64,000 nt of DNA. Origin: an uncultured archaeon. GTDB taxonomy: Archaea > Asgardarchaeota > Lokiarchaeia > Sigyniarchaeales > SOKP01. The translations under genes and the position numbers were made by a program. The notes below the pieces were generated by a model that was not told where the DNA came from, searched no databases, and was given only the letters and a program-made list of their open reading frames with translations. Below, one piece after another: positions 1 to 64,000 of this stretch. The DNA lies in contig CAYUTF010000006.1 in assembly GCA_964447495.1 (NCBI GenBank), positions 1,156 to 65,155 of the forward strand. The letters run 5' to 3'. Numbering within the stretch: the stretch's first letter is position 1; the number at the start of each line of letters is the position of its first letter.

Positions 1-272
1 ACTAATGCCGCAGTAACGTCATCTTGAGTAGATAAGGGGTTACTCCCACATAAATATACTTCTGCACCACCTGCTTTTAATGTTCGTGCAAGATTGCCTG
101 TTTCTTTTGTAACGTGGAGACACCCAGCTATAGTGACTCCTTGTAACGGCTTTTCTTTAGCAAATCTCTCACGAAGAACTTTTGCGGTAACCGGCATTTT
201 ATTTTCAGCAATATATAATGCCTCCTTACCTTTTTCTGCTAATGATATATCAGCAACTTTATAATTTACCAT
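1..272 (-). CDS. ahcY: S-adenosyl-L-homocysteine hydrolase, N-terminal part (gene runs off window start)
   Basis: Reverse translation from ATG (272-270) gives MVNYKVADISLAEKGKEALYIAENKMPVTAKVLRERFAKEKPLQGVTIAGCLHVTKETGNLARTLKAGGAEVYLCGSNPLSTQDDVTAAL. This matches the conserved AdoHcy hydrolase N-terminus. It is absent from the ORF track because it is truncated. Confidence 0.85.
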   Translation of the reverse strand, partial: MVNYKVADISLAEKGKEALYIAENKMPVTAKVLRERFAKEKPLQGVTIAGCLHVTKETGNLARTLKAGGAEVYLCGSNPLSTQDDVTAAL

Positions 273-419
273 TTTTTGTTCACTAATCTTTCTAACATTT
301 TTGTGAATGTTACTATTTTTAATTTTGAGTTAAATATAAATATTTTTTCGGAAATATGTATATTATATATTATTGAATTTATACAAATAATCATTTTATA
401 TACTAAAAATGAAAGAATT

Positions 420-1373
420 ATGGAAAAAAATTATGATATATCTTTACAGGAAATTCTAAAAAAGCTGAATAATTGTTCTAAATTTAATTTTACTGAGATT
501 GCTCGAGATTTGGGTATAACAAGATTAACCCTTAATAATAGAATTAAGAATTTAAGAAAACAAAAAATAATTTCCAATTACACAATTGATGTTAATCCAA
601 ATATTCGCCCAAATTTAAAATATGTCTTTATGGAAGTAAAAACTAATCCAAAGGAACCATTTTTGGTAAAAGAATTGTTAAAAATACCCCAATTAAAAAT
701 GTTAGATGGAATTTTTGGTGAATTTTCCTTAATTGCTATGTTTATTTTTAAAGATTTAGATGATTTTAACAATACTCTTATTAAAATCGATAATATCATG
801 GCAAATTCCTATTTTAAGAAATATCAATTTATTGAAACAATTAGAATTTATAAAATCAGCAGCTTTCGTTTAAATGAAGCAAAACCAATTTTAGAGGATT
901 TAGATAAGAAGGATTTTTTGCTTTTAAAAATATTACAAGACAATCAAAGGTTAAAATTACTTTCAACTTATGAAATAAAAGAGTTCCTTAACAAAGAACA
1001 TAATCTCATGACGTCACAGTCAACAATTCACAAAAGAATAAAAGATATGGAAGAAAAAGGGATTATTTTAAATTATTCAGTAACATTTAATCCAAAACAA
1101 ATTGGTTATAAGGGAAAGTTTTATGTACGAATTAAACCAAAAAATCCAGGAAAATACGATGCTATCGCTGAAAATTTAGAAAAAAGTGCCAATATCACCG
1201 ATTTATTCCGGATTGGTGAGCAATATGGCTTGTTAGCCATAGTTAGAGTGAAAAAAATTGATGAATATAGTATTTTTATAAAAAATATCTATGAAACAGA
1301 GGAAATTGAAGATACATTTACCAATTTTGCGCTTGATGAATTAAAACCATTTACACATTTTAACATCTTTTAA
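420..1373 (+). CDS. Lrp/AsnC-type transcriptional regulator with two tandem HTH plus RAM-like units
   Basis: Two repeats have a wHTH-like N-terminus (NFTEIARDLGITRLTLNNRIKNLRKQKII; STYEIKEFLNKEHNLMTSQSTIHKRIKDMEEKGII), each followed by an alpha/beta module. The start is moved to ATG 420 because residues 1-48 of the track ORF are low-complexity AT-rich read-through. Confidence 0.6.
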   Translation: MEKNYDISLQEILKKLNNCSKFNFTEIARDLGITRLTLNNRIKNLRKQKIISNYTIDVNPNIRPNLKYVFMEVKTNPKEPFLVKELLKIPQLKMLDGIFGEFSLIAMFIFKDLDDFNNTLIKIDNIMANSYFKKYQFIETIRIYKISSFRLNEAKPILEDLDKKDFLLLKILQDNQRLKLLSTYEIKEFLNKEHNLMTSQSTIHKRIKDMEEKGIILNYSVTFNPKQIGYKGKFYVRIKPKNPGKYDAIAENLEKSANITDLFRIGEQYGLLAIVRVKKIDEYSIFIKNIYETEEIEDTFTNFALDELKPFTHFNIF

Positions 1374-1430
1374 TATATTCCTATTCTATTGAATTACATT
1401 AATTTATTTATTATCGAATAATTTCTTCAT

Positions 1431-3518
1431 TTGAAGAAAATGAACTTGTTTTTTGATCTCAAAAGTAAAAAAGTGGGATATTCTAGAATAGGTAAAGTAT
1501 ATCTATCTTCCAAAGTTAGAAAATATTTCAGTACACCCAATATAGTAATTCCTATGACAAATACTTTGATAGGTAATATCAATTTCTTAGAATATTTTGA
1601 AAATCATGAGATCTTTTTAATAACAAAAGAAATTTTCTTAAAAATTGGATTTCTACAAGATAAATTTAGAAATACTAGTTTTATGTATTCACATAACGGT
1701 ACATTAGAACGGTATGAAGAAATTCTTCACATAAATGAGCAAATTTTTTCACAAGATAATATATGTTCTATTATACCATTTAATATACCAACATCTTCGA
1801 TAGATAAGGATTTTGCTGAAAAAGAAATTAAGAATTATATTCAAAATATAAATCAGATTTTAGAGAGATACCCCAATAATAATTTTGGGATTACTATCAA
1901 AATTTTTGATTATTCTGAATTAATAAGGTTATATTTTCCTCTTATAACTAAGTATAAAAATATTAGAATCTTAAATTTTGCAGATTTATTTGATACGTTT
2001 AAAAATTATAGGGCTATTCTTAAAGTCATTAATGAAGTTAAGCAAGAACTAAATAATAACTTGGTTTTAATGGCTTCTGGACGCATCATTCCTAAATTCT
2101 ATCCCTTCTTAATATATTTGGGAATAGATTTAATAGATAGTTCATATATGATGTATATTTCTGCAGAAAATTATTATGATGCTATTGAAGACTTATTACC
2201 AATATATAAACTTAAAGAATTACCATGTCCGTGTGTTGCTTGTTCAGGAAGATTGAATGAGCTCTTACAAGAAAAATATTCTCAACAAAAGATAATGCTC
2301 CTTGTTTTACATAATCTAATTTCAGCCAAAAATTATATGAATAAAATAAAGCAGTATTTAAACACTGAAGATTATCGAGCATTTTTGGAAAAGACAACTC
2401 ATGATGATCCATTATTGTATTCCAGTTTAAAGACATTGGACAAAGAATATTTTAAGACACTTAGATTAGAGACTCCATTATCAATGGAAAGCACATTAAT
2501 TAAATGTATAGGTCCAATTTCATATAATAGACCAGATTTTAAGGAGTTTAGGAAGAGAATTACGACTACTTTCACACCAGAACCATGGACAAAATTGATA
2601 ATAATTTTACCCTGTTCAGCTAAAAAACCTTATTCAGAATCTAAATCTCACAAATTATTCTATAAAGTAATTAGGAAATTTCCGGAGTTTCCTGATTTTC
2701 AAGAGATTATTTTAACCTCACCATTGGGGGCAATTCCAAGACAATTAGAGAACATATATCCTGTTAACTCTTATGATATTCCAGTAACAGGAGAATGGGA
2801 TTATGAGGAGGTACAGATTTCTGCGAAGATGTTAATAAAATTATTAAAGAAATACAATGAAAAAATTCCAATAATCTGTCATTTAAAAGACGGTGGTTAT
2901 TCTTCGATTATAGATGTTGCAGTTAAAGAATTAAAGCATCAATTTTATTTTAGTAAAACAGATAATGATCTCACTTCAAGTTATTCTTTAAAATCTTTAG
3001 AGGAAACATTGATTACCGTAAAGGATCAATTTATACCTGAGGGAGATTCAATAACTAATACTTCATTAACAAATACTTGGTTAAGAAAATTAATTAAAAT
3101 TGCAGACTATCAATATGGTGTAGATTCAGGTATAAAACTATTTACTGAAGGAATTACAACTCGAAAAAATCGAACTGGCACAAAATTTGAAATTTTTAAA
3201 GCAAATAGTAACGATTTTATGGGAATTTTTGACTTTAGAAAAGGGCAGATTGAATTAAGTTTAAATGGTGCAAATTTATTATTTCCTTTTGATGATAACG
3301 GAAATACTATCATCTTTGATGGAGACACTATAACAGGAAGTAATCTTTTCAGACCTGGAATAATTGATTACAGCTCTAATATTAAACCAAATAGTAATGT
3401 TTTCATATTAGATAAAAGTAAGCAGCATATAATTGCTATTGGTAATTCGGTTATTGGTTCAAATGATATTAGAAATACAAAAAAGGGATTAGTTGCTGAG
3501 ATTTATGAAAAACTATAA
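1431..3518 (+). CDS. arcS: archaeosine synthase ArcS (TGT-like N-domain, PC-X3-KPY-X2-S-X2-H motif domain, C-terminal PUA)
   Basis: The exact motif PCSAKKPYSESKSH is present. A TGT-type Zn motif CPCVAC is present. The C-terminal end is PUA-like (GNSVIGSNDIRNTKKGLVAEI). Confidence 0.75.
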   Translation: MKKMNLFFDLKSKKVGYSRIGKVYLSSKVRKYFSTPNIVIPMTNTLIGNINFLEYFENHEIFLITKEIFLKIGFLQDKFRNTSFMYSHNGTLERYEEILHINEQIFSQDNICSIIPFNIPTSSIDKDFAEKEIKNYIQNINQILERYPNNNFGITIKIFDYSELIRLYFPLITKYKNIRILNFADLFDTFKNYRAILKVINEVKQELNNNLVLMASGRIIPKFYPFLIYLGIDLIDSSYMMYISAENYYDAIEDLLPIYKLKELPCPCVACSGRLNELLQEKYSQQKIMLLVLHNLISAKNYMNKIKQYLNTEDYRAFLEKTTHDDPLLYSSLKTLDKEYFKTLRLETPLSMESTLIKCIGPISYNRPDFKEFRKRITTTFTPEPWTKLIIILPCSAKKPYSESKSHKLFYKVIRKFPEFPDFQEIILTSPLGAIPRQLENIYPVNSYDIPVTGEWDYEEVQISAKMLIKLLKKYNEKIPIICHLKDGGYSSIIDVAVKELKHQFYFSKTDNDLTSSYSLKSLEETLITVKDQFIPEGDSITNTSLTNTWLRKLIKIADYQYGVDSGIKLFTEGITTRKNRTGTKFEIFKANSNDFMGIFDFRKGQIELSLNGANLLFPFDDNGNTIIFDGDTITGSNLFRPGIIDYSSNIKPNSNVFILDKSKQHIIAIGNSVIGSNDIRNTKKGLVAEIYEKL

Positions 3519-4596
3519 CGAGAATATTTCATTAACCTCTAGGATTACACAAATTAGACAGAAAATCATTAATAAGAAGAAAAAAGTTTCAAACCTAAGA
3601 CTTGATATGCCAGTTAGTTATTGGATTAAAGAAGATCGGTTATTAAGTAAGAGAGGCAAAGAATTCATGATAATTCTTCGAACTAAAGGATGCAGTTGGG
3701 CTTTGGGAGATTCTGGTGGATGCTCAATGTGTGGATATATTGGAGATTCTAATATTAATTATGTTGAATCGAACAATATCATTAATCAATTTGATTATGC
3801 TATGGATAAAAAACGGGATGAAATTGCCGCAGCTGAGGAAGATTTTGTTCTTAAAATATTTAATTCGGGCAGCTTTTTTGATGATGAAGAGATCACAGAA
3901 GAAGTGAGAACTCATATCTATGAAGAAATTGAAATGAACAACAGGATTAAGGAGGTTGTAGTCGAATCTCGTGTTGAATATTTAGAAGAAGATAAGTTAA
4001 AAGCTATGCGAAATACATTAAAAGATAAATATATAGAGATTGCTATCGGTCTTGAAACTGTAGATGATTATTTTAGGAATAATTATATTAATAAAGGATT
4101 ATTATTTGATGATTTTTTAAAAGCTGTTGAATTATGTAAAAAGTTAAACCTCGGTATAAGAGTATATCTTCTTTTTAAACCACCATTTCTTAATGAACAA
4201 GCAGCTATTGACGATTGCATTAATTCTGTGAATAAATTAATTGATCTCAAAGTTGACACGATCTCTATTAATCCCATTAATATTCAAAAAGGTTCATATT
4301 TAGAATATTTATGGTACCAGAATCGATATCGACCCCCCTGGTTTTATTCCCTAATAAAAGCTTTAAAGAAAATATTTATAAATAAAAAAGATGAAATACC
4401 TGTACGGATTATATCTGATCCTTCTGGAGCAGGAACAAAAAGGGGAATTCATAATTGTTTAAAAAGAGAATGCAATGAAAATATGCTATCTCTACTAAGA
4501 AGTTTTGTTCTTACTCAAAAGATTGAGGAATTAGTTAAAGAAGTTCCGGAGTGTGAATGTTATCTACAATATAAACTAAAGAAATTTTATTTGTAA
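3505..4596 (+). CDS. radical SAM protein, RaSEA-like partner of ArcS
   Basis: It has the Cys cluster GCSWALGDSGGCSMCGY (C-x9-C-x2-C) and TIM-barrel-like radical SAM core motifs. It overlaps the arcS stop by 14 nt (ATG 3505). ArcS-RaSEA gene pairing is established for archaeosine formation. Confidence 0.65.
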   Translation: MKNYNENISLTSRITQIRQKIINKKKKVSNLRLDMPVSYWIKEDRLLSKRGKEFMIILRTKGCSWALGDSGGCSMCGYIGDSNINYVESNNIINQFDYAMDKKRDEIAAAEEDFVLKIFNSGSFFDDEEITEEVRTHIYEEIEMNNRIKEVVVESRVEYLEEDKLKAMRNTLKDKYIEIAIGLETVDDYFRNNYINKGLLFDDFLKAVELCKKLNLGIRVYLLFKPPFLNEQAAIDDCINSVNKLIDLKVDTISINPINIQKGSYLEYLWYQNRYRPPWFYSLIKALKKIFINKKDEIPVRIISDPSGAGTKRGIHNCLKRECNENMLSLLRSFVLTQKIEELVKEVPECECYLQYKLKKFYL

Positions 4597-4864
4597 CTCC
4601 TTAATGGGAATATATTTTTATTCATAATCTCTATTTAAAGAGATGAATCAAAATGAGTAGGGAAATGATTGAAAAAAGAGATTCTATATACTTTTAATAG
4701 CAATCTAAGTAATAGATTATAAAAATCGTCATAGCATTGGCAATTTTTGTCAATTCTCGATAATTGCGCATTCAAAAATGTAAAAAACCCATTTAAAAAA
4801 GTTATATTTAAATATAAGCCTTCAATTCTCTATTTTATATTTTAATAATTAGATAGGGTAAACC

Positions 4865-5113
4865 TTGAAAAATTGGGTCAAATTAAATCTATTCTATCTG
4901 GGGGACTCTAAAAAGAGTCGTATTTTTAGAGCAAAAAGATGGAATAAAAGCCTTGAAAAAATAACACATAAACATATTTTTACAGAAAAGTATGAAGAAA
5001 TCGGAGTTATAAAAGAAATTTTTGGTCCGATTAATTTACCATTCATTTCAGTCAAAACTCATCATGAAATCCAAATTAATCCCAATGAAAATTTTTATGT
5101 TAAAATGCAGTAA
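4865..5113 (+). CDS. gar1: H/ACA ribonucleoprotein complex subunit Gar1
   Basis: It carries the motif IGVIKEIFGPINLPFISVK typical of archaeal Gar1, and is about 80 aa long. It lies immediately upstream of tfb, as in many archaea. The start is TTG. Confidence 0.6.
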   Translation: MKNWVKLNLFYLGDSKKSRIFRAKRWNKSLEKITHKHIFTEKYEEIGVIKEIFGPINLPFISVKTHHEIQINPNENFYVKMQ

Positions 5114-5160
5114 AAAGTATTAAAATTCCCCGATAACCATTCTAAAAAAAGGTGTAAATT

Positions 5161-6123
5161 ATTTCGAGTTGGAACCAAATTAAAACAATCCCATTTGAAA
5201 GAATAAAGATTGTAAATAACCTTTGTTCTGAATGTGGAAAAAATATTTTGTTTGATGAAAATAGAGGGTTATTGGTTTGTGAAGAGTGCGGATTAGTTCA
5301 TTCAGAGAAATTTATTGATCATGGTCCTGAATGGAGAGCTTTTGATGCTGATCAAAAGAAAAAAAGAACTAGAACTGGAGCCCCTATGACTTATATGATA
5401 CATGATAAGGGCTTATCAACCATGATTGATTGGAAGAATAGAGATATTTTTGGAAAGGAAATTCCCGCAAAATTAAGAGGCCAAATTTATCGACTCCGTA
5501 AATGGCAGAGTCGAATTAGAGTGTCTGATGCGACTGAGCGAAATCTTACTTTTGCTTTAAGTGAATTGGATAGAATGGCTTCTAATTTAGATCTTCATAA
5601 GAACATTCGGGAGTGTTCTGCAAAGATATATAGAGATGCTGTTGAGGCTCATCTTATTCGTGGAAGGAGTATTGAAGGAGTAGCTGCTGCTAGTTTATAT
5701 GCAGCATGTCGTATGTACAAAATTCCACGAACACTCAATGAAATTGCTGATGTAGCAAGGGTAGACAAAAAAGAGATTGGAAGATCGTTTCGATTTATTT
5801 CGAATGAATTATTGCTTAACTTAAATCCTACTAAACCTTTGGATTTTCTTACACGATTTATTTCAGAATTGGAATTATCTCCTTATTGTCAGAAAACGGC
5901 TAAAAAGGTAATAAAAATGGCTGAAGTAAGAGGTTTAACCTCTGGAAGAGGTCCTACAGGAGTATGCGCTGCCGCAATTTATGCGGCCTCAATATTAACT
6001 AAAGAAAGAAGGACTCAAAGAAAAATCGCTAAAATTAGTCAGGTTACAGAAGTGACAGTAAGAAATAGATTTTCTGAATTAATAGATAATTTAGATTTAG
6101 GGATAAAGATTAAAAAGAAATAA
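5161..6123 (+). CDS. tfb: transcription initiation factor IIB (TFB)
   Basis: It has two cyclin-fold repeats and a B-finger/linker region (GPEWRAFD...). The Zn ribbon CSEC-x14-CEEC begins at 5224, upstream of the track's TTG start at 5248. The frame is open from 5158, and the only start candidates are ATT 5158 or 5161 after GGTG at 5151-5154. The call is secure but the start coordinate is uncertain. Confidence 0.85.
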
Positions 6124-6127
6124 TTCC

Positions 6128-6141
6128 TTTTTGCCTTTTTT
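6128..6141 (+). terminator. oligo-T tract downstream of tfb
   Basis: T5 (6128-6132) and T6 (6136-6141) lie directly after the stop codon. Archaeal termination typically uses oligo-T tracts. Confidence 0.4.
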
Positions 6142-6292
6142 CATTAATTTTTACATAACTATTTCACTGTGAAGGATTAAATTTTTGATATTGTTGTGTT
6201 TAAGAGACGTATTATCTTCATATCACACCATTTAATGACTTAAATTTTTCACATTTATTTTATAAATTGCATATTTTGATAGGTCAAATGTT

Positions 6293-6643
6293 ATGAAGTC
6301 AGAAAGTCCGAGATTGATTAATCAAACGGAAGTTAACTACTTTCTCCACCGAGTTAAGAAAAATTTTCCTAATTTTGTGGCAGTTGTTATCACAGATCGA
6401 AATGGATTTCCAATAGGTTCACATATCTCAAAAAGACTATGGGTTCATGAAAACACTTTGGCTTTGTGGGCAATTTCAAAAAATAAAGAATTGGTTATAA
6501 GAGATCCAAATTTAGTCCAATTGAAATTTAATATAGATAAAGAAAAAAGATACAAGCTTTTCATTTTATTGGAGAAATCTAAAAATTACAAAAGTAAATT
6601 AAAATTATTAAAAGAGATAATCAAGGGTCAAGAGCTATTCTAA
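6293..6643 (+). CDS. Roadblock/LC7 (MglB-like) domain protein
   Basis: Its size (116 aa) and pattern fit the Robl/LC7 fold (NFVAVVITDRNGFPIGSHIS...LALWAIS). Confidence 0.5.
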   Translation: MKSESPRLINQTEVNYFLHRVKKNFPNFVAVVITDRNGFPIGSHISKRLWVHENTLALWAISKNKELVIRDPNLVQLKFNIDKEKRYKLFILLEKSKNYKSKLKLLKEIIKGQELF

Positions 6644-6808
6644 TTAAGACTCTCTAACCTCGTTCTTTTAATTTAATAAGATCAATCGCTATTTCATCTA
6701 TAAATTCTCTTAAATAAATTTTTATAGAAAAAACGTTATTTTTATACTATATTAGGTTATTCTAGAAGAATATTGTAAATTTATTGAATTTGTTCTTATA
6801 TAATCAGG

Positions 6809-7288
6809 TTGATAACGTTGAGTTATTCTGAAGATGAGATGAAACTGAAAAAAATTCTAAAGGAGATTATTAATAGTACTGCTGGACTGAAAAACGTTAT
6901 TATTATAGATGATACAGGGATAACTATAATGAGCGAGTCTAAATTTAATTTCCCAAGTGAAGATGATATTTCAGTAGAAAAAATAGGAGCAATTGGAGGA
7001 GCTGTTTTCATAGCTGGACAGGAACAAGGTCATATCTTGGGTTATGGAGATATAAGTCTGCAGATCACGGAATATAATAAAGGCTTTCTTTTTTCACTAA
7101 AAATTGGAAAAGGAGTTCTTTGTATTGCTACAGATAACAACGTACAAGTTGGATATATACGCGCCTTAATGAAAAAATGGGCACCTTTAATAGCAAAAAT
7201 TTTGAACAACTATCTGCAAACTGACCAAGGAGAGATAAATAAAGAATTAAAAGATTTATTTAGTTCAGATACAATTGGAATGTTATAA
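6809..7288 (+). CDS. Roadblock/LC7 (MglB-like) domain protein
   Basis: LKNVIIIDDTGITIMSES...GAIGGAVFIAGQEQG...ITEYNKGFLFSLKIG is typical of Robl/LC7. The start could instead be ATG at MKLKK. Confidence 0.55.
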   Translation: MITLSYSEDEMKLKKILKEIINSTAGLKNVIIIDDTGITIMSESKFNFPSEDDISVEKIGAIGGAVFIAGQEQGHILGYGDISLQITEYNKGFLFSLKIGKGVLCIATDNNVQVGYIRALMKKWAPLIAKILNNYLQTDQGEINKELKDLFSSDTIGML

Positions 7289-7943
7289 TAAATTATTGCT
7301 TAAAATCAGCATATATTGTAGCCTAAAACACTAACCCTTTTTGCTCATTTTTAGGTATATACCATTTAAATCAAAAAAGTTCTCTCGTGTTAGGCAGTAA
7401 TTTCTATGCCTTTATGGGAACATAATCATGTCTTCCACCTGGGTACTGACTCAGGCCTCATTGCTTTGGTATCTACCTTTGCTAGGTCAAGAGCCCATTT
7501 TTTTGGAAAGGTATTGATTATTAAATTCAGGATGTAAGCATTACTTTGCACAATTAATCATGAATTTTCATAATTGTCCTCGAAAATGCTCATAGTATTC
7601 CATCATCATTTTCCCAAGATAGTAATATATGATCTAATTAAAAATTTTTAGTATTATTCTGAGATGAGGAGGAACTTTTTAAGATTTTAGGTCACCAAGT
7701 TAGAAAAAAAATTATCTCTAAATATAAAAAAAGATTTGTATATATACATTATAACCGTTCTTTGTTGGATTAGTATTCAATCCCTAGTTCCGATATATCT
7801 TAAATTTTAAGAACCTGACTGTAGAATTCCAAGTATATTTATTTTAATTTAAATAACACTTAATATTGTTGCAGTTATCAACTATGTTTTTATATGGAAA
7901 CTGAAAGAATAAGAGAATTAACCAAAATCTTAGAGTTGATATT

Positions 7944-8543
7944 ATGAGAATTGTATTTTTCATAAAATCTGGTACAGTTAAAATCGATAAATATAATATC
8001 AAGGATATTCCTGGATCTTCTGGTAGATTAGATGTAATCTCAAGATCAATTTTGTCTGCAGTGCTCAAGGATAATGAATTAGATAAAAATGTGGAGATCT
8101 GGGTATTTTTAGATAATTATGGGACATTCATTTTTGATTCAAATAGATTTGATGATGATATGTTCCCTAAAAATGAGATTTTGCTCTCAGATTATTTTGT
8201 GGATTTTATTTTAAAGAAAAATAAACCCATACTGTTGAGTGAAAATCCATTAAACATAATAAAATTTGCAGAATTAGATATCTTTGAAGCCTTAAAGAAT
8301 TTCATTAAAAAGGAATTTCAAATTTTTGTATTAAATGAAAGTGGTCATGATTTTTTTCAATATTTTTGCACTTTAAATGATCAGAGTAATCTGTTATTTA
8401 TTATTGGAGATCAGTCTGGTGAACTTGTCAACTCACAAAAATTATTAGATTTAAATCTTATGAATATCAGTCTAGGAACTCAATCCTACTTAGCATCTTC
8501 GGTTATTCGGTTAATAAAACTAAATTTAAGGTTAATAATATGA
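7944..8543 (+). CDS. trmY: tRNA (pseudouridine54-N1)-methyltransferase TrmY-like (SPOUT)
   Basis: The N-terminal motif IKDIPGSSGRLDVISRSI resembles the TrmY DLPG-x-GRLD signature, and the length is about 200 aa. Confidence 0.6.
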   Translation: MRIVFFIKSGTVKIDKYNIKDIPGSSGRLDVISRSILSAVLKDNELDKNVEIWVFLDNYGTFIFDSNRFDDDMFPKNEILLSDYFVDFILKKNKPILLSENPLNIIKFAELDIFEALKNFIKKEFQIFVLNESGHDFFQYFCTLNDQSNLLFIIGDQSGELVNSQKLLDLNLMNISLGTQSYLASSVIRLIKLNLRLII

Positions 8544-8589
8544 AAAGTTTTTTATTCCTAAACATTTTACCTTTATAATATCACTATTA

Positions 8590-9291
8590 TTGAAATCTGC
8601 AATAAAGTTGAGCGAAGAAGATTTTTTAAATGATAAAAGAAAGAATCAAAGGAAAGTTTTACTAAGATTTATTGATGCTCCAGTAAAATATTTAATCAAA
8701 CATAATGTTTCGCCCAATACTTTATCATATCTTGGCTTTATATGTTCATTAAGCGTAGCTTTTTTTGTTGCTATCGACGGATTGCATTTTTCTATTTGGT
8801 TTGGGTGGATAGTACCCTTCTTATTATTTTGGGCTGGAGCTTTTGATGTATTTGATGGGGAAGTGGCTCGAAGAACGCATCAAAAATCTAGAGCAGGAGC
8901 ATTTTTAGATTCAAATTTAGATAGACTATCTGATGCCGCAATAATAATTGGTATGATAATAGGTAATTATATAAATTATTATGTTGGATATCTGCTTCTA
9001 TTTTTATTTTTAATGATATCATATATCCGTGCTAAAGCAGAAAATGAAAATCTTGAAATGAGAGGCGTTGGTTTTATGGAAAGAGCTGATCGTTTGATAA
9101 TCCTATGGTTTGCGTTCATTGGGGAATTTTGGGTATATTTTTTATCAAATTTATTTTTAGGATTCACTGTAAATATCTTCTTTCCTATTTTTATCATTAT
9201 CTATATCATCTTACTCTTATTGACAATAGTTCAAAGAATAACTTTTTCTATGAAAGCTCTCAGAAAAATAGATGACCATGAAAATAATTAG
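8590..9291 (+). CDS. CDP-alcohol phosphatidyltransferase family protein (archaeal lipid head-group synthase)
   Basis: The complete motif D-x2-DG-x2-AR-x8-G-x3-D-x3-D is present (DVFDGEVARRTHQKSRAGAFLDSNLD), and the protein is multi-TM. Confidence 0.8.
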   Translation: MKSAIKLSEEDFLNDKRKNQRKVLLRFIDAPVKYLIKHNVSPNTLSYLGFICSLSVAFFVAIDGLHFSIWFGWIVPFLLFWAGAFDVFDGEVARRTHQKSRAGAFLDSNLDRLSDAAIIIGMIIGNYINYYVGYLLLFLFLMISYIRAKAENENLEMRGVGFMERADRLIILWFAFIGEFWVYFLSNLFLGFTVNIFFPIFIIIYIILLLLTIVQRITFSMKALRKIDDHENN

Positions 9292-9432
9292 GATGAAATA
9301 CTAAATAAAGTTGAAACCTACTTCACACTTTTAGTTAAATTGTGAAGAAGAATAAATTTTTTAAGTTGTGTAGTATTTAAGAATTGTGATTTAAAGGATA
9401 AATTAAAAAAATTTAAGTAAAAGCTGATTTTT

Positions 9433-9705
9433 ATTCCAAAGAAAAGAAGAAGTGGTGGAAAAAGCGGTTCTAGCAAGGGACATTATGCCCGAGTGCAATG
9501 TAGTAATTGCGGGAGGTTTGTTGCTAGAAGCAAGGCAAAAGCAGTTACTAGGAGAGTCTCTTTAGTGGATGGACGTATGTATACAGAATTAAAGAAAACT
9601 GGAACGATTATCCAAGCCCCAACTAAGACACAATATTTTTGTATCAGTTGTGCGGTCCATGGACACCAAATTAGTCAACGAGATAAAAATTTAAGAAAAA
9701 CTTAA
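9433..9705 (+). CDS. rps26e: 30S ribosomal protein eS26
   Basis: CSNCGRFV...YFCISCAVHG matches eS26. The conserved N-terminus (M)PKKRRSGGKSGSSKGH is encoded in frame upstream of the track's GTG at 9493. The only start candidate right before PKKRR is ATT 9433, with a stop at 9418-9420. Confidence 0.8.
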   Translation: MPKKRRSGGKSGSSKGHYARVQCSNCGRFVARSKAKAVTRRVSLVDGRMYTELKKTGTIIQAPTKTQYFCISCAVHGHQISQRDKNLRKT

Positions 9706-9839
9706 TTGTATTTTGTATTTTTTAAGAAAATTAGTCAGTATATTTCTAATTTCAGTTAGTTTCTTTTTTGTCATAAATGAACACTATATGGCAATAACCT
9801 TTCCCAAAAATTAAATTTGTTATTGCTTTATTTAAATAA

Positions 9840-11834
9840 TTATAGATTAAGTGCTTTGAAAAAAGCGGGTAAAGAATAGATAATTTCACACTCATTCTTT
9901 TTAGTTATTTCAATAATCGCACGAATTAAATAGCTATCTTTCAATTCATCACTTGGTTTATAAATTTTTGCTGTTGCTGTTGGCTTTAACTTAAGAGTAT
10001 AATTTTCCGCTATTCCGGTAATATTTTCTTCTGTATTTAGGATAAGCCCTAATAATCCTAATTCATAATGGGACACAATAAAAAGAATTTGATCTTGATC
10101 ACCATATTTTTCAAAATGAACCACTTCCAATTCATCTTCCTGAAGTTCTTTAGGAAATCTAGAGAAGGGGATAATCTTTCTTTTTCCTGATATGTAAGGA
10201 AAATCAGTGTAAAAAAGTAAATTAAAACTTGATATCTTCTTGATTTGTTCATTATATTTTTCTACGTCTTTAACGGAATAAGCTTTGTCAAGCAATACAT
10301 CCAATTTATCAATCATAATATCTTCTGCAGAATATCCATTTAGTACTGTTGCTATATACGCTCTTTTTAATTTTTCAATTAATGTATCGCTCCTCACATT
10401 CAGATTATAATCAATACTTAATTCGAGAGCCTCATTATACAGATTTACAGCTATTTGTGAATGCCCTAATGCTAAAAAGTAATCACCTAGTTCACTAAAG
10501 ACGATGATTGCATCTAGAAAATCTTTTTCAAAATCTATTTTTGAAATTTCTTCCATGATCGTTATCGCTGTTTCAGTTTCCTCACCTTGGATATATAATG
10601 AAATTGCTTTACCAATTAAGCATTTTAATTTTAATTTTTCATCATTGTAAATATCTGATAATTCTTCCGTAAAATTATAAGCCATAATCGCATCATCATA
10701 GAGTCCGTGAAATAGTAATATTAACGCTTTTACATAGTTAAGAGTTAAACAAGTTTGTTGATTACGAATTATTGTAGAAAATAATGCAGCCCTCTCAATG
10801 GAATCAATTGCAGAATTGATTCTACCTAAAGAAACCAAAATAAATGCCCGGAGGAACTCCATTTTACTTATTTCTGAACAGATTAATTTCTCTACTATTT
10901 CATAACTCTTTTGATTAGTAAGTTGCCCAGCAGCTAATTGGAGAAGAGAAATCAAAAATCCATTTCCTTTTTTTAAAAACTTTGCTGCTTCCTTAGAATC
11001 ATTTTTTATAATCGAATCCCGTGCTCTTTTTAAATATTCACGAGAAATTTTTAAATTTTCAAGAAAGTTAACAATATCTTGGATTTTCTCCTCTTCTTTT
11101 GATGAAAGCTTGTGATCTTCAATATATTTTTCAGCAATCGCAATTTCTTTTTCATACTTTTTCATTCCAATCTGAAATTTAACTTTAGTAGCTTTTTTAT
11201 CAACATATTCAGCATCTTGGGTTAGAATTGAGCTTTCTGTAACACTTATAGCTTTTTCAAGCAACCATGTAATTTTTGACTCTGCAGGATAAACTTTTGA
11301 TCTTTGAAGCATATACGAGAGTGTATAATTTAAGCTTTTCTTCCACAAATTATTGAAATAATTTCTTAATTGTTTATTAGGTATTGTTCTTTGGATTTTT
11401 AAAAGGAAACTTGATAATGATAAGGTTTCAACTTTACCATGGAATATTAGATTTGTATTTTTGATGAGTTTGAAATCATCAGATACCAAATAAATTAGAG
11501 TTTTATTTTCTTCATCCATTAGACGGTCCGCAAGGACAATTAATGACAAGTCAGGATCTTGTGCTGGAAATCGAATATTATGCATCATTAGTTCTGTTTT
11601 GATATTGTCAATTTCAGAATCAAGAATTTTTTCGATATTCATGATTTTTGCTAATCTTTCTTTATAAGTAAGGGGTGCTTTTATCTCATTAAAAACCGTT
11701 TCAGATATATAGTACTCAAAACCAAGCTGTTCTGATACTTCTTGTAAATTATCTAAAATGTGGCGTACTCTGATAGATAATAACATAATGAAGAAGTTTG
11801 CATCAAAAATGATCAATTCTTTTTTTTTAGGCAT
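9840..11834 (-). CDS. PIN-domain nuclease fused to a long TPR-like helical-repeat region
   Basis: The N-terminus has PIN acidic residues in the canonical order (IIFDANFF, ISETV, DPDLSLI, VSDDF). The C-terminal ~450 aa show repeated A/Y/L helical-pair patterns. Confidence 0.55.
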   Translation of the reverse strand: MPKKKELIIFDANFFIMLLSIRVRHILDNLQEVSEQLGFEYYISETVFNEIKAPLTYKERLAKIMNIEKILDSEIDNIKTELMMHNIRFPAQDPDLSLIVLADRLMDEENKTLIYLVSDDFKLIKNTNLIFHGKVETLSLSSFLLKIQRTIPNKQLRNYFNNLWKKSLNYTLSYMLQRSKVYPAESKITWLLEKAISVTESSILTQDAEYVDKKATKVKFQIGMKKYEKEIAIAEKYIEDHKLSSKEEEKIQDIVNFLENLKISREYLKRARDSIIKNDSKEAAKFLKKGNGFLISLLQLAAGQLTNQKSYEIVEKLICSEISKMEFLRAFILVSLGRINSAIDSIERAALFSTIIRNQQTCLTLNYVKALILLFHGLYDDAIMAYNFTEELSDIYNDEKLKLKCLIGKAISLYIQGEETETAITIMEEISKIDFEKDFLDAIIVFSELGDYFLALGHSQIAVNLYNEALELSIDYNLNVRSDTLIEKLKRAYIATVLNGYSAEDIMIDKLDVLLDKAYSVKDVEKYNEQIKKISSFNLLFYTDFPYISGKRKIIPFSRFPKELQEDELEVVHFEKYGDQDQILFIVSHYELGLLGLILNTEENITGIAENYTLKLKPTATAKIYKPSDELKDSYLIRAIIEITKKNECEIIYSLPAFFKALNL

Positions 11835-12028
11835 TTTTATCTCTCATTAGGATTGATAATAGGTCCACCAATGGATAGGATTTAATTGCTAATATTATAG
11901 TTTTATTGTTTTTATTGTTTTGTTAATGATAAAAAATCATAAGCGATTAATTTAGGTTTTTTAAAGAGTACTATCTTATCTTAATTTATTATCATATTTT
12001 TGAAAAAGAATGAAATAATTGATATTTT

Positions 12029-12532
12029 ATGAAAATTATAAGTCTAATTGGATATTCTGGTTCAGGGAAAACACATTTCATTGTCAAGGCAATAGAGATG
12101 TTAAAATCTGAATTTAATCTTAATATTATAGTAATTAAGAATGTACACACCCACAAACTAGATATTGAGGGTAAAGATTCATATGAATTTTCAAAAGCAG
12201 GAGCAGATTTTTCAATAATTAAAAATAAATATAATAAATTAGCCGTTTTTTTCAAAAAGGAATTAGAAGTTAACGATATTATTGATTGGATTTTAAAACT
12301 CTCTAATGATATTGATTTAGCTTTTATAGAAGGATTTAGAGAGGAAAAATATCCTGGAATATTATGTGCAAAGAATATTGAGGATGTTATTCCTCAATTG
12401 AACCCAAATATTAAAATGATATCTGGTTTAATCTCTGTTGATAATAATACTATAAAATCTGAAGAAGGGGTTCCAATTATTAATATAGAAAAGAATTTTC
12501 ACACATTTTTAGAAATATTTAATATTAAATAA
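12029..12532 (+). CDS. mobB: molybdopterin-guanine dinucleotide biosynthesis adapter MobB-like P-loop protein
   Basis: MKIISLIGYSGSGKTHF...VIKNVHTHKLDIEGKDSYEFSKAGA matches the MobB pattern. Confidence 0.65.
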   Translation: MKIISLIGYSGSGKTHFIVKAIEMLKSEFNLNIIVIKNVHTHKLDIEGKDSYEFSKAGADFSIIKNKYNKLAVFFKKELEVNDIIDWILKLSNDIDLAFIEGFREEKYPGILCAKNIEDVIPQLNPNIKMISGLISVDNNTIKSEEGVPIINIEKNFHTFLEIFNIK

Positions 12533-12547
12533 ATATGAAAATAGTAT

Positions 12548-14470
12548 TTAGTTATCCTTTATCCAATATTGAGCTAATTGCTGACAAGCTAATTGTAATT
12601 CATTTTTGAATTTAAAATTTGAATTTTCTTTCAAAAAAGATTGAGTTAATACTTGAAGAGCCTCGTCTTTATTCGAATGATCTTTTATAGAATTTTGTAT
12701 ATTATTAATGAAATTGGTCAGTGGAATTATTATTTCATTGATTAACCAATCTTCAAAGAGTTGCTGATCACTATAGGATTGAAAATTATATGTAATAACG
12801 AATCTTACGATATCTTGAAAACTATAAAAATACTTATCAGGAATATTAATATTATGAGGCTCCAATTCCTTTTTTAATGAATCCTTATTAAGACTTATAA
12901 GATAATCGGGCCATACGTCATCAGAAACGTTTAAATCTTGGAATATAAATAATTCTAATACTCTCAATGCAATATTTTTCCCAACATACCTACTTCGGGG
13001 ATCTAAAAAATTAACTGATGCTTGTTCTGGCATTTTCCTAATAAAGATTTTGTCAATCAAGGTGTAAAGCATCCGGCATATGTGGTCAATAATTATATTA
13101 AAAGTAATAATTCCATTCTTCGGATTTTCTGACAAAATTTCATTTTCTTTTTCTATAAGTGTTGAGATATTAAAATTTAAGCTTCTTAGAAATGTTTTAA
13201 AGAAATCATAATTAACATGAGACAATTCTAAATTAAATATTTTCTGAAAAATTAGATTCACCACATCTCCATTTGAAATTAGAGAAAAATAATCCATAAA
13301 GCTTTCAATAGATTTGATTGAGTTTGCGCTAATGACTATATTAGATACCTTATTATGTTCATTTAATATCTTTTTGAATCTTTCGGGTAATAATAATAAA
13401 TCTCCTACTTCTAATGCTTCGAGACTACCGCTCCCAAAGTAATATTTCATATATAATAAAAATAAATTAAACTGTGATTTGGTTGAGGGTAAATTGTTTG
13501 CTTGAAAAGTTGAATATAAAGTTGATTTCTTATCCAAAATATCAAAAATTCTCAGTAATGAATTTTTTTTTTCTTCAGAATAATTAAAATTAACAAGAAA
13601 TTCTTTTTTAATTACATCTAACTTTGAATAGATAGAATCCTCGACTCTTGCGCACACGAAATTAAGAAAATCAAGTAAGGGAGAAAAATTTTGCAAAAGA
13701 TTACATTTTTTATAGAAATAATATAATAAATCGACAAGCTTTTCCTTTGCAAAAGGATATTGTTCTAAAGCTAACTGATACAATTTTTTTCGACCCATTA
13801 GTAACTTCTCTAAATAAACCTCTGGGACATCTTTAAAATATTTAAGGAAGTAAAAAAGGAACATATAATAATAATTTTGAAACGTTTCATCTTTACTATT
13901 TTTAATAACAATAAAAAAACTAATAGTTTTTCCCTCTTCACCATTTCTAATTACAGCTCCATCAAGAATAATATAAAACTTTTCTTGAAGTAACTTTCTA
14001 ATTACAACACCTAAAATTGATACAATAAGATAGAAATATCCAAAAGGAGATGCTACTCCATTTAGTTTATCGTTCTGACTCTCTGAAATTTCTCTAAAAA
14101 TTGAAATTTCTTCATTAGATAAATGATAATCGTATTCAAAAAATAAAGTTTCATCTGAGATTTTTTCCCGATTTACTAATTCTAACTGTTCTTGTTTAAA
14201 TCCACAGAAGCGGTGTAAATAAAGCTTAAAATATTCATGAAAAGTTTGATAGAAAAACGTAGTATAAGTTTTTTTTATCAATCGTTTTTGATTTTTGTAT
14301 TGGAATTCTTCCCATTCTGATATAATAATACTTTTAAATTTGCTAAAATCAATGTTATTTTCATTTAAAATTTCGAAAAAAATGTTTGAATTAAAATTAA
14401 GTGTCAAACCTTGAGTACTAGCCTTGTTCCCAATTAATTCCAAGATATCTTTCAAATTTTTTTTGACCAC
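12548..14470 (-). CDS. hypothetical protein (640 aa, no recognisable motif)
   Basis: It is a long uninterrupted ORF with a GTG start after AGGA. It looks helical, and I recognise no domain. Confidence 0.5.
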   Translation of the reverse strand: MVKKNLKDILELIGNKASTQGLTLNFNSNIFFEILNENNIDFSKFKSIIISEWEEFQYKNQKRLIKKTYTTFFYQTFHEYFKLYLHRFCGFKQEQLELVNREKISDETLFFEYDYHLSNEEISIFREISESQNDKLNGVASPFGYFYLIVSILGVVIRKLLQEKFYIILDGAVIRNGEEGKTISFFIVIKNSKDETFQNYYYMFLFYFLKYFKDVPEVYLEKLLMGRKKLYQLALEQYPFAKEKLVDLLYYFYKKCNLLQNFSPLLDFLNFVCARVEDSIYSKLDVIKKEFLVNFNYSEEKKNSLLRIFDILDKKSTLYSTFQANNLPSTKSQFNLFLLYMKYYFGSGSLEALEVGDLLLLPERFKKILNEHNKVSNIVISANSIKSIESFMDYFSLISNGDVVNLIFQKIFNLELSHVNYDFFKTFLRSLNFNISTLIEKENEILSENPKNGIITFNIIIDHICRMLYTLIDKIFIRKMPEQASVNFLDPRSRYVGKNIALRVLELFIFQDLNVSDDVWPDYLISLNKDSLKKELEPHNINIPDKYFYSFQDIVRFVITYNFQSYSDQQLFEDWLINEIIIPLTNFINNIQNSIKDHSNKDEALQVLTQSFLKENSNFKFKNELQLACQQLAQYWIKDN

Positions 14471-14640
14471 TTTAATTCCTACATTTTTTAATTGAAAATT
14501 AAACTAACCCGAATCAACCCGTAAAATTAAGTCACAAAGATATATATTTAATGAAATTAAGAAAATAAAAATATTAGCTACAAGAAAAAAAACATCATAA
14601 ATTTCCGAATTAATAATTAATCCAACTCAATGAAATTAAA

Positions 14641-15690
14641 TTAATTATAAATTTTAATGATCTCATCTGTTTCTGAGTAAATTAAAGGTCTAACTTTACC
14701 ATTCTCAGATTTAACTACTAATTCTTTGTTTTTTGTAATATTTCCTATCTTTTCACTCCCAATTTTATTATTACTTAAAAAATCAATCAAATCTGATGAA
14801 TCCTTATCATCTATAGTGAGAAGTAGTGATCCAGAAGATATAGTGTTCATTGGGTTAAGATGAAAGATTTTACTTAACTCTAGAGACTCTGGTAATATTA
14901 AAATATTTTGATAATTAATACTTGCTCCTGTATCTGAAGCAATAGCTATTTCAGCAATTCCACAATATAAACCTCCCTCGGTAGGATCGTGCATTGAGTT
15001 AACCTTAAATTCTAAATTTGCTAGAGACGCTTCCTTATAAACACTAATTCCAGGATTGTAGAGATAATTCTTACATCTATTAATAAAATTTGAATCATAT
15101 CCCATTTCCAATAATAATCCTTCCTTTTCTCTCCCGATTATAGAGGTACCTTCAATGAAAATTCCCTTAGTTAAAATGATCGCATCACCAGGTTGGGCAC
15201 CTGATGTTAAAACAAGCTTATCTTTTTCTACTTCTCCAAGTAAAGAGCCCACTATGATGGGTCTAACTAATCCGCTTGTCACCTCAGTATGGCCTCCAAT
15301 AACACTTATTCCAAATTCTCTACATGTATCATGTATATTTTTAAAAATAGATTCGACTAATTCTTCATTCGTGGATTTTTCAGGTAGTAGAATTGTTGAT
15401 TGAAACCATTTAGGTGTAGCTCCCGTACATATAATATCATTAACATTCACATTAACCGCATAGTATCCAATATCATCGGTAACAAATGTGATAGGATCCG
15501 TTTTAGCTATTAAAAAAGTATCTCCCATATCAATAACTGCCGCATCTTCTCCAATTTTGGAACCTTGTATAATTCTTTTATCCTTAATTTCTAAATCTGA
15601 AATATAATTTGCTATAATTTTTGCTATTGTATTATGCTTAAGTTTTCCAACTTTGAGATTTCGATTCTTCTTATCATTCATACTTCTCAT
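14641..15690 (-). CDS. AIR synthase-related protein (PurM/HypE/ThiL superfamily)
   Basis: GEDAAVID...AKTDP...NVNDIICTGATP and GGHTE motifs are present. Confidence 0.7.
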   Translation of the reverse strand: MRSMNDKKNRNLKVGKLKHNTIAKIIANYISDLEIKDKRIIQGSKIGEDAAVIDMGDTFLIAKTDPITFVTDDIGYYAVNVNVNDIICTGATPKWFQSTILLPEKSTNEELVESIFKNIHDTCREFGISVIGGHTEVTSGLVRPIIVGSLLGEVEKDKLVLTSGAQPGDAIILTKGIFIEGTSIIGREKEGLLLEMGYDSNFINRCKNYLYNPGISVYKEASLANLEFKVNSMHDPTEGGLYCGIAEIAIASDTGASINYQNILILPESLELSKIFHLNPMNTISSGSLLLTIDDKDSSDLIDFLSNNKIGSEKIGNITKNKELVVKSENGKVRPLIYSETDEIIKIYN

Positions 15691-15838
15691 TTAACATTGA
15701 TGAATCTTATCGAATATTATAAACAATTATGAAATATTGACTTAAACTTAATAACTTTAAATATATTTAAATAAATATTGTTTTCTAGTTTATTCATATG
15801 ATTAGAAAAATAAAGAATTTAAACGATTATTACAGAGT

Positions 15839-16372
15839 TTGAAAAAAATGGGATTTGGAAAAGCATTTGGTTTTAGTTTGATTGCATTTATTGGTATTAA
15901 TTTCTTATTTGTTATTATTGCAGAAACAATTACCGGTGGTCTCAATACTCTATTCTCGGATATAACATTGAATCCTTTAGTTTTACTTTTTATCTTTTTT
16001 GGACCAATAGTCTATATGCCTGGAATGGTTATTCAAGGTATTTATGTATCTGTTACTTTTGGTGTTTATGATATCACGTTTATTGGTTTAATGGTGCAAT
16101 TAATTGGAAGTATTGTTGCCCCCTTGATAGCTGCTTTGATTGCGGGGAAAACGGGTGAGACTAAAGCTGGAAGTTTAGGCGGATGGTTTCTTACTGCAAT
16201 TGTAAGTAGTTTAGCTATAGGGTTACTAGTATTTATCAATCCGGCAATTTTAGCATATTATGGCTTACCTCCTACAATAGATACGTTTGTTACGTCTTTA
16301 TTAGGGGGAGTTGTGAATGGTATATTCTATGGTGCATTTGCTCTGTTATTTACTAGAATAGCACCTTATTAA
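15839..16372 (+). CDS. integral membrane protein
   Basis: It has several hydrophobic, Gly-rich TM segments. The start is uncertain (TTG 15839 or ATG 15848). Confidence 0.45.
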   Translation: MKKMGFGKAFGFSLIAFIGINFLFVIIAETITGGLNTLFSDITLNPLVLLFIFFGPIVYMPGMVIQGIYVSVTFGVYDITFIGLMVQLIGSIVAPLIAALIAGKTGETKAGSLGGWFLTAIVSSLAIGLLVFINPAILAYYGLPPTIDTFVTSLLGGVVNGIFYGAFALLFTRIAPY

Positions 16373-16458
16373 AAAGTCATAAAATAAATATAATTTTTTT
16401 TGTTTCATTTTTTATATTTTATCTTCTTCATTTTTCCGATTAACTATCGCATTAATGG

Positions 16459-17481
16459 TTATTTTTTATTAGAATTCGGTTTATGAGCAAATATAAAATA
16501 GATTCCAAATATAAGATTAAAGAACATGAATATGATAAAGATTCCCGCTTCTTGGAGTATAAGAAAGTGCTCAATGTCAGCTTTATCGAATATTTTTGAA
16601 ACTTGTACATATAATTTCATAATAATTAAAAAAATCGCGATTGTGTCTGCTCGAAAGACTTTTAACTTATCCTCTAAATAATCTACTCGGTCATAAATAG
16701 AACCTATAATATAAAAGAACAAAAGCAAGTCGATTAAGAAGGAGATAAGTACATAAAATGGAAGTTCTGATTCGGAACTATAGAGTTTACCAAAAAAGAA
16801 GTCTAAAATAATGTAAATTACATAGAAAAATGCTAAGAGAAAGAAGAATGTAATATATGCTGCGAACTTTTTTGTTATTAACAGGCGGAGAAAAACAATT
16901 ACCATAAGAAATAAGTTAGTCCATAATATGATCCGAAGGATATTGGCGGCTACTTGAGTGAATAGAGTCAAATTTTTGGTAATAAAACCTACAAAAAAGA
17001 TCATTACAAGCCAATTAAAAATTCCAAAAAGTATAAAGGCTAGTGTTCTTAATACTTTTCCAGCTTTCTTTCTTTTATATAAATAATCGTCACATTTTAT
17101 TGATGTATCCATACACATCTTAAAAGCAAAAAAGGCAGTAAAAAAGAGATTTACATTAATCGATATTAGGTAAAATAAGGTAAAAGTAGGCAGAAATATT
17201 GATTCTCTAAAGAAAATAGCAATAATGAAGGCTAATATAAAAGCTACAACCAAATAAATTTTCTTAATTTTATCAAATGGTTTAAAAAATGAGAAAATAA
17301 ATAAAAAAATATTAAATCCAATTAATATAGAACCAAGGAATATTAATGTGTTGCTTAAAACAATATTATGTATGAATTCTCTTTCAAGAAGAATTCCTAC
17401 CCATATTATGATAAATGAAAAAATAATTAGCAAATAAATCGGACGTTTAAAAATCCCCTTTAAGCCGGAAATAAACCTCAT
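16459..17481 (-). CDS. integral membrane protein (polytopic)
   Basis: There are about 9-10 hydrophobic segments throughout and no recognised family. Confidence 0.5.
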   Translation of the reverse strand: MRFISGLKGIFKRPIYLLIIFSFIIIWVGILLEREFIHNIVLSNTLIFLGSILIGFNIFLFIFSFFKPFDKIKKIYLVVAFILAFIIAIFFRESIFLPTFTLFYLISINVNLFFTAFFAFKMCMDTSIKCDDYLYKRKKAGKVLRTLAFILFGIFNWLVMIFFVGFITKNLTLFTQVAANILRIILWTNLFLMVIVFLRLLITKKFAAYITFFFLLAFFYVIYIILDFFFGKLYSSESELPFYVLISFLIDLLLFFYIIGSIYDRVDYLEDKLKVFRADTIAIFLIIMKLYVQVSKIFDKADIEHFLILQEAGIFIIFMFFNLIFGIYFIFAHKPNSNKK

Positions 17482-17784
17482 AATTATTCATTACTTTATT
17501 TCATTAATTTGAATATTTCCTAAATCATATTTTAATCTTTACTTTGTCAAGAAGTAGAGATTTTAGGTTTTTATTAATCAGTTAATATAGTAATTACTCT
17601 CAATTTAATATAAGAAAAATAATAGTATATGTAAAATTTGAGTAAATAGCGTGAATTACTCTCAAAAATGTAGAATTTTTACATAGAAAATATGTGATTC
17701 CGACAAAAATGAGAGAGGATAGGTAATCTCGGGAATTTATAATCTTGAATTTTTTTAATAAAAGGAGTTTAAGAGCGTATAATA

Positions 17785-18129
17785 ATGAGTTCAGGTAAAG
17801 TAGAGTTTAATTCAAACACAAAAATTAATAAAGTTGATTCTGTAGGATTTCTACCAAATTCCTCTTTTGAACAAGATTATAATGAAAATATAGAGATTAC
17901 TGAACTAAAATCCTTAAACTGTATATCGATTATTAATGATTATAGTAATTATGGTTTCCCAGCTGTTAAGAAAAATATCGAAGAATTTTATTACAAGGCA
18001 TTAAAAATTCATTTAATTCTTTTAAACAATGACAATCTAACAAATAATCAGAAGCTGAATTATTGCAAATTAGGAAGGACTTACATGAAACTATATTTAA
18101 AAGAAATTGTCAAAAAAAATTTCATTTAA
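17785..18129 (+). CDS. hypothetical protein
   Basis: The ORF has an AGGAG-like motif upstream (aaaggagtttaag) and no recognisable motif. Confidence 0.3.
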   Translation: MSSGKVEFNSNTKINKVDSVGFLPNSSFEQDYNENIEITELKSLNCISIINDYSNYGFPAVKKNIEEFYYKALKIHLILLNNDNLTNNQKLNYCKLGRTYMKLYLKEIVKKNFI

Positions 18130-18145
18130 ACACAAATCATTAATC

Positions 18146-19657
18146 TTAGATTTTTTTAGAGTTTAAAAATTCTGCATAATCGCATAATAAAGATATACTC
18201 TTTGCTGAATCTCTTAAATTAAAATAGTAAAGAATTCTTTCTTTGTGCAATATCTTTTTAGCTGAAGCAAACCTCTGAGAAAGCTCAAGTGAATCAGCTA
18301 TGCTTGGCATACAAATTATAAATGGTTTTTGAGTTGTTTTCTGAATTATTGTCATTCTTTTGAAAACATGACTATATATAAAGTGAGGCCAAAGTGGAAT
18401 AACTATAATATCAATATTCGGATCGTCCTTTACAACGTCAATACAATTAATTAAAACATCGACCACAAATCCAAGAGCACCGAGATCTACGGGATTTTTT
18501 ATATTTACATTTTCATATGGCAAGATGTTACTTAATTTTTCTTGCGATTCTTTTGTAAGCGGAGGAATAGTCAAATTATAGGAATTAAATAAATCGGTTG
18601 TATTGACTGAAGAGCCTCCACCAGGAGTTACAATACCAACTTTTCTTCCTTTAGGTAAATATTTTGGATATAATAATTCAAATGTTTTGATAGTGTTCCA
18701 AAATTCCTCATTATCATGAATTATAACAGCACCTGCCTGTTTTGTCATAGTGTTCCATAAACGAAAATCACTAGAAATCGCACCAGTATGCGAAAATGCG
18801 GCACGAGAACCATCTGAAGTATAACCCCCTTTCCAAATGATTACTGGTTTATTTATCGTTGCTTTTTTAAGTTCTTGATAAAAATCATATCCATTGCCTG
18901 ATCCAAAAGATTCTAAATAGGCTGCAATGATCTTAGTTTTTTGATCTTTGCGATAAAACTTTAAAAAATCAATAGAGTTTAAATCTATTTGGTTTCCAAA
19001 TGAAATACCATACCTAAATCTGATATCACGCCTAAATCCCGCGTCAATCAACTGGTTTAAATGCCCACCAGATTGAGACATGAATGAAACATTTCCAGGT
19101 ATTCCTTTTGGAGTGCTAAAAGAAAAAGCCATCCCAATTGAACCATTAAAAGGACCTAAACAATTTGGCCCTATGACTCGGGTATTAGAATTCTTAACTA
19201 AATCTTTAACGCAACGCTCTAATCTTAAACCTTCTTCGTCTCCAGTTTCAGAAAATCCAGAAGAGAAGATAATAACCCATTTAATATTTTTTTGGATACA
19301 TTCTTCAAGAACTTCAGGTATAAACTTTGTTTTCACAGAAATATAAGCAGTATCAACAGGGAAAGGAATTTCTAACACTGAATGATAACATTTCCAGTTG
19401 AGGATTCTGTCATATTTTGGGTTTACAGGATAAAATGTATTGGCCCAAATTGACTTTTTAAATGCTGATAGATATAACATCGACCCAAATTTGGATTTCT
19501 CAGATGCTCCAATAAATGCTATATGTTTTGGATGAAAGAGTGAATCAAAATCATTAGGTTTATTATCCATTAATTTAGAAAATATATGAGTAATTATATG
19601 TTTTTTGAAATTATTTACCGAGGTGAGGTCTTTCTTTTCCAAGAGATTAAAAAACAA
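18146..19657 (-). CDS. ADP-forming acetyl-CoA synthetase alpha-type / CoA-binding protein
   Basis: LFHPKHIAFIGAS, YPVNPK, IIFSSGFSETG and VIGPNCLG motifs are present. The internal ATG at 19570 (MDNKPNDFDSLFHPK) is the more likely start by comparison with known ACD N-termini. Confidence 0.75.
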   Translation of the reverse strand: MFFNLLEKKDLTSVNNFKKHIITHIFSKLMDNKPNDFDSLFHPKHIAFIGASEKSKFGSMLYLSAFKKSIWANTFYPVNPKYDRILNWKCYHSVLEIPFPVDTAYISVKTKFIPEVLEECIQKNIKWVIIFSSGFSETGDEEGLRLERCVKDLVKNSNTRVIGPNCLGPFNGSIGMAFSFSTPKGIPGNVSFMSQSGGHLNQLIDAGFRRDIRFRYGISFGNQIDLNSIDFLKFYRKDQKTKIIAAYLESFGSGNGYDFYQELKKATINKPVIIWKGGYTSDGSRAAFSHTGAISSDFRLWNTMTKQAGAVIIHDNEEFWNTIKTFELLYPKYLPKGRKVGIVTPGGGSSVNTTDLFNSYNLTIPPLTKESQEKLSNILPYENVNIKNPVDLGALGFVVDVLINCIDVVKDDPNIDIIVIPLWPHFIYSHVFKRMTIIQKTTQKPFIICMPSIADSLELSQRFASAKKILHKERILYYFNLRDSAKSISLLCDYAEFLNSKKI

Positions 19658-19770
19658 TTCACAAAAAATTCAAAAAATTCTAATTGTACCCTTTCAAAAA
19701 TTTTTAATGTAAAATACTATTAGTCTAGTTATTATTATATCGAATAATTAAGCAATTTGGAGAATATGAA

Positions 19771-21225
19771 ATGGCTAGACCAAGCCCGTTAGAAATTTAT
19801 GCGCTTCTTGACAAATCTAATTGTAAAGATTGCGGTTATGATACTTGTATGGCATATGCTACAGATCTTTTAGAAAGGAAAACAAAAGTTACTGATTGCT
19901 CGCATTTAATGCAAAAGCCGAAGCAAGCAAAAAACCGAGCAAAACTTATAAAAATCACTACTCCACCTCAAAGACCTGTGGTTGTAGGCGTAGGAGATCG
20001 TGCTTGCGAAATTGGGGGAGAAGAAGTTCTTTATCGCCATCAACTTACCTATTATAACCAAACAGCTATATTTGTTGAAATTGCTGATGATGATCCTGAT
20101 TTAGAAAATATAGCAAAATATTTATCAGATTTAAAGGTTGAAAGGATGGGAGATGTTCTTACTGTCAATGGCTTAGCATTAAGGAATGTTTCTGGAGATT
20201 TAGAGCAATTTAAATTAGCTGCTAAAAAGCTCACAGATATTTCTAAATTACCAATTATGTTATGTTCATTAAATCCTGATAATTTACTAGGTGTAGCAGG
20301 AGAGATAAAAGATAAAAAACCATTATTATATGCAATAACTAAGGACAATTGGGAATCAATTGGAAAGTTTGCAGTAGAGTACAACTTACCTGTAGTTGCA
20401 ACTTCAACTAATTTAGACGATTTAATATCTTTAAGTGCGACTTTACAGAAATTAGGGATAAAAGAAATGATATTAGATTCAGGTACCTTTTATGGATATG
20501 GTAGACTTCCAGTGACATATGACAATATTATGAGGCTAAGAATTGCTGCAATCGATAAAGGAAACTCTAATGCTGGATGGCCAGTTATGGGCGTACCCGC
20601 CGCTTATTGGAATTACATTGAAAATAAGGATGCAAAGGAGCCTTGGGAACATAAATACCAAGAAATAATAATGGCTGCTATAATGGAATCAATTGATACT
20701 AATTTAATAATCTTACATACGGGACAGAAGGAAGAAGATATATGGGCACTATTGGCATTAATGACGTTAAGGCAAAGTATCTTCAGTGATCCTCGTGTGT
20801 ATCCCACAGTTGATCCTGGAATTTATGAAATAGGAGAACCAAATGATATGTCCCCTGTTTTTGTTACATCAAATTATAGATTAACCAAGATACCTGTCGA
20901 GATAGATATTAAAGGTGCTAATCTTGACGCGTGGTTATTAGTTGTTGACTCGGAGGGAATTGGAATTGAGTCTGCTGTAGCAGGGGGTCAGTTCAATGCG
21001 GGTTCCATCGCAGAAGCCGTAAAAGAATTTGGCGTTTTTGGTAAAGTGAAACATCGAATACTTATTATTCCTGGAATGGCCGCTAGATTAAGTGGTGCTT
21101 TAGAAGATGAAGCTGATGCGCTAGTTGTTGTAGGTCCTAGAGATAGCTCTGGAATCGGTAAATTTTTCAAAGAACATTGGAAGCCTGACGAATTTATGAA
21201 GCAGTATGCGGAAATGAAAGAATAA
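19771..21225 (+). CDS. cdhE: acetyl-CoA decarbonylase/synthase corrinoid Fe-S protein large subunit (CdhE/AcsC)
   Basis: The N-terminal motif LEIYALLDKSNCKDCGYDTCMAYATDLLERKTKVTDC (C-x2-C-x4-C-x16-C) is present, and the ~480 aa length fits. Confidence 0.75.
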   Translation: MARPSPLEIYALLDKSNCKDCGYDTCMAYATDLLERKTKVTDCSHLMQKPKQAKNRAKLIKITTPPQRPVVVGVGDRACEIGGEEVLYRHQLTYYNQTAIFVEIADDDPDLENIAKYLSDLKVERMGDVLTVNGLALRNVSGDLEQFKLAAKKLTDISKLPIMLCSLNPDNLLGVAGEIKDKKPLLYAITKDNWESIGKFAVEYNLPVVATSTNLDDLISLSATLQKLGIKEMILDSGTFYGYGRLPVTYDNIMRLRIAAIDKGNSNAGWPVMGVPAAYWNYIENKDAKEPWEHKYQEIIMAAIMESIDTNLIILHTGQKEEDIWALLALMTLRQSIFSDPRVYPTVDPGIYEIGEPNDMSPVFVTSNYRLTKIPVEIDIKGANLDAWLLVVDSEGIGIESAVAGGQFNAGSIAEAVKEFGVFGKVKHRILIIPGMAARLSGALEDEADALVVVGPRDSSGIGKFFKEHWKPDEFMKQYAEMKE

Positions 21226-21258
21226 ATTTATTAATTCTTATCTTTTTTTATTTCTTTT

Positions 21259-21921
21259 TCATATTAATGAAAAAACCTTTTTTATTGTTAAATCTTTAAT
21301 TGAATTAAGAATCAAGTAATTCCCTTCTTTTAATTCTTTTAATTCATTAGATGAGTGATTTCCCGTTAAAACTCCTATAAAAGGACATCCTAAGTTATTG
21401 GAGAGTAAAACATCTTTTGGGTGATCACCAATAACAATGATATTAGTGTTAGGATATTGCTTGGTCAAAATATTTTTAAGAATAGGATCTAGTTTTCCCA
21501 ACTTTTTTCTTTCTTCTGTTTCTCCGTAGATATAATCAAAGTAATGTTTTAAATTTAATAATTCAACTACTTTTTCTGCCATTTCTTGTTTTTTAGAGGT
21601 AATAATTCCTAATATAAAAGAATTATCTTTCAGTTCTTGTAGTTTCTCTCTTACACCGGGTAATAACTCTACTTGATAAATACCTTTGGCTCGATAATAT
21701 TCTCGAAATGCGTAAATTAACTCATCAGAGTCCAAATCGGTAACATTTTGGAACATATCCGTTAAAGGTAATCCGATCATGCGTAAAATCTCTGATTCCT
21801 CTAATCGTGGTAAATTAAATTTATCTAAAGCATAGTTAAATGATTCTATGATTCCTTCTTGATTATTTACAAGAGTAAAATCAAGATCAAAGCTTAAAAG
21901 TATCTTAATTTTTTCAATCAT
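21259..21921 (-). CDS. HAD-superfamily hydrolase (phosphoglycolate phosphatase-like)
   Basis: The DxDxT motif (FDLDFTL) is present, together with ITSK and GDHPKD motifs. Confidence 0.7.
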   Translation of the reverse strand: MIEKIKILLSFDLDFTLVNNQEGIIESFNYALDKFNLPRLEESEILRMIGLPLTDMFQNVTDLDSDELIYAFREYYRAKGIYQVELLPGVREKLQELKDNSFILGIITSKKQEMAEKVVELLNLKHYFDYIYGETEERKKLGKLDPILKNILTKQYPNTNIIVIGDHPKDVLLSNNLGCPFIGVLTGNHSSNELKELKEGNYLILNSIKDLTIKKVFSLI

Positions 21922-22056
21922 AGAATATCTTTTGTAATGAAACTTGAAATTTATGTATGTAATAATTTAGAAAATAAAAACAAGATAATTAGTTTATTTG
22001 AGTTATATTTATTTCCTTTTAGAGAGGGGTATTTCTACAAGTATTAAAAATTAGTA

Positions 22057-23712
22057 TTAGATTTTTGCTTTTGAGCCTTTAAATAGATGTAGAAGATAAG
22101 TTATTTCTTCTGACCCATTTACAATCCTTTGAAGATGATAAGGAAAAGTAGAAAAATCAACCTGTTTTCCTTCTGAAACATACTTTATAATTAATTCGAC
22201 TAATTCAATATAGCGTTTGACGGTATTTCCTTTTAATTCTATTTCAGATATGATTTTTTGTGCTTTCTCAATACGACCATTCAATACTGAGGAAATAGCA
22301 GCTAATGTATATGATTGAACAATATGAGAATAGCCAATCGTTTTAAGATTTGCAGCACGATAATAGTATTTATATACGTTTTTGACCATTTCATTGACAA
22401 GGAAATCTTTAGCTGTATCCAATTGTTGATAAAACTTTATACTTTCTAAAATTAAGGTAGCTGCTGTGAAAAATTCTTTATTTTTTAACCCTTCCTTTGC
22501 AATAATATTTAATCCTCTAACAATTTGATTAAAAATTCCAAATCGATTATATTCGAGATTTCCCTCAACAGCAATATCATATGCATTTAAATAACTCTCA
22601 GTTGAGTCATTTACATTTCCTATTTTCCAATAACTATCTCCAGCTTTTACAAAATGTTTATAAGAAAGTTCAGTATTTTCTAATTCTCTAAATGTTACTG
22701 CTGCATTATAGAAATTAGTCCCGGCTTCATTAAAATCCTCAATTCTTTCAAAGTAATTCCCAGCTAAAATAAAACATGAGGCAGACTCAATTAAATTGCT
22801 ATTAATATCTCGATAGCATAAAGCTGCTCCACGATAATATTGTGCAATTTTTTGATAATTATCTTCATTTTTTGTAAGAATCTCAGCTAAATTTATATAA
22901 GACCCTGCCTCTCTTTTTGAATAGTTAATAAATTGATCCTCATCATCAATTAGTTTATATAATTTTTTTAAAACTTGACAAATTTGAGATACAGCAAGGT
23001 TGTCATTTTTAGTATCATATTTATCGAAAATCTCATTGAAAAACTCTATACCATCAAAAATTATATTAGTAGATTTATTAAATTCCTCTAATTCTTGGTA
23101 TGATTGAGCTATTTGCTGATATGAATATGAAAGTAAATCAAAAAAAAGATATTCTTTAGATATAGCAATGACGAGATTAAAATATCTTATAGCCTTTTTA
23201 GTATAAGAAATTCTTGAATATAGTTCAGCTATATTCTGGTAATTTTGAATTAATTTACGTATTTCATTAAATTCCCTCAATACTTTGCCTTCTTGTCGTA
23301 AATAACTAATAGCATTTAGAATATACTTTTTCTCTTGTTTCGTATTCTTGAATTTTTCAGAATACATATCTGCTAATCGTTTATAAATTTCTGCAATCTC
23401 GTGAAATTTGGCTTGTAGTTTATAAGAAGTAATTTGTTTTTCCCAAAAACTTATAGATAATTTATAAAGTTTATATGCCTGGGAGGAGTTTAATTCTTCA
23501 ATCAGTTCTGCGGCAGAGTATAAGAATTCTCCAGCTTCTTCATATTCTCGTGATTCAGCTAACTCATTGGCGTATGCTCTTGATTCCTCAGTCAAGCTTA
23601 AAATCAAGGCATAGCGTTCTCTTAAATTTTTAATATCTTCTATTTGTGAAATTTTTTTACTTAATTGCTCAATATATTCTCTGTTATCACTAAAAATATC
23701 TTCTTGAAGAAT
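22057..23712 (-). CDS. TPR-like helical repeat protein
   Basis: Repeated A-x-Y / Y-x-x-A helical-pair patterns occur throughout. The track starts at TTG 23607, but the frame stays open and protein-like for 35 more codons back to ATT 23712, directly after a TAA. The start is uncertain. Confidence 0.5.
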   Translation of the reverse strand: MLQEDIFSDNREYIEQLSKKISQIEDIKNLRERYALILSLTEESRAYANELAESREYEEAGEFLYSAAELIEELNSSQAYKLYKLSISFWEKQITSYKLQAKFHEIAEIYKRLADMYSEKFKNTKQEKKYILNAISYLRQEGKVLREFNEIRKLIQNYQNIAELYSRISYTKKAIRYFNLVIAISKEYLFFDLLSYSYQQIAQSYQELEEFNKSTNIIFDGIEFFNEIFDKYDTKNDNLAVSQICQVLKKLYKLIDDEDQFINYSKREAGSYINLAEILTKNEDNYQKIAQYYRGAALCYRDINSNLIESASCFILAGNYFERIEDFNEAGTNFYNAAVTFRELENTELSYKHFVKAGDSYWKIGNVNDSTESYLNAYDIAVEGNLEYNRFGIFNQIVRGLNIIAKEGLKNKEFFTAATLILESIKFYQQLDTAKDFLVNEMVKNVYKYYYRAANLKTIGYSHIVQSYTLAAISSVLNGRIEKAQKIISEIELKGNTVKRYIELVELIIKYVSEGKQVDFSTFPYHLQRIVNGSEEITYLLHLFKGSKAKI

Positions 23713-23989
23713 TTATAATCAACCCTTCTTGAAATATAAAGATTTATGTATAAAAATTAATACCTACATAAAAATAATGGTTTTTTGACCATAAAGTTCA
23801 AAAGGTATTATTTATCGCATCTCTAAATTATACTATTTAACTTAACAGTAGAATAGCCTAAAAGTGAATGGTAATATACTAATATTTTATTCAGAAAAAC
23901 ACTTTTAGAATTATAGAAATAGTTTTAAATATGAAAAGAGTTTTAATAATATTAATTCTAATTAATTAAAATGTAGTTAAAAAAAAAGG

Positions 23990-24208
23990 GTGATTGTAAT
24001 AAAACAGATTGCCGAACTTCTAGAAACGGGTTTGTATGAAACATTTAAGACCGAAAAACAAATGTTAGTTAAGGATTTACTTAAAGAATTAAATTTGGAA
24101 GGAAAATATTTTGGTATCCTTGTAGATGGGAAAAAGGCAGATGAAAACACTGTAATTAACGAAGAATCAGACGTTTTAATTTTGCCTCACATCGCAGGAG
24201 GCAAATAG
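23990..24208 (+). CDS. MoaD/ThiS-family ubiquitin-like small protein ending in GG-K
   Basis: It is 72 aa with a beta-grasp-like pattern and the C-terminus ILPHIAGGK. The start is GTG 23990 or in-frame ATA 23999. Confidence 0.5.
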   Translation: MIVIKQIAELLETGLYETFKTEKQMLVKDLLKELNLEGKYFGILVDGKKADENTVINEESDVLILPHIAGGK

Positions 24209-24258
24209 CATCATTTTTTTAGTTCTTTTTTTAAATAGTATTTTTCAATCAATTTATT

Positions 24259-25239
24259 CTATTTGAGCTCAATTCGAAGAAGATCATTTGCTAAAATGCT
24301 ATTTGGAAAAATTTTTTTAGCGTCTTCTAACAATTTTATCGCATCTTCTTGATATCTCGAAGAGATATGAGTCAATACTAATTGTTTAGCATTCATTTTT
24401 TTTGCAACATTTGCGGCATCTATTGAAGTAGAATGCTTCTTTTCAACAGCAATTTGAGATAATTCTTTTGAAAAGGTAGCTTCATGTATTAAAATATCAG
24501 AATCTTTTCCTAGTTTTATTAAGTTATCACATGGGGCAGTGTCTCCAGAATAAGTTATTTTTCTACCTGCTCTTTTTGGTCCAACAATTCCTTCTTTTAA
24601 AGGATTAACTATTTTTCCTTCAAACTCAATACTTTGTCCTTCATGTAATTTTTTCCAAAGGCTGCTCTCAGGTATTTCCAGTTCTCTTGCTCGAGTAGGA
24701 TTAAACTTTCCATTTCTTGGCTTTTCTAAAAAACTATAGCCGTATGTTAAAACCGAATGATCTACTAATGTATATTTGAGATAATATTTTGTATTCTCAA
24801 AAATGATGTTATTTTGTATTTGATATTCACCATGAGGTTGTTCAGATTCTAAACCTTCATATTCAATCAGTTTATTTTGGCTATAATGTATTTCAAAAAC
24901 CCTTAGGGGATAATTTGCTTTAAGTCCTAATATTTTTCTATGAAGATATAGGTAAAGATAAAGGTTGGGAGGGCCAAATATAAACAATGGAGCATTTCTA
25001 TCAATTAAACCAAAGCGAAATAAAAGCCCAGGGAGACCGATTATATGATCTCCATGAAAATGGGATATAAGAATTTTGAGAGGTTTATTAAATTTCAAAC
25101 CTGCATTAATAATGCCCCTTTGGATATCCTCACCGCAATCAAATATAATAAGTTCATTCTTATATTTTAAAGCAATTGCTGGTAAATTACGCTCTTGTAC
25201 TGGTATCGCTGCTGCTGACCCTAAAATAATCAATTCCAT
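24259..25239 (-). CDS. rnz: ribonuclease Z (tRNA 3' endonuclease)
   Basis: MELIILGS...ERNLPAIAL, the HFHGDH motif and the C-terminal THIS motif are present. Confidence 0.85.
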   Translation of the reverse strand: MELIILGSAAAIPVQERNLPAIALKYKNELIIFDCGEDIQRGIINAGLKFNKPLKILISHFHGDHIIGLPGLLFRFGLIDRNAPLFIFGPPNLYLYLYLHRKILGLKANYPLRVFEIHYSQNKLIEYEGLESEQPHGEYQIQNNIIFENTKYYLKYTLVDHSVLTYGYSFLEKPRNGKFNPTRARELEIPESSLWKKLHEGQSIEFEGKIVNPLKEGIVGPKRAGRKITYSGDTAPCDNLIKLGKDSDILIHEATFSKELSQIAVEKKHSTSIDAANVAKKMNAKQLVLTHISSRYQEDAIKLLEDAKKIFPNSILANDLLRIELK

Positions 25240-25253
25240 TAAAAATCAGTGAC

Positions 25254-26546
25254 TTATATACTTTTCCTTAGCTGTGATATTTCTAATCTTTGTTGAACAT
25301 TCTGTTTTTTTAAATCTTCAATTATACTTTTAAGTTCTTCTATTCTCAGAGCAATATTATGGTCTTCAACTTGATCTAAACCAGAATGAGTTTGATTTTT
25401 AATATTAAATGAGTTCAATTCATTTCTTAGGTCATATATTTTTTGATCTTTTTCTTTCATTTGATTTTCTAAGATTTCATAACTCTTTTTTATACGAATT
25501 GCTTCATTTTTTATTGTGCTAATCTCTTCTTCTTTAATATTTAGATTTCTTTTTGCTTCATCTAATTGTTGCTGTAAAAAACTGGCCATTTCGCGTTGAA
25601 TTTTTAGCTTTCCATCAATTTCTCCGGGAGAACTTGCTTGAAGTGGAGTAGTTTGAATTTGAGGTGTTTTTGATTGACTTTCTAAAAGTTGAATCCTCAC
25701 TTTTGCTTTATTGAGTTTATTCTGTAATTCTTCCACAACTTGATCTAATGGTAGTGGTTCATTTGACTCTTTAAGAGATGAGACTAATTCTTTTAATTCC
25801 TTGATTTGCACATTTTTTGATTCTAATTCGCTTGTTAAAGACATTAACGCCTTATCATTTGCTCCTTTTGAACTTTTTTTCTCATATTTTTCTAATTTCT
25901 TTTTTAAATTTTCATTTTGTTTTTTGACTTTGGTCAAAGTATCTTGAAGATCTTCTAATAAATCCTTAGTAATGTTCTCTGATTTTTTTTGATCCTTTGT
26001 AATAGCAGATTGTTCTAAAAAATTTTTTAATTTTAAGATTTCTTCTTTAAGATTTTCAATTTCCCTATCTTTCTCATCGACAATCTCAAGATCATCATGT
26101 TCTTCTCCTTTTCCTGTTCTTCTTAACTTTTTGATAAGAGAATCTTGTTTATTGATTTTATCTTGTAATTCTTTAACTAATATATTAAGTGGCTGCTTAT
26201 TCCTCAGATCCTCAACTCTAATAACGGAAGATGAGGTACTTTCTGAACTTTTGATTGATTCAAGTTCCTTTTGAGCATCTATCTTCTCCTTTCTTAAAAA
26301 TCCCATTCGATCTTTTAAATCTCTAATTTCTCTTTCTTTGGCTTCTAATTCGATACTTAATTTTGATTGCTTTGTCTTTTTAGATTGCTTCTTTGATTTT
26401 TTATCAGGGATTAATTCTCCCAATTTCATAATTTCATCTTCTAAATATTCGATCTTATCTAAATATTCACCGATCTCTCCTTCCTTTTTATTTAATTCTA
26501 ACTGTAGCCTTTCAAGTTGTTTTTTAAGATTAGCTTCTTCCGTCAT
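25254..26546 (-). CDS. long coiled-coil protein (K/E/L-rich, 430 aa)
   Basis: It has an almost continuous heptad-like charged sequence and no enzymatic motif. Confidence 0.55.
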   Translation of the reverse strand: MTEEANLKKQLERLQLELNKKEGEIGEYLDKIEYLEDEIMKLGELIPDKKSKKQSKKTKQSKLSIELEAKEREIRDLKDRMGFLRKEKIDAQKELESIKSSESTSSSVIRVEDLRNKQPLNILVKELQDKINKQDSLIKKLRRTGKGEEHDDLEIVDEKDREIENLKEEILKLKNFLEQSAITKDQKKSENITKDLLEDLQDTLTKVKKQNENLKKKLEKYEKKSSKGANDKALMSLTSELESKNVQIKELKELVSSLKESNEPLPLDQVVEELQNKLNKAKVRIQLLESQSKTPQIQTTPLQASSPGEIDGKLKIQREMASFLQQQLDEAKRNLNIKEEEISTIKNEAIRIKKSYEILENQMKEKDQKIYDLRNELNSFNIKNQTHSGLDQVEDHNIALRIEELKSIIEDLKKQNVQQRLEISQLRKSI

Positions 26547-26633
26547 TATTGATTTATAGGAATTATTTTGAAATTATCTTTATATATATTACATCTTTAA
26601 TTATATTTTTAATCTTTTTCATAAAATAATATT

Positions 26634-28547
26634 CTAATACATTTCGAAATCCTTTATTGAAAATTGCTTGACTTTTTTCATTACAGGAAAAAGACTAAGA
26701 GCATTAAATATTCCGAATATGATAAATAAAAAGCCTATAAAGATAAAAGGTATAAAGATATGGGGCAAATATACTCTTTCAAATATTATAATTGAATTTA
26801 ATATCATACCTACTCCCAAACTTACACCAAGAGAAGGTATTATAACATACATAGCCTCTAAGAACAAAATCTTTCTTATTGATTTATTCTTAGAACCAAT
26901 CGCTCTCATAATCAGGAAATCTTTTACTTTTTCCATTATTCCACCTTTTTGATAGTTATAGAGAGATAATATCGCAACTACACTCAAAATTATTATTAAA
27001 ATCGATGGAAACAGAGCTAGATTTGAAATGAAATTAAGATTTTCAGTAAATATATGATCCATTTTTAGATATGTAAATTGCTCTCCTAAAGAAGCATTAA
27101 TAATGCTTTCAAGCTGACCTTGAATGCTATCAAATCCCTCTGAATTTACTTTAATAAATGCTAGATTTACTTGGTTTGAAGTTAAATTCATATTAGTACG
27201 GAATTTATCTATATCAATATAAGTTGCATAGCCGCTGTAGAGACTATCAATAACAACACCAGATATTTCAAATATTTCACCTAATTGATCAAAAAGAATA
27301 GCCTGATCAAAAGGATAGTCAAAAAAGTTATAGGCTAAACCATCTCCAATGACCGCATAGTAACTCGATACCCCTTGTAGTGTGATAAAATCACCCTCGA
27401 TTTCAAAATTTTGGAGATTATCACTTTGATTAACACCAATAACTGGAAAAATCCCTTTTCTATTCTGACCTACATATAAATATCCTCCATCTTCATAAAT
27501 GTGAGTTCCAGATATTTCTTCCGCTTCTAAAAAGTTAATAAGTCGATACTCTTGATCTTCAATCTCTGAAAGGGTATTTAAATCATCTAAGGATGAGATA
27601 TTAAATAAGTAATCCTCTTGTAAGAAGTTAATACTAGTATTATCTATAAATATAGCTGGATTCTGAAACATCTCATACATTAAAGAATAATTTTGAACCA
27701 CATCCTTATGTCCAATTAATATAAGGTTATCTGTTTGTGATTTCCTAACCCATTCATATGAAGAGGTGTATAATACTATAGTTCCTAAACCTAAAGTAAA
27801 AATGATTAATGATATAATAGAGAAAACTATAATATATCTCTTAAACTCTCCTTTCCTCCTTATAGAATTAATTACAGACATTTTAAAATTTAGGTTTATT
27901 AATGATAACCATTTAGGGATGAATGTCAGGTCTTTAGATGCATTATAGTTATAAGGTATATCCTTAGAGAAATTCTTCACAATTTTTTGATTCCCTATTT
28001 TACGTAATATGTATCCAGGTACAATAAAAATACCCCCTAAGCATGAGAAAAACAAAATGGGAGTATATACAAAATCTAATTGGAATTGCATATAAATATT
28101 GGTAAACGAAAAACTAAATGCAAATATAGCAAATGAAATTATTCCAATAACTATACCGATTATAAATGCAATTAAAAAGATGAGATATACTTCAGTTAAA
28201 TAAAAACTATATAATTTACGTGGTAATGAACCTAGCGCCCTCATTATCGCGATGTCACGCTTCTTGGAGATAATTAAGGTACTACTTATCACAATAACAA
28301 CAATAAACGCCAAAATCATCATTAATATGATAATTAAGCTATTAAAATCAGTAAAAATTATATTAATTCCGCCTGAAAAATAAAATTCGTTTACATAACT
28401 ATATTGGATAAAGTTGTTTAAACCAATAGAGGAAGTAAAATAAATTAAGAACTCAGTAACTGAAATTATTAATACTAATACCACTAAATAAGGATAGGAT
28501 ATGTCTTTTTTTCGATAGATATCTTTAAACGCAAAATCAAGTGAAAT
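26634..28547 (-). CDS. ABC transporter permease, FtsX/MacB type
   Basis: There are two FtsX-like TM bundles separated by a large extracytoplasmic domain. The track start is GTG 28484, but the frame is open upstream and encodes a typical N-terminus (SLDFAFKDIYRKKDISYPYL). ATT 28547 lies 7 nt after GGTGA. Confidence 0.75.
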   Translation of the reverse strand: MSLDFAFKDIYRKKDISYPYLVVLVLIISVTEFLIYFTSSIGLNNFIQYSYVNEFYFSGGINIIFTDFNSLIIILMMILAFIVVIVISSTLIISKKRDIAIMRALGSLPRKLYSFYLTEVYLIFLIAFIIGIVIGIISFAIFAFSFSFTNIYMQFQLDFVYTPILFFSCLGGIFIVPGYILRKIGNQKIVKNFSKDIPYNYNASKDLTFIPKWLSLINLNFKMSVINSIRRKGEFKRYIIVFSIISLIIFTLGLGTIVLYTSSYEWVRKSQTDNLILIGHKDVVQNYSLMYEMFQNPAIFIDNTSINFLQEDYLFNISSLDDLNTLSEIEDQEYRLINFLEAEEISGTHIYEDGGYLYVGQNRKGIFPVIGVNQSDNLQNFEIEGDFITLQGVSSYYAVIGDGLAYNFFDYPFDQAILFDQLGEIFEISGVVIDSLYSGYATYIDIDKFRTNMNLTSNQVNLAFIKVNSEGFDSIQGQLESIINASLGEQFTYLKMDHIFTENLNFISNLALFPSILIIILSVVAILSLYNYQKGGIMEKVKDFLIMRAIGSKNKSIRKILFLEAMYVIIPSLGVSLGVGMILNSIIIFERVYLPHIFIPFIFIGFLFIIFGIFNALSLFPVMKKVKQFSIKDFEMY

Positions 28548-28560
28548 TTCTCAATCACCA

Positions 28561-29349
28561 TTAAATTTTTATAATATTCTTTTCTGGCAGATAATCTTCA
28601 TTAATTATATGACCATCTTCAAAAGTGATTACCCTATTCGCAAGTTCGATTAAAAACTCGTCATGGCTAGCTATTATTATCGTTTTTTCATTTTCTTTCA
28701 TATCCTTAAAGATATCCCTAATAAAAATGCTAGTATCTTTATCTAAATTAGCAGTAGGCTCATCTGCTAAAATGAAGGGAGGCTCATTTGCTAATGCTCG
28801 AGCTATTGCTACTCTTTGTTGTTCACCCGCAGATAATTGGAAAGGTAGATGCTCTCTTCTATTTCCAAGTCCAACCTTTTTCAAAAGCTTAACAGCTTTT
28901 TCTCTCTGTTCTTTTAGGCTTAGCCCTGTTAAACTCATGGGAAACATGACATTTTCTTCTGCAGTTAATGTGCTAATCAAATTATAATTTTGAAAGATAA
29001 AACCCGAATTTATCAATCTAAATGTAGCTAAACTCTCTTCTCCCATATCTGTAATTCTTATTCCATTTGAGATAATAATTCCTGAATTTGGATTGTCTAA
29101 ACCACCAAGAAGATTTAATAAAGTAGTTTTTCCTGCTCCAGAGGGACCTTTTATCACAATGAAATCATTTTTCATAATTTCTAAGGATACATTATCTACT
29201 GCTCTGACTATATACTCACCAATTTCATAATCCTTGGTAAGCTTTTTTGCTATTAATATCATATTTGTGTCAAAAACGATATCTGATAATTCAGAGTCTT
29301 CTAAATTAGGTTGATCTTCTAAAATTTTCTTCGACATTTTATATTCCAT
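28561..29349 (-). CDS. ABC transporter ATP-binding protein (MacB/LolD-like)
   Basis: Walker A GPSGAGKTT, signature LSAGEQQR and Walker B ILADEP are present. Confidence 0.9.
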   Translation of the reverse strand: MEYKMSKKILEDQPNLEDSELSDIVFDTNMILIAKKLTKDYEIGEYIVRAVDNVSLEIMKNDFIVIKGPSGAGKTTLLNLLGGLDNPNSGIIISNGIRITDMGEESLATFRLINSGFIFQNYNLISTLTAEENVMFPMSLTGLSLKEQREKAVKLLKKVGLGNRREHLPFQLSAGEQQRVAIARALANEPPFILADEPTANLDKDTSIFIRDIFKDMKENEKTIIIASHDEFLIELANRVITFEDGHIINEDYLPEKNIIKI

Positions 29350-29460
29350 AAAAATTTCTTTCTGAGATTCTTTTCTAAATAATAATGTTTCCTTTAAAAT
29401 ATTAATTATAGATTTTCAAAGGAACTGGAATATAAATAAAGTTGAATTAAAGAAAAAAAG

Positions 29461-29469
29461 TTTATATAT
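29461..29469 (+). promoter_or_regulatory. candidate TATA box (TTTATATAT) preceded by an A-rich BRE-like tract
   Basis: It sits about 25-29 nt upstream of the first base of the 19-bp stem element at 29490, which is the expected archaeal TATA-to-TSS distance. Confidence 0.35.
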
Positions 29470-29489
29470 GAGCTTATAATATAAGTGAT

Positions 29490-29647
29490 TAGAGGGAAGC
29501 GTGAAAATAGCACGATCGTTTTCGTGTAAAAATATAATATCCCCTAATTTCCTAATTAAAAATGGTAAAAATACCTAAATTTTATCCCAAAATCTTAAAC
29601 CTGTACTTAGGTTTTTGATTTTCTCGCTTCCCTCTACTCTCTTTTTT
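29490..29647 (+). ncRNA. candidate structured ncRNA (alternatively a MITE) closed by a 19-bp terminal stem
   Basis: 29490-29508 (TAGAGGGAAGCGTGAAAAT) pairs with 29618-29636 (ATTTTCTCGCTTCCCTCTA) at 18 of 19 positions. Internal hairpins are cacga/tcgtg (29511-29526) and aaacct/aggttt (29597-29614). A T6 run lies at 29642-29647. The element sits between divergent genes and contains no ORF. Confidence 0.3.
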
Positions 29648-29852
29648 GAGAAAGTTTCATTAATTTTAATTCTTATAGCGTATTGACATTCTAAATTCCC
29701 TTCAATATCTATTAATGTTAAATGTTTTTATCAAAAATGTCAAATTCAAAAAATTAAATTCGACTTTTATTCAAAAAAATTTTAACAACTTCAATATTTA
29801 TAAAATTTAAAGTATAATCTAAAGTATTACATAAAAAATGGGGTAAATTTTA

Positions 29853-30488
29853 GTGGATTTTGAAAAATTAACAGAACTTATTATAGAATTAGAAGTAGAT
29901 GATATCGCGGATGCCGTTAAAGAAGCGTTAGAAGCAGATGGAAAAGATCCATTTGACATTTTAAATGCTTTAACGAAAGGGATGGATGAAGTTGGTAAAC
30001 GTTATGAAGAGAAGGAATACTACCTTACAGAGCTTGTTTTGGCCGGTGAAACCATGAAAGAAGCATTTAAGGTATTACAGCCAGCCTTAGCTGCTGTGGA
30101 TAAATCGCAAGACAAGACTAAAATTATTTTAGCGACAGTAAAGGGGGATAATCATGATATTGGCAAAAATATTCTCGCATCCTTGCTTTTGAGCTCAGGA
30201 TTTGAACTTATTGACCTTGGAATGGATGTTGGCGAAGACATAATTGTACAAAAGGTCAAAGAAACGGGAGCAACCATTATAGCTTTAAGCTCCTTACTTA
30301 CGATGACAGTGGAACAGATAAAGGTTGTGGATGAGGCATTAAGAGCGGCAGGTATTAGAGATAAAGTTAGTTTAATTGTTGGAGGCGCACCATTAAATAT
30401 GGAACTTGCAAAAAAACTAGGCGCTGATGACTTCGCTGAAGATGCCGTCGATGGTGTTAAGCATATTAAGAAATTAGCAGGAAAATAG
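29853..30488 (+). CDS. cobalamin-binding corrinoid protein (MtaC/MtbC/MttC-like)
   Basis: It has a B12-binding cap helix bundle plus a Rossmann domain with the DxHxxG motif (GDNHDIGKN) and SxL (SSLLT). Confidence 0.8.
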   Translation: MDFEKLTELIIELEVDDIADAVKEALEADGKDPFDILNALTKGMDEVGKRYEEKEYYLTELVLAGETMKEAFKVLQPALAAVDKSQDKTKIILATVKGDNHDIGKNILASLLLSSGFELIDLGMDVGEDIIVQKVKETGATIIALSSLLTMTVEQIKVVDEALRAAGIRDKVSLIVGGAPLNMELAKKLGADDFAEDAVDGVKHIKKLAGK

Positions 30489-30613
30489 ATACTTTTTTTA
30501 CATTTTTTTCTTTATAATACTTCTTCTTGGAATTAAATAGAAGAAAATCCTATGTGGTTTATAATTTATAAAACTGATTTAAAATACATTTAATTTTATA
30601 CGTTCATTAAAAG

Positions 30614-30643
30614 AGATTCTTCGTTAAATTATAAGAAGAATCT
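30614..30643. promoter_or_regulatory. perfect 9-bp inverted repeat AGATTCTTC-N12-GAAGAATCT upstream of the tusA-iscS-iscU genes
   Basis: The arms are 30614-30622 and 30635-30643, read directly from the sequence. It lies about 105 nt upstream of the likely TusA start. Confidence 0.35.
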
Positions 30644-30716
30644 TTAATTGTTTAAGGTGAATTATTAGTATTAGAACCAATTATTAAGAATTATTCACTC
30701 AAAATATTGTTCAATT

Positions 30717-31001
30717 TTGAATGAATGTGTTTACAAGGAGGTTTTTAATTTGGCTGATGAAAAAAAGAAGATAAAGTATGATGGGGAACTAGATACAAGA
30801 GGTTTATTTTGTCCAGAACCACTTTTTGAGGTGCGTAATTTTTCAGAATCGCTAGAAATCGGTCAATGCTTTAAAGTATTGGCAGATGATCCTGCCGCAG
30901 AAGAGGATTTAACTCGATGGGCAAAAAGGACTGATACAGAAATAGTAGAGTTCTTTAAAGATGGGGAAGATTTAGTGTTTTATTTTAAGAAAAAAAAGTA
31001 A
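30717..31001 (+). CDS. tusA: TusA/SirA-family sulfurtransferase
   Basis: GLFCPEPLFEV...VLADDPAAEEDLTRWAK matches the TusA CPxP signature. The likely true start is TTG 30750, 8 nt after AGGAGG (30736-30741). Confidence 0.8.
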   Translation: MNECVYKEVFNLADEKKKIKYDGELDTRGLFCPEPLFEVRNFSESLEIGQCFKVLADDPAAEEDLTRWAKRTDTEIVEFFKDGEDLVFYFKKKK

Positions 31002-31028
31002 AAATAGAGATAAAAAGAGGTAAATTGA

Positions 31029-32207
31029 ATGAGTTATTATTTAGACAATCAAGCGGCAAAACCCGTGGATGAACGGGTTATTGAAGAAATGATGCCCTAC
31101 TTCAGAGAGAAATTTGCTAATCCTGCTTCTCTTCATTGTGATGGTGACATTGCTACTGACGTTTTAGAGAAGTCTCGAAAGAAAGTTGCTGATTTTATTA
31201 ACGCACCAGATGCATCTGATATTATATTCACTTCAGGAGCCACAGAATCAAATAACTTAGCTTTAATTGGTGCAGCTTTAAAATATCAGAAAAAAGGGAA
31301 GCATATAATCATATCAGAAATCGAACATATATCTATTCACAATATTGCAAAATACCTAGAAAAACTAGGATTCAGAGTCAGTAGAGTTGCGGTTGATCAA
31401 TTTGGAATAATTAGATTAGATAAGTTAGAAAGGCTAATTTCAGACGATACCATTTTAGTTTCTATCACTACAGCAAGTAATGAGGTGGGGTCATTGCAGC
31501 CAACAGAGGAAATTAGTAAAATAACAAAAGAAAATAACGTTTTATTTCATACGGATGCGATTCCAAGTGAAAGTGTTATCCCTATAGATGTCCAAAAAAC
31601 ACCCATAGACTTAATTACACTCTCTTCAAATGATATTTATGGCCCTAGAGGAGTTGGCGCATTATATTTACGAAAAGGAGTAAGAGTAAATCCAATACTT
31701 ATTGGTGGTGGACAAGAAAAAGGATTACGATCTGGTTCTGAAAATATTCCAGGAATAGTTGGTTTTGCTAAGGCTGCAGAGATAACAAAACGTGAAATGG
31801 AAATGGAAGCAAAGAGATTAAAAGTAATGAGAGATAAATTAATTAGAAATGTCTTAGAGACAATTCCAAAATCACATTTAAATGGTCATCCTGAAAAAAG
31901 ACTTCCTAACAATGCTCATTTTAGATTTGATTACATTGAAGGAGAATCTTTAATTTTAGGATTAAAAGAACATAAAATAGCTGCTGCCACCGGTTCTGCT
32001 TGTAGTTCAAAAACGTTAGAAGCGTCTCATACACTAATTTCTATGGGTTTACTCCACGAAGAAGCTCATGGAAGTTTATTAGTCTCATTAGGTAGAACAA
32101 CAAAAGAATCTGATATCGATAAATTAATTGAAACTTTGCCTGGAGTTGTAAAAAGATTACGCATATTATCACCCCTAACGCCTCCTGAATTATTAAAAGA
32201 AGAATAA
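31029..32207 (+). CDS. iscS: cysteine desulfurase (IscS/NifS class)
   Basis: It has PLP-fold motifs (FTSGATESNN, HTDA, SSNDIYGPRGVGALY) and the active-site loop GSACSS. Confidence 0.9.
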   Translation: MSYYLDNQAAKPVDERVIEEMMPYFREKFANPASLHCDGDIATDVLEKSRKKVADFINAPDASDIIFTSGATESNNLALIGAALKYQKKGKHIIISEIEHISIHNIAKYLEKLGFRVSRVAVDQFGIIRLDKLERLISDDTILVSITTASNEVGSLQPTEEISKITKENNVLFHTDAIPSESVIPIDVQKTPIDLITLSSNDIYGPRGVGALYLRKGVRVNPILIGGGQEKGLRSGSENIPGIVGFAKAAEITKREMEMEAKRLKVMRDKLIRNVLETIPKSHLNGHPEKRLPNNAHFRFDYIEGESLILGLKEHKIAAATGSACSSKTLEASHTLISMGLLHEEAHGSLLVSLGRTTKESDIDKLIETLPGVVKRLRILSPLTPPELLKEE

Positions 32208-32226
32208 AATTAGGTGAGAAAAAAGA

Positions 32227-33024
32227 ATGAAATCTACGCAGTATTCTGAGAAAGTAATGGAACATTTTAGAAATCCTCGCAATGTAGGGGTTATAGAGAA
32301 CCCAGATGGTGTGGGACGTGTTGGGAACCCCGTGTGCGGGGATTTGATGGAAGTATTTATAAAAGTAAAGAAGGATGAGAAAGGTGAGGATGTTATTGAT
32401 GACATCAAATTCAGAACTTTTGGATGCGGCTCTGCTGTTGCCACATCTTCAATGGTAACAGAAATGGCTAAAGGTATGAAATTAGACGATGCTTATAAAA
32501 TAACTAGAACAGATATAGCTGACGAATTAGATGGTTTACCCCCGATTAAGATGCATTGCTCTAATTTAGGTGCAGACGCTCTGAAAGCAGCAATCGATAA
32601 TTATAGGCTGGGTACTAATTCTGATGTTGAAATCGCAGCTTCTTGTAGTGTACCTAACCTTAAAGTTATCCTTGGTTTAGAAGAATTTATTGGAAAAGGT
32701 GTCTATAAAAAGGTTCCAGAACTTTCAGAATTAAAAGATAAGAGAGTTTTAGTATTAGATTATGGAGACAGATCATTGGAACTTGCATTAGAGTTAACTA
32801 AATACACGGGACGAGTTATTGTACTTACTTCTGCTAAATCGATGCCTGGATCTCAAGAAGTAAAGATGAAACTAAAAGCTTCTGATGTAAAAGTGTTGTA
32901 TCAATCAGAACTTTTAGAAGTCCAAGGTACGAATGATGTAGAAAAAGTTGTTATTCTTGATCATGACGAGGAAGAGAAATACGATTTATATCTGGACTCT
33001 GTAATAATTTTGGATGAAGAGTAA
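32227..33024 (+). CDS. iscU: IscU/NifU-type Fe-S scaffold fused to a degenerate thioredoxin-reductase-like NADPH-domain
   Basis: The N-terminal ~130 aa carry all three IscU Cys motifs (GNPVCGD, FGCGSAVA, MHCSNLG). The C-terminal ~115 aa (GLEEFIGKGVYKKVPELSELKDKRVLVLDYGDRSLELALELTKYTGRVIVL...) align by eye to the TrxR NADPH domain. The CxxC motif is replaced by KKVP and GGGDSA by DYGDRS. Confidence 0.75.
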   Translation: MKSTQYSEKVMEHFRNPRNVGVIENPDGVGRVGNPVCGDLMEVFIKVKKDEKGEDVIDDIKFRTFGCGSAVATSSMVTEMAKGMKLDDAYKITRTDIADELDGLPPIKMHCSNLGADALKAAIDNYRLGTNSDVEIAASCSVPNLKVILGLEEFIGKGVYKKVPELSELKDKRVLVLDYGDRSLELALELTKYTGRVIVLTSAKSMPGSQEVKMKLKASDVKVLYQSELLEVQGTNDVEKVVILDHDEEEKYDLYLDSVIILDEE

Positions 33025-33285
33025 TATTCAAATACATTTTTTTTAACATATCCTTTTATTTTAGGTAATTCATAAAACAAGAAGTTTAACTAAAAATTAC
33101 TCCTCTTTATTATTTAATTTGTTAGTGTTATTTCTAAAAAATTACAATTTATCTAAATAAAAACAGTGTTTTTAGATTGTAAATTGAAAGAATTAAATAC
33201 TTAATCTTCCGCAAATAAGAATTTAATCCAAACAATATTTTATAATGATCTTTTTTATATTATTCTTTAAATTAAGATAATTAGA

Positions 33286-35685
33286 ATGAGAAAAGTTATT
33301 ATTGTCGGCGGAGTTGCTGGTGGAGCTTCAGCAGCAGCTCGTTTAAGAAGATTAAGGGAAGATAATGAGATTATAGTTCTTGAAAAGGGTTCATACGTGT
33401 CTTTTGCTAATTGTGGTTTACCATATTATGTAGGTAACGTCATTAAAGAACGAGGACAATTAGAATTGATGACCCCTAAAGATTTTTATGATCGTTTTAA
33501 CATTGACGTAAGAATAAAGCAGGAAGTAATATCCATTAATCGTGATGAAAAGACAATTACTATCAAAAATTTAGAAGATGACAAAGAATATAGGTTAGGG
33601 TATGATTATTTAATTCTTTCTCCAGGTGCAGCTCCTATAGTACCTCCTTTTAAGGGGTTAGAGGACGTACCAACTTTTACTCTTAGAACTATTCCCGATT
33701 CTGTGAAAATTAAAGAATTTGCTGAAAAAAATAAAGTAAAACATACAACGATAATCGGAGGTGGGTATATCGGATTAGAAATGGCAGAAAACCTAAAAAA
33801 AAAAGGAATTAGAGTGAAAATTGTTGAAATGCTTGATCAAGTCTTAGCCCCTTTAGATAAAGAGATTGCTCAATTTGTGCACCAGGAATTGATTTTAAAT
33901 GGAGTGTGCCTGCAATTAGGGGATGCTGTTGATTCGTTTCAGTGTGACGATCAAAAATGTAATTATGTGATTCCGAGAAGCGGGAAAAAAATTAAAACGG
34001 ATATGATTATTATGGCGATTGGTGTGAAACCAGAGAATAAATTAGCTGTAGACTCTGGATTAGAAATTGGACCAAAAGGCCATATTGTTGTTGATGATCA
34101 TATGAGAACATCTGATCCCTATATATATGCTGTAGGGGATGTTGTTCAAACTAAAAATTATCTAACAAATCAACCTACTGCCATTCCACTTGCAGGTCCA
34201 GCGAATAAGCAAGGTAGGATTGCCGCAGATAATATTGCTGGACGAGATTCAACATATAAAGGAGTATTAGGAGCATCCGTACTGAAAGTTTTTGATCTTA
34301 CAGTTGCGTTTGTTGGATTAAGCGAGAAGCAATTAAAAGGTTCGGATATTGCTTATGAAAAAATTTATATCCATCCAAATAACCATGCGGGTTATTATCC
34401 TGGTGCGATTCCAATCACATTGAAATTATTATTTGAAACTCCGAGCGGGAGAATTCTGGGAGCTCAGGCTATGGGTGGCCCTGGTACAGAAAAACGAATA
34501 GATGTATTATCGACCGCAATCAAGTTTAGGGGAACTGTATATGACTTAGAAGAATTAGAACTTACTTATGCTCCACCTTTTGGATCAGCAAAAGATCCAG
34601 TAAACATGGCGGGATTTGTCGCCGCAAATGTACTACGAGGGGATCATCCCATATGGCATTGGGAGGATTTGCCAGATATTCAACAAAATAATAGTCTCTT
34701 TTTAGATGTGAGGACACCTGAAGAATTTGCAGTTGGGAGCATAGAAAATGCCCTCAATATCAATGATTTAGATTTGCGAAATAAACTTAGTAAGATTCCG
34801 AAAAATAAAAATATCTATGTATTCTGTGAGGTAGGATTTAGAGGCTATTTAGCAACGAGATTATTGCTTCAAGAAGGATTCAAAAGTGTACGTAATCTGA
34901 CTGGGGGTTATAAGTTATTAAAAACCGCACAAGCAACAATCCAAGAACTAGCTGAAGCATGCGGACCACCGGAGGAAATTATTGAAGATATGATGGAGAA
35001 AAAAACTATTGAAACAGATGAATTCATTGAAGTTGATGCGTGTGGTATTTCCTGTCCTGGTCCTTTGAACGCTCTCATACAAGGACTTGAAAAGTTGCCT
35101 CCAGGTAAAAAATTAAAAATATATGCGTCTGACCCCGGATTTAAATCTAGTGTAGAAGCCTATGTGCAACTTAATGAAGGTGTAAATTTATTACACTTAG
35201 GAAAAGAAAAAGGTAAATTGCTGGCGATACTTGAGAAGGGAAGATTAACCAAAGATGAGGTCGAAGCGCCAGTTAAAACAAAAAAAAAGACAAGAAAAAC
35301 TTTAAGAGGACCAGACGCGCCTGCCTTATCAGAAATTAATGCCAAGGAACTATATGAAAGATTTGGTGGTGATGATTCACCGGCAGTAATAGTAGATGTT
35401 CGAATGCCCAATGAGTACCTGGAAACAGGCATTATTAGAGGTGCCAAACTAATCCCTCTAGGAGAGTTGATGAGTGATTTGGGAAAATTAGAAGCCTATA
35501 AAGATAAAGAGATCGTAGTTTTATGCGCTGTTGGGGGACGATCTTTTATGGCAGCCCAACTTTTGGTGAGAGCCGGGTTCAGTGATGTTAGGAATTTAGT
35601 AGGAGGGATTAGAGCATGGTTACGACTCGGATATCCCACAATCGATAGTGCTATAGATTCAGCCGTAAAATATCTTAGAACCTAA
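33286..35685 (+). CDS. CoA-disulfide/persulfide reductase (CoADR) fused to rhodanese, TusA-like and a second rhodanese domain
   Basis: The FAD motif is IIVGGVAGGASAA. The redox Cys lies in SFANCGLPYY (tgt 33412-33414). Rhodanese 1 has active-site FCEVGFRG (~34825). The TusA-like motif is DACGISCPGP (~35041-35064). Rhodanese 2 has LCAVGGRS (~35524). Confidence 0.8.
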   Translation: MRKVIIVGGVAGGASAAARLRRLREDNEIIVLEKGSYVSFANCGLPYYVGNVIKERGQLELMTPKDFYDRFNIDVRIKQEVISINRDEKTITIKNLEDDKEYRLGYDYLILSPGAAPIVPPFKGLEDVPTFTLRTIPDSVKIKEFAEKNKVKHTTIIGGGYIGLEMAENLKKKGIRVKIVEMLDQVLAPLDKEIAQFVHQELILNGVCLQLGDAVDSFQCDDQKCNYVIPRSGKKIKTDMIIMAIGVKPENKLAVDSGLEIGPKGHIVVDDHMRTSDPYIYAVGDVVQTKNYLTNQPTAIPLAGPANKQGRIAADNIAGRDSTYKGVLGASVLKVFDLTVAFVGLSEKQLKGSDIAYEKIYIHPNNHAGYYPGAIPITLKLLFETPSGRILGAQAMGGPGTEKRIDVLSTAIKFRGTVYDLEELELTYAPPFGSAKDPVNMAGFVAANVLRGDHPIWHWEDLPDIQQNNSLFLDVRTPEEFAVGSIENALNINDLDLRNKLSKIPKNKNIYVFCEVGFRGYLATRLLLQEGFKSVRNLTGGYKLLKTAQATIQELAEACGPPEEIIEDMMEKKTIETDEFIEVDACGISCPGPLNALIQGLEKLPPGKKLKIYASDPGFKSSVEAYVQLNEGVNLLHLGKEKGKLLAILEKGRLTKDEVEAPVKTKKKTRKTLRGPDAPALSEINAKELYERFGGDDSPAVIVDVRMPNEYLETGIIRGAKLIPLGELMSDLGKLEAYKDKEIVVLCAVGGRSFMAAQLLVRAGFSDVRNLVGGIRAWLRLGYPTIDSAIDSAVKYLRT

Positions 35686-35818
35686 TATTCTTTTTTTAAA
35701 TATATTGTTACATCTTTAAATTATAAGTGAAAGAGTTATTATTAAATGGGCAAATATAACTATTTAGATATAGTTATAATTCAATTAATCTAAAATAATT
35801 TTAAAATAAGGTGAAATT

Positions 35819-36403
35819 ATGAAAGAAACTCCAAAAAAACTCTTCGCCGCCTATGTCGGGGAGAGCCAAGCACGTAATCGGTATACTTTCTTCGCTAAAG
35901 TCGCAAAAAAGGATGGTTATGCTTTAATATCAAAGATTTTTGAAGAGACCGCTATGCAAGAGCTGCAACACGGTACTTGGTTTTATAAAATGTTACAAGA
36001 TTTTAAGAAGGAAGAAAAATTCGATGATTTTAAGGTTTGCGAAGAATATCCAACCACATACGGAAATACCATCGAAAATTTAAAATCAGCCGTAAAAGGT
36101 GAGAATATGGAATGGCAAACGCTCTATCCCGATTTAGCAAATACAGCTGAGAAAGAAGGTTATCCTGAGGTCGCAAAGAGAACCCGAGCAATTGCTCGAG
36201 CAGAACAGCATCATGCAGAACGCTACGGAAAATTGTTAAAGTTAATAGGTGACGATGCATTCTTTAAGCGTGGAAAAAAGGTCGTTTGGGTATGCTTAGA
36301 ATGTGGTTATGAAGTAGAAATGGATAAGCTTCCAGATGATTGGAAATGTCCTTCATGTGGCCATCCCAGAGCATATTTCATGAAGAAATGTGAAGAGTTC
36401 TAA
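35819..36403 (+). CDS. rbr: rubrerythrin
   Basis: It has diiron four-helix motifs (ExxH twice: MQELQH, AEQHH) plus a C-terminal rubredoxin-like CLEC...CPSC. GGTGA lies 4 nt upstream of the ATG. Confidence 0.9.
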   Translation: MKETPKKLFAAYVGESQARNRYTFFAKVAKKDGYALISKIFEETAMQELQHGTWFYKMLQDFKKEEKFDDFKVCEEYPTTYGNTIENLKSAVKGENMEWQTLYPDLANTAEKEGYPEVAKRTRAIARAEQHHAERYGKLLKLIGDDAFFKRGKKVVWVCLECGYEVEMDKLPDDWKCPSCGHPRAYFMKKCEEF

Positions 36404-36509
36404 ACGATTTAAGCAATATTATAAAATTTAAACAAAATAATTAAATAGGATAGAATCTATTTTTAGATGGAACTACAATCTATATTGTAGCGCAAAAAGA
36501 TGATTTGAT

Positions 36510-36905
36510 ATGAAACAAAAAGAAATTTACCATTGCGAAATTTGTGGAAAAGTTATAGAGATTCTTCACCCCGGCACTGCTCCAGAAACGATTTGCTGCG
36601 GAAAACCTATGAAATTAATGGAAGAGAAAACAGCGGACTGGAAAGGTGAGAAACATGTGCCAAAGATCACGGTGAACGGGAATAAGATTACCGTTGACAT
36701 AGGTATTAGCATGGGTACTCCTCATCCAATGACTTCTGAGCATTATATCATGTGGATTGAGATAATCTGTAAGGACGGATGCTATGAAAGAAGATTCTTG
36801 AAGCCTGGTATGGAACCTAAAGCAACCTTTACCGTTGCTAATCCAGAAGGTATGTGGGCTCGCGAATATTGTAATATCCACGGTTTATGGAAAGGAACAA
36901 AATAG
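36510..36905 (+). CDS. dfx: desulfoferrodoxin (2Fe superoxide reductase)
   Basis: The N-terminal desulforedoxin motif is CEIC...CC, and a neelaredoxin-type domain follows (EKHVPKI..., HPMTSEHYIMWIE, CNIHGLW). Confidence 0.9.
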   Translation: MKQKEIYHCEICGKVIEILHPGTAPETICCGKPMKLMEEKTADWKGEKHVPKITVNGNKITVDIGISMGTPHPMTSEHYIMWIEIICKDGCYERRFLKPGMEPKATFTVANPEGMWAREYCNIHGLWKGTK

Positions 36906-36917
36906 ATCAAGTTTTAA

Positions 36918-36928
36918 TTTTTTTTTTT
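36918..36928 (+). terminator. T11 tract downstream of dfx
   Basis: Eleven consecutive T residues lie 13 nt after the stop codon. Confidence 0.45.
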
Positions 36929-36981
36929 ATTTTCTTATTTATTATAGTTTTTAAGTTATTAACATAGGTTTAATCAGAAAG

Positions 36982-38337
36982 ATGGAGTTATTATTACAGA
37001 TAATAGTAATATGTTGTTTCATAGTAGTCATTATAGCACTTTTTAGGGATAAGATTGATTTTTTGTTTTATTCTATGGCTGCAATGCTTATCGCAGCAGC
37101 AGCAACTTACTTTTTGTCTACAGAGCCTGTATCAATGGAAGACTTATTTCTATCAGTAGATTGGGCAGTTATTTTTTTTTTAATATCCTTATTCACCATT
37201 GTAGCAATCTTAGAAGAAAAAAAAATTTTTCAAGAAATAGCAAGAAGAATAACAACCAAATTTAGCACCAATACTAGAAGATTTTTCTGGGTAATTTGTC
37301 TTACATCAACTATCAGTGCAGCATTTATAGAAGATGTCTCAGTTGCGATTATTTTCATCCCTATGATTATCAACACAAGTGAAAAAATGAAAATAAATCC
37401 AGCACCTATTCTCTTAGGAATGACAATTTGCATCAATCTTGCTTCTACACTTACCCCATTTGGTTCTGCTGAGAATATTCTAATAGCGAATCAGTTTAAT
37501 CTCTCGTTTCAATGGTTTTTCCTTAATTTAGGTTTATATTTCATAATAGGCACTTTAACTACTCTATATTTTTTAGATAAATTTATTCTTCAGAAACATT
37601 TAAAAGATATTTGGATTCCGCATTGTGAAGAACCCAAAGAATCCTTAATAAAAGAAGATATTGAAGAACAAGAGTTAATAATTATGGAAAAGCCTATAAA
37701 TCAAAAAATTTTTTATAAGAACTTGATATCGCTTTCAATTTTCTTCATTTTACTAGTTTTCATTCCAAATATCTTATTTATGGGAATTTTGGGAATGCTT
37801 TTGTTTGTATTAATCAACCCTCGGAAGGGTGAATCTGGAAAAAGATACCCTGATATCTCTTATTACTTTAAGAAGGTAGATTTTAAGTTAGTTTTTTTCT
37901 TCATTAGTTTGTTTGTACTCGTATTTTCTTTTGAAAAGGCAGGGATTATCCAATTGTTAGAGAATCTGGTTTTAAATATTGCTCCAGAAAATTTATTCTT
38001 ATTAAGCATTATGATCTTGATTTTAACATCTGTTCTTTCAGGATTTCTTGATAATGTTCCAGTGACGGTGTTTTTTATACCTATAATACAGGTTATAGTA
38101 GATAATAGCCTTGCTTCTATTCCTATTCTGATTGCTTTTATTTTAGGTATAAATTTGGGAGGGAACTTTTTACCTCAAGGTTCTGCGGCAGATATGATGA
38201 CGCTTGAATTGTCTAAAAAGTCTTGCGGAAATGATCTTAATTATAAAAGGTTGTTAAAAGTTGGTGGAATATTCGCAATTTACCATATAGCCTTAGGGAT
38301 TGGATATCTTGCTTTATTGATATTCTTCTTCTTTTAA
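36982..38337 (+). CDS. ArsB/NhaD/CitMHS-superfamily ion transporter permease
   Basis: It is a polytopic membrane protein with an internal two-fold repeat and a central hydrophilic loop. The family assignment rests on overall pattern only. Confidence 0.5.
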   Translation: MELLLQIIVICCFIVVIIALFRDKIDFLFYSMAAMLIAAAATYFLSTEPVSMEDLFLSVDWAVIFFLISLFTIVAILEEKKIFQEIARRITTKFSTNTRRFFWVICLTSTISAAFIEDVSVAIIFIPMIINTSEKMKINPAPILLGMTICINLASTLTPFGSAENILIANQFNLSFQWFFLNLGLYFIIGTLTTLYFLDKFILQKHLKDIWIPHCEEPKESLIKEDIEEQELIIMEKPINQKIFYKNLISLSIFFILLVFIPNILFMGILGMLLFVLINPRKGESGKRYPDISYYFKKVDFKLVFFFISLFVLVFSFEKAGIIQLLENLVLNIAPENLFLLSIMILILTSVLSGFLDNVPVTVFFIPIIQVIVDNSLASIPILIAFILGINLGGNFLPQGSAADMMTLELSKKSCGNDLNYKRLLKVGGIFAIYHIALGIGYLALLIFFFF

Positions 38338-38364
38338 AATGAAATTACACTTTTAATTCTTAAA

Positions 38365-38931
38365 ATGAATCTAGAGATTATGAAGCAGAACAGAGCAATC
38401 ATTTTAGATAGAGACGGAGTTTTAATAGAAGATAAAGATTATTCCTATAAACTTGAAGATTTAGTGCTTTTACCGGGAGTAATAGAAGGACTAAAATTAT
38501 TGCACATAAAATACAAGCTTTTTATCGTAACTAATCAATCTGGGATTGGAAAGGGCTTTTATACTGTAAATGATTTTTTTATTTATAACAATTATTTAAT
38601 CTCTCTGTTAAAAAAAGAAGGTATACGAATTGAAGAAACCTTTTTTTGTCCGCATCTAAAAGAAGAGAATTGTGAGTGTCGAAAACCAAAACCTAAATAT
38701 TTATTTGATATTCGGAACGGTTGGAAGATTGATTTGAAATTGTCTTGGATGATTGGTGATCATCCATCAGACATACTTTTTGGCATAAATGGAGGCTGTA
38801 AAACAGTCTATATGAGTACTGGACATGGCGAGAAACACCTAAATGAACTGATTTCTCAAAAGATTAAACCCACTGTAATAAGTTCTAACTTTCTTAATGC
38901 CGCAGAAAAAATCCTTGAATTCACACTTTAA
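38365..38931 (+). CDS. HAD-IIIA phosphatase (GmhB/histidinol-phosphatase-like)
   Basis: ILDRDGVLIED, VTNQSGIG and the Zn-loop CPHLKEENCECRKPKP are present. Confidence 0.8.
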   Translation: MNLEIMKQNRAIILDRDGVLIEDKDYSYKLEDLVLLPGVIEGLKLLHIKYKLFIVTNQSGIGKGFYTVNDFFIYNNYLISLLKKEGIRIEETFFCPHLKEENCECRKPKPKYLFDIRNGWKIDLKLSWMIGDHPSDILFGINGGCKTVYMSTGHGEKHLNELISQKIKPTVISSNFLNAAEKILEFTL

Positions 38932-39041
38932 ATTGATGTAAAAATGTGGCATAAAATATTCAAATAAATTAATCATATGTAGAAATTTATCTAATCTTAA
39001 ATATTAAATGAAAAAAAAATATTAAAAATAAAAAAGGAATT

Positions 39042-40220
39042 TTAATCTCTTTTTTTTCCAAGATAAGGCATTGCATGCTCATATCTTTTTAAAACAAATC
39101 GAGATATCACAATTCTTTGAATTTCGCTGGTTCCTTCATAGATTTGGTATAGTTTTGCATCTCTAAATAATTTTTCGACTGGGTATGTTCTCAAATATCC
39201 ATAACCTCCGAAAATCTGGATAGCTTCAGTTGTTACATTCATGACAACATCTGAAGCAAATGCTTTAGCAATAGCAGAACTCAAATTATTATCCATGCCT
39301 TGATCTGCTTCCCAAGCTGCTTTATGAGTCAACAAACGTGCCGCTTCAATATCCTTATACATGTTAGCGATTTTTTCTTGTATCATTTGATAATTTTCAA
39401 TTGGTCTTCCAAAAGCTTCTCTTTTTTTCGCATAGTCAATAGAATATTCCATTGCTGATCGAGCACACCCAACAGCAAAAGCACCTATAGCAGGCCGAGT
39501 ATGAGCGAAAGTTTGCATTGCGAGTACGAAACCTCTTCCTGGTTTTGCTAAAACATTTTCTTTGGGTATTCTTACATCCTTTAGATTTACTGCGACCGTA
39601 TTAGAAGCTCTTTGACCCAATTTGGGAATATGCTTTCCTAACCGGACACCTTCAGTTTTTGTATCTACAATAAAAGCGCCTATTCCCTTATGCTTCTTCT
39701 CTGGATCTACTGTAGCAAAAACAGTAATATAATCTGCATATCCTCCGTTTGTGATCCAAAATTTATTGCCATTAAGGATATATTCCTCACCATCTTTTTC
39801 TGCCCGACATTTCATCCCCGCAACATCAGAGCCCATGGTGGGTTCAGAAGTCGCAAAAGCAATTAATTTAAATTCACTGGTTAACCCTTTTAGAATTCTT
39901 TGTTTTTGCTCTTCATTACCTCCAATAACTATTGGTTCAGCACCAAGATTATTATCAAAAATTGATGTTGCAATACCAGGACAAGCAGAAGAAAACTCTT
40001 CCACTACAATGCAGGCATCCAATAAACCATAACCAGGACCACCATATTGCTTAGGAATTCCTAAGTTAAGTAAGCCTTCTTCCCAAGCTTTCTTAATAAC
40101 TGGTAAAGGAAATTCTTCCGATTCGTCATATTTTTGTCCTACAGGTAAAACTTCCCGAATTGCGAATTCTCTTGCTTTTTTTTTAAGAGTTATTTGTTCT
40201 TCCGTTAATTTAAAATCCAT
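39042..40220 (-). CDS. acyl-CoA dehydrogenase
   Basis: The full-length ACAD pattern is present (TEPTMGSDVAG, FWITNGG, QIFGGYGY, YEGTSEIQR). Confidence 0.9.
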   Translation of the reverse strand: MDFKLTEEQITLKKKAREFAIREVLPVGQKYDESEEFPLPVIKKAWEEGLLNLGIPKQYGGPGYGLLDACIVVEEFSSACPGIATSIFDNNLGAEPIVIGGNEEQKQRILKGLTSEFKLIAFATSEPTMGSDVAGMKCRAEKDGEEYILNGNKFWITNGGYADYITVFATVDPEKKHKGIGAFIVDTKTEGVRLGKHIPKLGQRASNTVAVNLKDVRIPKENVLAKPGRGFVLAMQTFAHTRPAIGAFAVGCARSAMEYSIDYAKKREAFGRPIENYQMIQEKIANMYKDIEAARLLTHKAAWEADQGMDNNLSSAIAKAFASDVVMNVTTEAIQIFGGYGYLRTYPVEKLFRDAKLYQIYEGTSEIQRIVISRFVLKRYEHAMPYLGKKRD

Positions 40221-40235
40221 GATTTTATCCTCTTT

Positions 40236-41444
40236 TTAACCCATTTTTTGAATTAATTTGTCTACTATTTTTTCAAAATCTAATTCTTCTGGTTTTGGTA
40301 CAAATTTGATCTCTATTTTTTCATCCATAACATCTATTTTAGTCGCTTCTAATTCCTTAATTATCTCTTTAACTGCTCCACCGCCCCATCCATAGGAACC
40401 GAAAGCCATTCCTATTTTATTCATGGGTTTAAGCCCTTTCTGATAACTTAAATATTCAGCGACTAATGGATAAAGACCATTATTCAATGTTGGGCTTCCT
40501 ACTAGAATTGCTTTTGCTTTCATTGCCTCTGTTATAACATCAGAATAGTCTGCATTGGTCAATCGAAATCGTTTTACACGGATACCTCTATGAGTAAGTT
40601 CTTTATACAATGCTTTAGCAATTTTTTCGGTACTTCCCCACATTGTATCGTACACAATTATAACGCTTTTTTCATCGATCTCACCTGCTGACCATTTCTT
40701 ATATGCTTCAACAATCTTGCCAATATGAGTTCGCCAGCATATTCCATGAGAGGGGCATATTATCTCGATAGGTAGAGCCCCCACTTTTGGTAATGCTTTC
40801 GCTATTAACCCAGATAAGTGCAGTAGAATATTCGCATAATATTTCTCTGCCTCCCACATTATTTCAGAAAGATCATTTTCATCATCCCATCGTTTAGACG
40901 TAGCTAAATGTTGCCCAAAAGCATCATTTGAAAATAAAATATTTTTCCCATTCTTGTCTGTCATAAAAGATACCATCGAATCTGGCCAATGAATCATTGG
41001 AATTGGAACAAATGCAAATTGTTTACCATTTCCGATATCTAAAGTATCGCCTTCTTTAACGGTTCTAATCTTTTCAAAATTTTCTTTCTCGATTTCCTCA
41101 TGATATTGAAGTTCAAGAATTTCCTTTCCTCGAGTAGAGGCTATAACTTCTGCATTTGGTAAGTATTTCAAAATTAAGGGAAAGGAGCCTGAATGATCGG
41201 GTTCTACATGATTGACAATAAAATAGTCAATCTCTTTTGGATCACATACATGCTTGATATTATTTAAGAAATATTCAAAATAGGGGCGCTTTACAGCATC
41301 GATTAAGACCGTTTTATCCCCTGATTTCACAATATAGGCGTTATAAGAAGAGCCTTTATGCGTAGAATATCCATGGAAGTTTCGAACCTCGAAATCTACA
41401 TATCCCACATAAGATACATCTTTCATTAGTTCTAAATGTGTCAT
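40236..41444 (-). CDS. fprA: flavodiiron protein (FprA; metallo-beta-lactamase plus flavodoxin domains)
   Basis: HVEPDHSG is the diiron motif, and the C-terminal flavodoxin segment is IVYDTMWGSTEKIA. Confidence 0.9.
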   Translation of the reverse strand: MTHLELMKDVSYVGYVDFEVRNFHGYSTHKGSSYNAYIVKSGDKTVLIDAVKRPYFEYFLNNIKHVCDPKEIDYFIVNHVEPDHSGSFPLILKYLPNAEVIASTRGKEILELQYHEEIEKENFEKIRTVKEGDTLDIGNGKQFAFVPIPMIHWPDSMVSFMTDKNGKNILFSNDAFGQHLATSKRWDDENDLSEIMWEAEKYYANILLHLSGLIAKALPKVGALPIEIICPSHGICWRTHIGKIVEAYKKWSAGEIDEKSVIIVYDTMWGSTEKIAKALYKELTHRGIRVKRFRLTNADYSDVITEAMKAKAILVGSPTLNNGLYPLVAEYLSYQKGLKPMNKIGMAFGSYGWGGGAVKEIIKELEATKIDVMDEKIEIKFVPKPEELDFEKIVDKLIQKMG

Positions 41445-41566
41445 TAATTAATTCACCATCTTTTTAGGATTAATTCTGTTATTTTTTTGTAATTTCATTA
41501 CAATTATAAATTTACTTTCTATGATTTATAATATTAAATAAGAATTATTTTAAATGTTGATGAGGC

Positions 41567-42448
41567 TTATTCTAAAGGCCACTCCAATAATGAGAGGATT
41601 AGGTTTTGGTTGGAAATTCCTCCTCGGGTTAATTGCCCTATAAAGCTCTCCTTGCCAAACATTTTTCGAGTGATATATCGTAATAAGCGTTTACCACTAT
41701 ATCCTTTATCTTTTGCTTCTTTATAAAATTTAAATGCATTCTTATGCAGTTTCTCAATTTCTATCATTTTTTCCTCGAAGATCTTTTGAGTATTAAATAT
41801 GCCTCGACCTGAGGTAAAAATTTTTAATTTTTCCATGCTTGTGGTGATTAAATCAAGCTTTTTTAAAGAATTATATATCTGAGATATATTCTCAGGAATA
41901 TCGGTATTTTTACCAAATATCATAGTGTATTTTGGCATTATTCCATCTGCAACAATAGCCCATTGCTGCTTCTTTTCTATTAGAGCAATTTCTTCTATTG
42001 CATGACCTGGAATTTCAACTACATCAAAATTATATTTATTCGAATGAGTTGAGATTGATTTACCTATAGGTTTTCCTTCAAAAGGGTGATAAGGGTAACC
42101 CCATGTAATTCGCCTATAATCAGGATAATCTTTCTCGTTTTTTAAAAGAGGTATTGCTTTCTTGCTAGCATAAATCGGAACATTAAATTCTGATTGAAGC
42201 ATTGCTGCCCCACCACAATGATCTTCATGAGAATGTGTAATTATACATTTTTTTACCTTCTGTTCTTCATCAAGCGAAGAAAGAAATTTTTTTAATTCAT
42301 TTTCTCCTGCTGGAGGTCCTGAGTCAATTAGCAATCCATCAATCAAATAGCACGATGTCCAAAAAGGAGCGGGAAGAAGTTTACTGTCTGAGGACCACTT
42401 CCATTCAATAATTTCATTATTGCAATGATGTAGTATTTGTACGACCAT
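41567..42448 (-). CDS. MBL-fold metallo-hydrolase
   Basis: The HxHxDH motif is present (THSHEDHCGG). Confidence 0.7.
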   Translation of the reverse strand: MVVQILHHCNNEIIEWKWSSDSKLLPAPFWTSCYLIDGLLIDSGPPAGENELKKFLSSLDEEQKVKKCIITHSHEDHCGGAAMLQSEFNVPIYASKKAIPLLKNEKDYPDYRRITWGYPYHPFEGKPIGKSISTHSNKYNFDVVEIPGHAIEEIALIEKKQQWAIVADGIMPKYTMIFGKNTDIPENISQIYNSLKKLDLITTSMEKLKIFTSGRGIFNTQKIFEEKMIEIEKLHKNAFKFYKEAKDKGYSGKRLLRYITRKMFGKESFIGQLTRGGISNQNLILSLLEWPLE

Positions 42449-42603
42449 CTTGATACCAATAAAAATTAAGATTCAATAAAGCAAAGGAGAAAAAGAAATA
42501 AAAAAGCTAGGATTGTACCCAAAAAAAAATTTGCTTATGAAATGAATTTATTTCGAAAAAATTAAAAAATTTAAAAAAAAGGATAAGATAATATTAATCA
42601 TTA

Positions 42604-42744
42604 TTAATCTGATATTTTCGTGAAGAAACTTTTATCTACTCCACACACAGGGCATACCCAATCATCAGGTAAGTCTTCAAACTTGGTGCCTTCTGCAGCT
42701 TCATCATAAATAAAACCGCAAGCCCCACACTCATATTTCGCTAT
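42604..42744 (-). CDS. rubredoxin (46 aa; not in ORF track)
   Basis: Reverse translation gives (I)[45 protein letters not shown]. It has C-x2-C...C-x2-C with the canonical Y-x-C, DLPDDW and CPVCG motifs. No ATG, GTG or TTG lies between the upstream TGA (42753-42751) and the first Cys. ATA 42744-42742 lies 6 nt after AGGTGA. Confidence 0.75.
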
Positions 42745-42881
42745 GATCTTTCACCTATTTTTAGTTACTTTTAATTTTCTAATTATTTTATGGATTTGTT
42801 AATTGAGTATTTATTAAAAATATTAATTTAATAATTTATAAATAAATTTGGTTAACTTCTATTTAACGTTTAATATAAAGT

Positions 42882-43031
42882 CTAAATTGTATTAGGTTTT
42901 TTTATAAATAATTGTCGTGCTGCTCTGCATTTCGGACATTTATATTCCTCATTCAAGTTATCGAATGGTATTTTGTTCTCTTCATCAATGTAAAGGTAAT
43001 TACATCGTTTGCATCTATATATCGCCACCAA
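42882..43031 (-). CDS. rubredoxin-like small CxxC...CxxC protein (49 aa; not in ORF track)
   Basis: Reverse translation gives (M)VAIYRCKRCNYLYIDEENKIPFDNLNEEYKCPKCRAARQLFIKKPNTI*. The start is TTG 43031 or GTG 43028, just after GGTGAT. It lies 10 nt downstream of the NROR-Rd gene stop. Confidence 0.55.
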   Translation of the reverse strand: MVAIYRCKRCNYLYIDEENKIPFDNLNEEYKCPKCRAARQLFIKKPNTI

Positions 43032-43040
43032 ATCACCGCT

Positions 43041-44405
43041 TTATTCTTTTAGTTTGAAATCTTTTTTAGTAGCACGGCACTTTGGATTAGGGCATTTAAA
43101 ATCTTCTGGTAAATCTTTAAATGTTACGTCCATTTTAGCCTCATCGTAGACAGCACCACAGTTGACGCATGCATATTCATGTATATTTAACAAGTTCTTT
43201 AATTCTTTCGTATTGACATCTTGCTCCATCTTACTATAAACATAGGATAATGCATTATTATCACCAAAGAGGATTGCTCCTTTAAGTTTATTATCTTTAA
43301 GAACGACTTTTTGATAACAGCAATCTTTTTTATCTGCGCGTTTTAAGATATCCCATCCGCCACCCTTTTCGCTACTAGGATCAAAGGTTCCGATTGAAGT
43401 TAGTTCTAATCCTACTATTTTTAGGGTATTTTTCGGAGTTGTGCCAGTATACTCTTTCATTTTCTTCTCAAGTACCGAAGCGGCTATGATTTTTGATTGC
43501 TCCATGCATGCAGGGATAATTCCCCACGTTTGATTTTTATATTCGATACAATCCCCAACAGCATAAATATCTTTTTCACTTGTTTCCAAGAATTCATTTA
43601 CGATAATCCCTCTATTAGTGGCAATACCTGCCTTTTGAGCTAATTCGATTTCAGGTTTGATTCCCGCTTGAATCAGGATAAGATCGGCAGTAAGGGTTCT
43701 CCCATCTTTTAATTTAATGCCCTCAACGCTTCCATTTCCCAATATTTCCTCTGTTGTTGCATTTAAGACAACTTCTATTCCACGATTTTCAATCTCTTCC
43801 TTTAACATAGTACTGCATTCGTCATCTAACTGTTTTGGTAGTAATCGAGGGAAAAATTCAACGATGGTTGTATCGAGATTTGATTTGTTAATTTGATTTG
43901 CTAATTCTAGACCTAATAATCCTCCACCAATTATTATCGCTTTCTTTTTTGAGTTGAATAGTTTGATATAATCCTTTATTTCCATAGCATCCTTTATGCT
44001 ACGGAGAGTAAAAAGCCCTTTATGGTTCATTTCTAGAGCATTTTTAATCGGAGGAATACTTGGATTACTTCCGGTGGCAATAATGAGCTTATTGTATGAT
44101 ATTGGATTAGGAGATTTCTCAGAATAGATCAATTTGTCTTTTGGGTTTATTTTTGTTATTTTTTCCCCAAGATGGAGCTTAATATTTTTAGTTTCATACC
44201 ATTTTTCTTTAAAGACAATTAAATCTGGGATTGTAACTTTATCGGAGATGAATTCTGGTAATTTAATCCGAGTATAGTAGGGATATTTTTCTTGAGTGAA
44301 TATGTCGATCTCCGCGCTATCATTGAGATTACGTATATTTTGAGCGCTAAAGGTTCCGGCAACATTATTACCGATTATTAATATCTTCATAGATTTTAAA
44401 CTCAT
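43041..44405 (-). CDS. NAD(P)H:rubredoxin oxidoreductase-like FAD flavoprotein with C-terminal rubredoxin-type domain
   Basis: It has two dinucleotide-binding motifs (ILIIGNNVAGTFSA; AIIIGGGLLGLELA) and GDC. The C-terminus is YACVNCGAVYDE...DLPEDFKCPNPKC (C-x2-C...C-x4-C). Confidence 0.8.
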   Translation of the reverse strand: MSLKSMKILIIGNNVAGTFSAQNIRNLNDSAEIDIFTQEKYPYYTRIKLPEFISDKVTIPDLIVFKEKWYETKNIKLHLGEKITKINPKDKLIYSEKSPNPISYNKLIIATGSNPSIPPIKNALEMNHKGLFTLRSIKDAMEIKDYIKLFNSKKKAIIIGGGLLGLELANQINKSNLDTTIVEFFPRLLPKQLDDECSTMLKEEIENRGIEVVLNATTEEILGNGSVEGIKLKDGRTLTADLILIQAGIKPEIELAQKAGIATNRGIIVNEFLETSEKDIYAVGDCIEYKNQTWGIIPACMEQSKIIAASVLEKKMKEYTGTTPKNTLKIVGLELTSIGTFDPSSEKGGGWDILKRADKKDCCYQKVVLKDNKLKGAILFGDNNALSYVYSKMEQDVNTKELKNLLNIHEYACVNCGAVYDEAKMDVTFKDLPEDFKCPNPKCRATKKDFKLKE

Positions 44406-44542
44406 TTCATTTTATTTTAAGATTATTATTATATATTTAAAATTTAAAAATAAAATGAGAAGATTTGGAGATGTTCAAATAAAACTTTAATAATTCATGA
44501 TAATTCAATACAATGAAAAAAATTTTGTAAGAGGTTATATAA

Positions 44543-44929
44543 ATGTTAGAAAAATTGAAGATTGATTTAATTGAAAAGATAATTGATACATTACCACTTG
44601 AGATGTCTTTTATTGATGCAGAGGACCGTGTTCAATATTATAGTAAAGGAAATAAAAGGATTTTTAAAAGATCTCCAGCTGTAATCGGTAAAAAAGTACA
44701 AAATTGTCATCCTCAGAAAAGTCTTGATAAAGTAAATGCAATATTAGAAGATTTTAAAAACAAGAAGCGAAATGTAGCGGAATTTTGGATTCCAGTAAAT
44801 GATATGTTTTTATATATCAGATATTTCCCTGTTGAAGATGAAAACGGAAAATACTTAGGAACATTAGAAGTGACTCAAGAGATAAGTAAGATTAAGACAA
44901 TAGAAGGAGAAAAAAGATTGCTTGATTGA
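44543..44929 (+). CDS. PAS-like domain protein of the type found C-terminal in DUF438/hemerythrin-associated proteins
   Basis: LPLEMSFIDAEDRVQYYSKG..IFKRSPAVIGKKVQNCHPQKS...ILEDFKNKKRNVAEFWI matches that conserved family pattern. Confidence 0.55.
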   Translation: MLEKLKIDLIEKIIDTLPLEMSFIDAEDRVQYYSKGNKRIFKRSPAVIGKKVQNCHPQKSLDKVNAILEDFKNKKRNVAEFWIPVNDMFLYIRYFPVEDENGKYLGTLEVTQEISKIKTIEGEKRLLD

Positions 44930-45007
44930 AACCAGTAATCGAAGATGTTCGAAAGTTAGAGTTTAAGGTTTCTATAATTCAAACATCTATGATTGAATTG
45001 GTTCTTA

Positions 45008-45760
45008 TCAATAGGATTTCTTAAAACAGATTATTCCCCCAAATTCATTAATTCGGCTTCCCGCAGCAGTCTCTTCAGAGATTATTCTTGTCATAATTCC
45101 CTTGTTTTCAGCGATTTGTTTAAGTCTGTAAATTCGGTTCTTTTTTTTATGATTTTCAAAAAAATTATCAGATATTAAAAGATAATCTACTTTTTCAGCT
45201 GGAGATTTATCATTTTTGCCACCCTTATAAATTAAATCCTCGATCTCTTTTAAACCATAAAGTACTAATATGGTTTTATCATCTAAGTTTATTGCTTTCT
45301 CAAGCTGGTTTATAATAAGATTGGTTTCATCTGATATTGTTTCGGATATAATTTTCAAAGAATGGTCCTGAGCTATGAGAGTCGTTGTTTCTTCTAAATT
45401 ACGAGCAAAACCATCAATTTGTCCAATAGTTATCTGGTTATTTCTTCTTGAACTTACTAACCAATGATGATGTTTATTGATATGTTCAAGAAAGCTATTA
45501 GAATAATCTAGTTTTGAAGGATTCGCTAAGAGAATACTTTTAAGACCATTGTTTATTATTGGTCTGATCGAATCTACGAGCTCTTCAAAAAAGTGGTATT
45601 TTTCCTTATCATCTGCATATTGCCATTTCTTAGATAGTTTTATTTGTTTAATTCTATTTACTTTATAAGTATAAACGTTCCAAAGATGTATTTCTTGCTC
45701 AGCAAACCCAACCAGCAATGCAACCAAGAATCCTCTTTTTTGCTTTTTCTTCATTGCCAT
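45008..45760 (-). CDS. short eRF1/Pelota-like paralog (central plus C-terminal domains only, no GGQ)
   Basis: The C-terminal part (VLYGLKEIEDLIYKGG...VDYLLISD...LKQIAENKGIMTRIISEETAAGSRINEFGGIICF) resembles eRF1 domain 3. The N-terminal part (GFLVALLVGFAEQEIHLWNV) resembles the central domain. It is only 250 aa long. Confidence 0.5.
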   Translation of the reverse strand: MAMKKKQKRGFLVALLVGFAEQEIHLWNVYTYKVNRIKQIKLSKKWQYADDKEKYHFFEELVDSIRPIINNGLKSILLANPSKLDYSNSFLEHINKHHHWLVSSRRNNQITIGQIDGFARNLEETTTLIAQDHSLKIISETISDETNLIINQLEKAINLDDKTILVLYGLKEIEDLIYKGGKNDKSPAEKVDYLLISDNFFENHKKKNRIYRLKQIAENKGIMTRIISEETAAGSRINEFGGIICFKKSY

Positions 45761-45971
45761 GAATAAAGTGGATTGAGTATTAGATGTTTTTTGTAAAAAT
45801 AATTACTTAATGACCGATTTCTCTATTCTATAGGAGAAATCCTTCAAAATTTAAATTATAAATATAAAATGTTTTCAAATTAATTAAAATTTCTCCTTTA
45901 GAATTAGTTAAATGAATCCTTAGAACATGTTCGAGATAGAAATTATTTTTTAGAAAATATTGTATCTATTT

Positions 45972-46721
45972 ATGACCGAAGCTCAAAGTAAAAGAGTAAA
46001 AAGAAAGATCATTGAAATTGATGATGAACTGTGTACTGGCTGTGGAAATTGTGTCGTCTCTTGTGCAGAAGGAGCTTTAAAAATAATTGATGGAAAAGCA
46101 CGCGTCATAAATGAAGTTTTTTGTGATGGATTAGGAGCCTGTATCGGAGAATGTCCTGAAGGAGCTCTAAAAATTATAGAAAGAGAAGCTTTAGAATTTA
46201 ATGAGGAGGAAGTCGAAAAATATTTGGAATCTATAAAACAAGAAACTATAAGCGAAGTTCATCAATGTGGTTGTCCTTCCGCTCAAACTATAGTATTTGA
46301 AGAAAATCTCGCTGAAGAGATGCCTTCTGGAGAGTCTTATTCAGCACTTAGGCAGTGGCCAATCCAGATGCATTTAATAAATCCTTCAGCACCCTATTTT
46401 AAAAATGCAGATGTGTTACTCACAGCAGATTGTGTTGCTTATGCACTCGGAGGATATCACAGCGAGTTTCTGAGAGGAAAATCTATAGCTATTGCATGTC
46501 CTAAACTTGACCAAGGAAGAGAACGATACATTGAGAAGATTAGAATGTGGATTGATGATGCAAAAATCAATACGCTTACAGTTATGATGATGGAAGTTCC
46601 ATGTTGTACGGGATTATTAGCTCTAGCAAAAGATGCTGCAAATCAGGCACGTCGAAAAGTTCCTATTAAATATATTATAGTTGGGATAAAAGGAGAGATA
46701 TTAAAAGAAGAATGGCTTTAA
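45972..46721 (+). CDS. 2x[4Fe-4S] ferredoxin-domain protein with conserved Cys-rich C-terminal domain
   Basis: CTGCGNCVVSC and CDGLGACIGECP are present, and the downstream domain has CGCP, ADCVAY, IACPKLD and VPCCTG. The track ORF begins at TTG 45960. Confidence 0.65.
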   Translation: MTEAQSKRVKRKIIEIDDELCTGCGNCVVSCAEGALKIIDGKARVINEVFCDGLGACIGECPEGALKIIEREALEFNEEEVEKYLESIKQETISEVHQCGCPSAQTIVFEENLAEEMPSGESYSALRQWPIQMHLINPSAPYFKNADVLLTADCVAYALGGYHSEFLRGKSIAIACPKLDQGRERYIEKIRMWIDDAKINTLTVMMMEVPCCTGLLALAKDAANQARRKVPIKYIIVGIKGEILKEEWL

Positions 46722-46741
46722 TATTCTTCGTTTTATCGATT

Positions 46742-47395
46742 TTAATCATTTACGACTACTTTCTTTTTAATTATTTTTCTTAGCATTACAGATAATGCTG
46801 ATTTTGATTTACCTAAATGATTCGCTAATTCTTCTAAAGAAATTAACCGTGGAATTTCAAAAAATCCTTGTTCTATTGCCGCTTCTAAAACTTTAGATTC
46901 ATCTAATGTTAAGCGTTCTTTCTCTTCATCTAAAATGTAGGGAGAAGTACCGATTCTCAATAATTCATAATTGATTTTTCTTTGCTCAAAAATTGTTAAT
47001 AACTTATCTATATTCTCTCTACTAGAAATGAGCCGCCAGTAAGCAAATCCATTGCGGACATGAACAGGAAATTTAACAAGCACGCCACATTTAATTAAAG
47101 CATATAATAGATAAGGATCTTTAGTTTTTATGTTAAACCTTACTTTATTCTCTTCTTGCTTCAAAAGCGTAAAATCATGAACAGAGGGATGAGTTCTTAC
47201 AGAATTTATCACATCTTTAATATGATAATCTTGAATTTCAATAATGGAATTCCCGATAGATTTTTCTAAATCAAAGGGTAGAAAATACTCAATTTCCATC
47301 TTAATATTAGGAAATTTATCAAATATCTCAGAAATCCAAATTTGTTCTGGAAATTTTACTTTTATTCTTGCCAAACTTGCTTTCCGTGAGACCAT
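46742..47395 (-). CDS. HTH_10 (bacterio-opsin activator-type) transcriptional regulator
   Basis: The C-terminus is LTLDESKVLEAAIEQGFFEIPRLISLEELANHLGKSKSALSVMLRKIIKK. Confidence 0.65.
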   Translation of the reverse strand: MVSRKASLARIKVKFPEQIWISEIFDKFPNIKMEIEYFLPFDLEKSIGNSIIEIQDYHIKDVINSVRTHPSVHDFTLLKQEENKVRFNIKTKDPYLLYALIKCGVLVKFPVHVRNGFAYWRLISSRENIDKLLTIFEQRKINYELLRIGTSPYILDEEKERLTLDESKVLEAAIEQGFFEIPRLISLEELANHLGKSKSALSVMLRKIIKKKVVVND

Positions 47396-47480
47396 CTAAT
47401 TTAGTAGTGATAAGCAGTATAAATTTTTTTTCTGTAATTTAAATAATTAATAATATATAGCTCTAGAAATTTGTATTATT

Positions 47481-48080
47481 ATGGTCGAGAACAAAAATTT
47501 ATTATTAGGTATCTGTGGAAGTCCTAGGAAGCAAGGAACGGAATTTGCAGTGCAATATGCTCTAGATTATGCTCGTGAAAAATTCAATTTTGAGACTGAT
47601 TTTTGGACGGTAAGGGGGAAGAAAATCAATTTTTGTATACATTGCGATTATTGTGTTAATGAGAAAAAAGGATGTATTCATAAGGACGATATGCTTGAAC
47701 TATATCCTAAATTAGAGAATGCTAAATTTTTATTGTTTGGAACGCCGGTGTTCCAAGGGAATCTTTCGGGCCAATTGAAAACAATCATGGATCGGTGCAG
47801 AGCTTTAGTTGCAAAAAATCCGCAGGTATTTAAAGGAAAGTTTGCCGCTGCTCTTGCTGTAGGAGGCGACCGAAATGGAGGACAAGAAATTGCAATACGC
47901 ACAATTCTCGACTTTTATCAGCAAAATCACATATTTTCTATATCAGGAGGTGCATTTGGAGCAAATTTGGGCGCAAGTTTATGGAGTAAGGATATTGGTA
48001 AAGATGGTGTTGAGAATGATGAAGAAGGTTTAAGAGCGATAAGAAAAATAATAAAACGATTAGCAGAGCTTAAAAAATAA
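47481..48080 (+). CDS. iron-sulfur flavoprotein (Isf; NADPH-dependent FMN reductase fold)
   Basis: GICGSPRK is present, with the compact Cys motif CIHCDYCVNEKKGC (C-x2-C-x2-C-x6-C) and LAVGGDRNGGQE. Confidence 0.8.
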   Translation: MVENKNLLLGICGSPRKQGTEFAVQYALDYAREKFNFETDFWTVRGKKINFCIHCDYCVNEKKGCIHKDDMLELYPKLENAKFLLFGTPVFQGNLSGQLKTIMDRCRALVAKNPQVFKGKFAAALAVGGDRNGGQEIAIRTILDFYQQNHIFSISGGAFGANLGASLWSKDIGKDGVENDEEGLRAIRKIIKRLAELKK

Positions 48081-48107
48081 ACAAAAAAGAAAAATACGAT
48101 TTTAAAC

Positions 48108-48431
48108 TTATTTTACACCAAAAATTTTCTTCGCTTCCTTTTCGCGGAGCCCGGAGATCCCCCACAATTCCTTGAACCAATACTTTCCTTTATACATTAC
48201 GACTGGTGTGTTGACAACACATCCATCCGCATCACAATAATTTTTTAAGAAATTCTCATCATGGAGTAATTGATGCACAAATTCCTCGTCATTAATATCT
48301 TTTTCAACAAATTTTACTTCGTGTTTGTCTAACCAAGTCTTTAACTCATGGCAGTGCGAGCAGCCTTCTTTTGTAATGAGTATTGGGAGATTAATTTCTG
48401 ACATAATATTATTATTAAGACTGTAAGACAT
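48108..48431 (-). CDS. glutaredoxin/NrdH-like thioredoxin-fold protein
   Basis: ILITKEGCSHCHELKTWLDKHEVKFVEKDIN is present, with a CxxC motif. Confidence 0.65.
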   Translation of the reverse strand: MSYSLNNNIMSEINLPILITKEGCSHCHELKTWLDKHEVKFVEKDINDEEFVHQLLHDENFLKNYCDADGCVVNTPVVMYKGKYWFKELWGISGLREKEAKKIFGVK

Positions 48432-48573
48432 AAAAAATTTTTATCTTCTAAATTATAAATTTAATAATGAAACAGTGATTCTAAGTTGAATTATTTATAA
48501 TTACGTTAATTCCGTATTGCGAAGGATTTTAATAGAGAAGAAGTAATTTAATTAAATAAACTGAATATGTAAT

Positions 48574-49617
48574 TTAAATAAGTTGTTTTATTAACCACCG
48601 TAATGCATTAATTAATTTTTCGTCTTCGCTTAACACATTTATAGAAAAAAATTGTATGGGCATTCCGCATTTTTCTAATTCATTGATATCAAAGTTTTTA
48701 TATATGAAATCAGAACTTATTTCTTCCTTATCATGGAACTTGTTTCCAATAATCATGATGGGCATATATTCTCCTTTATCTAAACATCTATTTAAAACAA
48801 GCTGAAACATATCTATAGTATCATTTACACTGGTTTTATCTGTTGCGTTAAAGATTAAAATAAACGCTTCTGCATTATCCATGCAATAGTCATAAAATTT
48901 TTTCTGTGTTCCTTCATACTCATCATCAATACATTCATAAGTTAAAATCTCAATGTTGTCAATTATAAAATCATAGACTTTATTAACGAGATTCCTCTTT
49001 GCTTCATTCTCTTTATAGTGAAGAAATTGTATTACTTCTAAGTTTTTTAATAATGTTGTTTTGCCTGAATTCCTCGGTCCAAAGATATAGACTTTTTTCA
49101 AGTCTCCTTTACCTAAAATAGGTGCTGCAACGTTGATTTTTGGGCTAATATTCATGTAATATTTATTAAAAATATCTAAGAATTGCTTTTTGAAACGCTT
49201 TGATGCCATCTTTAAGGGATTTTTTTTAAGAGAACCCTCTTTTTGATTATGGATTAGTTTGGTTAACTCCTTATGTGTTTTTAATTCAGCAGCAAAATCT
49301 TCTAATTCTTTTGATTTTGATAATAAATAATTGTAAATATCCGTAATTTCGTCTTTATAATAGGCGGCACGGATCATATAGGTTATCATGAGTACCTCCT
49401 TCCCTCCACGGGCTATTTCTGATTCTATGTAAAAGATATGGTTAATCGTTTGATATTTTCGATAGGCAAAAATGAAGGTGCCTTCTTCCTCTTGAAATTC
49501 AAGAATTCTTCCTAAATCTGGATGTTCATTAGCAACCAGAGGAGTAGTGCAATAAAGGATATTAGGTCCTATGATACTATCGAAATAACTTAAACAAAGA
49601 ATAGATTCATTTGGCAT
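48574..49617 (-). CDS. divergent small-GTPase-like P-loop domain with ~160-aa N-terminal alpha/beta extension
   Basis: The G1 motif is GPRNSGKT. The G4-like motif is IIGNKFHD (NKxD with one extra residue). I found no clean DxxG. The N-terminal domain pattern resembles longin/roadblock-type folds. Confidence 0.5.
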   Translation of the reverse strand: MPNESILCLSYFDSIIGPNILYCTTPLVANEHPDLGRILEFQEEEGTFIFAYRKYQTINHIFYIESEIARGGKEVLMITYMIRAAYYKDEITDIYNYLLSKSKELEDFAAELKTHKELTKLIHNQKEGSLKKNPLKMASKRFKKQFLDIFNKYYMNISPKINVAAPILGKGDLKKVYIFGPRNSGKTTLLKNLEVIQFLHYKENEAKRNLVNKVYDFIIDNIEILTYECIDDEYEGTQKKFYDYCMDNAEAFILIFNATDKTSVNDTIDMFQLVLNRCLDKGEYMPIMIIGNKFHDKEEISSDFIYKNFDINELEKCGMPIQFFSINVLSEDEKLINALRWLIKQLI

Positions 49618-49833
49618 TTTATATTTGAAAGCGTTAATTTTTCTCTATTTTATATAAAAGAAATTCATAGTTTTATATTAAACTATAAAATCAAGAAAAT
49701 AATTTTATAAACAAAATTAATCTACCCTTTTGAAAGTATATTCTAATTTTTATTATTATTTTCTTTACGTTTTTCTATTTATGTAATAATTTATAAAAAA
49801 CAAATTTTAATTTGCTTAACTTCTCTCAATCAT

Positions 49834-50283
49834 ATGGATTCTACTACTCAAAATGAAATCTTCAACAATGCAATTAAAAAATTATTTCATGGTGAAATTA
49901 TGGAAAGAGTTTCCGCAGCGAAACAACTTGGATCTATAAAAGATGGGAGAGCCACAAATCTTTTAGTAAAAGCATTAAATTCTGAAAAAGATGATATTGT
50001 TATTAATCGAATTATTGAAGCAATGGGTGATATAAAAGATCCTAAAGCCACATTATCGATAATTGATCTCTTAAAAGTTGAGGTTCAAAAGCCTGAGGAG
50101 GAGCAAGATAAGAGCAGAATATTCTTAATTATCGAGAGTCTGATGAAGATAGGGGATAAAAGAGCCTTGACACATCTGGGCATTTTATTAAATTCATGCT
50201 ATAGTGATATTCGAAAACTTACAGAAGAAGCATTTGAGTGTATTGATCCAAATTGGAAAGATAATATTAAAAAAACAATTTAA
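49834..50283 (+). CDS. HEAT/PBS-lyase-type repeat protein
   Basis: The repeat pattern is RVSAAKQLGSIKDGRATNLLVKALNSEKDDIVINRIIEAMGDIKDPKA. Confidence 0.6.
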   Translation: MDSTTQNEIFNNAIKKLFHGEIMERVSAAKQLGSIKDGRATNLLVKALNSEKDDIVINRIIEAMGDIKDPKATLSIIDLLKVEVQKPEEEQDKSRIFLIIESLMKIGDKRALTHLGILLNSCYSDIRKLTEEAFECIDPNWKDNIKKTI

Positions 50284-50318
50284 TCTAAATATATTATAAA
50301 TTTAATTAAGGAGAAAAA

Positions 50319-50645
50319 GTGAATAAAATGTTTCCAGAATTTATGAATGAATTATTTGAGGAAGTTGAGGGCAAAAAAAATAAACAAGACGTATCAATAT
50401 TCACATTATCTAGTTGTATGTGGTGCAAGAAATGCAAAGCATATCTTAAAGAGAAGAATGTTAAGTATAAATATATAGACGTTGATAATATTACTGTAGA
50501 CCAGAAGTCAAAGATATTAGAATATTTACGAGAAAATTACAAACCTGACAGAATTGCCTATCCTTTTTTAGTATGTGATGATAAATTTGTCGTGGGATAT
50601 GACCCAAACAAATATGAAGAATTAATTAAATCGGAGGAGAAATAA
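50319..50645 (+). CDS. glutaredoxin-like protein with CxxCxxC motif
   Basis: FTLSSCMWCKKCKAYLKEKNVKYKYIDVD is present. The GTG start follows AAGGAG. The stop is 1 nt before the FTR-like gene start. Confidence 0.6.
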   Translation: MNKMFPEFMNELFEEVEGKKNKQDVSIFTLSSCMWCKKCKAYLKEKNVKYKYIDVDNITVDQKSKILEYLRENYKPDRIAYPFLVCDDKFVVGYDPNKYEELIKSEEK

Positions 50646-50646
50646 A

Positions 50647-51024
50647 GTGGATTTGAAAACAAAAGAAGGTATGAAGAAGTATGTTGAACAAGTAAGTAAA
50701 AAGAATAACTGGATTCTGAATATGGATAGCAATACATTCAATGATTTGATTGATGGGTTAGTCGAGAATTTTCAGAAATATGGATATCAATCCTGTCCTT
50801 GCCGCTTAGCGTCAGGAAAGAGAGAGTTAGATAGAGATCTAATATGTCCCTGTGATTATGCTCCATTAGACGTGAAAGAACATGGAGCTTGTTATTGTAA
50901 TTTATATATGCGCGAGAACTTTTATGAGACAATTAAAAAAGATTACATCGTTGTTCCTGAACGTAGACCTATTGAAAAAGAAAAAGCCGTATTGGCTTAT
51001 TTTAATGAGCAAAATTCGCGCTAA
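50647..51024 (+). CDS. ferredoxin:thioredoxin reductase catalytic-subunit-like protein (FTRc family)
   Basis: CPC-x14-CPC-x12-CYC is present (SCPCRLASGKRELDRDLICPCDYAPLDVKEHGACYCNLY). Confidence 0.7.
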   Translation: MDLKTKEGMKKYVEQVSKKNNWILNMDSNTFNDLIDGLVENFQKYGYQSCPCRLASGKRELDRDLICPCDYAPLDVKEHGACYCNLYMRENFYETIKKDYIVVPERRPIEKEKAVLAYFNEQNSR

Positions 51025-51124
51025 AAGTATTAAAAAATCTCTTTTTTTATCTATATTAACAAACTTTTACTTTCAATTTTTTATAAATATAAGGCTTAAA
51101 TATTTCTTTTACACTATTAATAAT

Positions 51125-51280
51125 ATGCCAGATAAGGAAATTTCTGATGATGAGTTAGAAGACGAACTAGATAAAGCATTGAAAGCAAATGAAGCTAAAA
51201 AAGATCATTGCGGTACAGCACTCCCCACTAATAGAGAAGTAGGAATACAAAGAACCGATGTAAAAATTAAGAAGAAATAA
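51125..51280 (+). CDS. small hypothetical protein (51 aa, acidic N-terminus, basic C-terminus)
   Basis: The ATG lies about 25-35 nt downstream of the TTTATAAATATA TATA-like element. This is the distal part of track ORF 50882..51280, whose upstream part overlaps the FTR-like gene out of frame. Confidence 0.25.
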   Translation: MPDKEISDDELEDELDKALKANEAKKDHCGTALPTNREVGIQRTDVKIKKK

Positions 51281-51536
51281 TGATCTTTTTTTACTTTTAA
51301 TTTTTTTCATTCTATTATAGTAAATTTTGTAATAGGCCCTATTTCATTAAATTCTGATGGTTCCATTCTTAACTCTTCTACGGTTAATTTATTAAAAATA
51401 GAAGCAGCAAATATTTGTTAATATTAGATAAATAGTGGTTAAATATATAAAAAATATATTTATGAAATTTAGAAAATATAATTTTATTAAAACCAAAAAC
51501 ATGTTTTATTAGGTTATTTCAATTTCATTTTTATGA

Positions 51537-52529
51537 GTGGTTTATATGAAGGAACGATTTAAAGGTAGAAAAAATTATCCAACAGACGAAGTGGATTCTG
51601 AGAATTTTCTTAGTGATGATGAGGTAAAAAAATTAGCTAATAAAAAAGAGAAGTTTACTTTTCATCCTAATGATTATTATAAGCTCTATAATTGCGTTCA
51701 TTGCGGAGAGTGTGAATCTGAAGAAGAGAGATTTCTTTTAAAACAAAAATTTATCGAAGACGGGAACACGTTTGATGGTAAAGAAGAAATGGTGGAATAT
51801 TTTAAGAAATACCGGTCACCTTATCCAACCAATGAAATGCGTATAAGAAAGCCGAATAATATCCCAGAATCCTCAGATACACTATTTTTTATGGGATGTT
51901 TATCAACAATTCGTATCCCCAGATATACCGAACATGCGCTAAAATTTCTTCTTAAGGAAAATGTAAATTTTACAATTTTGAGTAAAGAAATATGCTGTGG
52001 ATGGCACTTATTAGCAAGTGGACTAAAAAATGAATTTGAAGTGTGTAAAAAAGAAAATATAGAAATCTTCCAAAAATATAAAAAAATCATTTGTCTTTGT
52101 CCCGCCTGTTATTATTTATTTAATGTAGTATATAGACCTGAACTAGATGAGCATATTAAAGTTGAATATATTGCTACTTATTTAAAACCAGCATCAGAAA
52201 TGAGAAAAGGGAGCGTAGCAGTTCAGCATCTCTGTCAACTTATGAATAGAGGGAAAGAAGGTGTAGATAGATTTGTCAATAACATTCTTGAAAAAAGTGG
52301 ATATAATGTTGTTGATGTCCCTCATTGGTGTTGCGGGGGAGGAACCGGATGGATGGGAAGAACGGATGTTATAGAGGCAATTGCTCGTAAAAGAATGACT
52401 GATTTTGATAATGCTCAAGTAGATTATGCTACAACCTATTGCCCATCATGCTGGTGGATTCTACAAAGATTCAGTAAGATTTGTAAAATTCAACCGCAAG
52501 CTAAGGATTTATTTGAACTACTTTTATAG
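51537..52529 (+). CDS. HdrB/HdrD-like protein with two CCG domains
   Basis: There are two C-x31-39-CC-x35-36-C-x2-C units (GC...EICCG...CPAC and LC...HWCCGG...CPSC). The N-terminal motif is CVHCGEC. Confidence 0.7.
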   Translation: MVYMKERFKGRKNYPTDEVDSENFLSDDEVKKLANKKEKFTFHPNDYYKLYNCVHCGECESEEERFLLKQKFIEDGNTFDGKEEMVEYFKKYRSPYPTNEMRIRKPNNIPESSDTLFFMGCLSTIRIPRYTEHALKFLLKENVNFTILSKEICCGWHLLASGLKNEFEVCKKENIEIFQKYKKIICLCPACYYLFNVVYRPELDEHIKVEYIATYLKPASEMRKGSVAVQHLCQLMNRGKEGVDRFVNNILEKSGYNVVDVPHWCCGGGTGWMGRTDVIEAIARKRMTDFDNAQVDYATTYCPSCWWILQRFSKICKIQPQAKDLFELLL

Positions 52530-52538
52530 GTTAGAGTA

Positions 52539-53537
52539 ATGAAAGAAGATTACAAATGTCCTTGTCGAGATACTGACCCAGAGCACTTTGTAACGAATGA
52601 AGAGGTCTATAAACTATTAGCTAATAAAAAAAAATTTAAATTTACTCAAGATGATTATTTTAAGCTCTATAATTGCATACATTGTAATGACTGCGGCACT
52701 GCTGAAGAGAGGTTTCTATTAAAAGAGAAATTTTTAAAAGATGGAAATAAAATTGAAGGATTAGATGAAGTTTTAAAAACATTTGAAAAATATAATAGTC
52801 CTTTTATCCAAAATAAGAGTCGAGTTAGACCCATTGAGGGTATATCTTTAGAAAGTACTACATTGCTATATTTAGGCTGTTTTACTACCGTTAAGACGCC
52901 TCGATATGGTGAAAATATAATAAAATACTTATTAAGAGAAAAGATTGATTTTTGTCTATTAGAAGAAGAAATTTGTTGTGGATATCCGATTCTCTGTACG
53001 GGGGAGATAAAAACCTATGAAAAATTTGTAAAAAAAAATCTTGAGTTATTTAAATCTAAAGGGTTTAAAAAAATTATAACAGCCTGTCCAAGTTGCTATA
53101 TGGTTTTCAAAAAACATTATAGTGAGCATGGAATTACGGTAGATTACTTTACAGATTATTTAAGACCCGCAAAACTTAAGAAAAAGGGAAATCTTATTAT
53201 ACAACATGCATGCCCATTGAAAAACGGTGAAATTCCGGGGATAGTAGATAATTTAGAAAGCTTATTTAAGAAAAGTGGGTATAATATATTGGATGCTGTT
53301 CCTAGAGATTGTTGTGGGTTTGGTGTTGGACATCAACTAAGAGTGGATATATCTGAAGCTATCGCAATGAAAAGGATGATAGACTTCAAAGAAGAAGGGG
53401 GTTATATAGAAAAAGTAAAAGATAATGAAAATTTTATTACATCCTACTGTCCAGATGCATATTGGGTATTAAAAGCGTATGGTAGAAAACAGAGAATCCC
53501 ATTTAAGGTTAAAGATATGTGTAATCTCTTAATGTGA
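52539..53537 (+). CDS. HdrB/HdrD-like protein with two CCG domains (tandem paralog)
   Basis: It has the same architecture: CIHCNDC, GC...EICCG...CPSC and AC...RDCCGFG...YCPDAY. Confidence 0.7.
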   Translation: MKEDYKCPCRDTDPEHFVTNEEVYKLLANKKKFKFTQDDYFKLYNCIHCNDCGTAEERFLLKEKFLKDGNKIEGLDEVLKTFEKYNSPFIQNKSRVRPIEGISLESTTLLYLGCFTTVKTPRYGENIIKYLLREKIDFCLLEEEICCGYPILCTGEIKTYEKFVKKNLELFKSKGFKKIITACPSCYMVFKKHYSEHGITVDYFTDYLRPAKLKKKGNLIIQHACPLKNGEIPGIVDNLESLFKKSGYNILDAVPRDCCGFGVGHQLRVDISEAIAMKRMIDFKEEGGYIEKVKDNENFITSYCPDAYWVLKAYGRKQRIPFKVKDMCNLLM

Positions 53538-53682
53538 TAGAAATATTATAGTTTTAAAATCGATTTTTTGAGATATTTATCTTAATATCAAGTTTTCGCT
53601 ATTATTTTTATAATTTAAACGAATAAATATTTTAAGATTAAATAGTAATATACATCTTAGCTTAAACAGTAATGGTGATTTT

Positions 53683-54375
53683 ATGCTATTTTCGGAAAAT
53701 GAATTAAATAATATTAAAAGAGAAATGAGTAAATTAAAAAATAAAGTTATTCTCAAATTATTTACTGATTTTAAAACTCAAGAAGATGGTTCTAAGTTAA
53801 GAAAATGTATGTCATGTGAAGGAACTTATGAATTATTGATATCTTTAGAGGAACTATCTAATGGAAAATTATTAATTGAAGAAGTATCAATAGAAGAAAA
53901 TGCTGATGAAGCAAAAAAGTATAGTGTTTCTAGAATTCCAGCAATTTTATTTGTTGATGACGACGGAAAAGAAATTCTACGTTATTCTGCCTATCCAACA
54001 GGATCTGAATTTGTACCGTTTCTTAATAGTATACAGTACTTTTCTGGTGTAAGACCCTTTTATGCGGATCAGATACTTTCTCATCTTAAAAAGATTGATC
54101 AGTCAAAGATGAAGATTTTTATAACTCCCACATGTCCATATTGTCCTGCAACCGTTCCAGTGTTAACTCTATTCGCCATTGTATCAAAAGGTAAGATTTC
54201 AGCGGAGGTTATAGATGTGAACTTAAATCCAGATATTGCAATGAAATATCAAGTTCAAGGAGTGCCCCATACGGTAATAAATGAAACAGAAAATATTTAT
54301 GGCATGTTTTCTCCTCAGGATTTACTGGATAAACTTACTAAGGGGGAGAGAGATTTTGGGGGAATGTATGCTTAA
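53683..54375 (+). CDS. protein disulfide oxidoreductase (PDO; two thioredoxin-fold units), paralog 1
   Basis: The N-unit has CMSC and the C-unit has CPYC, the length is ~230 aa, and RIPAILFVDDDGKE is present. Confidence 0.75.
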   Translation: MLFSENELNNIKREMSKLKNKVILKLFTDFKTQEDGSKLRKCMSCEGTYELLISLEELSNGKLLIEEVSIEENADEAKKYSVSRIPAILFVDDDGKEILRYSAYPTGSEFVPFLNSIQYFSGVRPFYADQILSHLKKIDQSKMKIFITPTCPYCPATVPVLTLFAIVSKGKISAEVIDVNLNPDIAMKYQVQGVPHTVINETENIYGMFSPQDLLDKLTKGERDFGGMYA

Positions 54376-54396
54376 TTTATTGAGGTGATTTAAACA

Positions 54397-55080
54397 ATGT
54401 CGCAAGATGATAAATATCGAGAGATAATTAAGAGAGAAATGGCTAAATTGACTAAGCCGGTGAAATTGAAAGTATTCACTTCTCTAAGCGCTAAACCAGA
54501 TGGAACTAAGATAAGAGCTTGCATGGATTGCGATCAGTTTATGTCTTTATTAAGAATTTATGAAGAAAATTCTAATGGATTGCTCACAATAAATGAGCTT
54601 TCCATTGAGGAAAATCCAGAATTTGCTAAAAGATATGACATTCAGAGAGTTCCAACAATATTATTTGTAGATGATAATGGGGATGAATTAATTAGATATT
54701 TAGCAGCCCCTCAAGGTGGAGAGATCCAACCGTTTATTCAAGCACTTTTTACTTTTGCAGGATCTCCCAATTATTATGAAGCAACAATAAAGCAAAATCT
54801 AAATAGAATTTCACCATCCACGATAAAAGTTATGATCACAAATTCTTGCCCATATTGCCCTCAAGTAGTCTCAATAAGCAATCAGTTTGCATTGGCTTCG
54901 AACGGAAAAATTAGAACTATAGTCATCGATATTATGGCAAATCCTGATATAGGACAATATTATGATGCCTCTGGTGTACCATATACTATTATTAATGATA
55001 AAAAAACTTTAGTTGGAATGGTAGGTCCGAATGAAATAATTCGAGAGCTTATTGGGGGCAATATCCGGGTACAGTATTGA
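54397..55080 (+). CDS. protein disulfide oxidoreductase (PDO), paralog 2
   Basis: The N-unit has CMDC and the C-unit has CPYC. GGTGAT lies 8 nt upstream of the ATG. Confidence 0.75.
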   Translation: MSQDDKYREIIKREMAKLTKPVKLKVFTSLSAKPDGTKIRACMDCDQFMSLLRIYEENSNGLLTINELSIEENPEFAKRYDIQRVPTILFVDDNGDELIRYLAAPQGGEIQPFIQALFTFAGSPNYYEATIKQNLNRISPSTIKVMITNSCPYCPQVVSISNQFALASNGKIRTIVIDIMANPDIGQYYDASGVPYTIINDKKTLVGMVGPNEIIRELIGGNIRVQY

Positions 55081-55113
55081 TTTAAGTAAATCTTTATTTT
55101 AAAAATAAAAAAA

Positions 55114-55773
55114 GTGAGCAAAATGCCAGCTTCATACATAATTAAGAAAATGTTAAAACAAGAATTAAATAAGCTTCTAAACCCTGTTAGGCTAATGTTA
55201 TTTTTTGATAATAATGATACAATAAAATCCCAAGGAGAAAAAGATAATTTATTAACACTTAAGATGTATGAAGAGTATTCTAATGGGAAGTTAATATTCG
55301 AAAAATACATTATCAATGAAAATAAAGAATTAGCAGAAAAATATCACATTGATAGAGTTCCAACTATTTTGTTTGTTGATGATAAAGGAAATGAACTAAT
55401 TCGCTATCTAGCGATACCAAAAGGTAGTGAAGTAAAACCATTTATTCAAACCATAGTAATACTTTCAGGAGTGAAGAATTATTATAAAGCCGCTATTAGA
55501 GGAATTATTGGAAAGATTGATTCTACTACTTTAAAGGTCATGGTGACAGATTCTTGTGCCTATTGTCCAGAATTAGTCATTATGGCTTCCCAATTTGCAC
55601 TGGCTTCGAAAGGAAAGATTAGAGCCGAAATAATAGATATTATGAAAAATCATGATATTGGTAATAAATATAATACTCAAAGTGTTCCTTATATTGTTAT
55701 AAACGATAGGAATCCTATAGTAGGTTTATATCACCCTAATGATTTATTGGAGGAAATTCTTAAAGAAAATTAA
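55114..55773 (+). CDS. protein disulfide oxidoreductase (PDO) paralog 3, N-terminal CxxC lost
   Basis: It is colinear with paralogs 1 and 2. The C-unit CAYC is retained, but the N-unit position reads KSQGEKDNLL with no Cys. Confidence 0.7.
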   Translation: MSKMPASYIIKKMLKQELNKLLNPVRLMLFFDNNDTIKSQGEKDNLLTLKMYEEYSNGKLIFEKYIINENKELAEKYHIDRVPTILFVDDKGNELIRYLAIPKGSEVKPFIQTIVILSGVKNYYKAAIRGIIGKIDSTTLKVMVTDSCAYCPELVIMASQFALASKGKIRAEIIDIMKNHDIGNKYNTQSVPYIVINDRNPIVGLYHPNDLLEEILKEN

Positions 55774-55823
55774 TTTAGATATATTATTAAGTGAAAATTA
55801 TATAAAAAAATCAAGAGAGAATT

Positions 55824-56768
55824 ATGTATAATATTAATATGGAAGAATTTGATGTAGAGAAAATATATGATCTTATTGTTTTAGGAGGAGGTCCTACGGC
55901 TATAGGATGTGCAATATATGCAAAACGATTCGCAATGGATGTGCTCATAATAGGCAAAACTTTTGGAGGATTAATTGCTACTACTCATATTGTAGAAAAT
56001 TATCCTGGAATTACTACAGTTAGTGGTCAGGGCTTAATGGATATGTTCAGAGATCATATGGATTCGCTAGAGATCCCGTACATTTCTGATGAAATAAGAA
56101 GCATTGAAAAAATAGATGACCATTTTGAATTGCTTTCTTTTTTCCAGAAATTTAAAGCCCATTCAATCGTCATCGCAACAGGATCAGTAAGGAAGAAGCT
56201 GGGGATACCTGGAGAAGATGAATTTGCAGGAAGGGGAGTATCTTATTGTGCAACTTGTGATGGTCCATTTTACAAGGATAAGATAGTTTGCGTAATAGGA
56301 GGGAGTGATTCGGCAGCAAAAGAGGCTCTCTTTTTAGCACAGAATGTTAAAAAAGTCTATATCATATATCGAGGTGAAGAATTAAGAGCTGAACCAATAA
56401 ATAAAAAAAGAGTAAAAGAAAATGAGAAAATTGAAATCATATATAAGAGAAATATCATAGAAATCATCGGAGAGGGAAATGTTAAATCTGTTATGTTTGA
56501 TAATGGAGAGATTCTACATGTCGATGGTGTGTTTATTGAAATAGGATCCGTTCCTAACTCTGAGATTGCTCAGCGAATTGGAGTAAATTTGAATGCAAAA
56601 AATGAGATTATAATAAATCGTAAATCCGAAACAAATATTCCTGGTATATTTGCTGCAGGAGATGTGGCGGATGCTCCTTTCAAGCAAGCAATAACAGGAG
56701 TGGCAGAAGGAGTAATGGCAGCATATTCCTCATTTGACTTTTTAAAAGAAATGAATATTGAATATTAA
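55824..56768 (+). CDS. trxB: thioredoxin reductase
   Basis: GGGPTAIG, the redox motif CATCDG, GGSDSAAKEA and GDV are present. Confidence 0.9.
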   Translation: MYNINMEEFDVEKIYDLIVLGGGPTAIGCAIYAKRFAMDVLIIGKTFGGLIATTHIVENYPGITTVSGQGLMDMFRDHMDSLEIPYISDEIRSIEKIDDHFELLSFFQKFKAHSIVIATGSVRKKLGIPGEDEFAGRGVSYCATCDGPFYKDKIVCVIGGSDSAAKEALFLAQNVKKVYIIYRGEELRAEPINKKRVKENEKIEIIYKRNIIEIIGEGNVKSVMFDNGEILHVDGVFIEIGSVPNSEIAQRIGVNLNAKNEIIINRKSETNIPGIFAAGDVADAPFKQAITGVAEGVMAAYSSFDFLKEMNIEY

Positions 56769-56916
56769 TTATTTGATGTGTTTTATCCTATTTTTAATTT
56801 AAAGTCTTTTTAAATCCATAGAATAAAAATCAATTCCATGTTATATTGGAGTTTATATTATTCTATTAAAAAAAATAACAACCAAGAAATTTTTAATAAA
56901 CTGGAGAAGATATTTC

Positions 56917-58230
56917 GTGTCTTGGCTAAGTGTTATTTTAACGCTTACTTTAACCATTACTTGTTATTATATTATTACTATTTTTTATTTAGAGGTTTTG
57001 AAAAAGAAAGGAAAATCTTTTTGGAAGAAATTAAAGCTAAATAAAAATCATCCAAGATTAAATACTGTACTGGGGCTTAGTTTATTAATTTTATTAGGGG
57101 GATCAATAGGATTATTCTGTTTTAATATAAGTAATCGAATTGCATATTTTAAATTTGGCATATCAGGTTCATCTGAGTGGGTCTATTCGAATGGTCAAAA
57201 ATATCTACACATCAACGCAGATAATAATTATGATTTAGGGTATCACACAGGGTACCAATTATCATCAGAAGTTTTCAAAATGAAATTTTTATTATCTGTT
57301 TCAGAAGCTTCCTTTGGTGTTTCCTATGCTCAATTTCTCGATTTATCAGAAAAATATCTTCCATTTATTCCTCAAAAATATATTGAGGAAATGCAAGGTT
57401 TAAGTGAAGGTGCTTCTGCGGGAAGTGGTTTTCCTATAAGCTTTTCTGATATTCTTATACAAAATGTTATTTTTGAGATTTTATATGGTCTTATCAATCC
57501 TCTTGATTTATCTGTGGAAAATACTTTAGGATGTACCACTTTTGGTTCAAAAAATCATGATGGAACAATAATTATAGGTCAAAATATGGATTTAGTAAAA
57601 CCTTTTTCATGGGTACAATCATTCGTATTGCATAAAGTAAATGATGATCCCTACGTTTTTTCTTATAGGCTAGGAGGGTGTTTAGCGATGCCTATGGGAA
57701 AAAATGAATATGGATTGACATTAATAACAAATTTAGTACAAACAAAAATAGTAGCACCAATAATGACACCAACATTTGTCTTGATAAGAGAAGGTTTAGA
57801 AAAAGAAAAGAGTGTAGATGACTTATATGATTCGCTATTTCCAAGTAATAAAAGTTCGTATAGTAGAAATTTTATAATTGCAAATCAAACTACTTTATTA
57901 TCAGTTCAATCTTTACCAGATAATCAAACAATTTGTCATCCTGAAACGATAGTTGTACAATCTAACACTTTTAACAATCTTTATTGGCAAAAATATCTGG
58001 TTGATGACCAATACTCAAAAGAGCGACAAATATACGCTGAAAGTTTAATAATCGATGCTTTTAATGATAATGAATTAACAAATCAAGAATTACTTTTAAT
58101 TTTAAAAGATACCCCAATCATTTGTAGAGACGAAGAAGGTCTCATTGGAATGAGTACGCTAGCATTTATGACTTCTAAATCCTTTGGGTTAGGAAATCCA
58201 AATGGTAAGATCGGAATTCTCCCATTTTAG
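56917..58230 (+). CDS. membrane-anchored peptidase C45 / acyl-CoA:6-APA acyltransferase-family Ntn hydrolase
   Basis: It has two N-terminal TM segments. The nucleophile context LGCTTFGSK..GQNMD is typical of C45/choloylglycine-type Ntn hydrolases. Confidence 0.6.
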   Translation: MSWLSVILTLTLTITCYYIITIFYLEVLKKKGKSFWKKLKLNKNHPRLNTVLGLSLLILLGGSIGLFCFNISNRIAYFKFGISGSSEWVYSNGQKYLHINADNNYDLGYHTGYQLSSEVFKMKFLLSVSEASFGVSYAQFLDLSEKYLPFIPQKYIEEMQGLSEGASAGSGFPISFSDILIQNVIFEILYGLINPLDLSVENTLGCTTFGSKNHDGTIIIGQNMDLVKPFSWVQSFVLHKVNDDPYVFSYRLGGCLAMPMGKNEYGLTLITNLVQTKIVAPIMTPTFVLIREGLEKEKSVDDLYDSLFPSNKSSYSRNFIIANQTTLLSVQSLPDNQTICHPETIVVQSNTFNNLYWQKYLVDDQYSKERQIYAESLIIDAFNDNELTNQELLLILKDTPIICRDEEGLIGMSTLAFMTSKSFGLGNPNGKIGILPF

Positions 58231-58274
58231 CTATAAGTCATAATTTTAATAGTTAAATAAAAAAAAGAAATATA

Positions 58275-58583
58275 TTAATCAATTGGTACATCTACAGCAC
58301 CTTCCATATGATCCTTGAAAGGTACTTCAACTTTTAATATTCCATTTTTATACATGGCTTTCGATTTATCAGCAGATACGGGACAACATATGGCATATGA
58401 TCCCACATATACTGTATTTTCACTTTCCCCTTTCACAAAAAAAGAATCCTCATGCATTTTCAAAGCTATTGTATCTTTTTCTACACCGGGCATAGTTATT
58501 TCAATATGATAATTATCATGTTCATCATCTGCATAAGCACATATATCAGGGGATATTATATACTTTTCTTTCTCTTCAGATAT
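58275..58583 (-). CDS. Hsp20/alpha-crystallin-domain small heat shock protein
   Basis: HIEITMPGVEKDTIALKMHEDSFFVKGE...AMYKNGILKVEVP is present. The track start ATG 58493 falls inside the ACD (within ..EITMPGV..). The frame is open back to TGA 58592-58590, and ATA 58583 lies 6 nt after GGTGA (58594-58590). Confidence 0.7.
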   Translation of the reverse strand: MSEEKEKYIISPDICAYADDEHDNYHIEITMPGVEKDTIALKMHEDSFFVKGESENTVYVGSYAICCPVSADKSKAMYKNGILKVEVPFKDHMEGAVDVPID

Positions 58584-58779
58584 GATTAATCACCTTTTTA
58601 ATTTAATTGGATTTATTTCATTAAGAAATATCAAAATAGGCATTTTAAAACTTTGTTTTATGATTTGTAAGACTTTGGACTAAATCCTTATTTGAAAGAA
58701 TATTTCAGAGCCATTTTTATTTTATTTTATAAATTTTATACATAATATCATATTTACGTTAACTTTATCGCCTATTTTT

Positions 58780-59448
58780 TCAAAATTCTGCTAGAGGAAT
58801 TTTGCCATCCAAAAAGATGGTACTCCCATCGAAAGAAATTTGGATTGCATAGATAGGAATATTCTTTTTTCTTGCTTCACTTAATTTAATTGAGAAGATA
58901 GGATCGGTCTCCCAATTAGGTTTGAAATTATTAGATTTACGAAAAATTAAGAACATTATCATTCCATTATGATCTATTATTTCTTGCACATGACGAGCCC
59001 CTCTTTTAGTAGGAGCATCAGGAAATAGAGCGATCTCATCCTGAACTAAAGTGACTCCTTTAACTTCCAATGGAACGCCGTCTAACAGAAAGTCTATACG
59101 ACTTTTACCTATTTTAACTTCTTTTTGGATAGTATTTACTTTTTCAAAATCTTCTAGAAATTTAAACACTTGTAAAGCTATTTTCGAGTGAAGTGCGGTA
59201 TCAATTAAAATCCATTCGCCATTGTGTAGCACTGCTTTAACGTAATAATCTAACTTTCCCTTAGAATTAGCAAATAAAATCTTTGAATTTTTGATTAATA
59301 ATTCAGTTAATCTTCCAGGATCATGAATATGAGCTGAAAACACTTTATTTTTATATTCTATCTCACTTGAAAACCTATTAGGCCGGTTTAAAAAAGTACC
59401 TAGTTTAAGATTCGTCAATTTTAATAAAGGAATTTGAGAATTCTTCAT
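58780..59448 (-). CDS. sfsA: sugar fermentation stimulation protein SfsA-like nuclease-fold protein
   Basis: FLNRPNRFSSEI...AHIHDPGRLTELL and the C-terminal PD-(D/E)xK-like region are present. Confidence 0.75.
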   Translation of the reverse strand: MKNSQIPLLKLTNLKLGTFLNRPNRFSSEIEYKNKVFSAHIHDPGRLTELLIKNSKILFANSKGKLDYYVKAVLHNGEWILIDTALHSKIALQVFKFLEDFEKVNTIQKEVKIGKSRIDFLLDGVPLEVKGVTLVQDEIALFPDAPTKRGARHVQEIIDHNGMIMFLIFRKSNNFKPNWETDPIFSIKLSEARKKNIPIYAIQISFDGSTIFLDGKIPLAEF

Positions 59449-59563
59449 AACGATGATAAATAGAAGAGATTTTTAATAATTAGAGGTATTAAAATAGAGA
59501 TTAAAAAGATATTATTATATAATATAAACTATATAGATAAATAGACTTCAATTTTCTTCAATC

Positions 59564-59806
59564 ATGATGAATACGATAAAAAAGCATAAGAATATTGCAA
59601 GTTATAAATTCCACCATATTGACACTGATAAATGTAAGAGATGCACTCAATTTTCTTGTGAAGAAGCATGTTTTAGAGGAATTTATAAAGTGATTAATAA
59701 AAATTCTGAACCACGATGCACAGTTGTTGAGAATCGAGAAGATCGATGCGTTAAATGTCATATTTGTACGACAGCATGTAAATTTGAAGCTATTACTATT
59801 GATTAA
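59564..59806 (+). CDS. small ferredoxin-like 4Fe-4S protein
   Basis: CKRCTQFSCEEAC and CVKCHICTTAC motifs are present. Confidence 0.6.
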   Translation: MMNTIKKHKNIASYKFHHIDTDKCKRCTQFSCEEACFRGIYKVINKNSEPRCTVVENREDRCVKCHICTTACKFEAITID

Positions 59807-59958
59807 TCATTATATTTTTAATAAACTCATTTTAAAGGCATATAAACTAGCTAATTAATATTAAATTGGATTATAAGATATTAGATAAATCTTATAAAAT
59901 ATAAATTTTAGAAAAAATTAATGAAATATAGAATTTATAAAAATTTAAATGATTTATT

Positions 59959-60516
59959 ATGATATCAGAAAAATTAAAACTAGATGATATTGACCGTAAG
60001 ATAATTAGCTTAGTCCAAGATGATCCTAGTCTTACTCATACTGAAATCGCAGAAAAAATTGATAGAAGTCAACCTACAGTCGGTATGCGAATCAAGAAAT
60101 TAGAAAAAGAAGGAATTCTTCAATTCCAACCAGGTATTAATTTTAAAAAGGTGGACTTATTTCTGGCTACTGTTGAATTAAAAACTAAATATCCCGATGA
60201 GATAATCGATATGGCTAAATATTGTCCATTTATGCTAAATGCTTTCCGCTTAAGTGGGGATCATAACATATGTATCCTTCTTGCAAGCTCAAAGCTTGAT
60301 AAGTTAGATAATATTATCAATTATCATTTTAGAAATAATATTAATGTCCAATCTGTTTCAATGGAAATTGTAACTCAAATTGCTAAGGATTTTATTCTTC
60401 CGATTGACTTTGATTCCGAAAATCATAATCCCACATTGGAGGAGGGATGCGGAGAGAACTGTAAATATAGGTTGGGTGCGTTAAAAGGAAGGGTAGAGGA
60501 ATCACATTTCATGTGA
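59959..60516 (+). CDS. Lrp/AsnC-like wHTH regulator with Cys-containing C-terminal extension
   Basis: DDIDRKIISLVQDDPSLTHTEIAEKIDRSQPTVGMRIKKLEKEGIL is present, with a RAM-like core and the C-terminal motif CGENC. Confidence 0.6.
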   Translation: MISEKLKLDDIDRKIISLVQDDPSLTHTEIAEKIDRSQPTVGMRIKKLEKEGILQFQPGINFKKVDLFLATVELKTKYPDEIIDMAKYCPFMLNAFRLSGDHNICILLASSKLDKLDNIINYHFRNNINVQSVSMEIVTQIAKDFILPIDFDSENHNPTLEEGCGENCKYRLGALKGRVEESHFM

Positions 60517-60540
60517 TGTGTTTACAAGAAAGATTGAGGA

Positions 60541-61110
60541 TTATTCTTCCTCCTCTATTTTATCAAATCGATATTTTGGAAGATTTACATTAAGATTACA
60601 ATCAGGACCACAATTATTAGAATGAATATCAAACTTTTCTATCTGAAAGTCTATTGGTACTACAAAATCATGAATAGATTCTATAATAATATTAGTTTTC
60701 ACACTTGTAACATGGGGATCTTTTCTAAAACATATATCCACTAACTTTTCGATAGTCTGTAAGTCTGAAGCAGCTACAAAGCATAATAAATTAAATTCAC
60801 CAGAGATTTTAAATGCATGATTGACAAACGGGCATTTCTCGAGTTTGTTAACAATACTATCAACATCTTTAGTTGAGATAAATACAATCGCAGTCTTAAT
60901 ATCTACTTTTTTGATATTAAATCCCACTTGCTTTGTTAATAGATTTTTCCTCTCTAACTTTATAATTCGAGCACCAACTGCAGGTTGAGACTTTTCTATT
61001 TCTGCAGCAATCTGACTATGGGTGATATCTGGATCATGCTCAATCATTTCGATTATTTTATAATCGTCATCATCAATTCCTAATATTTCCTTAAAAGTTT
61101 TCTTTATCAT
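60541..61110 (-). CDS. Lrp/AsnC-like wHTH regulator, convergent paralog of 59959..60516
   Basis: It is colinear with its neighbour (DDYKIIEMIEHDPDITHSQIAAEIEKSQPAVGARIIKLERKNLL; CPFVNHAF; PIDF; CGPDC). Confidence 0.6.
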   Translation of the reverse strand: MIKKTFKEILGIDDDDYKIIEMIEHDPDITHSQIAAEIEKSQPAVGARIIKLERKNLLTKQVGFNIKKVDIKTAIVFISTKDVDSIVNKLEKCPFVNHAFKISGEFNLLCFVAASDLQTIEKLVDICFRKDPHVTSVKTNIIIESIHDFVVPIDFQIEKFDIHSNNCGPDCNLNVNLPKYRFDKIEEEE

Positions 61111-61290
61111 ACCTTTGTACCTAGAGACTCTATTTTAATATAAATTTTATTTCTATGAATATAAAATTTCCTTGTATTTAATATTAAAAAATATGAATAG
61201 TTATGATTTAGTTCTTTTATTTTATAAATTATATTTCTAACCTTTGTTTAATAATATAAGTTATAATATTATATTTTCTTTGTTTTTCAT

Positions 61291-62274
61291 TTAGAGAAAA
61301 CTAGTAGATAATTGAAGAAATAAAATAATCAAAGAGTATCCAATAAATCCAAGTAAAAAGTAAAGTGGTTTACCTTTTTCTTTTTCCGGGATTACTTCGC
61401 GGACAATAGTGTATAAGATTACTCCAGAAATGAAAGAATATATAATATAGAATAATTCTAAATCAAGAGGGTTTATTGGGAAAATGAGTTCAAGAAGTAT
61501 TTCAATAATAATTCCTAATAAGACAGCACTAGCCAAGAGATATTTTCTTAGCTTATTATCACTAATATCCGTCTTCTCATAAATTTCTAGGTCTGCAAAT
61601 ATAATATGACTCTCAGATCTATTTGTTATAATAGCTCTAGACCATGCAAATATAAAAAAAAGGATACCTGATATGAATTCTATCGAAAGCAAACCTGCTA
61701 ATATAATTCCTATAAGAAAATGATATGTAAAATCTGTAAAAATTCGCAATCGCGATAAATCTTCACTAACACGGTTTTGAATTTTAATTTTATAGCGATT
61801 TATTTCATATAACATTTCTTCTTCCTCTTTATTTAAGCTAGAAATCGTTTGAGCTATATCTCTTACCGCTAATTCATCTAAGCTATCCTTAGTTAGCTCT
61901 TTAGTTAAAATTCTCTCAATATTTCTCTCAACTTGCTCTAATGTTTTTTCTTTAAGAAGTAACTTTCGCATTCTTTTCTGGGAGTTCAATTCAACTTTCT
62001 GAAGGATTATTTTTTCAGATAAATGGACAAATGAAAAACCAACTACTACAAAAAAATATTCAAAAATTACAACATCAAAAGGATATACAGGTATTCCAAC
62101 AGCAACTTCTGGAAGCAGAACAAGAAAGAAGTAAGCTAATGACATTCCACCTATAAGAGAAATATGGAGTTTAGGATGTTTATGTTCATAAAAATCAACA
62201 ATAAAAAAAACCATCCCAAATACTAGAGATACAATCGCTACAATTAAAAAATTCTCGATCATTATTATTCTCAA
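61291..62274 (-). CDS. integral membrane protein with central charged coiled-coil loop
   Basis: TM segments flank a ~100-aa K/E-rich segment. The likely start is ATG 62262. Confidence 0.45.
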   Translation of the reverse strand: MRIIMIENFLIVAIVSLVFGMVFFIVDFYEHKHPKLHISLIGGMSLAYFFLVLLPEVAVGIPVYPFDVVIFEYFFVVVGFSFVHLSEKIILQKVELNSQKRMRKLLLKEKTLEQVERNIERILTKELTKDSLDELAVRDIAQTISSLNKEEEEMLYEINRYKIKIQNRVSEDLSRLRIFTDFTYHFLIGIILAGLLSIEFISGILFFIFAWSRAIITNRSESHIIFADLEIYEKTDISDNKLRKYLLASAVLLGIIIEILLELIFPINPLDLELFYIIYSFISGVILYTIVREVIPEKEKGKPLYFLLGFIGYSLIILFLQLSTSFL

Positions 62275-62379
62275 GATTGAAGATTTTTATTAAAGTTTTA
62301 TGATATGAAACTTAAAATTAAATTATTAATAGTATCTATTTTTTTAGTATGCTAACTTGATTAATTAATGTGAATATAG

Positions 62380-63291
62380 ATGGAATTTCTGATAGTTTTT
62401 TCAACAGAAGATAAAGCTTCAATGAATATTAGAAATAATATAATGAATTCAAAAAAATATTCATTAAAAGAGCTTGATATAATTTGGCATGAAAATAAGT
62501 TATTTCAATTAGAAAGTTTTACAAAAAATAAAGCACTGAATGCTATTTTAAAGAATAATCAAATTTACTTGGGATTAACTGATGAACATTTAATTTTTTT
62601 AACCAGTTTAAAATTAAACAAATTTAAGATTAATCCTAACTTAGTTGTATTTGCTAGTCGTCATACTTCTAAGACAGCAAGACCAGCTATATTAATCCAC
62701 ACAACAGGCAATTGGAGTGATGATGCAAGTTTTGGAGGAAGTCCTCATGAACTTTCTAAAACAAGTGCCTTATTGCAAAAAGCGGGTTTTTATTGTTTAG
62801 AGGAACATTTAAAAAAGAGAAGTTTACCTGAATTTAAGTTTGATATGGAAGTAACCCATCATGGTCCGACAAAAGTTGATATCCCTCTTGTATTTATGGA
62901 GTTAGGAAGTAGTAAAAAAGAATGGGGGATAAAAGAGGCAGGTGAGAGGGTTGGGGATGCCATAGTTGATACCATCTTTAAATATCTTTCATTTAAGGAA
63001 GATAAAACTTTACAAATTGGATTAGGATTTGGTGGAACTCATTATGCTCCAAATTTTTATAAAATTATGAGGGAAACTAATATTGCCTTATCTTTTATTT
63101 GTCCAAAATATCATATAAAAAACCTTGATGAAAATTTGGTCACTCAAATGATGCAAAATACTATTGAAGATATTGATTATTTTATAATAGACTGGAAAGG
63201 AACAAACTCAGAGGAAAAGCAACACTTATTTATGATTTTAAAAGAATTTGATCTACCTATTAAAAAAACTAAAGATTTTAAATCTGTCTGA
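62380..63291 (+). CDS. dtdA: D-aminoacyl-tRNA deacylase, archaeal DTD2 type
   Basis: VFSTEDKASMNI, FASRHTS, AILIHTTGNW, EVTHHGPT and GGTHYAP motifs are present. Confidence 0.7.
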   Translation: MEFLIVFSTEDKASMNIRNNIMNSKKYSLKELDIIWHENKLFQLESFTKNKALNAILKNNQIYLGLTDEHLIFLTSLKLNKFKINPNLVVFASRHTSKTARPAILIHTTGNWSDDASFGGSPHELSKTSALLQKAGFYCLEEHLKKRSLPEFKFDMEVTHHGPTKVDIPLVFMELGSSKKEWGIKEAGERVGDAIVDTIFKYLSFKEDKTLQIGLGFGGTHYAPNFYKIMRETNIALSFICPKYHIKNLDENLVTQMMQNTIEDIDYFIIDWKGTNSEEKQHLFMILKEFDLPIKKTKDFKSV

Positions 63292-63308
63292 CTTAAAAAG
63301 ATTATTTG

Positions 63309-64000
63309 TTATTGATATTCTTTATAATATTTGATTAAATTCTCAAAGACGTAATGACAAGCTACATATCCTTGGGTTGCAGCTTTAGATAATATTTTAT
63401 TTAGTAATTCAGGATTTTTTGCTCCTTCTGTGACAGTTACATTGATTTCCCTTATATTATAATAACTTCTCCAAAAGAGTGTTGGCCAATCGACGAGGGG
63501 ACGTAATAATTGATTAAACTTCTTTTTACCTTTCTCAGATAATTCAACTTCTTTACCTAAATTATAATAGAAAACATTTCCCTTTTTCTTTTTAGTAAAA
63601 AACCCATCATTAATTATTAAATTGATAGTTTTTTTAAGCTCTGGTAATTTTAAATCAATATTAATTTTTTTAAGATTTTCTTTTATTTCTGTAGCTTTTT
63701 GTCCTACCCTCTTGACCAAAAAATAATTTCTCGCTAATATATTATATTTCAATGGAACAGTCTCATGATCCATTTCATTATATTGAATTAAATTGCCCAG
63801 AATTTCTTTAGCTACAAAGTATTGAAGATTTAATTGATCTTCCTCTGAAAAATCTCTTAAAAATTTGTCAGAATTATTAAAGTAAGAACTGTAAAGCGTA
63901 GAAAGTAATGATTTTATTGAAAGAAACCCATCTTCGAAAGAGAGTCGAATAGTATCTAAAATTTTTATCCTATAATCAACATCGTTAAGAAAAGCGTCCT
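63309..64000 (-). CDS. hypothetical protein (5' end beyond window)
   Basis: The track starts it at ATG 63773. However, the reverse frame stays open and protein-like (…DAFLNDVDYRIKILDTIRLSFEDGFLSIKSLLSTLYSSYFNNSDKFLRDFSEEDQLNLQYFVAKEILGNLIQYNEMDHE…) to the window end. Confidence 0.45.
   Translation of the reverse strand, partial: DAFLNDVDYRIKILDTIRLSFEDGFLSIKSLLSTLYSSYFNNSDKFLRDFSEEDQLNLQYFVAKEILGNLIQYNEMDHETVPLKYNILARNYFLVKRVGQKATEIKENLKKINIDLKLPELKKTINLIINDGFFTKKKKGNVFYYNLGKEVELSEKGKKKFNQLLRPLVDWPTLFWRSYYNIREINVTVTEGAKNPELLNKILSKAATQGYVACHYVFENLIKYYKEYQ

Follow-up and report, generated by a model that had tools for sequence, protein, structure and literature searches.

The gene described here lies in a 64,000-nucleotide stretch of DNA from an uncultured Asgard archaeon (the window) and encodes an IscU scaffold followed by a second domain that is related to one part of the flavoproteins of the TrxR family. 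We refer to the fusion as IscU::C and to its second domain as the C-domain. The genes of the locus, and the one gene elsewhere in the window that serves for comparison, are as follows.

30717..31001, + strand: TusA-family sulfur carrier with a CPEP motif, first gene of the unit (Pfam PF01206, E = 6e-18)
31029..32207, + strand: cognate IscS-like protein without the PLP lysine (SSNDIYGP), loop cysteine kept (TGSACSS), 19 bp upstream of IscU::C
32227..33024, + strand: IscU::C, the whole ORF, IscU plus a TrxR-family pyridine-nucleotide-like domain, 265 aa plus stop, intact from ATG to stop
33286..35685, + strand: 799-aa CoA-disulfide-reductase-like flavoprotein fused to rhodanese-TusA-rhodanese (Pfam matches), 261 bp downstream of IscU::C
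55824..56768, + strand: canonical TrxB of the window, with CATC and GGSDSA motifs, included for comparison only

Within IscU::C, three segments follow one another.

32227..32610, + strand: IscU / NifU_N scaffold domain, residues 1-128 (PF01592, TIGR03419), with ligands C37, D39, C67, H110 and C111 and LPPIK at 104-108
32611..32664, + strand: flexible linker of low pLDDT, residues 129-146, which carries Cys140 (codon 32644-32646)
32665..33021, + strand: C-domain, residues 147-265, a Rossmann-type domain with both hinge strands, homologous to the NAD(P)H-binding domain in low-Mr TrxR / TrxR-like FNR

A preliminary description of this DNA, made from the sequence alone, had allowed for the fusion being an assembly artefact in which a frameshift unites two separate genes. 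This explanation now has practically no probability left, because IscU::C is kept as a single ORF in 79 of 80 GTDB species-representative loci from independently assembled genomes. More than 230 full-length homologues of 258-275 aa are found among database proteins, and the fusion is also encoded in the genome of a cultured bacterium, strain NaphS2 (GCA_000179315.1). The phyletic survey shows that IscU::C is not a private oddity of the window; it is a widespread family in Asgard archaea and anaerobic bacteria, the latter represented by Desulfobacterota, including NaphS2, and by Actinobacteriota. In GTDB, 253 species have the domain. The NCBI names of proteins resembling one of the divergent homologues (P0122) come from Deltaproteobacteria, Desulfobacteria, Actinobacteria, and Coriobacteriia. 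Apart from TrxB, the window contains no second IscU and no paralogue of the C-domain.

The N-terminal domain is a canonical single-domain IscU of the archaeal/clostridial type. Pfam NifU_N (PF01592) matches residues 5-127 (E = 1.4e-46, 158 bits for a cutoff of 22), NCBIfam TIGR03419 (NifU_clost) scores above its cutoff (190.3 versus 187.9 bits), and the cluster ligands C37, D39, C67, H110, and C111 are invariant in 144 homologues; the earlier claim of a complete IscU with all three ligand cysteines (C37, C67, and C111) thus holds. The domain is 70% identical to the IscU of PDB 7c8m and 62% identical to the A. fulgidus IscU (4eb5_C), and its AF2 model has the IscU fold, matching 7c8m, 4eb5_C, and 3lvl_A with target TM values of 0.83-0.91 and rmsd of 1.4-2.1 Å. 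It is predicted to assemble and transfer Fe-S clusters.

For the C-terminal region, which had been aligned by eye with the NADPH-binding domain of TrxR, sequence, profile, and predicted structure agree on that homology. Residues ~138-265 match profile positions 119-232 of 300 of TIGR01292 (thioredoxin-disulfide reductase; E = 5.4e-12), with a score of 45 bits that is below the cutoff of 343.45, and BLASTP aligns the C-domain with the window's TrxB at 27% identity over 128 aa (E = 4e-7). A phmmer search of the PDB with the C-domain retrieved TrxR and TrxR-like FNR chains, the best being 2zbw (7.9e-8); a family profile gave 3.6e-16 for 2zbw, ~1e-11 for the FNRs 5xhu and 3lzw, and ~1e-10 for TrxRs. 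The C-domain has pLDDT values of 85-94 in the AlphaFold model, and its secondary structure in the predicted models is beta-alpha-beta-alpha-beta, then a beta-meander. With Foldseek, it was superposed on the NADPH domains of 2zbw, 3lzw, 3f8d, 2q7v, 4gcm, and others over 118-125 columns (rmsd 1.7-3.5 Å, E-values for TrxR-family NADPH domains of 5e-12 to 3e-10). HMM comparison and structural superposition thus lead to a TrxR-family NADPH domain and to no unrelated fold. The protein stops 4 residues past the second hinge strand, the one that leads, in TrxB, into the second half of the FAD domain. The C-domain is a low-Mr TrxR-family flavoprotein's pyridine-nucleotide-binding domain, cut out exactly, with both hinge strands.

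Within this family, the C-domain is closest to the TrxR-like ferredoxin/flavodoxin-NADP reductases that have no CxxC. The best PDB match, 2zbw (sequence GRGVYYAVKSKAEF), is devoid of this motif, as are 7 of the 10 best full-length database relatives (e.g. P0151, P0153, and P0159). Since these nearest relatives are CxxC-less, the donor was probably an enzyme of the TrxR-like FNR type, and the C-domain has likely never had redox cysteines, as opposed to having lost them. An exhaustive phmmer search provided no convincing case of a C-domain that stands alone or is attached to another partner: its 29 matches with E <1e-10 are all fusions of at most 269 aa or fragments, and many of them have the internal Met of 'MHCSNLAADAL' as their first residue or seem chimeric (P0148, P0144). 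In the databases searched, the C-domain occurs only on IscU.

Four short segments of the C-domain, three at the catalytic motifs of TrxR-family enzymes and one near the C-terminus, deserve separate mention.

32707..32718, + strand: K161-K-V-P164, the positions equivalent to the TrxR CxxC, without cysteine (column comparison; BLASTP to the window's TrxB)
32758..32775, + strand: D178-Y-G180-D-R-S183, a degenerate dinucleotide-binding loop that replaces GxGxxA
32827..32835, + strand: T201-S-A203, which replaces the HRR of the HRRxxxR 2'-phosphate motif ('IHRRPQF' in 2zbw versus 'vtsakel'; column comparison)
32959..32976, + strand: conserved acidic beta-hairpin D245-x-D247-E248-E-E250, then Y252

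Cysteines occupy both CxxC columns in about half of 49 TrxR-like proteins and in none of the IscU::C members. The GxGxxA/G pyrophosphate loop and the HRRxxxR 2'-phosphate motif, as defined in PMC8564101, are both replaced; the first glycine of GxGxxA, present in 100% of the TrxR-like relatives, is never glycine in any IscU::C clade. The FAD-binding domain, which comprises the N-terminal GxGxxG and a C-terminal half, is absent as well, the N-terminus being IscU. Most of what the preliminary description had said on these points is borne out: alignment to TrxB and column comparison confirm that GGSDSA has become DYGDRS, there is no FAD domain, and the module appears to be non-catalytic. Its statement that the CATC pair is gone stands insofar as K161 and P164 occupy the cysteine columns, whereas an actual loss is doubtful, given the CxxC-less relatives. 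We regard the C-domain as a pseudo-enzyme because the FAD domain, the redox cysteines, the GxGxxA loop, and the HRRxxxR motif are all absent from it, and redox catalysis by it is very unlikely.

The C-domain is under strong constraint and is far more acidic than its enzymatic homologues. R173, G180, R196, S219, K222, G234, E248, L254, and D257 are invariant across the Asgard and bacterial members, and D178, S183, and T201 are 94-98% conserved and family-specific by comparison with TrxR-like proteins. The latter three residues sit at the former nucleotide crevice and could mark a new ligand site instead of a dead one. The acidic hairpin motif is found in 209 of 238 members, with E248, D245, and Y252 conserved at 100%, 99%, and 98%, respectively, all of them family-specific relative to TrxR-like proteins. 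The net charge of the C-domain is -9.9 ± 2.6, versus -2.7 ± 3.9 for the homologous NADPH domains, and the pI of the window's C-domain is 4.7. The IscU domain and TusA are likewise acidic.

If the C-domain were not dead, its remodelled crevice (D178, G180, D181, S183, and T201) would hold a nucleotide or a metal, or its acidic hairpin would hold Fe2+, and the domain would serve as a sensor or supply iron. The family-specific conservation of D178, S183, and T201 points in this direction, as do the strongly acidic conserved hairpin and the fact that, in precomputed annotations, some IscU::C members pass the threshold of Pfam Pyr_redox. Position 178, however, is Asp in 98% of the members and D, E, Y, F, or H in divergent clades, where G180 can be replaced by D, S, or N; because these two positions vary, the family as a whole does not preserve a fixed ligand-binding geometry. 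NAD(P)H binding is also disfavoured by the loss of HRR together with the acidic side chain that stands in place of the first glycine, and we assign only a low probability to a ligand-binding C-domain. D178 was considered separately as a conserved metal ligand and rejected, as this holds in the two main clades and fails in the divergent ones.

The linker between the two domains is predicted to be disordered: in each of two independent AF2 runs, residues 132-146 stay below a pLDDT of 50. These two runs, made with different alignments (53 and 144 sequences), gave pTM values of 0.54 and 0.49; in view of these values and of the disordered linker, the idea that the C-domain packs on IscU in a fixed way was dropped. 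Cys140 is invariant in 241 members of the two main IscU::C clades. It is missing from some divergent clades (P0121, P0124, P0126, and P0128) and therefore cannot be essential to the core role of the C-domain, so that its candidacy as an essential residue holds in the two main clades and fails beyond them. Where it is present, Cys140 may be involved in passing on sulfur or a cluster.

A tethered and independently folded C-domain with conserved surface charges could self-associate, and it might then be a homodimerisation module that pairs two IscU domains and aids the reductive coupling of two [2Fe-2S] clusters into one [4Fe-4S] cluster. In TrxR and FNR homodimers, the interface is built by the FAD domains and not by the NADPH domain, which argues against such a module, and a net charge near -10 disfavours self-association. 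Even though IscU dimerisation has been proposed as a step towards [4Fe-4S] clusters (PMC13066941), we consider this role of the C-domain quite improbable.

IscU::C is the last gene of a conserved unit, TusA-(DsrE)-IscS-IscU::C. A TusA gene is located upstream of IscS in nearly all loci that reach far enough, and in the bacterial loci as well. Among PDB entries, the cognate IscS is matched best by A. fulgidus IscS2 (4eb5, 3e-134), in which the SSND motif recurs, and the His-Lys of the PLP site is changed to Asn-Asp/Glu (ND or NE) in the window and in 83 of 83 cognate IscS ORFs examined. Directly after the PLP site, 100% of the cognate IscS proteins have a basic segment, [KR][KR]G[VI][RK], which is the putative equivalent of E. 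coli R220-R225, judging from the position of the motif and from the E. coli sequence. The A. fulgidus IscS was reported to be inactive as a desulfurase, and its loop cysteine was reported to be the fourth ligand of the IscU [2Fe-2S] cluster (PMC7585200).

The neighbours at the window locus include TusA, a B12-binding protein, the CoADR-rhodanese fusion, rubrerythrin, and desulfoferrodoxin, and there are no chaperone or Fdx genes among them. The 799-aa CoADR-rhodanese gene is found downstream in about 60 of the 80 Asgard loci. It is probably outside the core unit because it is missing from the bacterial loci and stands 261 bp away, and a functional coupling of this gene to IscU::C was rejected on the same grounds.

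In a system without a dedicated Fdx, the C-domain might recruit an electron donor for persulfide reduction or cluster coupling; this would be a ferredoxin or flavodoxin, in line with its FNR-type relatives, or a thioredoxin-fold protein, in line with TrxR. This would accord with its closest relatives being TrxR-like FNRs, with the TusA and DsrE genes of the operon, which suggest that sulfur arrives as sulfane sulfur and needs reduction, and with the fused redox module of NifU that has been proposed as an electron donor (PMC13066941). Ferredoxins and thioredoxins are, however, usually acidic themselves, so that a domain with a charge of -10 would be an odd receptor, and in FNR-type enzymes the protein substrate must reach the flavin on the FAD domain (PMC8564101), which is absent from IscU::C. 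Moreover, no conserved ferredoxin or thioredoxin gene is found in the operon among the Asgard and bacterial loci examined. Recruitment of an electron donor therefore seems distinctly doubtful to us.

IscU::C is a two-domain Fe-S scaffold, and we lean towards it working in an A. fulgidus-type machine, with the C-domain as a tethered, non-catalytic docking or regulatory module. An (IscS-IscU)2 assembly platform like that of A. fulgidus is proposed because the IscS of the unit is without the PLP lysine, as is the A. fulgidus IscS. Such a platform would receive its sulfur from sulfide or from a TusA/DsrE relay and not from cysteine, while the C-domain would swing on its tether as an acidic module; a docking or regulatory role, which the preliminary description had suggested, is in keeping with a domain that is strongly conserved, acidified, and flexibly tethered. 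The C-domain would most plausibly target the basic segment conserved in IscS, where the acidic effectors ferredoxin, CyaY, and IscX bind in E. coli. For CyaY and the acidic Fdx (pI 4.49), the binding site on IscS is the basic patch R220/R223/R225 (PMC3750173). Alternatively, the C-domain could capture a redox partner or a target protein. Acidity alone is weak evidence for docking, as the IscU domain and TusA share it. A further observation against this reading is that A. fulgidus manages with a single-domain IscU, so that the C-domain is not a general requirement of PLP-less IscS.

A more far-reaching proposal, which we hold to be rather unlikely, is that TusA-(DsrE)-IscS(Lys-less)-IscU::C constitutes a distinct, self-contained Fe-S system with a third MisU architecture and two pseudo-enzyme modules. 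The PLP-less IscS would then be only a platform that provides a persulfide or a cluster ligand, and the C-domain would be a built-in effector at the frataxin/ferredoxin site of IscS, gating the entry of sulfur or electrons. If this were true, the system, as the ISC-type machinery found across Lokiarchaeia-like Asgard archaea, would bear on Fe-S biogenesis in the archaeal ancestor of eukaryotes.

Of the machines for Fe-S assembly, the minimal IscS-IscU systems found in anaerobes are understood least. IscU::C adds to them an architecture in which a scaffold is joined to the cofactor-less remnant of a flavoenzyme NADPH domain and is paired with a Lys-less IscS and with TusA. We found no description of this architecture in the searchable full-text literature, which does not extend to Garcia et al. 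2022, who reportedly defined MIS and SMS. The family is also a clean case of pseudo-enzyme evolution, in which an inserted domain was cut out exactly at its two hinge strands, became more acidic, and has been maintained by strong selection, and its prevalence in Asgard archaea makes it somewhat relevant to the state of Fe-S biogenesis before mitochondria. How minimal IscS-IscU systems obtain sulfur and electrons without ferredoxin, frataxin, and chaperones is an open question (PMC13066941), for which the operon of the cultured strain NaphS2 offers a concrete and testable handle.

Among known systems, the IscU domain has the same fold and the same Cys/Asp/His ligands as the single-domain IscU/MisU of the minimal ISC (MIS), e.g. 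Methanothrix thermoacetophila IscU (7c8m) and A. fulgidus IscU (4eb5_C). The likeness to MIS extends to the gene order, with IscU::C directly downstream of IscS, and to the content of the cluster, in which IscS-like and IscU-like genes are adjacent and HscAB, Fdx, and IscA are absent. Unlike single-domain IscU/MisU, IscU::C has an extra ~135 residues of linker and C-domain, and in place of the active PLP-dependent desulfurase that characterizes MisS, its partner is of the A. fulgidus IscS2 subtype. For MisU, a review from 2026 names no architectures other than the single-domain IscU-like and the three-domain NifU-like ones (PMC13066941). The three-domain NifU (TIGR02000) has in common with IscU::C the design of an IscU-like domain followed by C-terminal modules, one of them redox-derived (PMC13066941), whereas the NifU modules, a ferredoxin-like [2Fe-2S] domain and an Nfu domain, are unrelated to the cofactor-less Rossmann domain described here. 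IscU::C was rejected as a NifU proper, with 153.9 bits for TIGR02000 versus a cutoff of 273.3 and a match restricted to residues 5-128.

The low-Mr TrxRs (TIGR01292, with the window's TrxB among them) have a central domain that is homologous to the C-domain (rmsd 1.7-2.7 Å to several TrxR structures). IscU::C itself was rejected as a low-Mr TrxR; it has no FAD domain, no CxxC, and no NADPH motifs, and its TIGR01292 score is the sub-cutoff value given above. The best matches of the C-domain in both sequence and structure are the TrxR-like FNRs (T. thermophilus 2zbw, B. subtilis YumC 3lzw, 5xhu, and B. cereus 6gas/6gar), with which it shares a G-[KR]-G-V-Y motif and the absence of CxxC. These FNRs are complete two-domain FAD enzymes with GxGxxA and HRR, whereas IscU::C has only the NADPH-type domain, with both motifs destroyed; membership of IscU::C in the TrxR-like FNRs (TRLF) was likewise rejected, as the FAD domain is absent and the C-domain is merely homologous to one of their domains. 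The closest parallel to the unit as a whole is the A. fulgidus (IscS-IscU)2 complex with its PLP-less IscS2 (4eb5, 4eb7, 4hvk), which has the same Lys-to-Asp change and the same loop cysteine as the cognate IscS. Its IscU, unlike IscU::C, is without a C-domain; this complex is the best working model for how IscU::C operates.

The fusion gene, encoding an IscU domain, a linker and a C-terminal domain (termed IscU::C, with the C-domain at residues ~147-265), is accompanied in the window by the following genes:

28561..29349, minus strand: ABC ATPase, in divergent orientation, upstream of the TusA-IscS-IscU::C unit
29853..30488, plus strand: corrinoid (B12-binding) protein, upstream of the same unit
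31029..32207, plus strand: IscS-like protein, closest to Archaeoglobus fulgidus IscS2 (4eb5, E=3e-134)
32227..33024, plus strand: IscU::C, unbroken from ATG to stop, 265 aa
33286..35685, plus strand: 799-aa protein with Pyr_redox_2 (CoA-disulfide-reductase-like) and dimerisation domains, then rhodanese, TusA and rhodanese domains
35819..36403, plus strand: rubrerythrin, downstream of the cluster
36510..36905, plus strand: desulfoferrodoxin (superoxide reductase), downstream of the cluster

The N-terminal half had been described as a complete IscU with all three ligand cysteines, and this proved correct. In a profile search, Pfam NifU_N matches residues 5-127 (E=1.4e-46), and the protein scores 190.3 bits on NCBIfam TIGR03419, above the trusted cutoff of 187.9. 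The ligand cysteines C37, C67 and C111, as well as D39 and H110, are all present and do not vary in 144 aligned homologues, and the domain modelled by AlphaFold2 superposes in Foldseek on the solved IscUs 7c8m (70% identity), 4eb5_C and 3lvl_A. On all testable criteria IscU::C belongs to the IscU family.

The C-domain has no dedicated model in Pfam or NCBIfam, and its match to the NADPH domain of the thioredoxin reductase (TrxR) family is far above chance at each level tested. TIGR01292 (thioredoxin-disulfide reductase) aligns with it at profile positions 119-232 of 300 (E=5.4e-12), and the window's own TrxB shares 27% identity over 128 aa (E=4e-7). The solved structures matched are TrxRs and TrxR-like ferredoxin/flavodoxin-NADP reductases (FNRs), the best being 2zbw (7.9e-8 with the single sequence, 3.6e-16 with the family profile). 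AlphaFold2 predicts a beta-alpha-beta-alpha-beta core plus a beta-meander (pLDDT 85-94), and Foldseek aligns this core with the NADPH domains of 2zbw, 3lzw, 3f8d, 2q7v, 4gcm and 1fl2 over 118-125 columns (rmsd 1.7-3.5 Å, E 5e-12 to 3e-10). The resemblance noted in the preliminary description is thus borne out by profile, alignment and superposition, with no unrelated fold assigned. Judged by membership criteria, IscU::C itself was rejected as a TrxR, a TrxR-like FNR or a NifU proper.

The TrxB used for comparison lies directly downstream of two paralogues that are probably the PDOs named in the preliminary description:

54397..55080, plus strand: ~220-aa protein, first of the tandem pair
55114..55773, plus strand: ~220-aa protein, second of the pair (one 'CPYCP' or 'CAYCP' motif in each)
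55824..56768, plus strand: TrxB, with YRG at the HRR site, so that its nucleotide preference may be atypical

The C-domain match runs from the strand by which TrxR exits its FAD domain ('IAASCSV' versus 'VIATGSV' in TrxB) to the one by which it re-enters that domain ('LDSVII' versus 'VDGVFI'). IscU::C ends 4 residues later, whereas TrxB continues for 76 more residues of FAD domain, in agreement with the reported lack of this domain. By these sequence borders, the C-domain is an exact excision of the NADPH domain from a TrxR-type enzyme.

In TrxR-type enzymes, CxxC is accompanied by GxGxxA/G, which binds the NAD(P)H pyrophosphate, and by HRRxxxR, which binds the 2'-phosphate (PMC8564101). In the C-domain, K161 and P164 stand where CxxC has its cysteines, D178-Y-G-D-R-S183 takes the place of the Gly loop, as described, and T201-S-A203 that of HRR. 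When 241 IscU::C family members were compared by column with 49 TrxR-like proteins, the first Gly of the loop was found in 100% of the latter, and was Asp in 98% of the former; in divergent clades the residue is E, Y, F or H, and Gly does not occur. Since all three motifs are replaced, redox catalysis by the C-domain has very probably been lost, and, judging from the motif roles, NAD(P)H binding too.

The CATC pair had been described as gone, and the Cys columns are indeed occupied by other residues, but an actual loss is doubtful. 2zbw leads the PDB matches by 15 bits; next come the FNRs 5xhu and 3lzw, then true TrxRs. The aligned segment of 2zbw, GRGVYYAVKSKAEF, has zero cysteines. In an exhaustive phmmer search with the C-domain over 1.84 billion cluster representatives, 7 of the 10 best full-length matches (P0151, P0153, P0159 and P0171-P0174) lack CxxC and carry GGGxxA and HRR. 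These relatives suggest that the C-domain probably stems from a TrxR-like enzyme without CxxC, and therefore that its direct ancestor probably never had the pair.

A search with full-length IscU::C retrieved more than 120 proteins (261-272 aa, 68-89% identity), those named being from Promethearchaeota/Lokiarchaeota MAGs. With one genome scanned per GTDB species, the C-domain profile has relatives in 253 species; of the 80 best, nearly all are Asgard-labelled MAGs. Both parts form a single ORF in 79 of these 80 loci (the other ends at a contig edge), which rules out an assembly artefact or frameshift. A divergent fusion, P0122 (59% identical), opened a second clade, whose named members come from the cultured delta proteobacterium NaphS2, other Deltaproteobacteria/Desulfobacteria, Actinobacteria MAGs and one Coriobacteriia MAG. 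The fusion is thus a real and widespread family, named in databases just NifU or Fe-S scaffold. Among the cluster representatives, phmmer found no C-domain apart from IscU: strong matches other than full-length fusions were fragments or apparent chimeras.

Odin-, Hermod-, Hod- and Thorarchaeota-labelled MAGs (L001, L003, L007, L016 and other loci) show near-identical synteny, with C-domains 60-71% identical to that of the window; either the module is common to several Asgard classes or the MAG labels are loose. Locus L073 (DATKTW010000107.1), labelled 'Candidatus Nanopelagicaceae bacterium', has the full Asgard-type order (ABC, B12, TusA, IscS, IscU::C, CoADR-Rhd, Rbr, Dfx) and is probably a mis-binned Asgard contig.

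The order TusA-IscS-IscU::C occurs in nearly all loci that reach far enough, with gaps of 27 and 19 bp in the window. Bacterial and divergent loci read TusA-(DsrE)-IscS-IscU::C; the DsrE-family gene between TusA and IscS (L081-L084, L087) strengthens the tie to persulfide relay proteins. The 799-aa protein appears to be a flavoenzyme that handles persulfide/polysulfide, with sulfur carriers in the same chain, and its gene is syntenic in ~60 of 80 Asgard loci. Together with rubrerythrin and desulfoferrodoxin, which point to an oxidative-stress/Fe-S maintenance neighbourhood, it lies downstream in most Asgard loci and is missing from bacterial ones. The B12-binding and ABC ATPase genes are upstream in most Asgard loci.

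The window IscS reads SSNDIYGP, as does A. fulgidus IscS2, with Asn-Asp where the PLP-binding His-Lys is expected (the engineered D199K variant 4r5f reads SSNKIYGP). This site is ND or NE in all 83 IscS ORFs adjoining fusion genes, archaeal and bacterial, and the loop cysteine (TGSAC[ST]S) is kept in all 83. According to PMC7585200 (citing Marinoni 2012, Yamanaka 2013 and Pagnier 2014), the His-Lys substitution leaves A. fulgidus IscS without desulfurase activity, and one of this protein's cysteines is reported to serve as a ligand of the IscU [2Fe-2S] cluster. The scaffold would probably run like the A. fulgidus (IscS-IscU)2 complex, with IscS as a non-catalytic platform and sulfur supplied as sulfide or by a TusA/DsrE relay.

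R173, G180, L190, R196, S219, K222, G234, E248, L254, D257 and linker C140 are invariant in both clades, and R173, D178, S183, T194, R196, T201, D220, K222, K240, E248 and Y252 are conserved and specific to the family relative to TrxR-like proteins. An acidic hairpin, D-x-D-E-[DE]-E-x-Y-E-L, occurs in 209 of 238 members, and the net charge is -9.9 ± 2.6, versus -2.7 ± 3.9 in TrxR-like enzymes over the homologous segment. From these patterns, the C-domain is evidently under selection, with a character of its own. Two AlphaFold runs with differing alignments gave high confidence for each domain, disorder for linker residues 132-146 (pLDDT <50) and low pTM (0.54 and 0.49), a picture of two rigid domains joined by a flexible tether, for which no fixed packing is predicted. 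We consider a dimerisation module unlikely.

The best explanation of the C-domain is a tethered module that would serve interaction or regulation rather than catalysis. More specifically, it could dock onto a basic groove of IscS, the tether being long enough to let the scaffold-bound domain reach nearby surfaces. In E. coli, acidic ferredoxin (pI 4.49) and CyaY compete for IscS R220/R223/R225 (PMC3750173). The cognate IscS proteins keep a wholly basic segment, [KR][KR]G[VI][RK], right after the PLP site, which we infer to be the positional equivalent of this patch. Recruitment of an electron donor by the C-domain, or a remodelled ligand or metal site on it, seems unlikely.

We found no description of the fusion in the openly searchable full-text literature, from which subscription papers are largely absent, and a 2026 review recognizes single-domain and three-domain MisU architectures only (PMC13066941). 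The IscU::C architecture is well supported, its lineage is of evolutionary interest, and it has a bacterial representative open to experiment. The system resembles the minimal ISC system (the MisS-MisU pair), but does not share its 'active desulfurase' feature; it belongs with the A. fulgidus subtype.

Follow-up and report, generated by a model that had tools for sequence, protein, structure and literature searches.

A Lokiarchaeial rubredoxin gene that very probably starts at a near-cognate ATA codon found in four lineages

Introduction

Electron-transfer chains in which an NAD(P)H:rubredoxin oxidoreductase (NROR) is linked through rubredoxin to the flavodiiron protein FprA, and which detoxify O2 and NO, are known in anaerobes (Desulfovibrio, Clostridium, Moorella and, for the NROR, Pyrococcus). 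The rubredoxin gene described here, which we call Rd46, belongs to a Lokiarchaeial gene cluster that is known from its genes alone and that matches these chains in both content and adjacency, comprising a reductase of the pyridine-nucleotide disulfide family that bears a Rubredoxin_C domain, along with small rubredoxins and a flavodiiron protein. It departs from the known chains in that the NROR has a fused rubredoxin domain and in that the cluster adds two free rubredoxins, a metallo-beta-lactamase-fold (MBL-fold) protein and an acyl-CoA dehydrogenase-family protein (ACAD). The rubredoxin of P. furiosus (PDB 1BQ8 / 1BRF) has the same CxxCG ... CPxCG arrangement and the same MAK(W/Y)xC N-terminus as Rd46, and the two proteins align residue 1 to residue 1 (MAKWVC in 1BQ8; E=3.7e-15). 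Rd46 has 46 rather than 54 residues, with an inter-knuckle loop that is 8 residues shorter, and whereas the P. furiosus gene starts with ATG, Rd46 appears to start with ATA. The short 45-aa rubredoxins (PDB 6RXN and 6NW0, with chains of 46 and 45 residues) are of the same family and of similar size, and the loop that joins their two Cys knuckles is presumably shortened too. They match Rd46 with a lower score than the P. furiosus protein, and the Lokiarchaeial clade is set apart by an 11-letter C-terminal motif. To our knowledge, nothing unusual has been reported about the start codons of rubredoxins of this type.

Initiation at codons other than ATG, GTG and TTG is itself an established phenomenon. 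NCBI translation table 11 lists ATA, ATT, ATC and CTG as starts, and the classic near-cognate case is E. coli infC, whose AUU is part of the IF3 autoregulatory loop. Rd46 resembles infC in that a start other than AUG, GUG or UUG is conserved, a Shine-Dalgarno (SD) sequence precedes it at the usual distance and the protein is unremarkable in other respects. It is unlike infC in being part of an archaeal system (aIF1/aIF1A/aIF2) with no evident regulatory loop, and in that its codon alternates with ATG and GTG among close relatives, with SD strength compensating. We know of no role for rubredoxin in translation, so self-regulation of the infC type is not expected. Mitochondria likewise use AUA and AUU as starts in AT-rich genomes, but in many mitochondrial codes AUA also means Met in elongation, where it is read by an f5C34 tRNA-Met, whereas inside Lokiarchaeial genes ATA is Ile.

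For archaea, a 2020 review of initiation names only AUG, GUG and UUG (PMC7531240), and in Haloferax ribosome profiling about 30% of putative alternative start sites were near-cognate and were set aside (PMC7261190). A rare ATT start with a suitably placed ribosome-binding site has been proposed for the Asgard tubulin AtubA of Kariarchaeaceae, for which the deposited protein is N-terminally too short and the upstream ATT restores the conserved N-terminus (Sci Adv 2026, PMC13394414). That proposal concerns one gene in one genome and was derived from structure prediction and alignment (PMC13394414), whereas the Rd46 case involves ATA, four lineages, a signature of selection and further cases in the same stretch of DNA. 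In our search of the literature outside subscription journals, neither conserved ATA starts nor a systematic use of ATH codons in Lokiarchaeia came up. An ordinary rubredoxin initiated at a near-cognate codon is known in kind and entails no new mechanism, and one Asgard ATT start has already been proposed. What sequence comparison would add here is a comparative case for a conserved archaeal ATA start, a trade-off between start codon and SD strength, and a sign that such starts may be common in an Asgard lineage, core genes included.

Results

An intact rubredoxin gene missed by gene callers

The window, by which we mean the whole 64-kb stretch of DNA analysed, has a G+C content of 29.7%, and MAGs labelled Promethearchaeota (Lokiarchaeia, Asgard) are its nearest relatives among the matches listed, at both the protein and the DNA level. 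Rd46 occupies 42604..42744 of the minus strand, with 46 codons running from an inferred ATA initiation codon (42744-42742) to a TAA stop (42606-42604). The initial annotation had described a textbook rubredoxin on the reverse strand and had suggested a profile search as a check, and the search bears this description out. The match to Pfam PF00301 (Rubredoxin) scores 56.4 bits where the cut-off is 23 (E=3e-15), which is far beyond chance, and it is complete, covering profile positions 1-47 from Rd46 residue 3 on. The protein is a single domain with five residues ahead of the first Cys. Its Fe-ligand cysteines lie in a CxxCG knuckle at C6-C9 (C6-G-A-C9-G10) and a CPxCG knuckle at C31-C34 (C31-P-V-C34-G35), and all four cysteines and both knuckles are invariant across the clade alignment.

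Between the upstream stop and Cys6 (42729-42727, minus-strand reading) the in-frame codons are TGA AAG ATC ATA GCG AAA TAT GAG TGT. The claim that this interval contains no ATG, GTG or TTG is confirmed both by the sequence and by the ORF list, which uses these three starts and has nothing in the Rd46 frame. The gene had also been described as unannotated, and this holds beyond the ORF list, as the JGI annotation of the independently assembled contig L001 (Ga0315548_1009639), which carries the Rd46 allele base for base, ATA included, has no gene called at the locus. Rd46 is genuine and intact as a rubredoxin, and gene callers have missed it. An ATA inside the gene also reads as ordinary Ile (..K-I-S-D).

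Three other readings of the site were considered and rejected. The only ORF listed there is an out-of-frame 32-aa ATG ORF (42636..42734), whose ATG at 42734 arises from the K-Y-E codons and yields an unrelated peptide. A longer protein made by read-through of the TGA would draw on an upstream frame that is AT-rich and unconserved and that meets a TAA again 16 codons further up. Translational coupling to an upstream ORF fares no better, the short upstream frame having no start codon and the stop of the preceding gene, Rd49, lying 137 nt away.

The start region of Rd46

The inferred start lies 6 nt downstream of an AGGTGA Shine-Dalgarno sequence (42751..42756, minus strand), for which we calculate a duplex energy of -8.3 kcal/mol with an assumed anti-SD. 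AGGTGA ends in the TGA (42753-42751) that terminates the upstream frame, in phase with the ATA and three codons ahead of it. The intervening spacer, AAGATC (42745..42750, minus strand), is conserved in length but variable in sequence except for its first A and last C, and contains an unconserved ATC at 42747-42745. The arrangement AGGTGA, AAGATC, ATA thus stands on the minus strand as the initial annotation had read it. Other genes of the window that are led by (A)GGTGA have this motif 4-9 nt before their starts.

Upstream of the SD lies an AT-rich intergenic region (42757..42881, minus strand), partly conserved with contig L152, where an archaeal promoter is presumed to be located. Downstream, oligo-T tracts (42556..42580, minus strand; T8 at 42580-42573, T6 at 42569-42564 and T6 at 42561-42556) begin 24 nt past the stop and, from general knowledge of archaeal termination, are a possible archaeal oligo-T terminator. 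No significant RNA structure (z=-0.11) and no Rfam element was found around the Rd46 start, nor any tRNA within the 64-kb window that might bear on decoding.

L001 is the only second copy of this allele, since FprA contig L167 and Logan contig L002 stop short of Rd46. Exact-protein look-ups with the neighbouring MBL-fold protein and Rd49 brought up no further contig, and the strain-level DNA pattern around the start had no match among metagenome contigs. L001 may come from the window's own sample, in which case its identity with the window excludes an assembly error but not a read-level artefact shared by the one allele.

Genomic context and probable role

Immediately upstream of the Rd46 intergenic region is a second small rubredoxin-like gene, Rd49 (42882..43028, minus strand; PF00301, 27 bits). 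The ORF list gives it as a 49-aa ORF from TTG 43031, but its real start is probably GTG 43028-43026. From there the protein begins (M)AIYRC, its first Cys preceded by five residues, and GGTGA ends 4 nt ahead of the start; orthologues agree with this position. Before Rd49 lies NROR with its fused C-terminal rubredoxin domain (43041..44405, minus strand), identified by Pfam matches to Pyr_redox_2 (E=2.9e-56), Rubredoxin_C (E=1.2e-13) and Rubredoxin (21.5 bits). On the other side, an MBL-fold protein shared with closer relatives only (41567..42448, minus strand) separates Rd46 from FprA (40236..41444, minus strand), which has an ODP/MBL domain and a flavodoxin domain and is the presumed electron acceptor of Rd46. 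FprA is followed by the ACAD gene (39042..40220, minus strand). Of the 17 related loci compared, 10 show ACAD after FprA, and several of the remainder end before that point.

The gene order NROR-Rd49-Rd46-(MBL)-FprA-ACAD recurs across related loci. Pfam and synteny thus support the NROR/rubredoxin/FprA cluster in which the initial annotation had placed the gene. That these genes form an operon, as it had also claimed, is unproven, and the 137-nt AT-rich spacer ahead of Rd46 and the oligo-T tracts behind it suggest that Rd46 may form its own transcription unit. By analogy with the known NROR-Rd-FprA chains of anaerobes, Rd46 is most likely an electron carrier from NROR to FprA; gene content and conserved synteny suggest that it would shuttle electrons between the two for reduction of O2 or NO.

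ATA at the start position in four lineages

The best protein matches to Rd46 are 46-aa rubredoxins whose MAKYEC or MAKWEC N-termini start exactly at the ATA position, which aligns with the ATG, GTG, TTG or CTG of orthologues. Some of these proteins have been called with V (GTG) at the start, as VAKWEC, and LAKWEC also aligns to the ATA codon. In a collection of 5.8 billion protein sequences the best match, among the matches listed, is only 91% identical, and none of the four ATA-type alleles described below is among the matches listed. Species-representative genomes have ATG, GTG or TTG at the start position, and the orthologue in L010 (JAUWGH010000004.1) has a CTG start with no canonical alternative in frame.

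Since protein databases hold only what gene callers accept, we turned to a scan of DNA that is blind to the start codon, searching metagenome contigs for DNA encoding the clade-specific 11-letter C-terminal motif and then reading upstream. Three contigs, each from other samples, proved to be of the same type as the window: L091 (Ga0114925; AGGTGA aatagc ATA), L099 (Ga0180438; AGGTGA attaac ATA) and L152 (Ga0180437; AGGTGA aaactc ATA). All three have the in-frame TGA within the SD and lack ATG, GTG and TTG before Cys6. Synteny between L099 and the window is complete, with amino acid identities of 77% for NROR, 74% for the MBL-fold protein, 88% for FprA and 91% for ACAD, and L091 is more distant (FprA 74%). 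As judged by FprA identity, the ATG-type contigs L087, L150 and L158 are as near to the window as L099 is, so that lineages with ATA and with ATG are interspersed. All four ATA lineages may nonetheless go back to a common ancestor and are then not four fully independent events.

The initial annotation had left the start as ATA or ATC, and the comparison separates the two. ATA is the sole near-cognate codon between the TGA and Cys6 that is common to all four lineages, whilst the other three loci have CTC, AAC and AGC where the window has ATC, and this points clearly to ATA as the start. In the window genome ATC would be at most a minor alternative.

A related rubredoxin gene in L023 (about 3001-3144) has lost the clade C-terminus after CGV (..CGVVMIGSPIMA*), which could reflect a frameshift error or a pseudogene.

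Purifying selection and the strength of the Shine-Dalgarno sequence

The four ATA-type genes share 70-81% nucleotide identity, with pairwise dN of 0.04-0.12 and dS that is above 1.2 or saturated. As saturation left dS not computable for most pairs, we used codon-position invariance instead. Over codons 2-44 (43 codons), the four ATA lineages agree at 36 first, 37 second and 7 third positions, and of the 32 codons whose amino acid is shared by all four, only 4 keep the third base. This pattern indicates strong purifying selection on the Rd46 protein in these lineages. Conservation of the first and second positions alongside saturation of the third implies that the ATA-type genes have been translated throughout a long divergence. 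Upstream of the ATA, TAGGTGAA is invariant in all four loci, as against 11 of the 34 other positions, and the SD-ATA spacer is fixed at 6 nt despite the deep divergence of the lineages.

Across 56 clade sequences the start codon is ATG in 25, GTG in 19, TTG in 4, CTG in 1, ATA in 5 (4 of them distinct) and ATC in 2. In the two ATC cases (L133 and L146) a TTG or GTG embedded in the SD is a formal alternative start. Only first- and third-position neighbours of ATG thus occur at this site, which is how an initiation codon behaves.

The strength of the SD varies with the codon. Mean SD:anti-SD energies are -8.6 kcal/mol for ATA/ATC/CTG, -7.2 for TTG, -4.8 for ATG and -4.5 for GTG, calculated with an anti-SD (GAUCACCUCCU) that is assumed from general archaeal knowledge, the window having no 16S gene. 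The ATA/ATC/CTG starts differ from the ATG and GTG starts in SD strength with a Mann-Whitney p=9e-5, a value that ignores phylogenetic relatedness. The ATA-type SDs are the strongest of the clade, and the close ATG relatives L087 and L158 have a degraded AAGTGA in place of the AGGTGA of the ATA lineages.

Other non-canonical starts in the window and its relatives

Inspection of further SD-led frames suggests that about 5 of the roughly 60 genes of the window have non-canonical starts. The closest parallel to Rd46 in layout is a small heat-shock protein gene (sHSP, Hsp20; 58275-58596, minus strand), in which AGGTGA (about 58596-58591) is followed by ttaatc and ATA (58583-58581), with an in-frame TGA at 58592-58590. 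Its first canonical ATG (58493) would cut the Hsp20 profile at position 16 rather than 4, and its orthologues are proteins of 102 aa whose MSE(E/D)KEKY begins exactly at the ATA. The orthologue in L162 reads AGGTGA ataacc ATA. In another relative, L163 (about 300-620), the ATG start of the sHSP is out of frame with the remaining gene; this damage could be a frameshift error or mark a pseudogene.

Two core genes are affected. The gene for transcription factor TFB (TFIIB; 5145-6123, plus strand) reads AGGTG TAA ATT(5158) ATT(5161) TCG AGT TGG, with the leader AGGTGTAA. A protein begun at TTG 5248, the first canonical start, would lack the first CxxC of the zinc ribbon, whereas orthologues begin MSSW.. 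at the second ATT; the close relatives L164-L166 keep AT(T/C) ATT and have been called truncated at 291 aa. The gene for ribosomal protein eS26 (9418-9705, plus strand) reads TAA (9418-9420) AAG CTG ATT TTT ATT(9433) CCA AAG AAA AGA. Position 1 of Pfam Ribosomal_S26e falls on ATT 9433, and a start at GTG 9493, the earliest canonical codon, would cost the protein 20 conserved residues. Unlike the other cases, this ATT has no visible SD before it.

An FtsX-family ABC permease gene (26634-28560, minus strand) probably starts at ATT 28547, which follows GGTGA and ttgagaa and lies two codons after a stop. The resulting N-terminus, (M)SLDFAFKDIYRKKDIS, resembles what we take to be the usual N-terminus of FtsX-type permeases. 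From the canonical GTG at 28484 the protein would begin (M)VLVLIISVT, which has the appearance of a hydrophobic membrane segment. In the gene for a TPR/SNAP-like protein (22057-23712, minus strand), the frame stays open for 35 codons ahead of TTG 23607, the first canonical start, and the upstream TAA is immediately followed by an ATT, which may be another non-canonical start.

Neighbours of Rd46 show the same tendency in related genomes. FprA genes of related Promethearchaeota start with ATT (L006, L008 and L009), ATC (L023) or ATA (L013), 6-7 nt after (A)GGTGA, although most of them could formally start at an ATG six codons downstream instead. Rd49 orthologues start with ATG, TTG, CTG (L099) or ATT (L008 and L023), the ATT and CTG starts directly following a stop codon. 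In the Rd46 and FprA families, 11-12% of orthologues in the related loci compared have near-cognate starts. Near-cognate initiation looks like a habit of the lineage and not a one-off.

Discussion

We consider it very probable, on comparative sequence evidence, that Rd46 is a functional Lokiarchaeial (Promethearchaeota) rubredoxin gene whose translation starts at a near-cognate AUA. Through base pairing between AGGUGA and the 16S rRNA 3' end, the 30S subunit would come to lie with AUA in its P site, where Met-tRNAi (anticodon CAU) would be accepted despite the C34:A mismatch at the third position. The strong SD would compensate for the weak codon and set the level of expression. The product would begin Met-Ala-Lys-Tyr-Glu-Cys, with the Met probably removed before Ala.

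One alternative is that the start was recently lost, an ATG-to-ATA mutation having left an untranslated relic that has yet to decay. Most orthologues do have ATG or GTG at this position, ATG and ATA are separated by a single transition, and gene callers report nothing at the locus. But ATA is found in four lineages that are 70-81% identical at the nucleotide level, with third positions saturated and first and second positions conserved, and a relic could not have stayed open, kept four Cys and held dN/dS far below 1 for so long. The SD and its 6-nt spacing are moreover invariant, with the SDs the strongest of the clade, and we regard a pseudogene as very improbable. That the true codon is ATG and has been misread or misassembled, ATA being one base away from the commonest state, is harder still to credit: the JGI contig has the identical base, three contigs of other samples show ATA amid different flanks, and several other genes and their orthologues have non-canonical starts. 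We give sequencing or assembly error almost no weight. The initial annotation had named ATG at this locus in related genomes, together with support for ATG here, as what would tell against the gene's ATA start; many relatives do carry ATG or GTG, while others carry ATA, and the L001 assembly also reads ATA.

Other possibilities accept the gene and differ on how it is initiated. Translation could begin at the ATC 3 nt past AGGTGA (42747-42745), giving a 47-aa product, or at both ATC and ATA. This codon is near-cognate and in frame, ATC occupies the aligned start position in L133 and L146, and the sHSP gene shows the same ATC ATA pair. The other ATA-type loci, however, have CTC, AAC or AGC at this point, a spacing of 3 nt is below the 4-9 nt of the (A)GGTGA-led genes of the window, and both the orthologues and the P. 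furiosus rubredoxin align to the ATA position; a role for ATC as the start is accordingly improbable, if less so than gene loss. Nearly as much weight, though still little, attaches to AUA being used by an unconventional route, whether RNA editing of AUA to AUG or AUI, initiation by an elongator tRNA-Ile, or a C34-modified initiator tRNA that reads AUN in the manner of mitochondria. The five ATA- or ATT-start genes of the window leave room for lineage-specific initiation machinery. Against this, the start region lacks both a significant RNA structure that could guide editing and an Rfam element, ATA is ordinary Ile inside Rd46, and near-cognate wobble with a strong SD is sufficient. Such a route would in any case be compatible with the preferred reading of Rd46 as regards ATA being the start.

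Whether the same holds for the lineage at large is a more finely balanced matter. We would put at about even the chance that Lokiarchaeia routinely initiate at AUA, AUU, AUC and CUG, the weak codon usually being accompanied by a strong AGGUGA SD, with codon and SD strength trading off over evolution. The non-canonical starts of the window include those of TFB and eS26. If near-cognate use is indeed routine, start discrimination in these close archaeal relatives of eukaryotes would be looser than the AUG/GUG/UUG rule, and in current Asgard proteomes, which are called from ATG, GTG and TTG only, an appreciable fraction of genes would be systematically missing or cut short. Within the window, Rd46 is a real redox protein gene that gene finders have overlooked, and calling from ATG, GTG and TTG only truncates TFB, eS26 and sHSP. 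Truncation of this kind affects the Asgard gene inventories that are used in arguments on the origin of eukaryotes. Rd46 also offers a natural series in which a single start position is occupied by ATG, GTG, TTG, CTG, ATA or ATC with the SD compensating, and through which the stringency of start selection could be tested in a eukaryote-like initiation system (aIF1/aIF1A/aIF2).

A minor feature of these start regions concerns the base at -1. Every ATA that follows AGGTGA and 6 nt has a C at this position, both in the window (42745 and 58584) and in L091, L099, L152 and L162. The independent events are few, and the ATA-start FprA gene of L013 has an A at -1.

Follow-up and report, generated by a model that had tools for sequence, protein, structure and literature searches.

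A conserved thiol-redox neighbourhood of Lokiarchaeota-type Asgard archaea that probably comprises three separable modules

Among the systems closest to the locus described here, the ferredoxin:disulfide reductase (FDR) of Methanosarcina (PDB 4tpu) is known to reduce specific redoxins (PMC6262447). The redoxin with which it works is small and dedicated to it (Wei et al. 2015, cited in PMC6262447); its redoxin substrates are the MaTrx1/MmTrx5-type thioredoxin and the NrdH-like redoxin of the class III RNR system of M. barkeri. The pairing of such an enzyme with a glutaredoxin-like (Grx) protein is also already known, and PDB 7pwe ('ferredoxin-thioredoxin reductase subunit B', 196 aa), for which neither a paper nor a source organism was found in our search, is a natural fusion of both, in which residues 6-79 of a single chain form a GrxA-like domain and residues 93-191 a domain resembling the FTR catalytic subunit (FTRc). 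Methanoredoxin, a further relative, uses coenzyme M as its reductant (PMC7278568), and protein disulfide oxidoreductase (PDO) together with TrxR is, as the original prediction noted, a known archaeal pair, found in Sulfolobus and Pyrococcus (PMC7278568).

The window, by which the whole analysed stretch of 64,000 nucleotides is meant, carries nine thiol-redox genes at positions 50319-56768, all on the plus strand where the original prediction had placed them: genes for a Grx-like protein, an FTRc-like protein of the archaeal FDR type, the 51-aa protein s52, CCG1, CCG2, PDO1, PDO2, PDO3 and a low-Mr TrxR. The predicted families are borne out by Pfam and TIGR matches, and three disulfide-reductase chemistries (flavin, FTR-type cluster and CCG clusters) do lie side by side. 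The neighbourhood was found again in 80 species-level genomes of Lokiarchaeota-type Asgard archaea, as would be expected of a conserved cluster. Among these 80 loci, which come from species-representative genomes chosen for carrying CCG1, so that all counts are conditional on CCG1, and which belong to a single low-GC Asgard lineage, so that retention counts are phylogenetically non-independent, the redox genes have stayed next to CCG1 in 74-95% of those that could be assessed, against 0-38% for the interspersed non-redox genes (C45, GTPase, PAS_10, eRF1-like and MBL). The clustering therefore exceeds chance, the redox genes being kept and the interspersed non-redox genes not.

With a probability of about 60%, this region is a conserved thiol-redox/oxidative-stress neighbourhood in which three evolutionarily separable modules act in parallel, and not a single relay. 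This reading is built on the gene content, motifs, conserved linkage and unit boundaries observed here, and we infer from the sequences every electron-transfer step that it assigns to the three modules.

The conserved block reaches upstream past 50319 to at least 45960, and includes an HTH_10 regulator, an FMN reductase, a second Grx and a ferredoxin-like protein. The last of these, a 253-aa dicluster 4Fe-4S protein matching Pfam Fer4 families (45960..46721, plus strand) with homologues of the PF27217 AF_0155 type in relatives, is retained in 29/39 loci and is a candidate low-potential electron carrier for the island. The HTH_10 transcription regulator (46742..47395, minus strand; PF04967, E 2.3e-12), a candidate local regulator retained in 35/42 loci (34/41 in a second count), is transcribed divergently from the FMN_red gene (47481..48080, plus strand; PF03358, E 5e-29) across a highly conserved intergenic region of about 87 nt. 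The FMN_red flavoprotein, which carries the compact cysteine motif CIHCDYCVNEKKGC and resembles an iron-sulfur flavoprotein, is retained in 38 of 44 loci with a median identity of 79%. It is followed by GrxM, a second glutaredoxin-like protein with the motif CSHC (48108..48431, minus strand; PF00462, E 3e-7; 39/44 loci). A flavodiiron protein (FDP) and a rubredoxin reductase-rubredoxin (NROR-rubredoxin) fusion are encoded nearby in the window, and rubredoxin and hybrid-cluster protein are present at the loci of relatives. The loci were also searched for an operator common to the units, as proof of a single regulon, and none was found.

The first module probably opens with a HEAT/PBS-lyase-repeat gene (49834..50283, plus strand; PF13646, PF03130), which lies 36 nt upstream of GrxA in the window and 30-100 nt upstream in relatives, and is retained in 38/51 loci. 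GrxA itself (50319..50645; PF00462, E 6.5e-11) has the active site CMWCKKC, and the motif TLSTCMWCKKCK is conserved over 68 sequences; among PDB entries it most resembles two Grx-like proteins of Methanosarcina, 5cax and 3nzn, and the 7pwe N-terminal domain. It shares the active-site context LSTC(V/M)WCKK with the methanoredoxin/Methanosarcina Grx-like proteins, to which it adds a third cysteine. The FDR-type FTRc homologue (50647..51024; PF02943, 72 bits, cut-off 22) matches 7pwe, its closest solved relative (E 7e-25), and 4tpu (E 4e-23) far better than plant or cyanobacterial FTRc (about 1e-6), and its cysteine motif CPC...CPC...CYC is conserved in 70 sequences; the motif, with Tyr replacing the plant His, is that of Methanosarcina FDR. 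In contrast to the 173-aa 4tpu, however, the window protein has 125 aa and lacks the C-terminal rubredoxin domain, the gene directly upstream encodes its partner, a Grx-like protein with CxWC, and downstream come the lineage-specific s52 and then CCG1, with no ribonucleotide reductase alongside. Only 1 nt separates the GrxA stop from the FTRc start, as originally predicted, and a Shine-Dalgarno sequence, GGAGGAG, lies inside the 3′ end of the Grx gene; the two genes are evidently translationally coupled, whereas the same two components form one fused chain in 7pwe. GrxA is thus predicted to be a substrate or partner of FDR.

The small open reading frame s52 (51125..51280, plus strand) is evidently a real gene, because 91 homologues share at least 70% identity with it, all from Asgard archaea and almost all of 51-53 aa, and it is present beside CCG1 in 70/77 loci. 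The acidic 51-aa product has a single invariant cysteine, in D[HNQ]CG, and is modelled by AF2 as one helix (residues 8-23) with the remainder at low confidence. Its gene has a TATA-like box of its own and T-tracts on its flanks, and the protein may be an accessory subunit or target of FDR. In the proposed mechanism, single electrons from reduced ferredoxin would reach the active-site [4Fe-4S] cluster and disulfide of FDR, and FDR would reduce its dedicated redoxin GrxA, which in turn would act on target disulfides, with s52 as a lineage-specific accessory protein or target.

The third module resembles the PDO-TrxR systems of Pyrococcus, Sulfolobus and Aeropyrum (1a8l; SsTrxB3, 3f8p). As in these, PDO1 (53683..54375; TIGR02187, E 2e-47; CMSC/CPYC), whose best PDB match is the P. 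furiosus PDO 1a8l, and PDO2 (54397..55080; TIGR02187, E 1e-42; CMDC/CPYC, kept in 57/61 orthologues) have two thioredoxin folds with one CxxC per half, the TrxR is of the low-Mr CATC type (55824..56768), and the genes are adjacent or overlapping, all on the plus strand. Unlike the described systems, the Asgard loci have two to three PDO paralogues, of which the third is a single-site protein: PDO3 (55114..55773; TIGR02187, E 3e-45) lacks CxxC at the N-terminus and has CAYC as its C-terminal site, and among the third PDOs of about 22 loci almost all lack the N-terminal CxxC and most have the C-terminal CAYC. In most relatives the PDO2 and TrxR genes have a 10-nt overlap, which points to coupling of the PDOs to TrxR. 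The best PDB match of TrxR is S. solfataricus TrxB3 (3f8p), but it scores 312 bits against TIGR01292, under the NCBIfam cut-off of 343, and the GGGDSA/HRRDTFK motifs of the reference (HRRxxxR in the described systems) are replaced by GGSDSA and YRGEELR (YRGxxxR), conserved in 54 sequences. Because the NAD(P)H motif is a variant, NADPH is uncertain as the electron donor. The module would otherwise act as a classical archaeal flavoenzyme/PDO system, in which the FAD and CATC of TrxR would reduce the PDOs, and the PDOs would in turn act as reductants of protein disulfides, including those of the peroxiredoxin type.

The second module is formed by CCG1 (51546..52529, plus strand; two PF02754 domains), a soluble HdrD/EtfD-like Fe-S protein that matches HdrB in the PDB (E 3e-7) and whose start on record is the ATG at 51546 and not the GTG at 51537, and optionally by its paralogue CCG2 (52539..53537, plus strand; PF02754 in two stretches; 43% identity). 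Like HdrB/HdrD and the CCG proteins EtfD (9ojn), LutA, GlpC and TfrB, CCG1 has the full set of signature cysteines in each of its two CCG domains; unlike them, it has one N-terminal CxxCxxC and not two full ferredoxin motifs, and it is soluble and lacks an HdrA, HdrC, HdrE or ETF partner. The alignment shows invariant cysteines in CCG1, whereas CCG2 has lost cluster-ligand cysteines (TACPSC replaces CLCPAC, and CPDA, seen in 22 CCG2 orthologues, replaces CPSC). It lies near CCG1 in 38/74 loci and is an optional partner. The family, which consists of one 50%-identity cluster and one paralogue, with the next relatives only about 30% identical, is compact and lineage-specific. In the mechanism favoured here, CCG1 is a predicted Fe-S disulfide reductase: electrons would enter via the cluster of the N-terminal CxxCxxC, the two CCG domains would carry predicted non-cubane [4Fe-4S] clusters, and a disulfide of a low-molecular-weight thiol or protein, also predicted, would be reduced, with or without the cysteine-depleted CCG2.

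The strongest competitor to this mechanism, although an improbable one, holds that CCG1 and CCG2 are not disulfide reductases but electron-transfer or substrate-oxidising Fe-S proteins of the GlpC/LutA/EtfD/SdhE kind, placed in the island by shared regulation or ferredoxin use, so that the thiol systems are FDR-Grx and TrxR-PDO only. The substrate of CCG1 could be something other than a disulfide, since in a Foldseek search with the AF2 model of CCG1 (pLDDT 83) M. smegmatis EtfD 9ojn (TM 0.66) and LutA outrank HdrB, which is third; the NCBIfam matches of CCG1 and CCG2 are scattered over TfrB, LdhH, GlpC, GlcF and HdrB, all far under the cut-offs; and the locus is without an HdrA, HdrC or HdrE partner. 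Outside the family, moreover, the closest relatives carry a fusion to Fer4_5 membrane ferredoxin domains, and their gene contexts contain no other thiol-disulfide genes, though an HdrA/B/C-like gene set is present in one. On the other hand, both CCG1 domains retain in full the five-cysteine signature of HdrB disulfide chemistry. No dehydrogenase partner (LutB/LutC, GlpA/GlpB, GlcD/GlcE or ETF) lies near the CCG genes, and CCG1 is the gene with the tightest linkage to Grx-FDR-s52 (93-95%) and to PDO-TrxR (85-88%). In a count of genes near CCG1, FTRc occurred in 58/61 loci, GrxA in 57/60, PDO1 in 53/62 and TrxR in 45/54. The linkage with Grx-FDR-s52 could reflect functional coupling instead of parallel action.

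The nine genes had been predicted to form a single cluster feeding one relay. They are indeed co-located and conserved, but they do not form one operon. The sequences point to three units or more, namely [HEAT]-Grx-FDR(-s52), CCG1(-CCG2) and PDO1-PDO2(-PDO3)-TrxR, because of T-tracts (after FTRc, s52 and CCG2), a promoter block specific to PDO1, variable inserted genes and independent module loss. The promoter and leader block (53558..53687, plus strand) emerged from an alignment of 62 upstream regions, and its nhmmer profile gave 63 hits, all upstream of PDO1; the other four hits were the window's own PDO1 site, two contig-end hits and a relic in L040. Most relatives have unrelated genes inserted between the modules: many carry a 2.5-kb insert of two minus-strand genes, for a 350-aa membrane protein and a 368-aa protein, between s52 and CCG1, and a histidine kinase, an MFS_MOT1 transporter, DJ-1, an Arf GTPase and GNAT occur variably between the CCG genes and PDO1. 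The window retains a relic of the 3′ end of the 350-aa membrane-protein gene (51310..51414, minus strand; in tblastn, 35 aa are 63% identical to residues 316-350 of the protein in L009). Modules have been lost independently in L040, L070, L080 and L079; in the first three, PDO-TrxR is missing from the neighbourhood whereas Grx-FDR-CCG is kept.

These boundaries weigh against an integrated relay, in which TrxR (from pyridine nucleotide), FDR (from ferredoxin) and CCG1/CCG2 (from another low-potential donor) would feed the same PDO- or Grx-type carriers and the PDO paralogues would gather several pools. This convergence, the core of the original prediction, is unsupported and appears unlikely, slightly more so than a non-disulfide role of the CCG proteins. 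Most of the 80 genomes do keep the three reductase types and five redoxins in a span of about 10-15 kb, the carriers (PDO1-3, GrxA and GrxM) outnumber the needs of a one-to-one scheme, and CCG1 has no obvious dedicated substrate gene. There is also a precedent in the CCG protein DsrK, which acts on DsrC, where the disulfide or trisulfide is bound to protein. However, FDR has its own translationally coupled Grx, PDOs are coupled to TrxR behind a private promoter, and the presence of CCG2 does not co-vary with that of the third PDO across loci; in addition, CCG proteins are not always disulfide reductases, and the NADPH motif of TrxR is a variant. Even if the three modules act in parallel, cross-talk among them, for example reduction of a PDO by FDR or CCG1, could occur.

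That the clustering is mere inherited gene order among close genomes, functionally empty beyond the two known pairs, is highly improbable: although every locus comes from one lineage and flanking HSP20 (61% of loci), AsnC-type regulator (45-57%) and small ferredoxin (53%) genes are also fairly conserved, the interspersed non-redox genes turn over, the spacers have been repeatedly reshaped by insertions and deletions without dispersal of the modules, and the 80 genomes are distinct species with CCG1 identities of just 58-78%. Since the three modules sit with HTH_10, the FMN reductase, the second Grx, ferredoxin-like proteins, FDP and NROR-rubredoxin, selection appears to keep these genes together as a stress island. 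New in this locus are the compact, lineage-specific HdrD/EtfD-like CCG family, s52 and the conserved variant NAD(P)H motif of TrxR.

Nine consecutive plus-strand genes lie within positions 50319-56768 of the window, which is AT-rich (G+C of about 29%), and profile searches against Pfam and NCBIfam confirmed each of the family assignments made for them in the original prediction. The series begins with GrxA, a Grx-fold protein containing CMWCKKC (50319-50645), and the FTR catalytic-subunit homologue FDR (50647-51024); as had been noted, the stop of the former and the start of the latter are one base apart, with a GGAGGAG ribosome-binding site placed within the Grx gene. These are followed by s52, an ORF of 51 aa (51125-51280), by CCG1 (51546-52529) and CCG2 (52539-53537), each with two CCG domains, by three proteins of two thioredoxin folds each, PDO1 (53683-54375), PDO2 (54397-55080) and PDO3 (55114-55773), and by TrxR, a low-Mr thioredoxin reductase (55824-56768). 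Public gene calls start CCG1 at the ATG at 51546, as against a GTG at 51537; they contain no exact sequence record of the GTG-start version, and exact matches to the ATG-start version come solely from contigs of 3 kb or less of the same organism. An exact sequence look-up of TrxR returned no record.

Scanning a single genome for each species yielded 80 loci, all selected for having CCG1 and all of a single lineage, onto which the window proteins were mapped. Nearly all of them are labelled Promethearchaeota (the current NCBI phylum name of the former Lokiarchaeota), and all have a G+C content of 25-35%. The recurrent gene order is HTH_10 (minus), FMN reductase (plus), Grx (minus), an optional GTPase (minus), an optional HEAT-repeat gene (plus), GrxA, FTRc, s52, an optional insert, CCG1, optionally CCG2, a further optional insert, PDO1, PDO2, optionally PDO3, and TrxR. 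When only loci with enough flanking sequence are counted, the genes found near CCG1 are FTRc (58/61 loci), GrxA (57/60), s52 (70/77), PDO1 (53/62), TrxR (45/54), HTH_10 (34/41) and CCG2 (38/74). To control for gene order that is simply inherited, every window gene in reach was scored: redox genes are retained at 74-95% of these CCG1-selected loci of one lineage, whereas retention of the interspersed non-redox genes is 38% for the GTPase, 4% for a C45 acyltransferase, 3% for the PAS_10 gene and 0% for both an eRF1-like and a metallo-beta-lactamase gene. This difference argues for linkage of the redox genes beyond chance and beyond background synteny, and the clustering originally noted in the window is conserved in relatives.

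The block is also present in several MAGs whose deposited labels are Hod-, Hermod-, Thor- or Odinarchaeota (L012, L021, L027, L032, L041, L048, L052 and others); these phylum labels look doubtful. A block spanning several Asgard phyla was considered on the basis of the labels and rejected as unverified, since these loci do not differ from those labelled Promethearchaeota in GC (28-32%), CCG1 identity (65-72%) or gene order.

Judged by their organization, the nine genes do not make up a single operon. There are T-tracts after FTRc, s52 and CCG2 and TATA-like boxes before s52, CCG1 and PDO1. The approximately 75 nt upstream of PDO1 are strongly conserved, and a profile of this block gave 63 hits, all upstream of PDO1, and four others, namely the PDO1 site of the window itself, two contig ends that would truncate PDO1, and a relic in the relative L040. 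The profile matches PDO1 upstream regions only, and no shared operator or promoter proving one regulon was found; the region upstream of CCG1 is poorly conserved. In about 22-26 relatives, s52 and CCG1 are separated by two unrelated minus-strand genes (350 aa and 368 aa). The inserts between the CCG genes and PDO1 differ by relative and include a histidine kinase, an MFS_MOT1 transporter, DJ-1/PfpI, an Arf-like GTPase and an acetyltransferase. Most relatives have a 10-nt overlap between PDO2 and TrxR. Grx-FDR-s52-CCG occurs without nearby PDO-TrxR genes in some relatives (L040, L070 and L080), and CCG occurs without Grx-FDR in a few genomes (for example, L079); the presence of CCG2 and that of a third PDO are uncorrelated. 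The simplest reading of this arrangement is probably at least three units, that is, GrxA-FDR, optionally with the HEAT gene and s52; CCG1, optionally with CCG2; and PDO1-PDO2-TrxR, optionally with PDO3.

Two remnants of rearrangement were also observed. The PDO1 promoter block of L040 (12035-12143) persists at a locus that no longer has the PDO-TrxR genes, as a trace of the lost module. In the window, 51310-51414 (minus) is a 105-nt relic of the C-terminus of the 350-aa protein, a membrane protein (63% identity over 35 aa), and the 350-aa/368-aa gene pair is read as deleted in the window lineage.

In the first unit, FDR matches PF02943 at 72.1 bits (cut-off, 22) and contains the cysteine set CPC-X16-CPC-Xn-C(H/Y)C expected of the [4Fe-4S] cluster and redox-active disulfide (SCPCRLASG, ICPCDYAP and GACYCNLY), which aligns column for column with PDB entries 7pwe and 4tpu and is kept in 70 orthologues. 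Its matches to 7pwe (E 7e-25) and to Methanosarcina acetivorans FDR (4tpu; E 4e-23) are far stronger than those to FTRc of plants and cyanobacteria (9e-7 to 1e-5), and this similarity assigns it to the archaeal/bacterial FDR branch, not to plastid/cyanobacterial FTRc. The protein of 125 aa consists of the FTRc domain alone; it shares CPC, CPC and CYC with 4tpu but is without the rubredoxin domain of the latter and, unlike in plant FTR, no gene for an FTRv-like variable subunit was found at the locus. GrxA (PF00462, 42.7 bits; cut-off, 22.9) has a Grx fold with an N-terminal CxxC; among solved structures it is most similar to the Methanosarcina Grx-like proteins 5cax and 3nzn, with whose CVWC its CMWC aligns. 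None of the named equivalogs YruB, NrdH and Grx3 fits GrxA, the best score being 50.9 bits for TIGR02196 (cut-off, 88.55). Because residues 6-79 of 7pwe match GrxA and residues 93-191 of the same single chain match FTRc, this entry is a natural fusion of the two, which provides Rosetta-stone evidence for GrxA as the partner of FDR; a literature search found no paper for 7pwe. FDR is predicted to perform ferredoxin-dependent disulfide reduction. The small ORF s52 is judged from its conservation to be a genuine gene; its 91 homologues are all at least 70% identical and all unnamed. It matches no Pfam or NCBIfam family, has a single invariant Cys, and, in an AF2 model of the protein alone, forms one helix and a low-confidence coil.

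In the third unit, TIGR02187 spans nearly the full length of all three PDOs (two thioredoxin folds, about 225 aa) at 146-161 bits, below the equivalog cut-off of 185, and the best PDB matches of PDO1 are 1a8l, 2ywm, 1j08 and 2hls. PDO1 (CMSC/CPYC) and PDO2 (CMDC/CPYC) have CxxC in both halves; the sole CxxC of PDO3 is the C-terminal CAYC, and nearly all of the third PDOs found in about 22 relatives likewise have no N-terminal CxxC. TrxR contains the FAD-binding motif GGGPTA and the redox-active CATC and aligns over its full length with Sulfolobus solfataricus TrxB3, its closest match. GxGxxA/G binds the pyrophosphate of NADPH and HRRxxxR its 2'-phosphate (PMC8564101, PMC6262447); where SsTrxB3 has GGGDSA and HRRDTFK, the window protein has GGSDSA and YRGEELR, so that it does not carry the NADPH signature. 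The variant is conserved in 54 sequences, with two basic residues kept. Because of these variant motifs and of a TIGR01292 score of 312 bits (below the cut-off of 343.45), NADPH, named in the original prediction as one of the inputs, cannot be assumed to be the hydride donor of TrxR, although the enzyme may still use NAD(P)H.

In the second unit, the signature C-Xn-CCG-Xn-CxxC is complete twice in CCG1 (C118, C150, C151, C185 and C188; C230, C262, C263, C299 and C302). These ten cysteines are invariant or nearly so in an alignment of 23 sequences, and the CPAC and CPSC/CVSC motifs hold in a larger set of 84 orthologues. CCG2 is 43% identical to CCG1 and is without two of the corresponding ligand cysteines. 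The N-terminus of CCG1 has an invariant single CxxCxxC (C50, C53 and C56) with no fourth Cys in the motif, in contrast to HdrD with its two CxxCxxCxxxCP motifs; no HdrC-like gene was found in the locus, and no HdrA or HdrE partner is nearby. Similarity to HdrB is limited (31 bits for the equivalog TIGR03288, with a cut-off of 345; E 3e-7 for the HdrB structure in PDB). Cluster-level homologues of CCG1 number more than 120, at 64-78% identity; their labels are Asgard throughout, save for a single MAG named just "bacterium". When a library is grouped at 50% identity, the family is one cluster plus the CCG2 paralogue, and the next relatives are only about 30% identical; it thus forms a compact branch of the CCG superfamily that is specific to this lineage. 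For the two CCG domains of CCG1, non-cubane [4Fe-4S] clusters are predicted. Because its CCG signatures are intact and it is tightly linked to thiol genes, we favour the prediction that CCG1 is a soluble HdrD-like disulfide reductase. CCG1 may instead have a non-thiol role like those of EtfD, LutA or GlpC: the best fold matches of its AlphaFold model (pLDDT 83) are Mycobacterium smegmatis EtfD (TM 0.66), then LutA and then HdrB, and, outside the family, the closest CCG relatives (L089 and L090) have no other thiol-disulfide genes nearby and so lend the CCG linkage no support from an independent lineage.

Several of the best NCBIfam hits are to selenoprotein-centred families, namely FtrB double-selenoprotein, Uxx-star Grx-like, PDO_seleno_TRX and diclust_near_Sec, in the last of which a pyridine nucleotide-disulfide oxidoreductase and CCG-type domains form one fusion protein. 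These hits suggest an analogous FtrB/Grx/CCG association in Sec-using bacteria. A search for selenocysteine versions found no in-frame stop aligned to a Cys position in any orthologue and no Sec codons in the window.

The conserved block reaches upstream beyond 50319, where the HEAT gene (49834-50283, plus), a second Grx (48108-48431, minus), an FMN reductase that has a compact motif of four Cys (47481-48080), an HTH_10 regulator in divergent orientation (46742-47395) and a dicluster ferredoxin-like protein (45960-46721) are encoded. Further upstream, a flavodiiron protein (40236-41444, minus), a rubredoxin reductase fused at its C-terminus to a rubredoxin (43041-44405, minus) and a stand-alone PAS_10 protein (44543-44929, plus) carry the island on towards O2/NO detoxification; downstream of the block are an HSP20 gene and a small ferredoxin (59564-59806), and relatives also have rubredoxins and a hybrid-cluster protein. 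With these redox neighbours, the nine genes form the thiol core of a larger oxygen/oxidant-stress island.

Other features of the surroundings stand apart. In 44 genomes, both the length and the sequence of the HTH_10/FMN reductase spacer (47396-47480, about 87 nt) are highly conserved, and its tandem ATTAAT palindromes could be an operator; the spacer elements were rejected as the operator of a shared regulon, because they look like ordinary TATA/BRE elements in very AT-rich DNA. Inside the redox block lies a gene for a 347-aa Arf/Roc-like small GTPase (48574-49617, minus), a protein of eukaryote-signature type that only about 38% of relatives retain there; in L008, another Arf-like GTPase gene lies between CCG2 and PDO1. 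An insertion between TrxR and HSP20 (56917-58230, plus; at this position in 2/50 relatives) encodes a C45-family autoproteolytic acyltransferase/hydrolase that has a hydrophobic segment at its N-terminus. The HSP20-like ORF (58275-58493, minus) has 72 aa, as against 102 aa in L006 and L008, and may be truncated or have a mis-called start.

We infer every electron-transfer step of the three modules. In the first, as in Methanosarcina FDR, reduced ferredoxin would pass single electrons to the active-site cluster and disulfide of FDR, which would then reduce GrxA. In Sulfolobus and Pyrococcus, TrxR reduces PDOs, which reduce peroxiredoxins and other proteins (PMC7278568), and the same sequence would apply to the third module. 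In the second, CCG1 as a soluble HdrD-like reductase would act on a low-molecular-weight disulfide serving the methanoredoxin-like GrxA, or on a protein carrier. The relay originally proposed, in which NADPH, ferredoxin and possibly another donor all converge on the PDOs, gains no support from the gene organization, although it may still operate. A more far-reaching reading, which we consider unlikely, is that the thiol system of Lokiarchaeota-type Asgard archaea is largely ferredoxin-driven and poor in, or independent of, pyridine nucleotides, with CCG1 (and CCG2) as a new soluble Fe-S reductase and the three reductase chemistries coupled in one island. CCG1 (and CCG2) would then regenerate a low-molecular-weight thiol used by GrxA or a protein carrier (s52, Grx or PDO), together with FDR and with TrxR, whose altered NAD(P)H site would point to a non-NADPH donor.

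The block as a whole is best read as a thiol-redox/oxidative-stress gene island of an anaerobe, probably composed of separate modules. Grx with FDR and PDO with TrxR are known pairs; their conserved grouping with a CCG family specific to the lineage, a conserved 51-aa protein and a TrxR of variant motifs appears to be undescribed in the literature searched, in which no paper on this cluster in Asgard archaea was found. Lokiarchaeota are strict anaerobes near the archaeal ancestor of eukaryotes, and their oxygen handling and thiol reduction bear on models of eukaryogenesis and on laboratory cultivation. For this physiology, the block offers a concrete, conserved set of candidate genes, that is, FDR-Grx, TrxR-PDO with its variant-site TrxR, and the lineage-specific CCG1/CCG2 and s52. 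These Asgard CCG genes should not be called "HdrD" energy-metabolism genes in metabolic reconstructions. If CCG1 is indeed a soluble ferredoxin-dependent disulfide reductase, Hdr-type chemistry would reach general thiol homeostasis outside methanogens.
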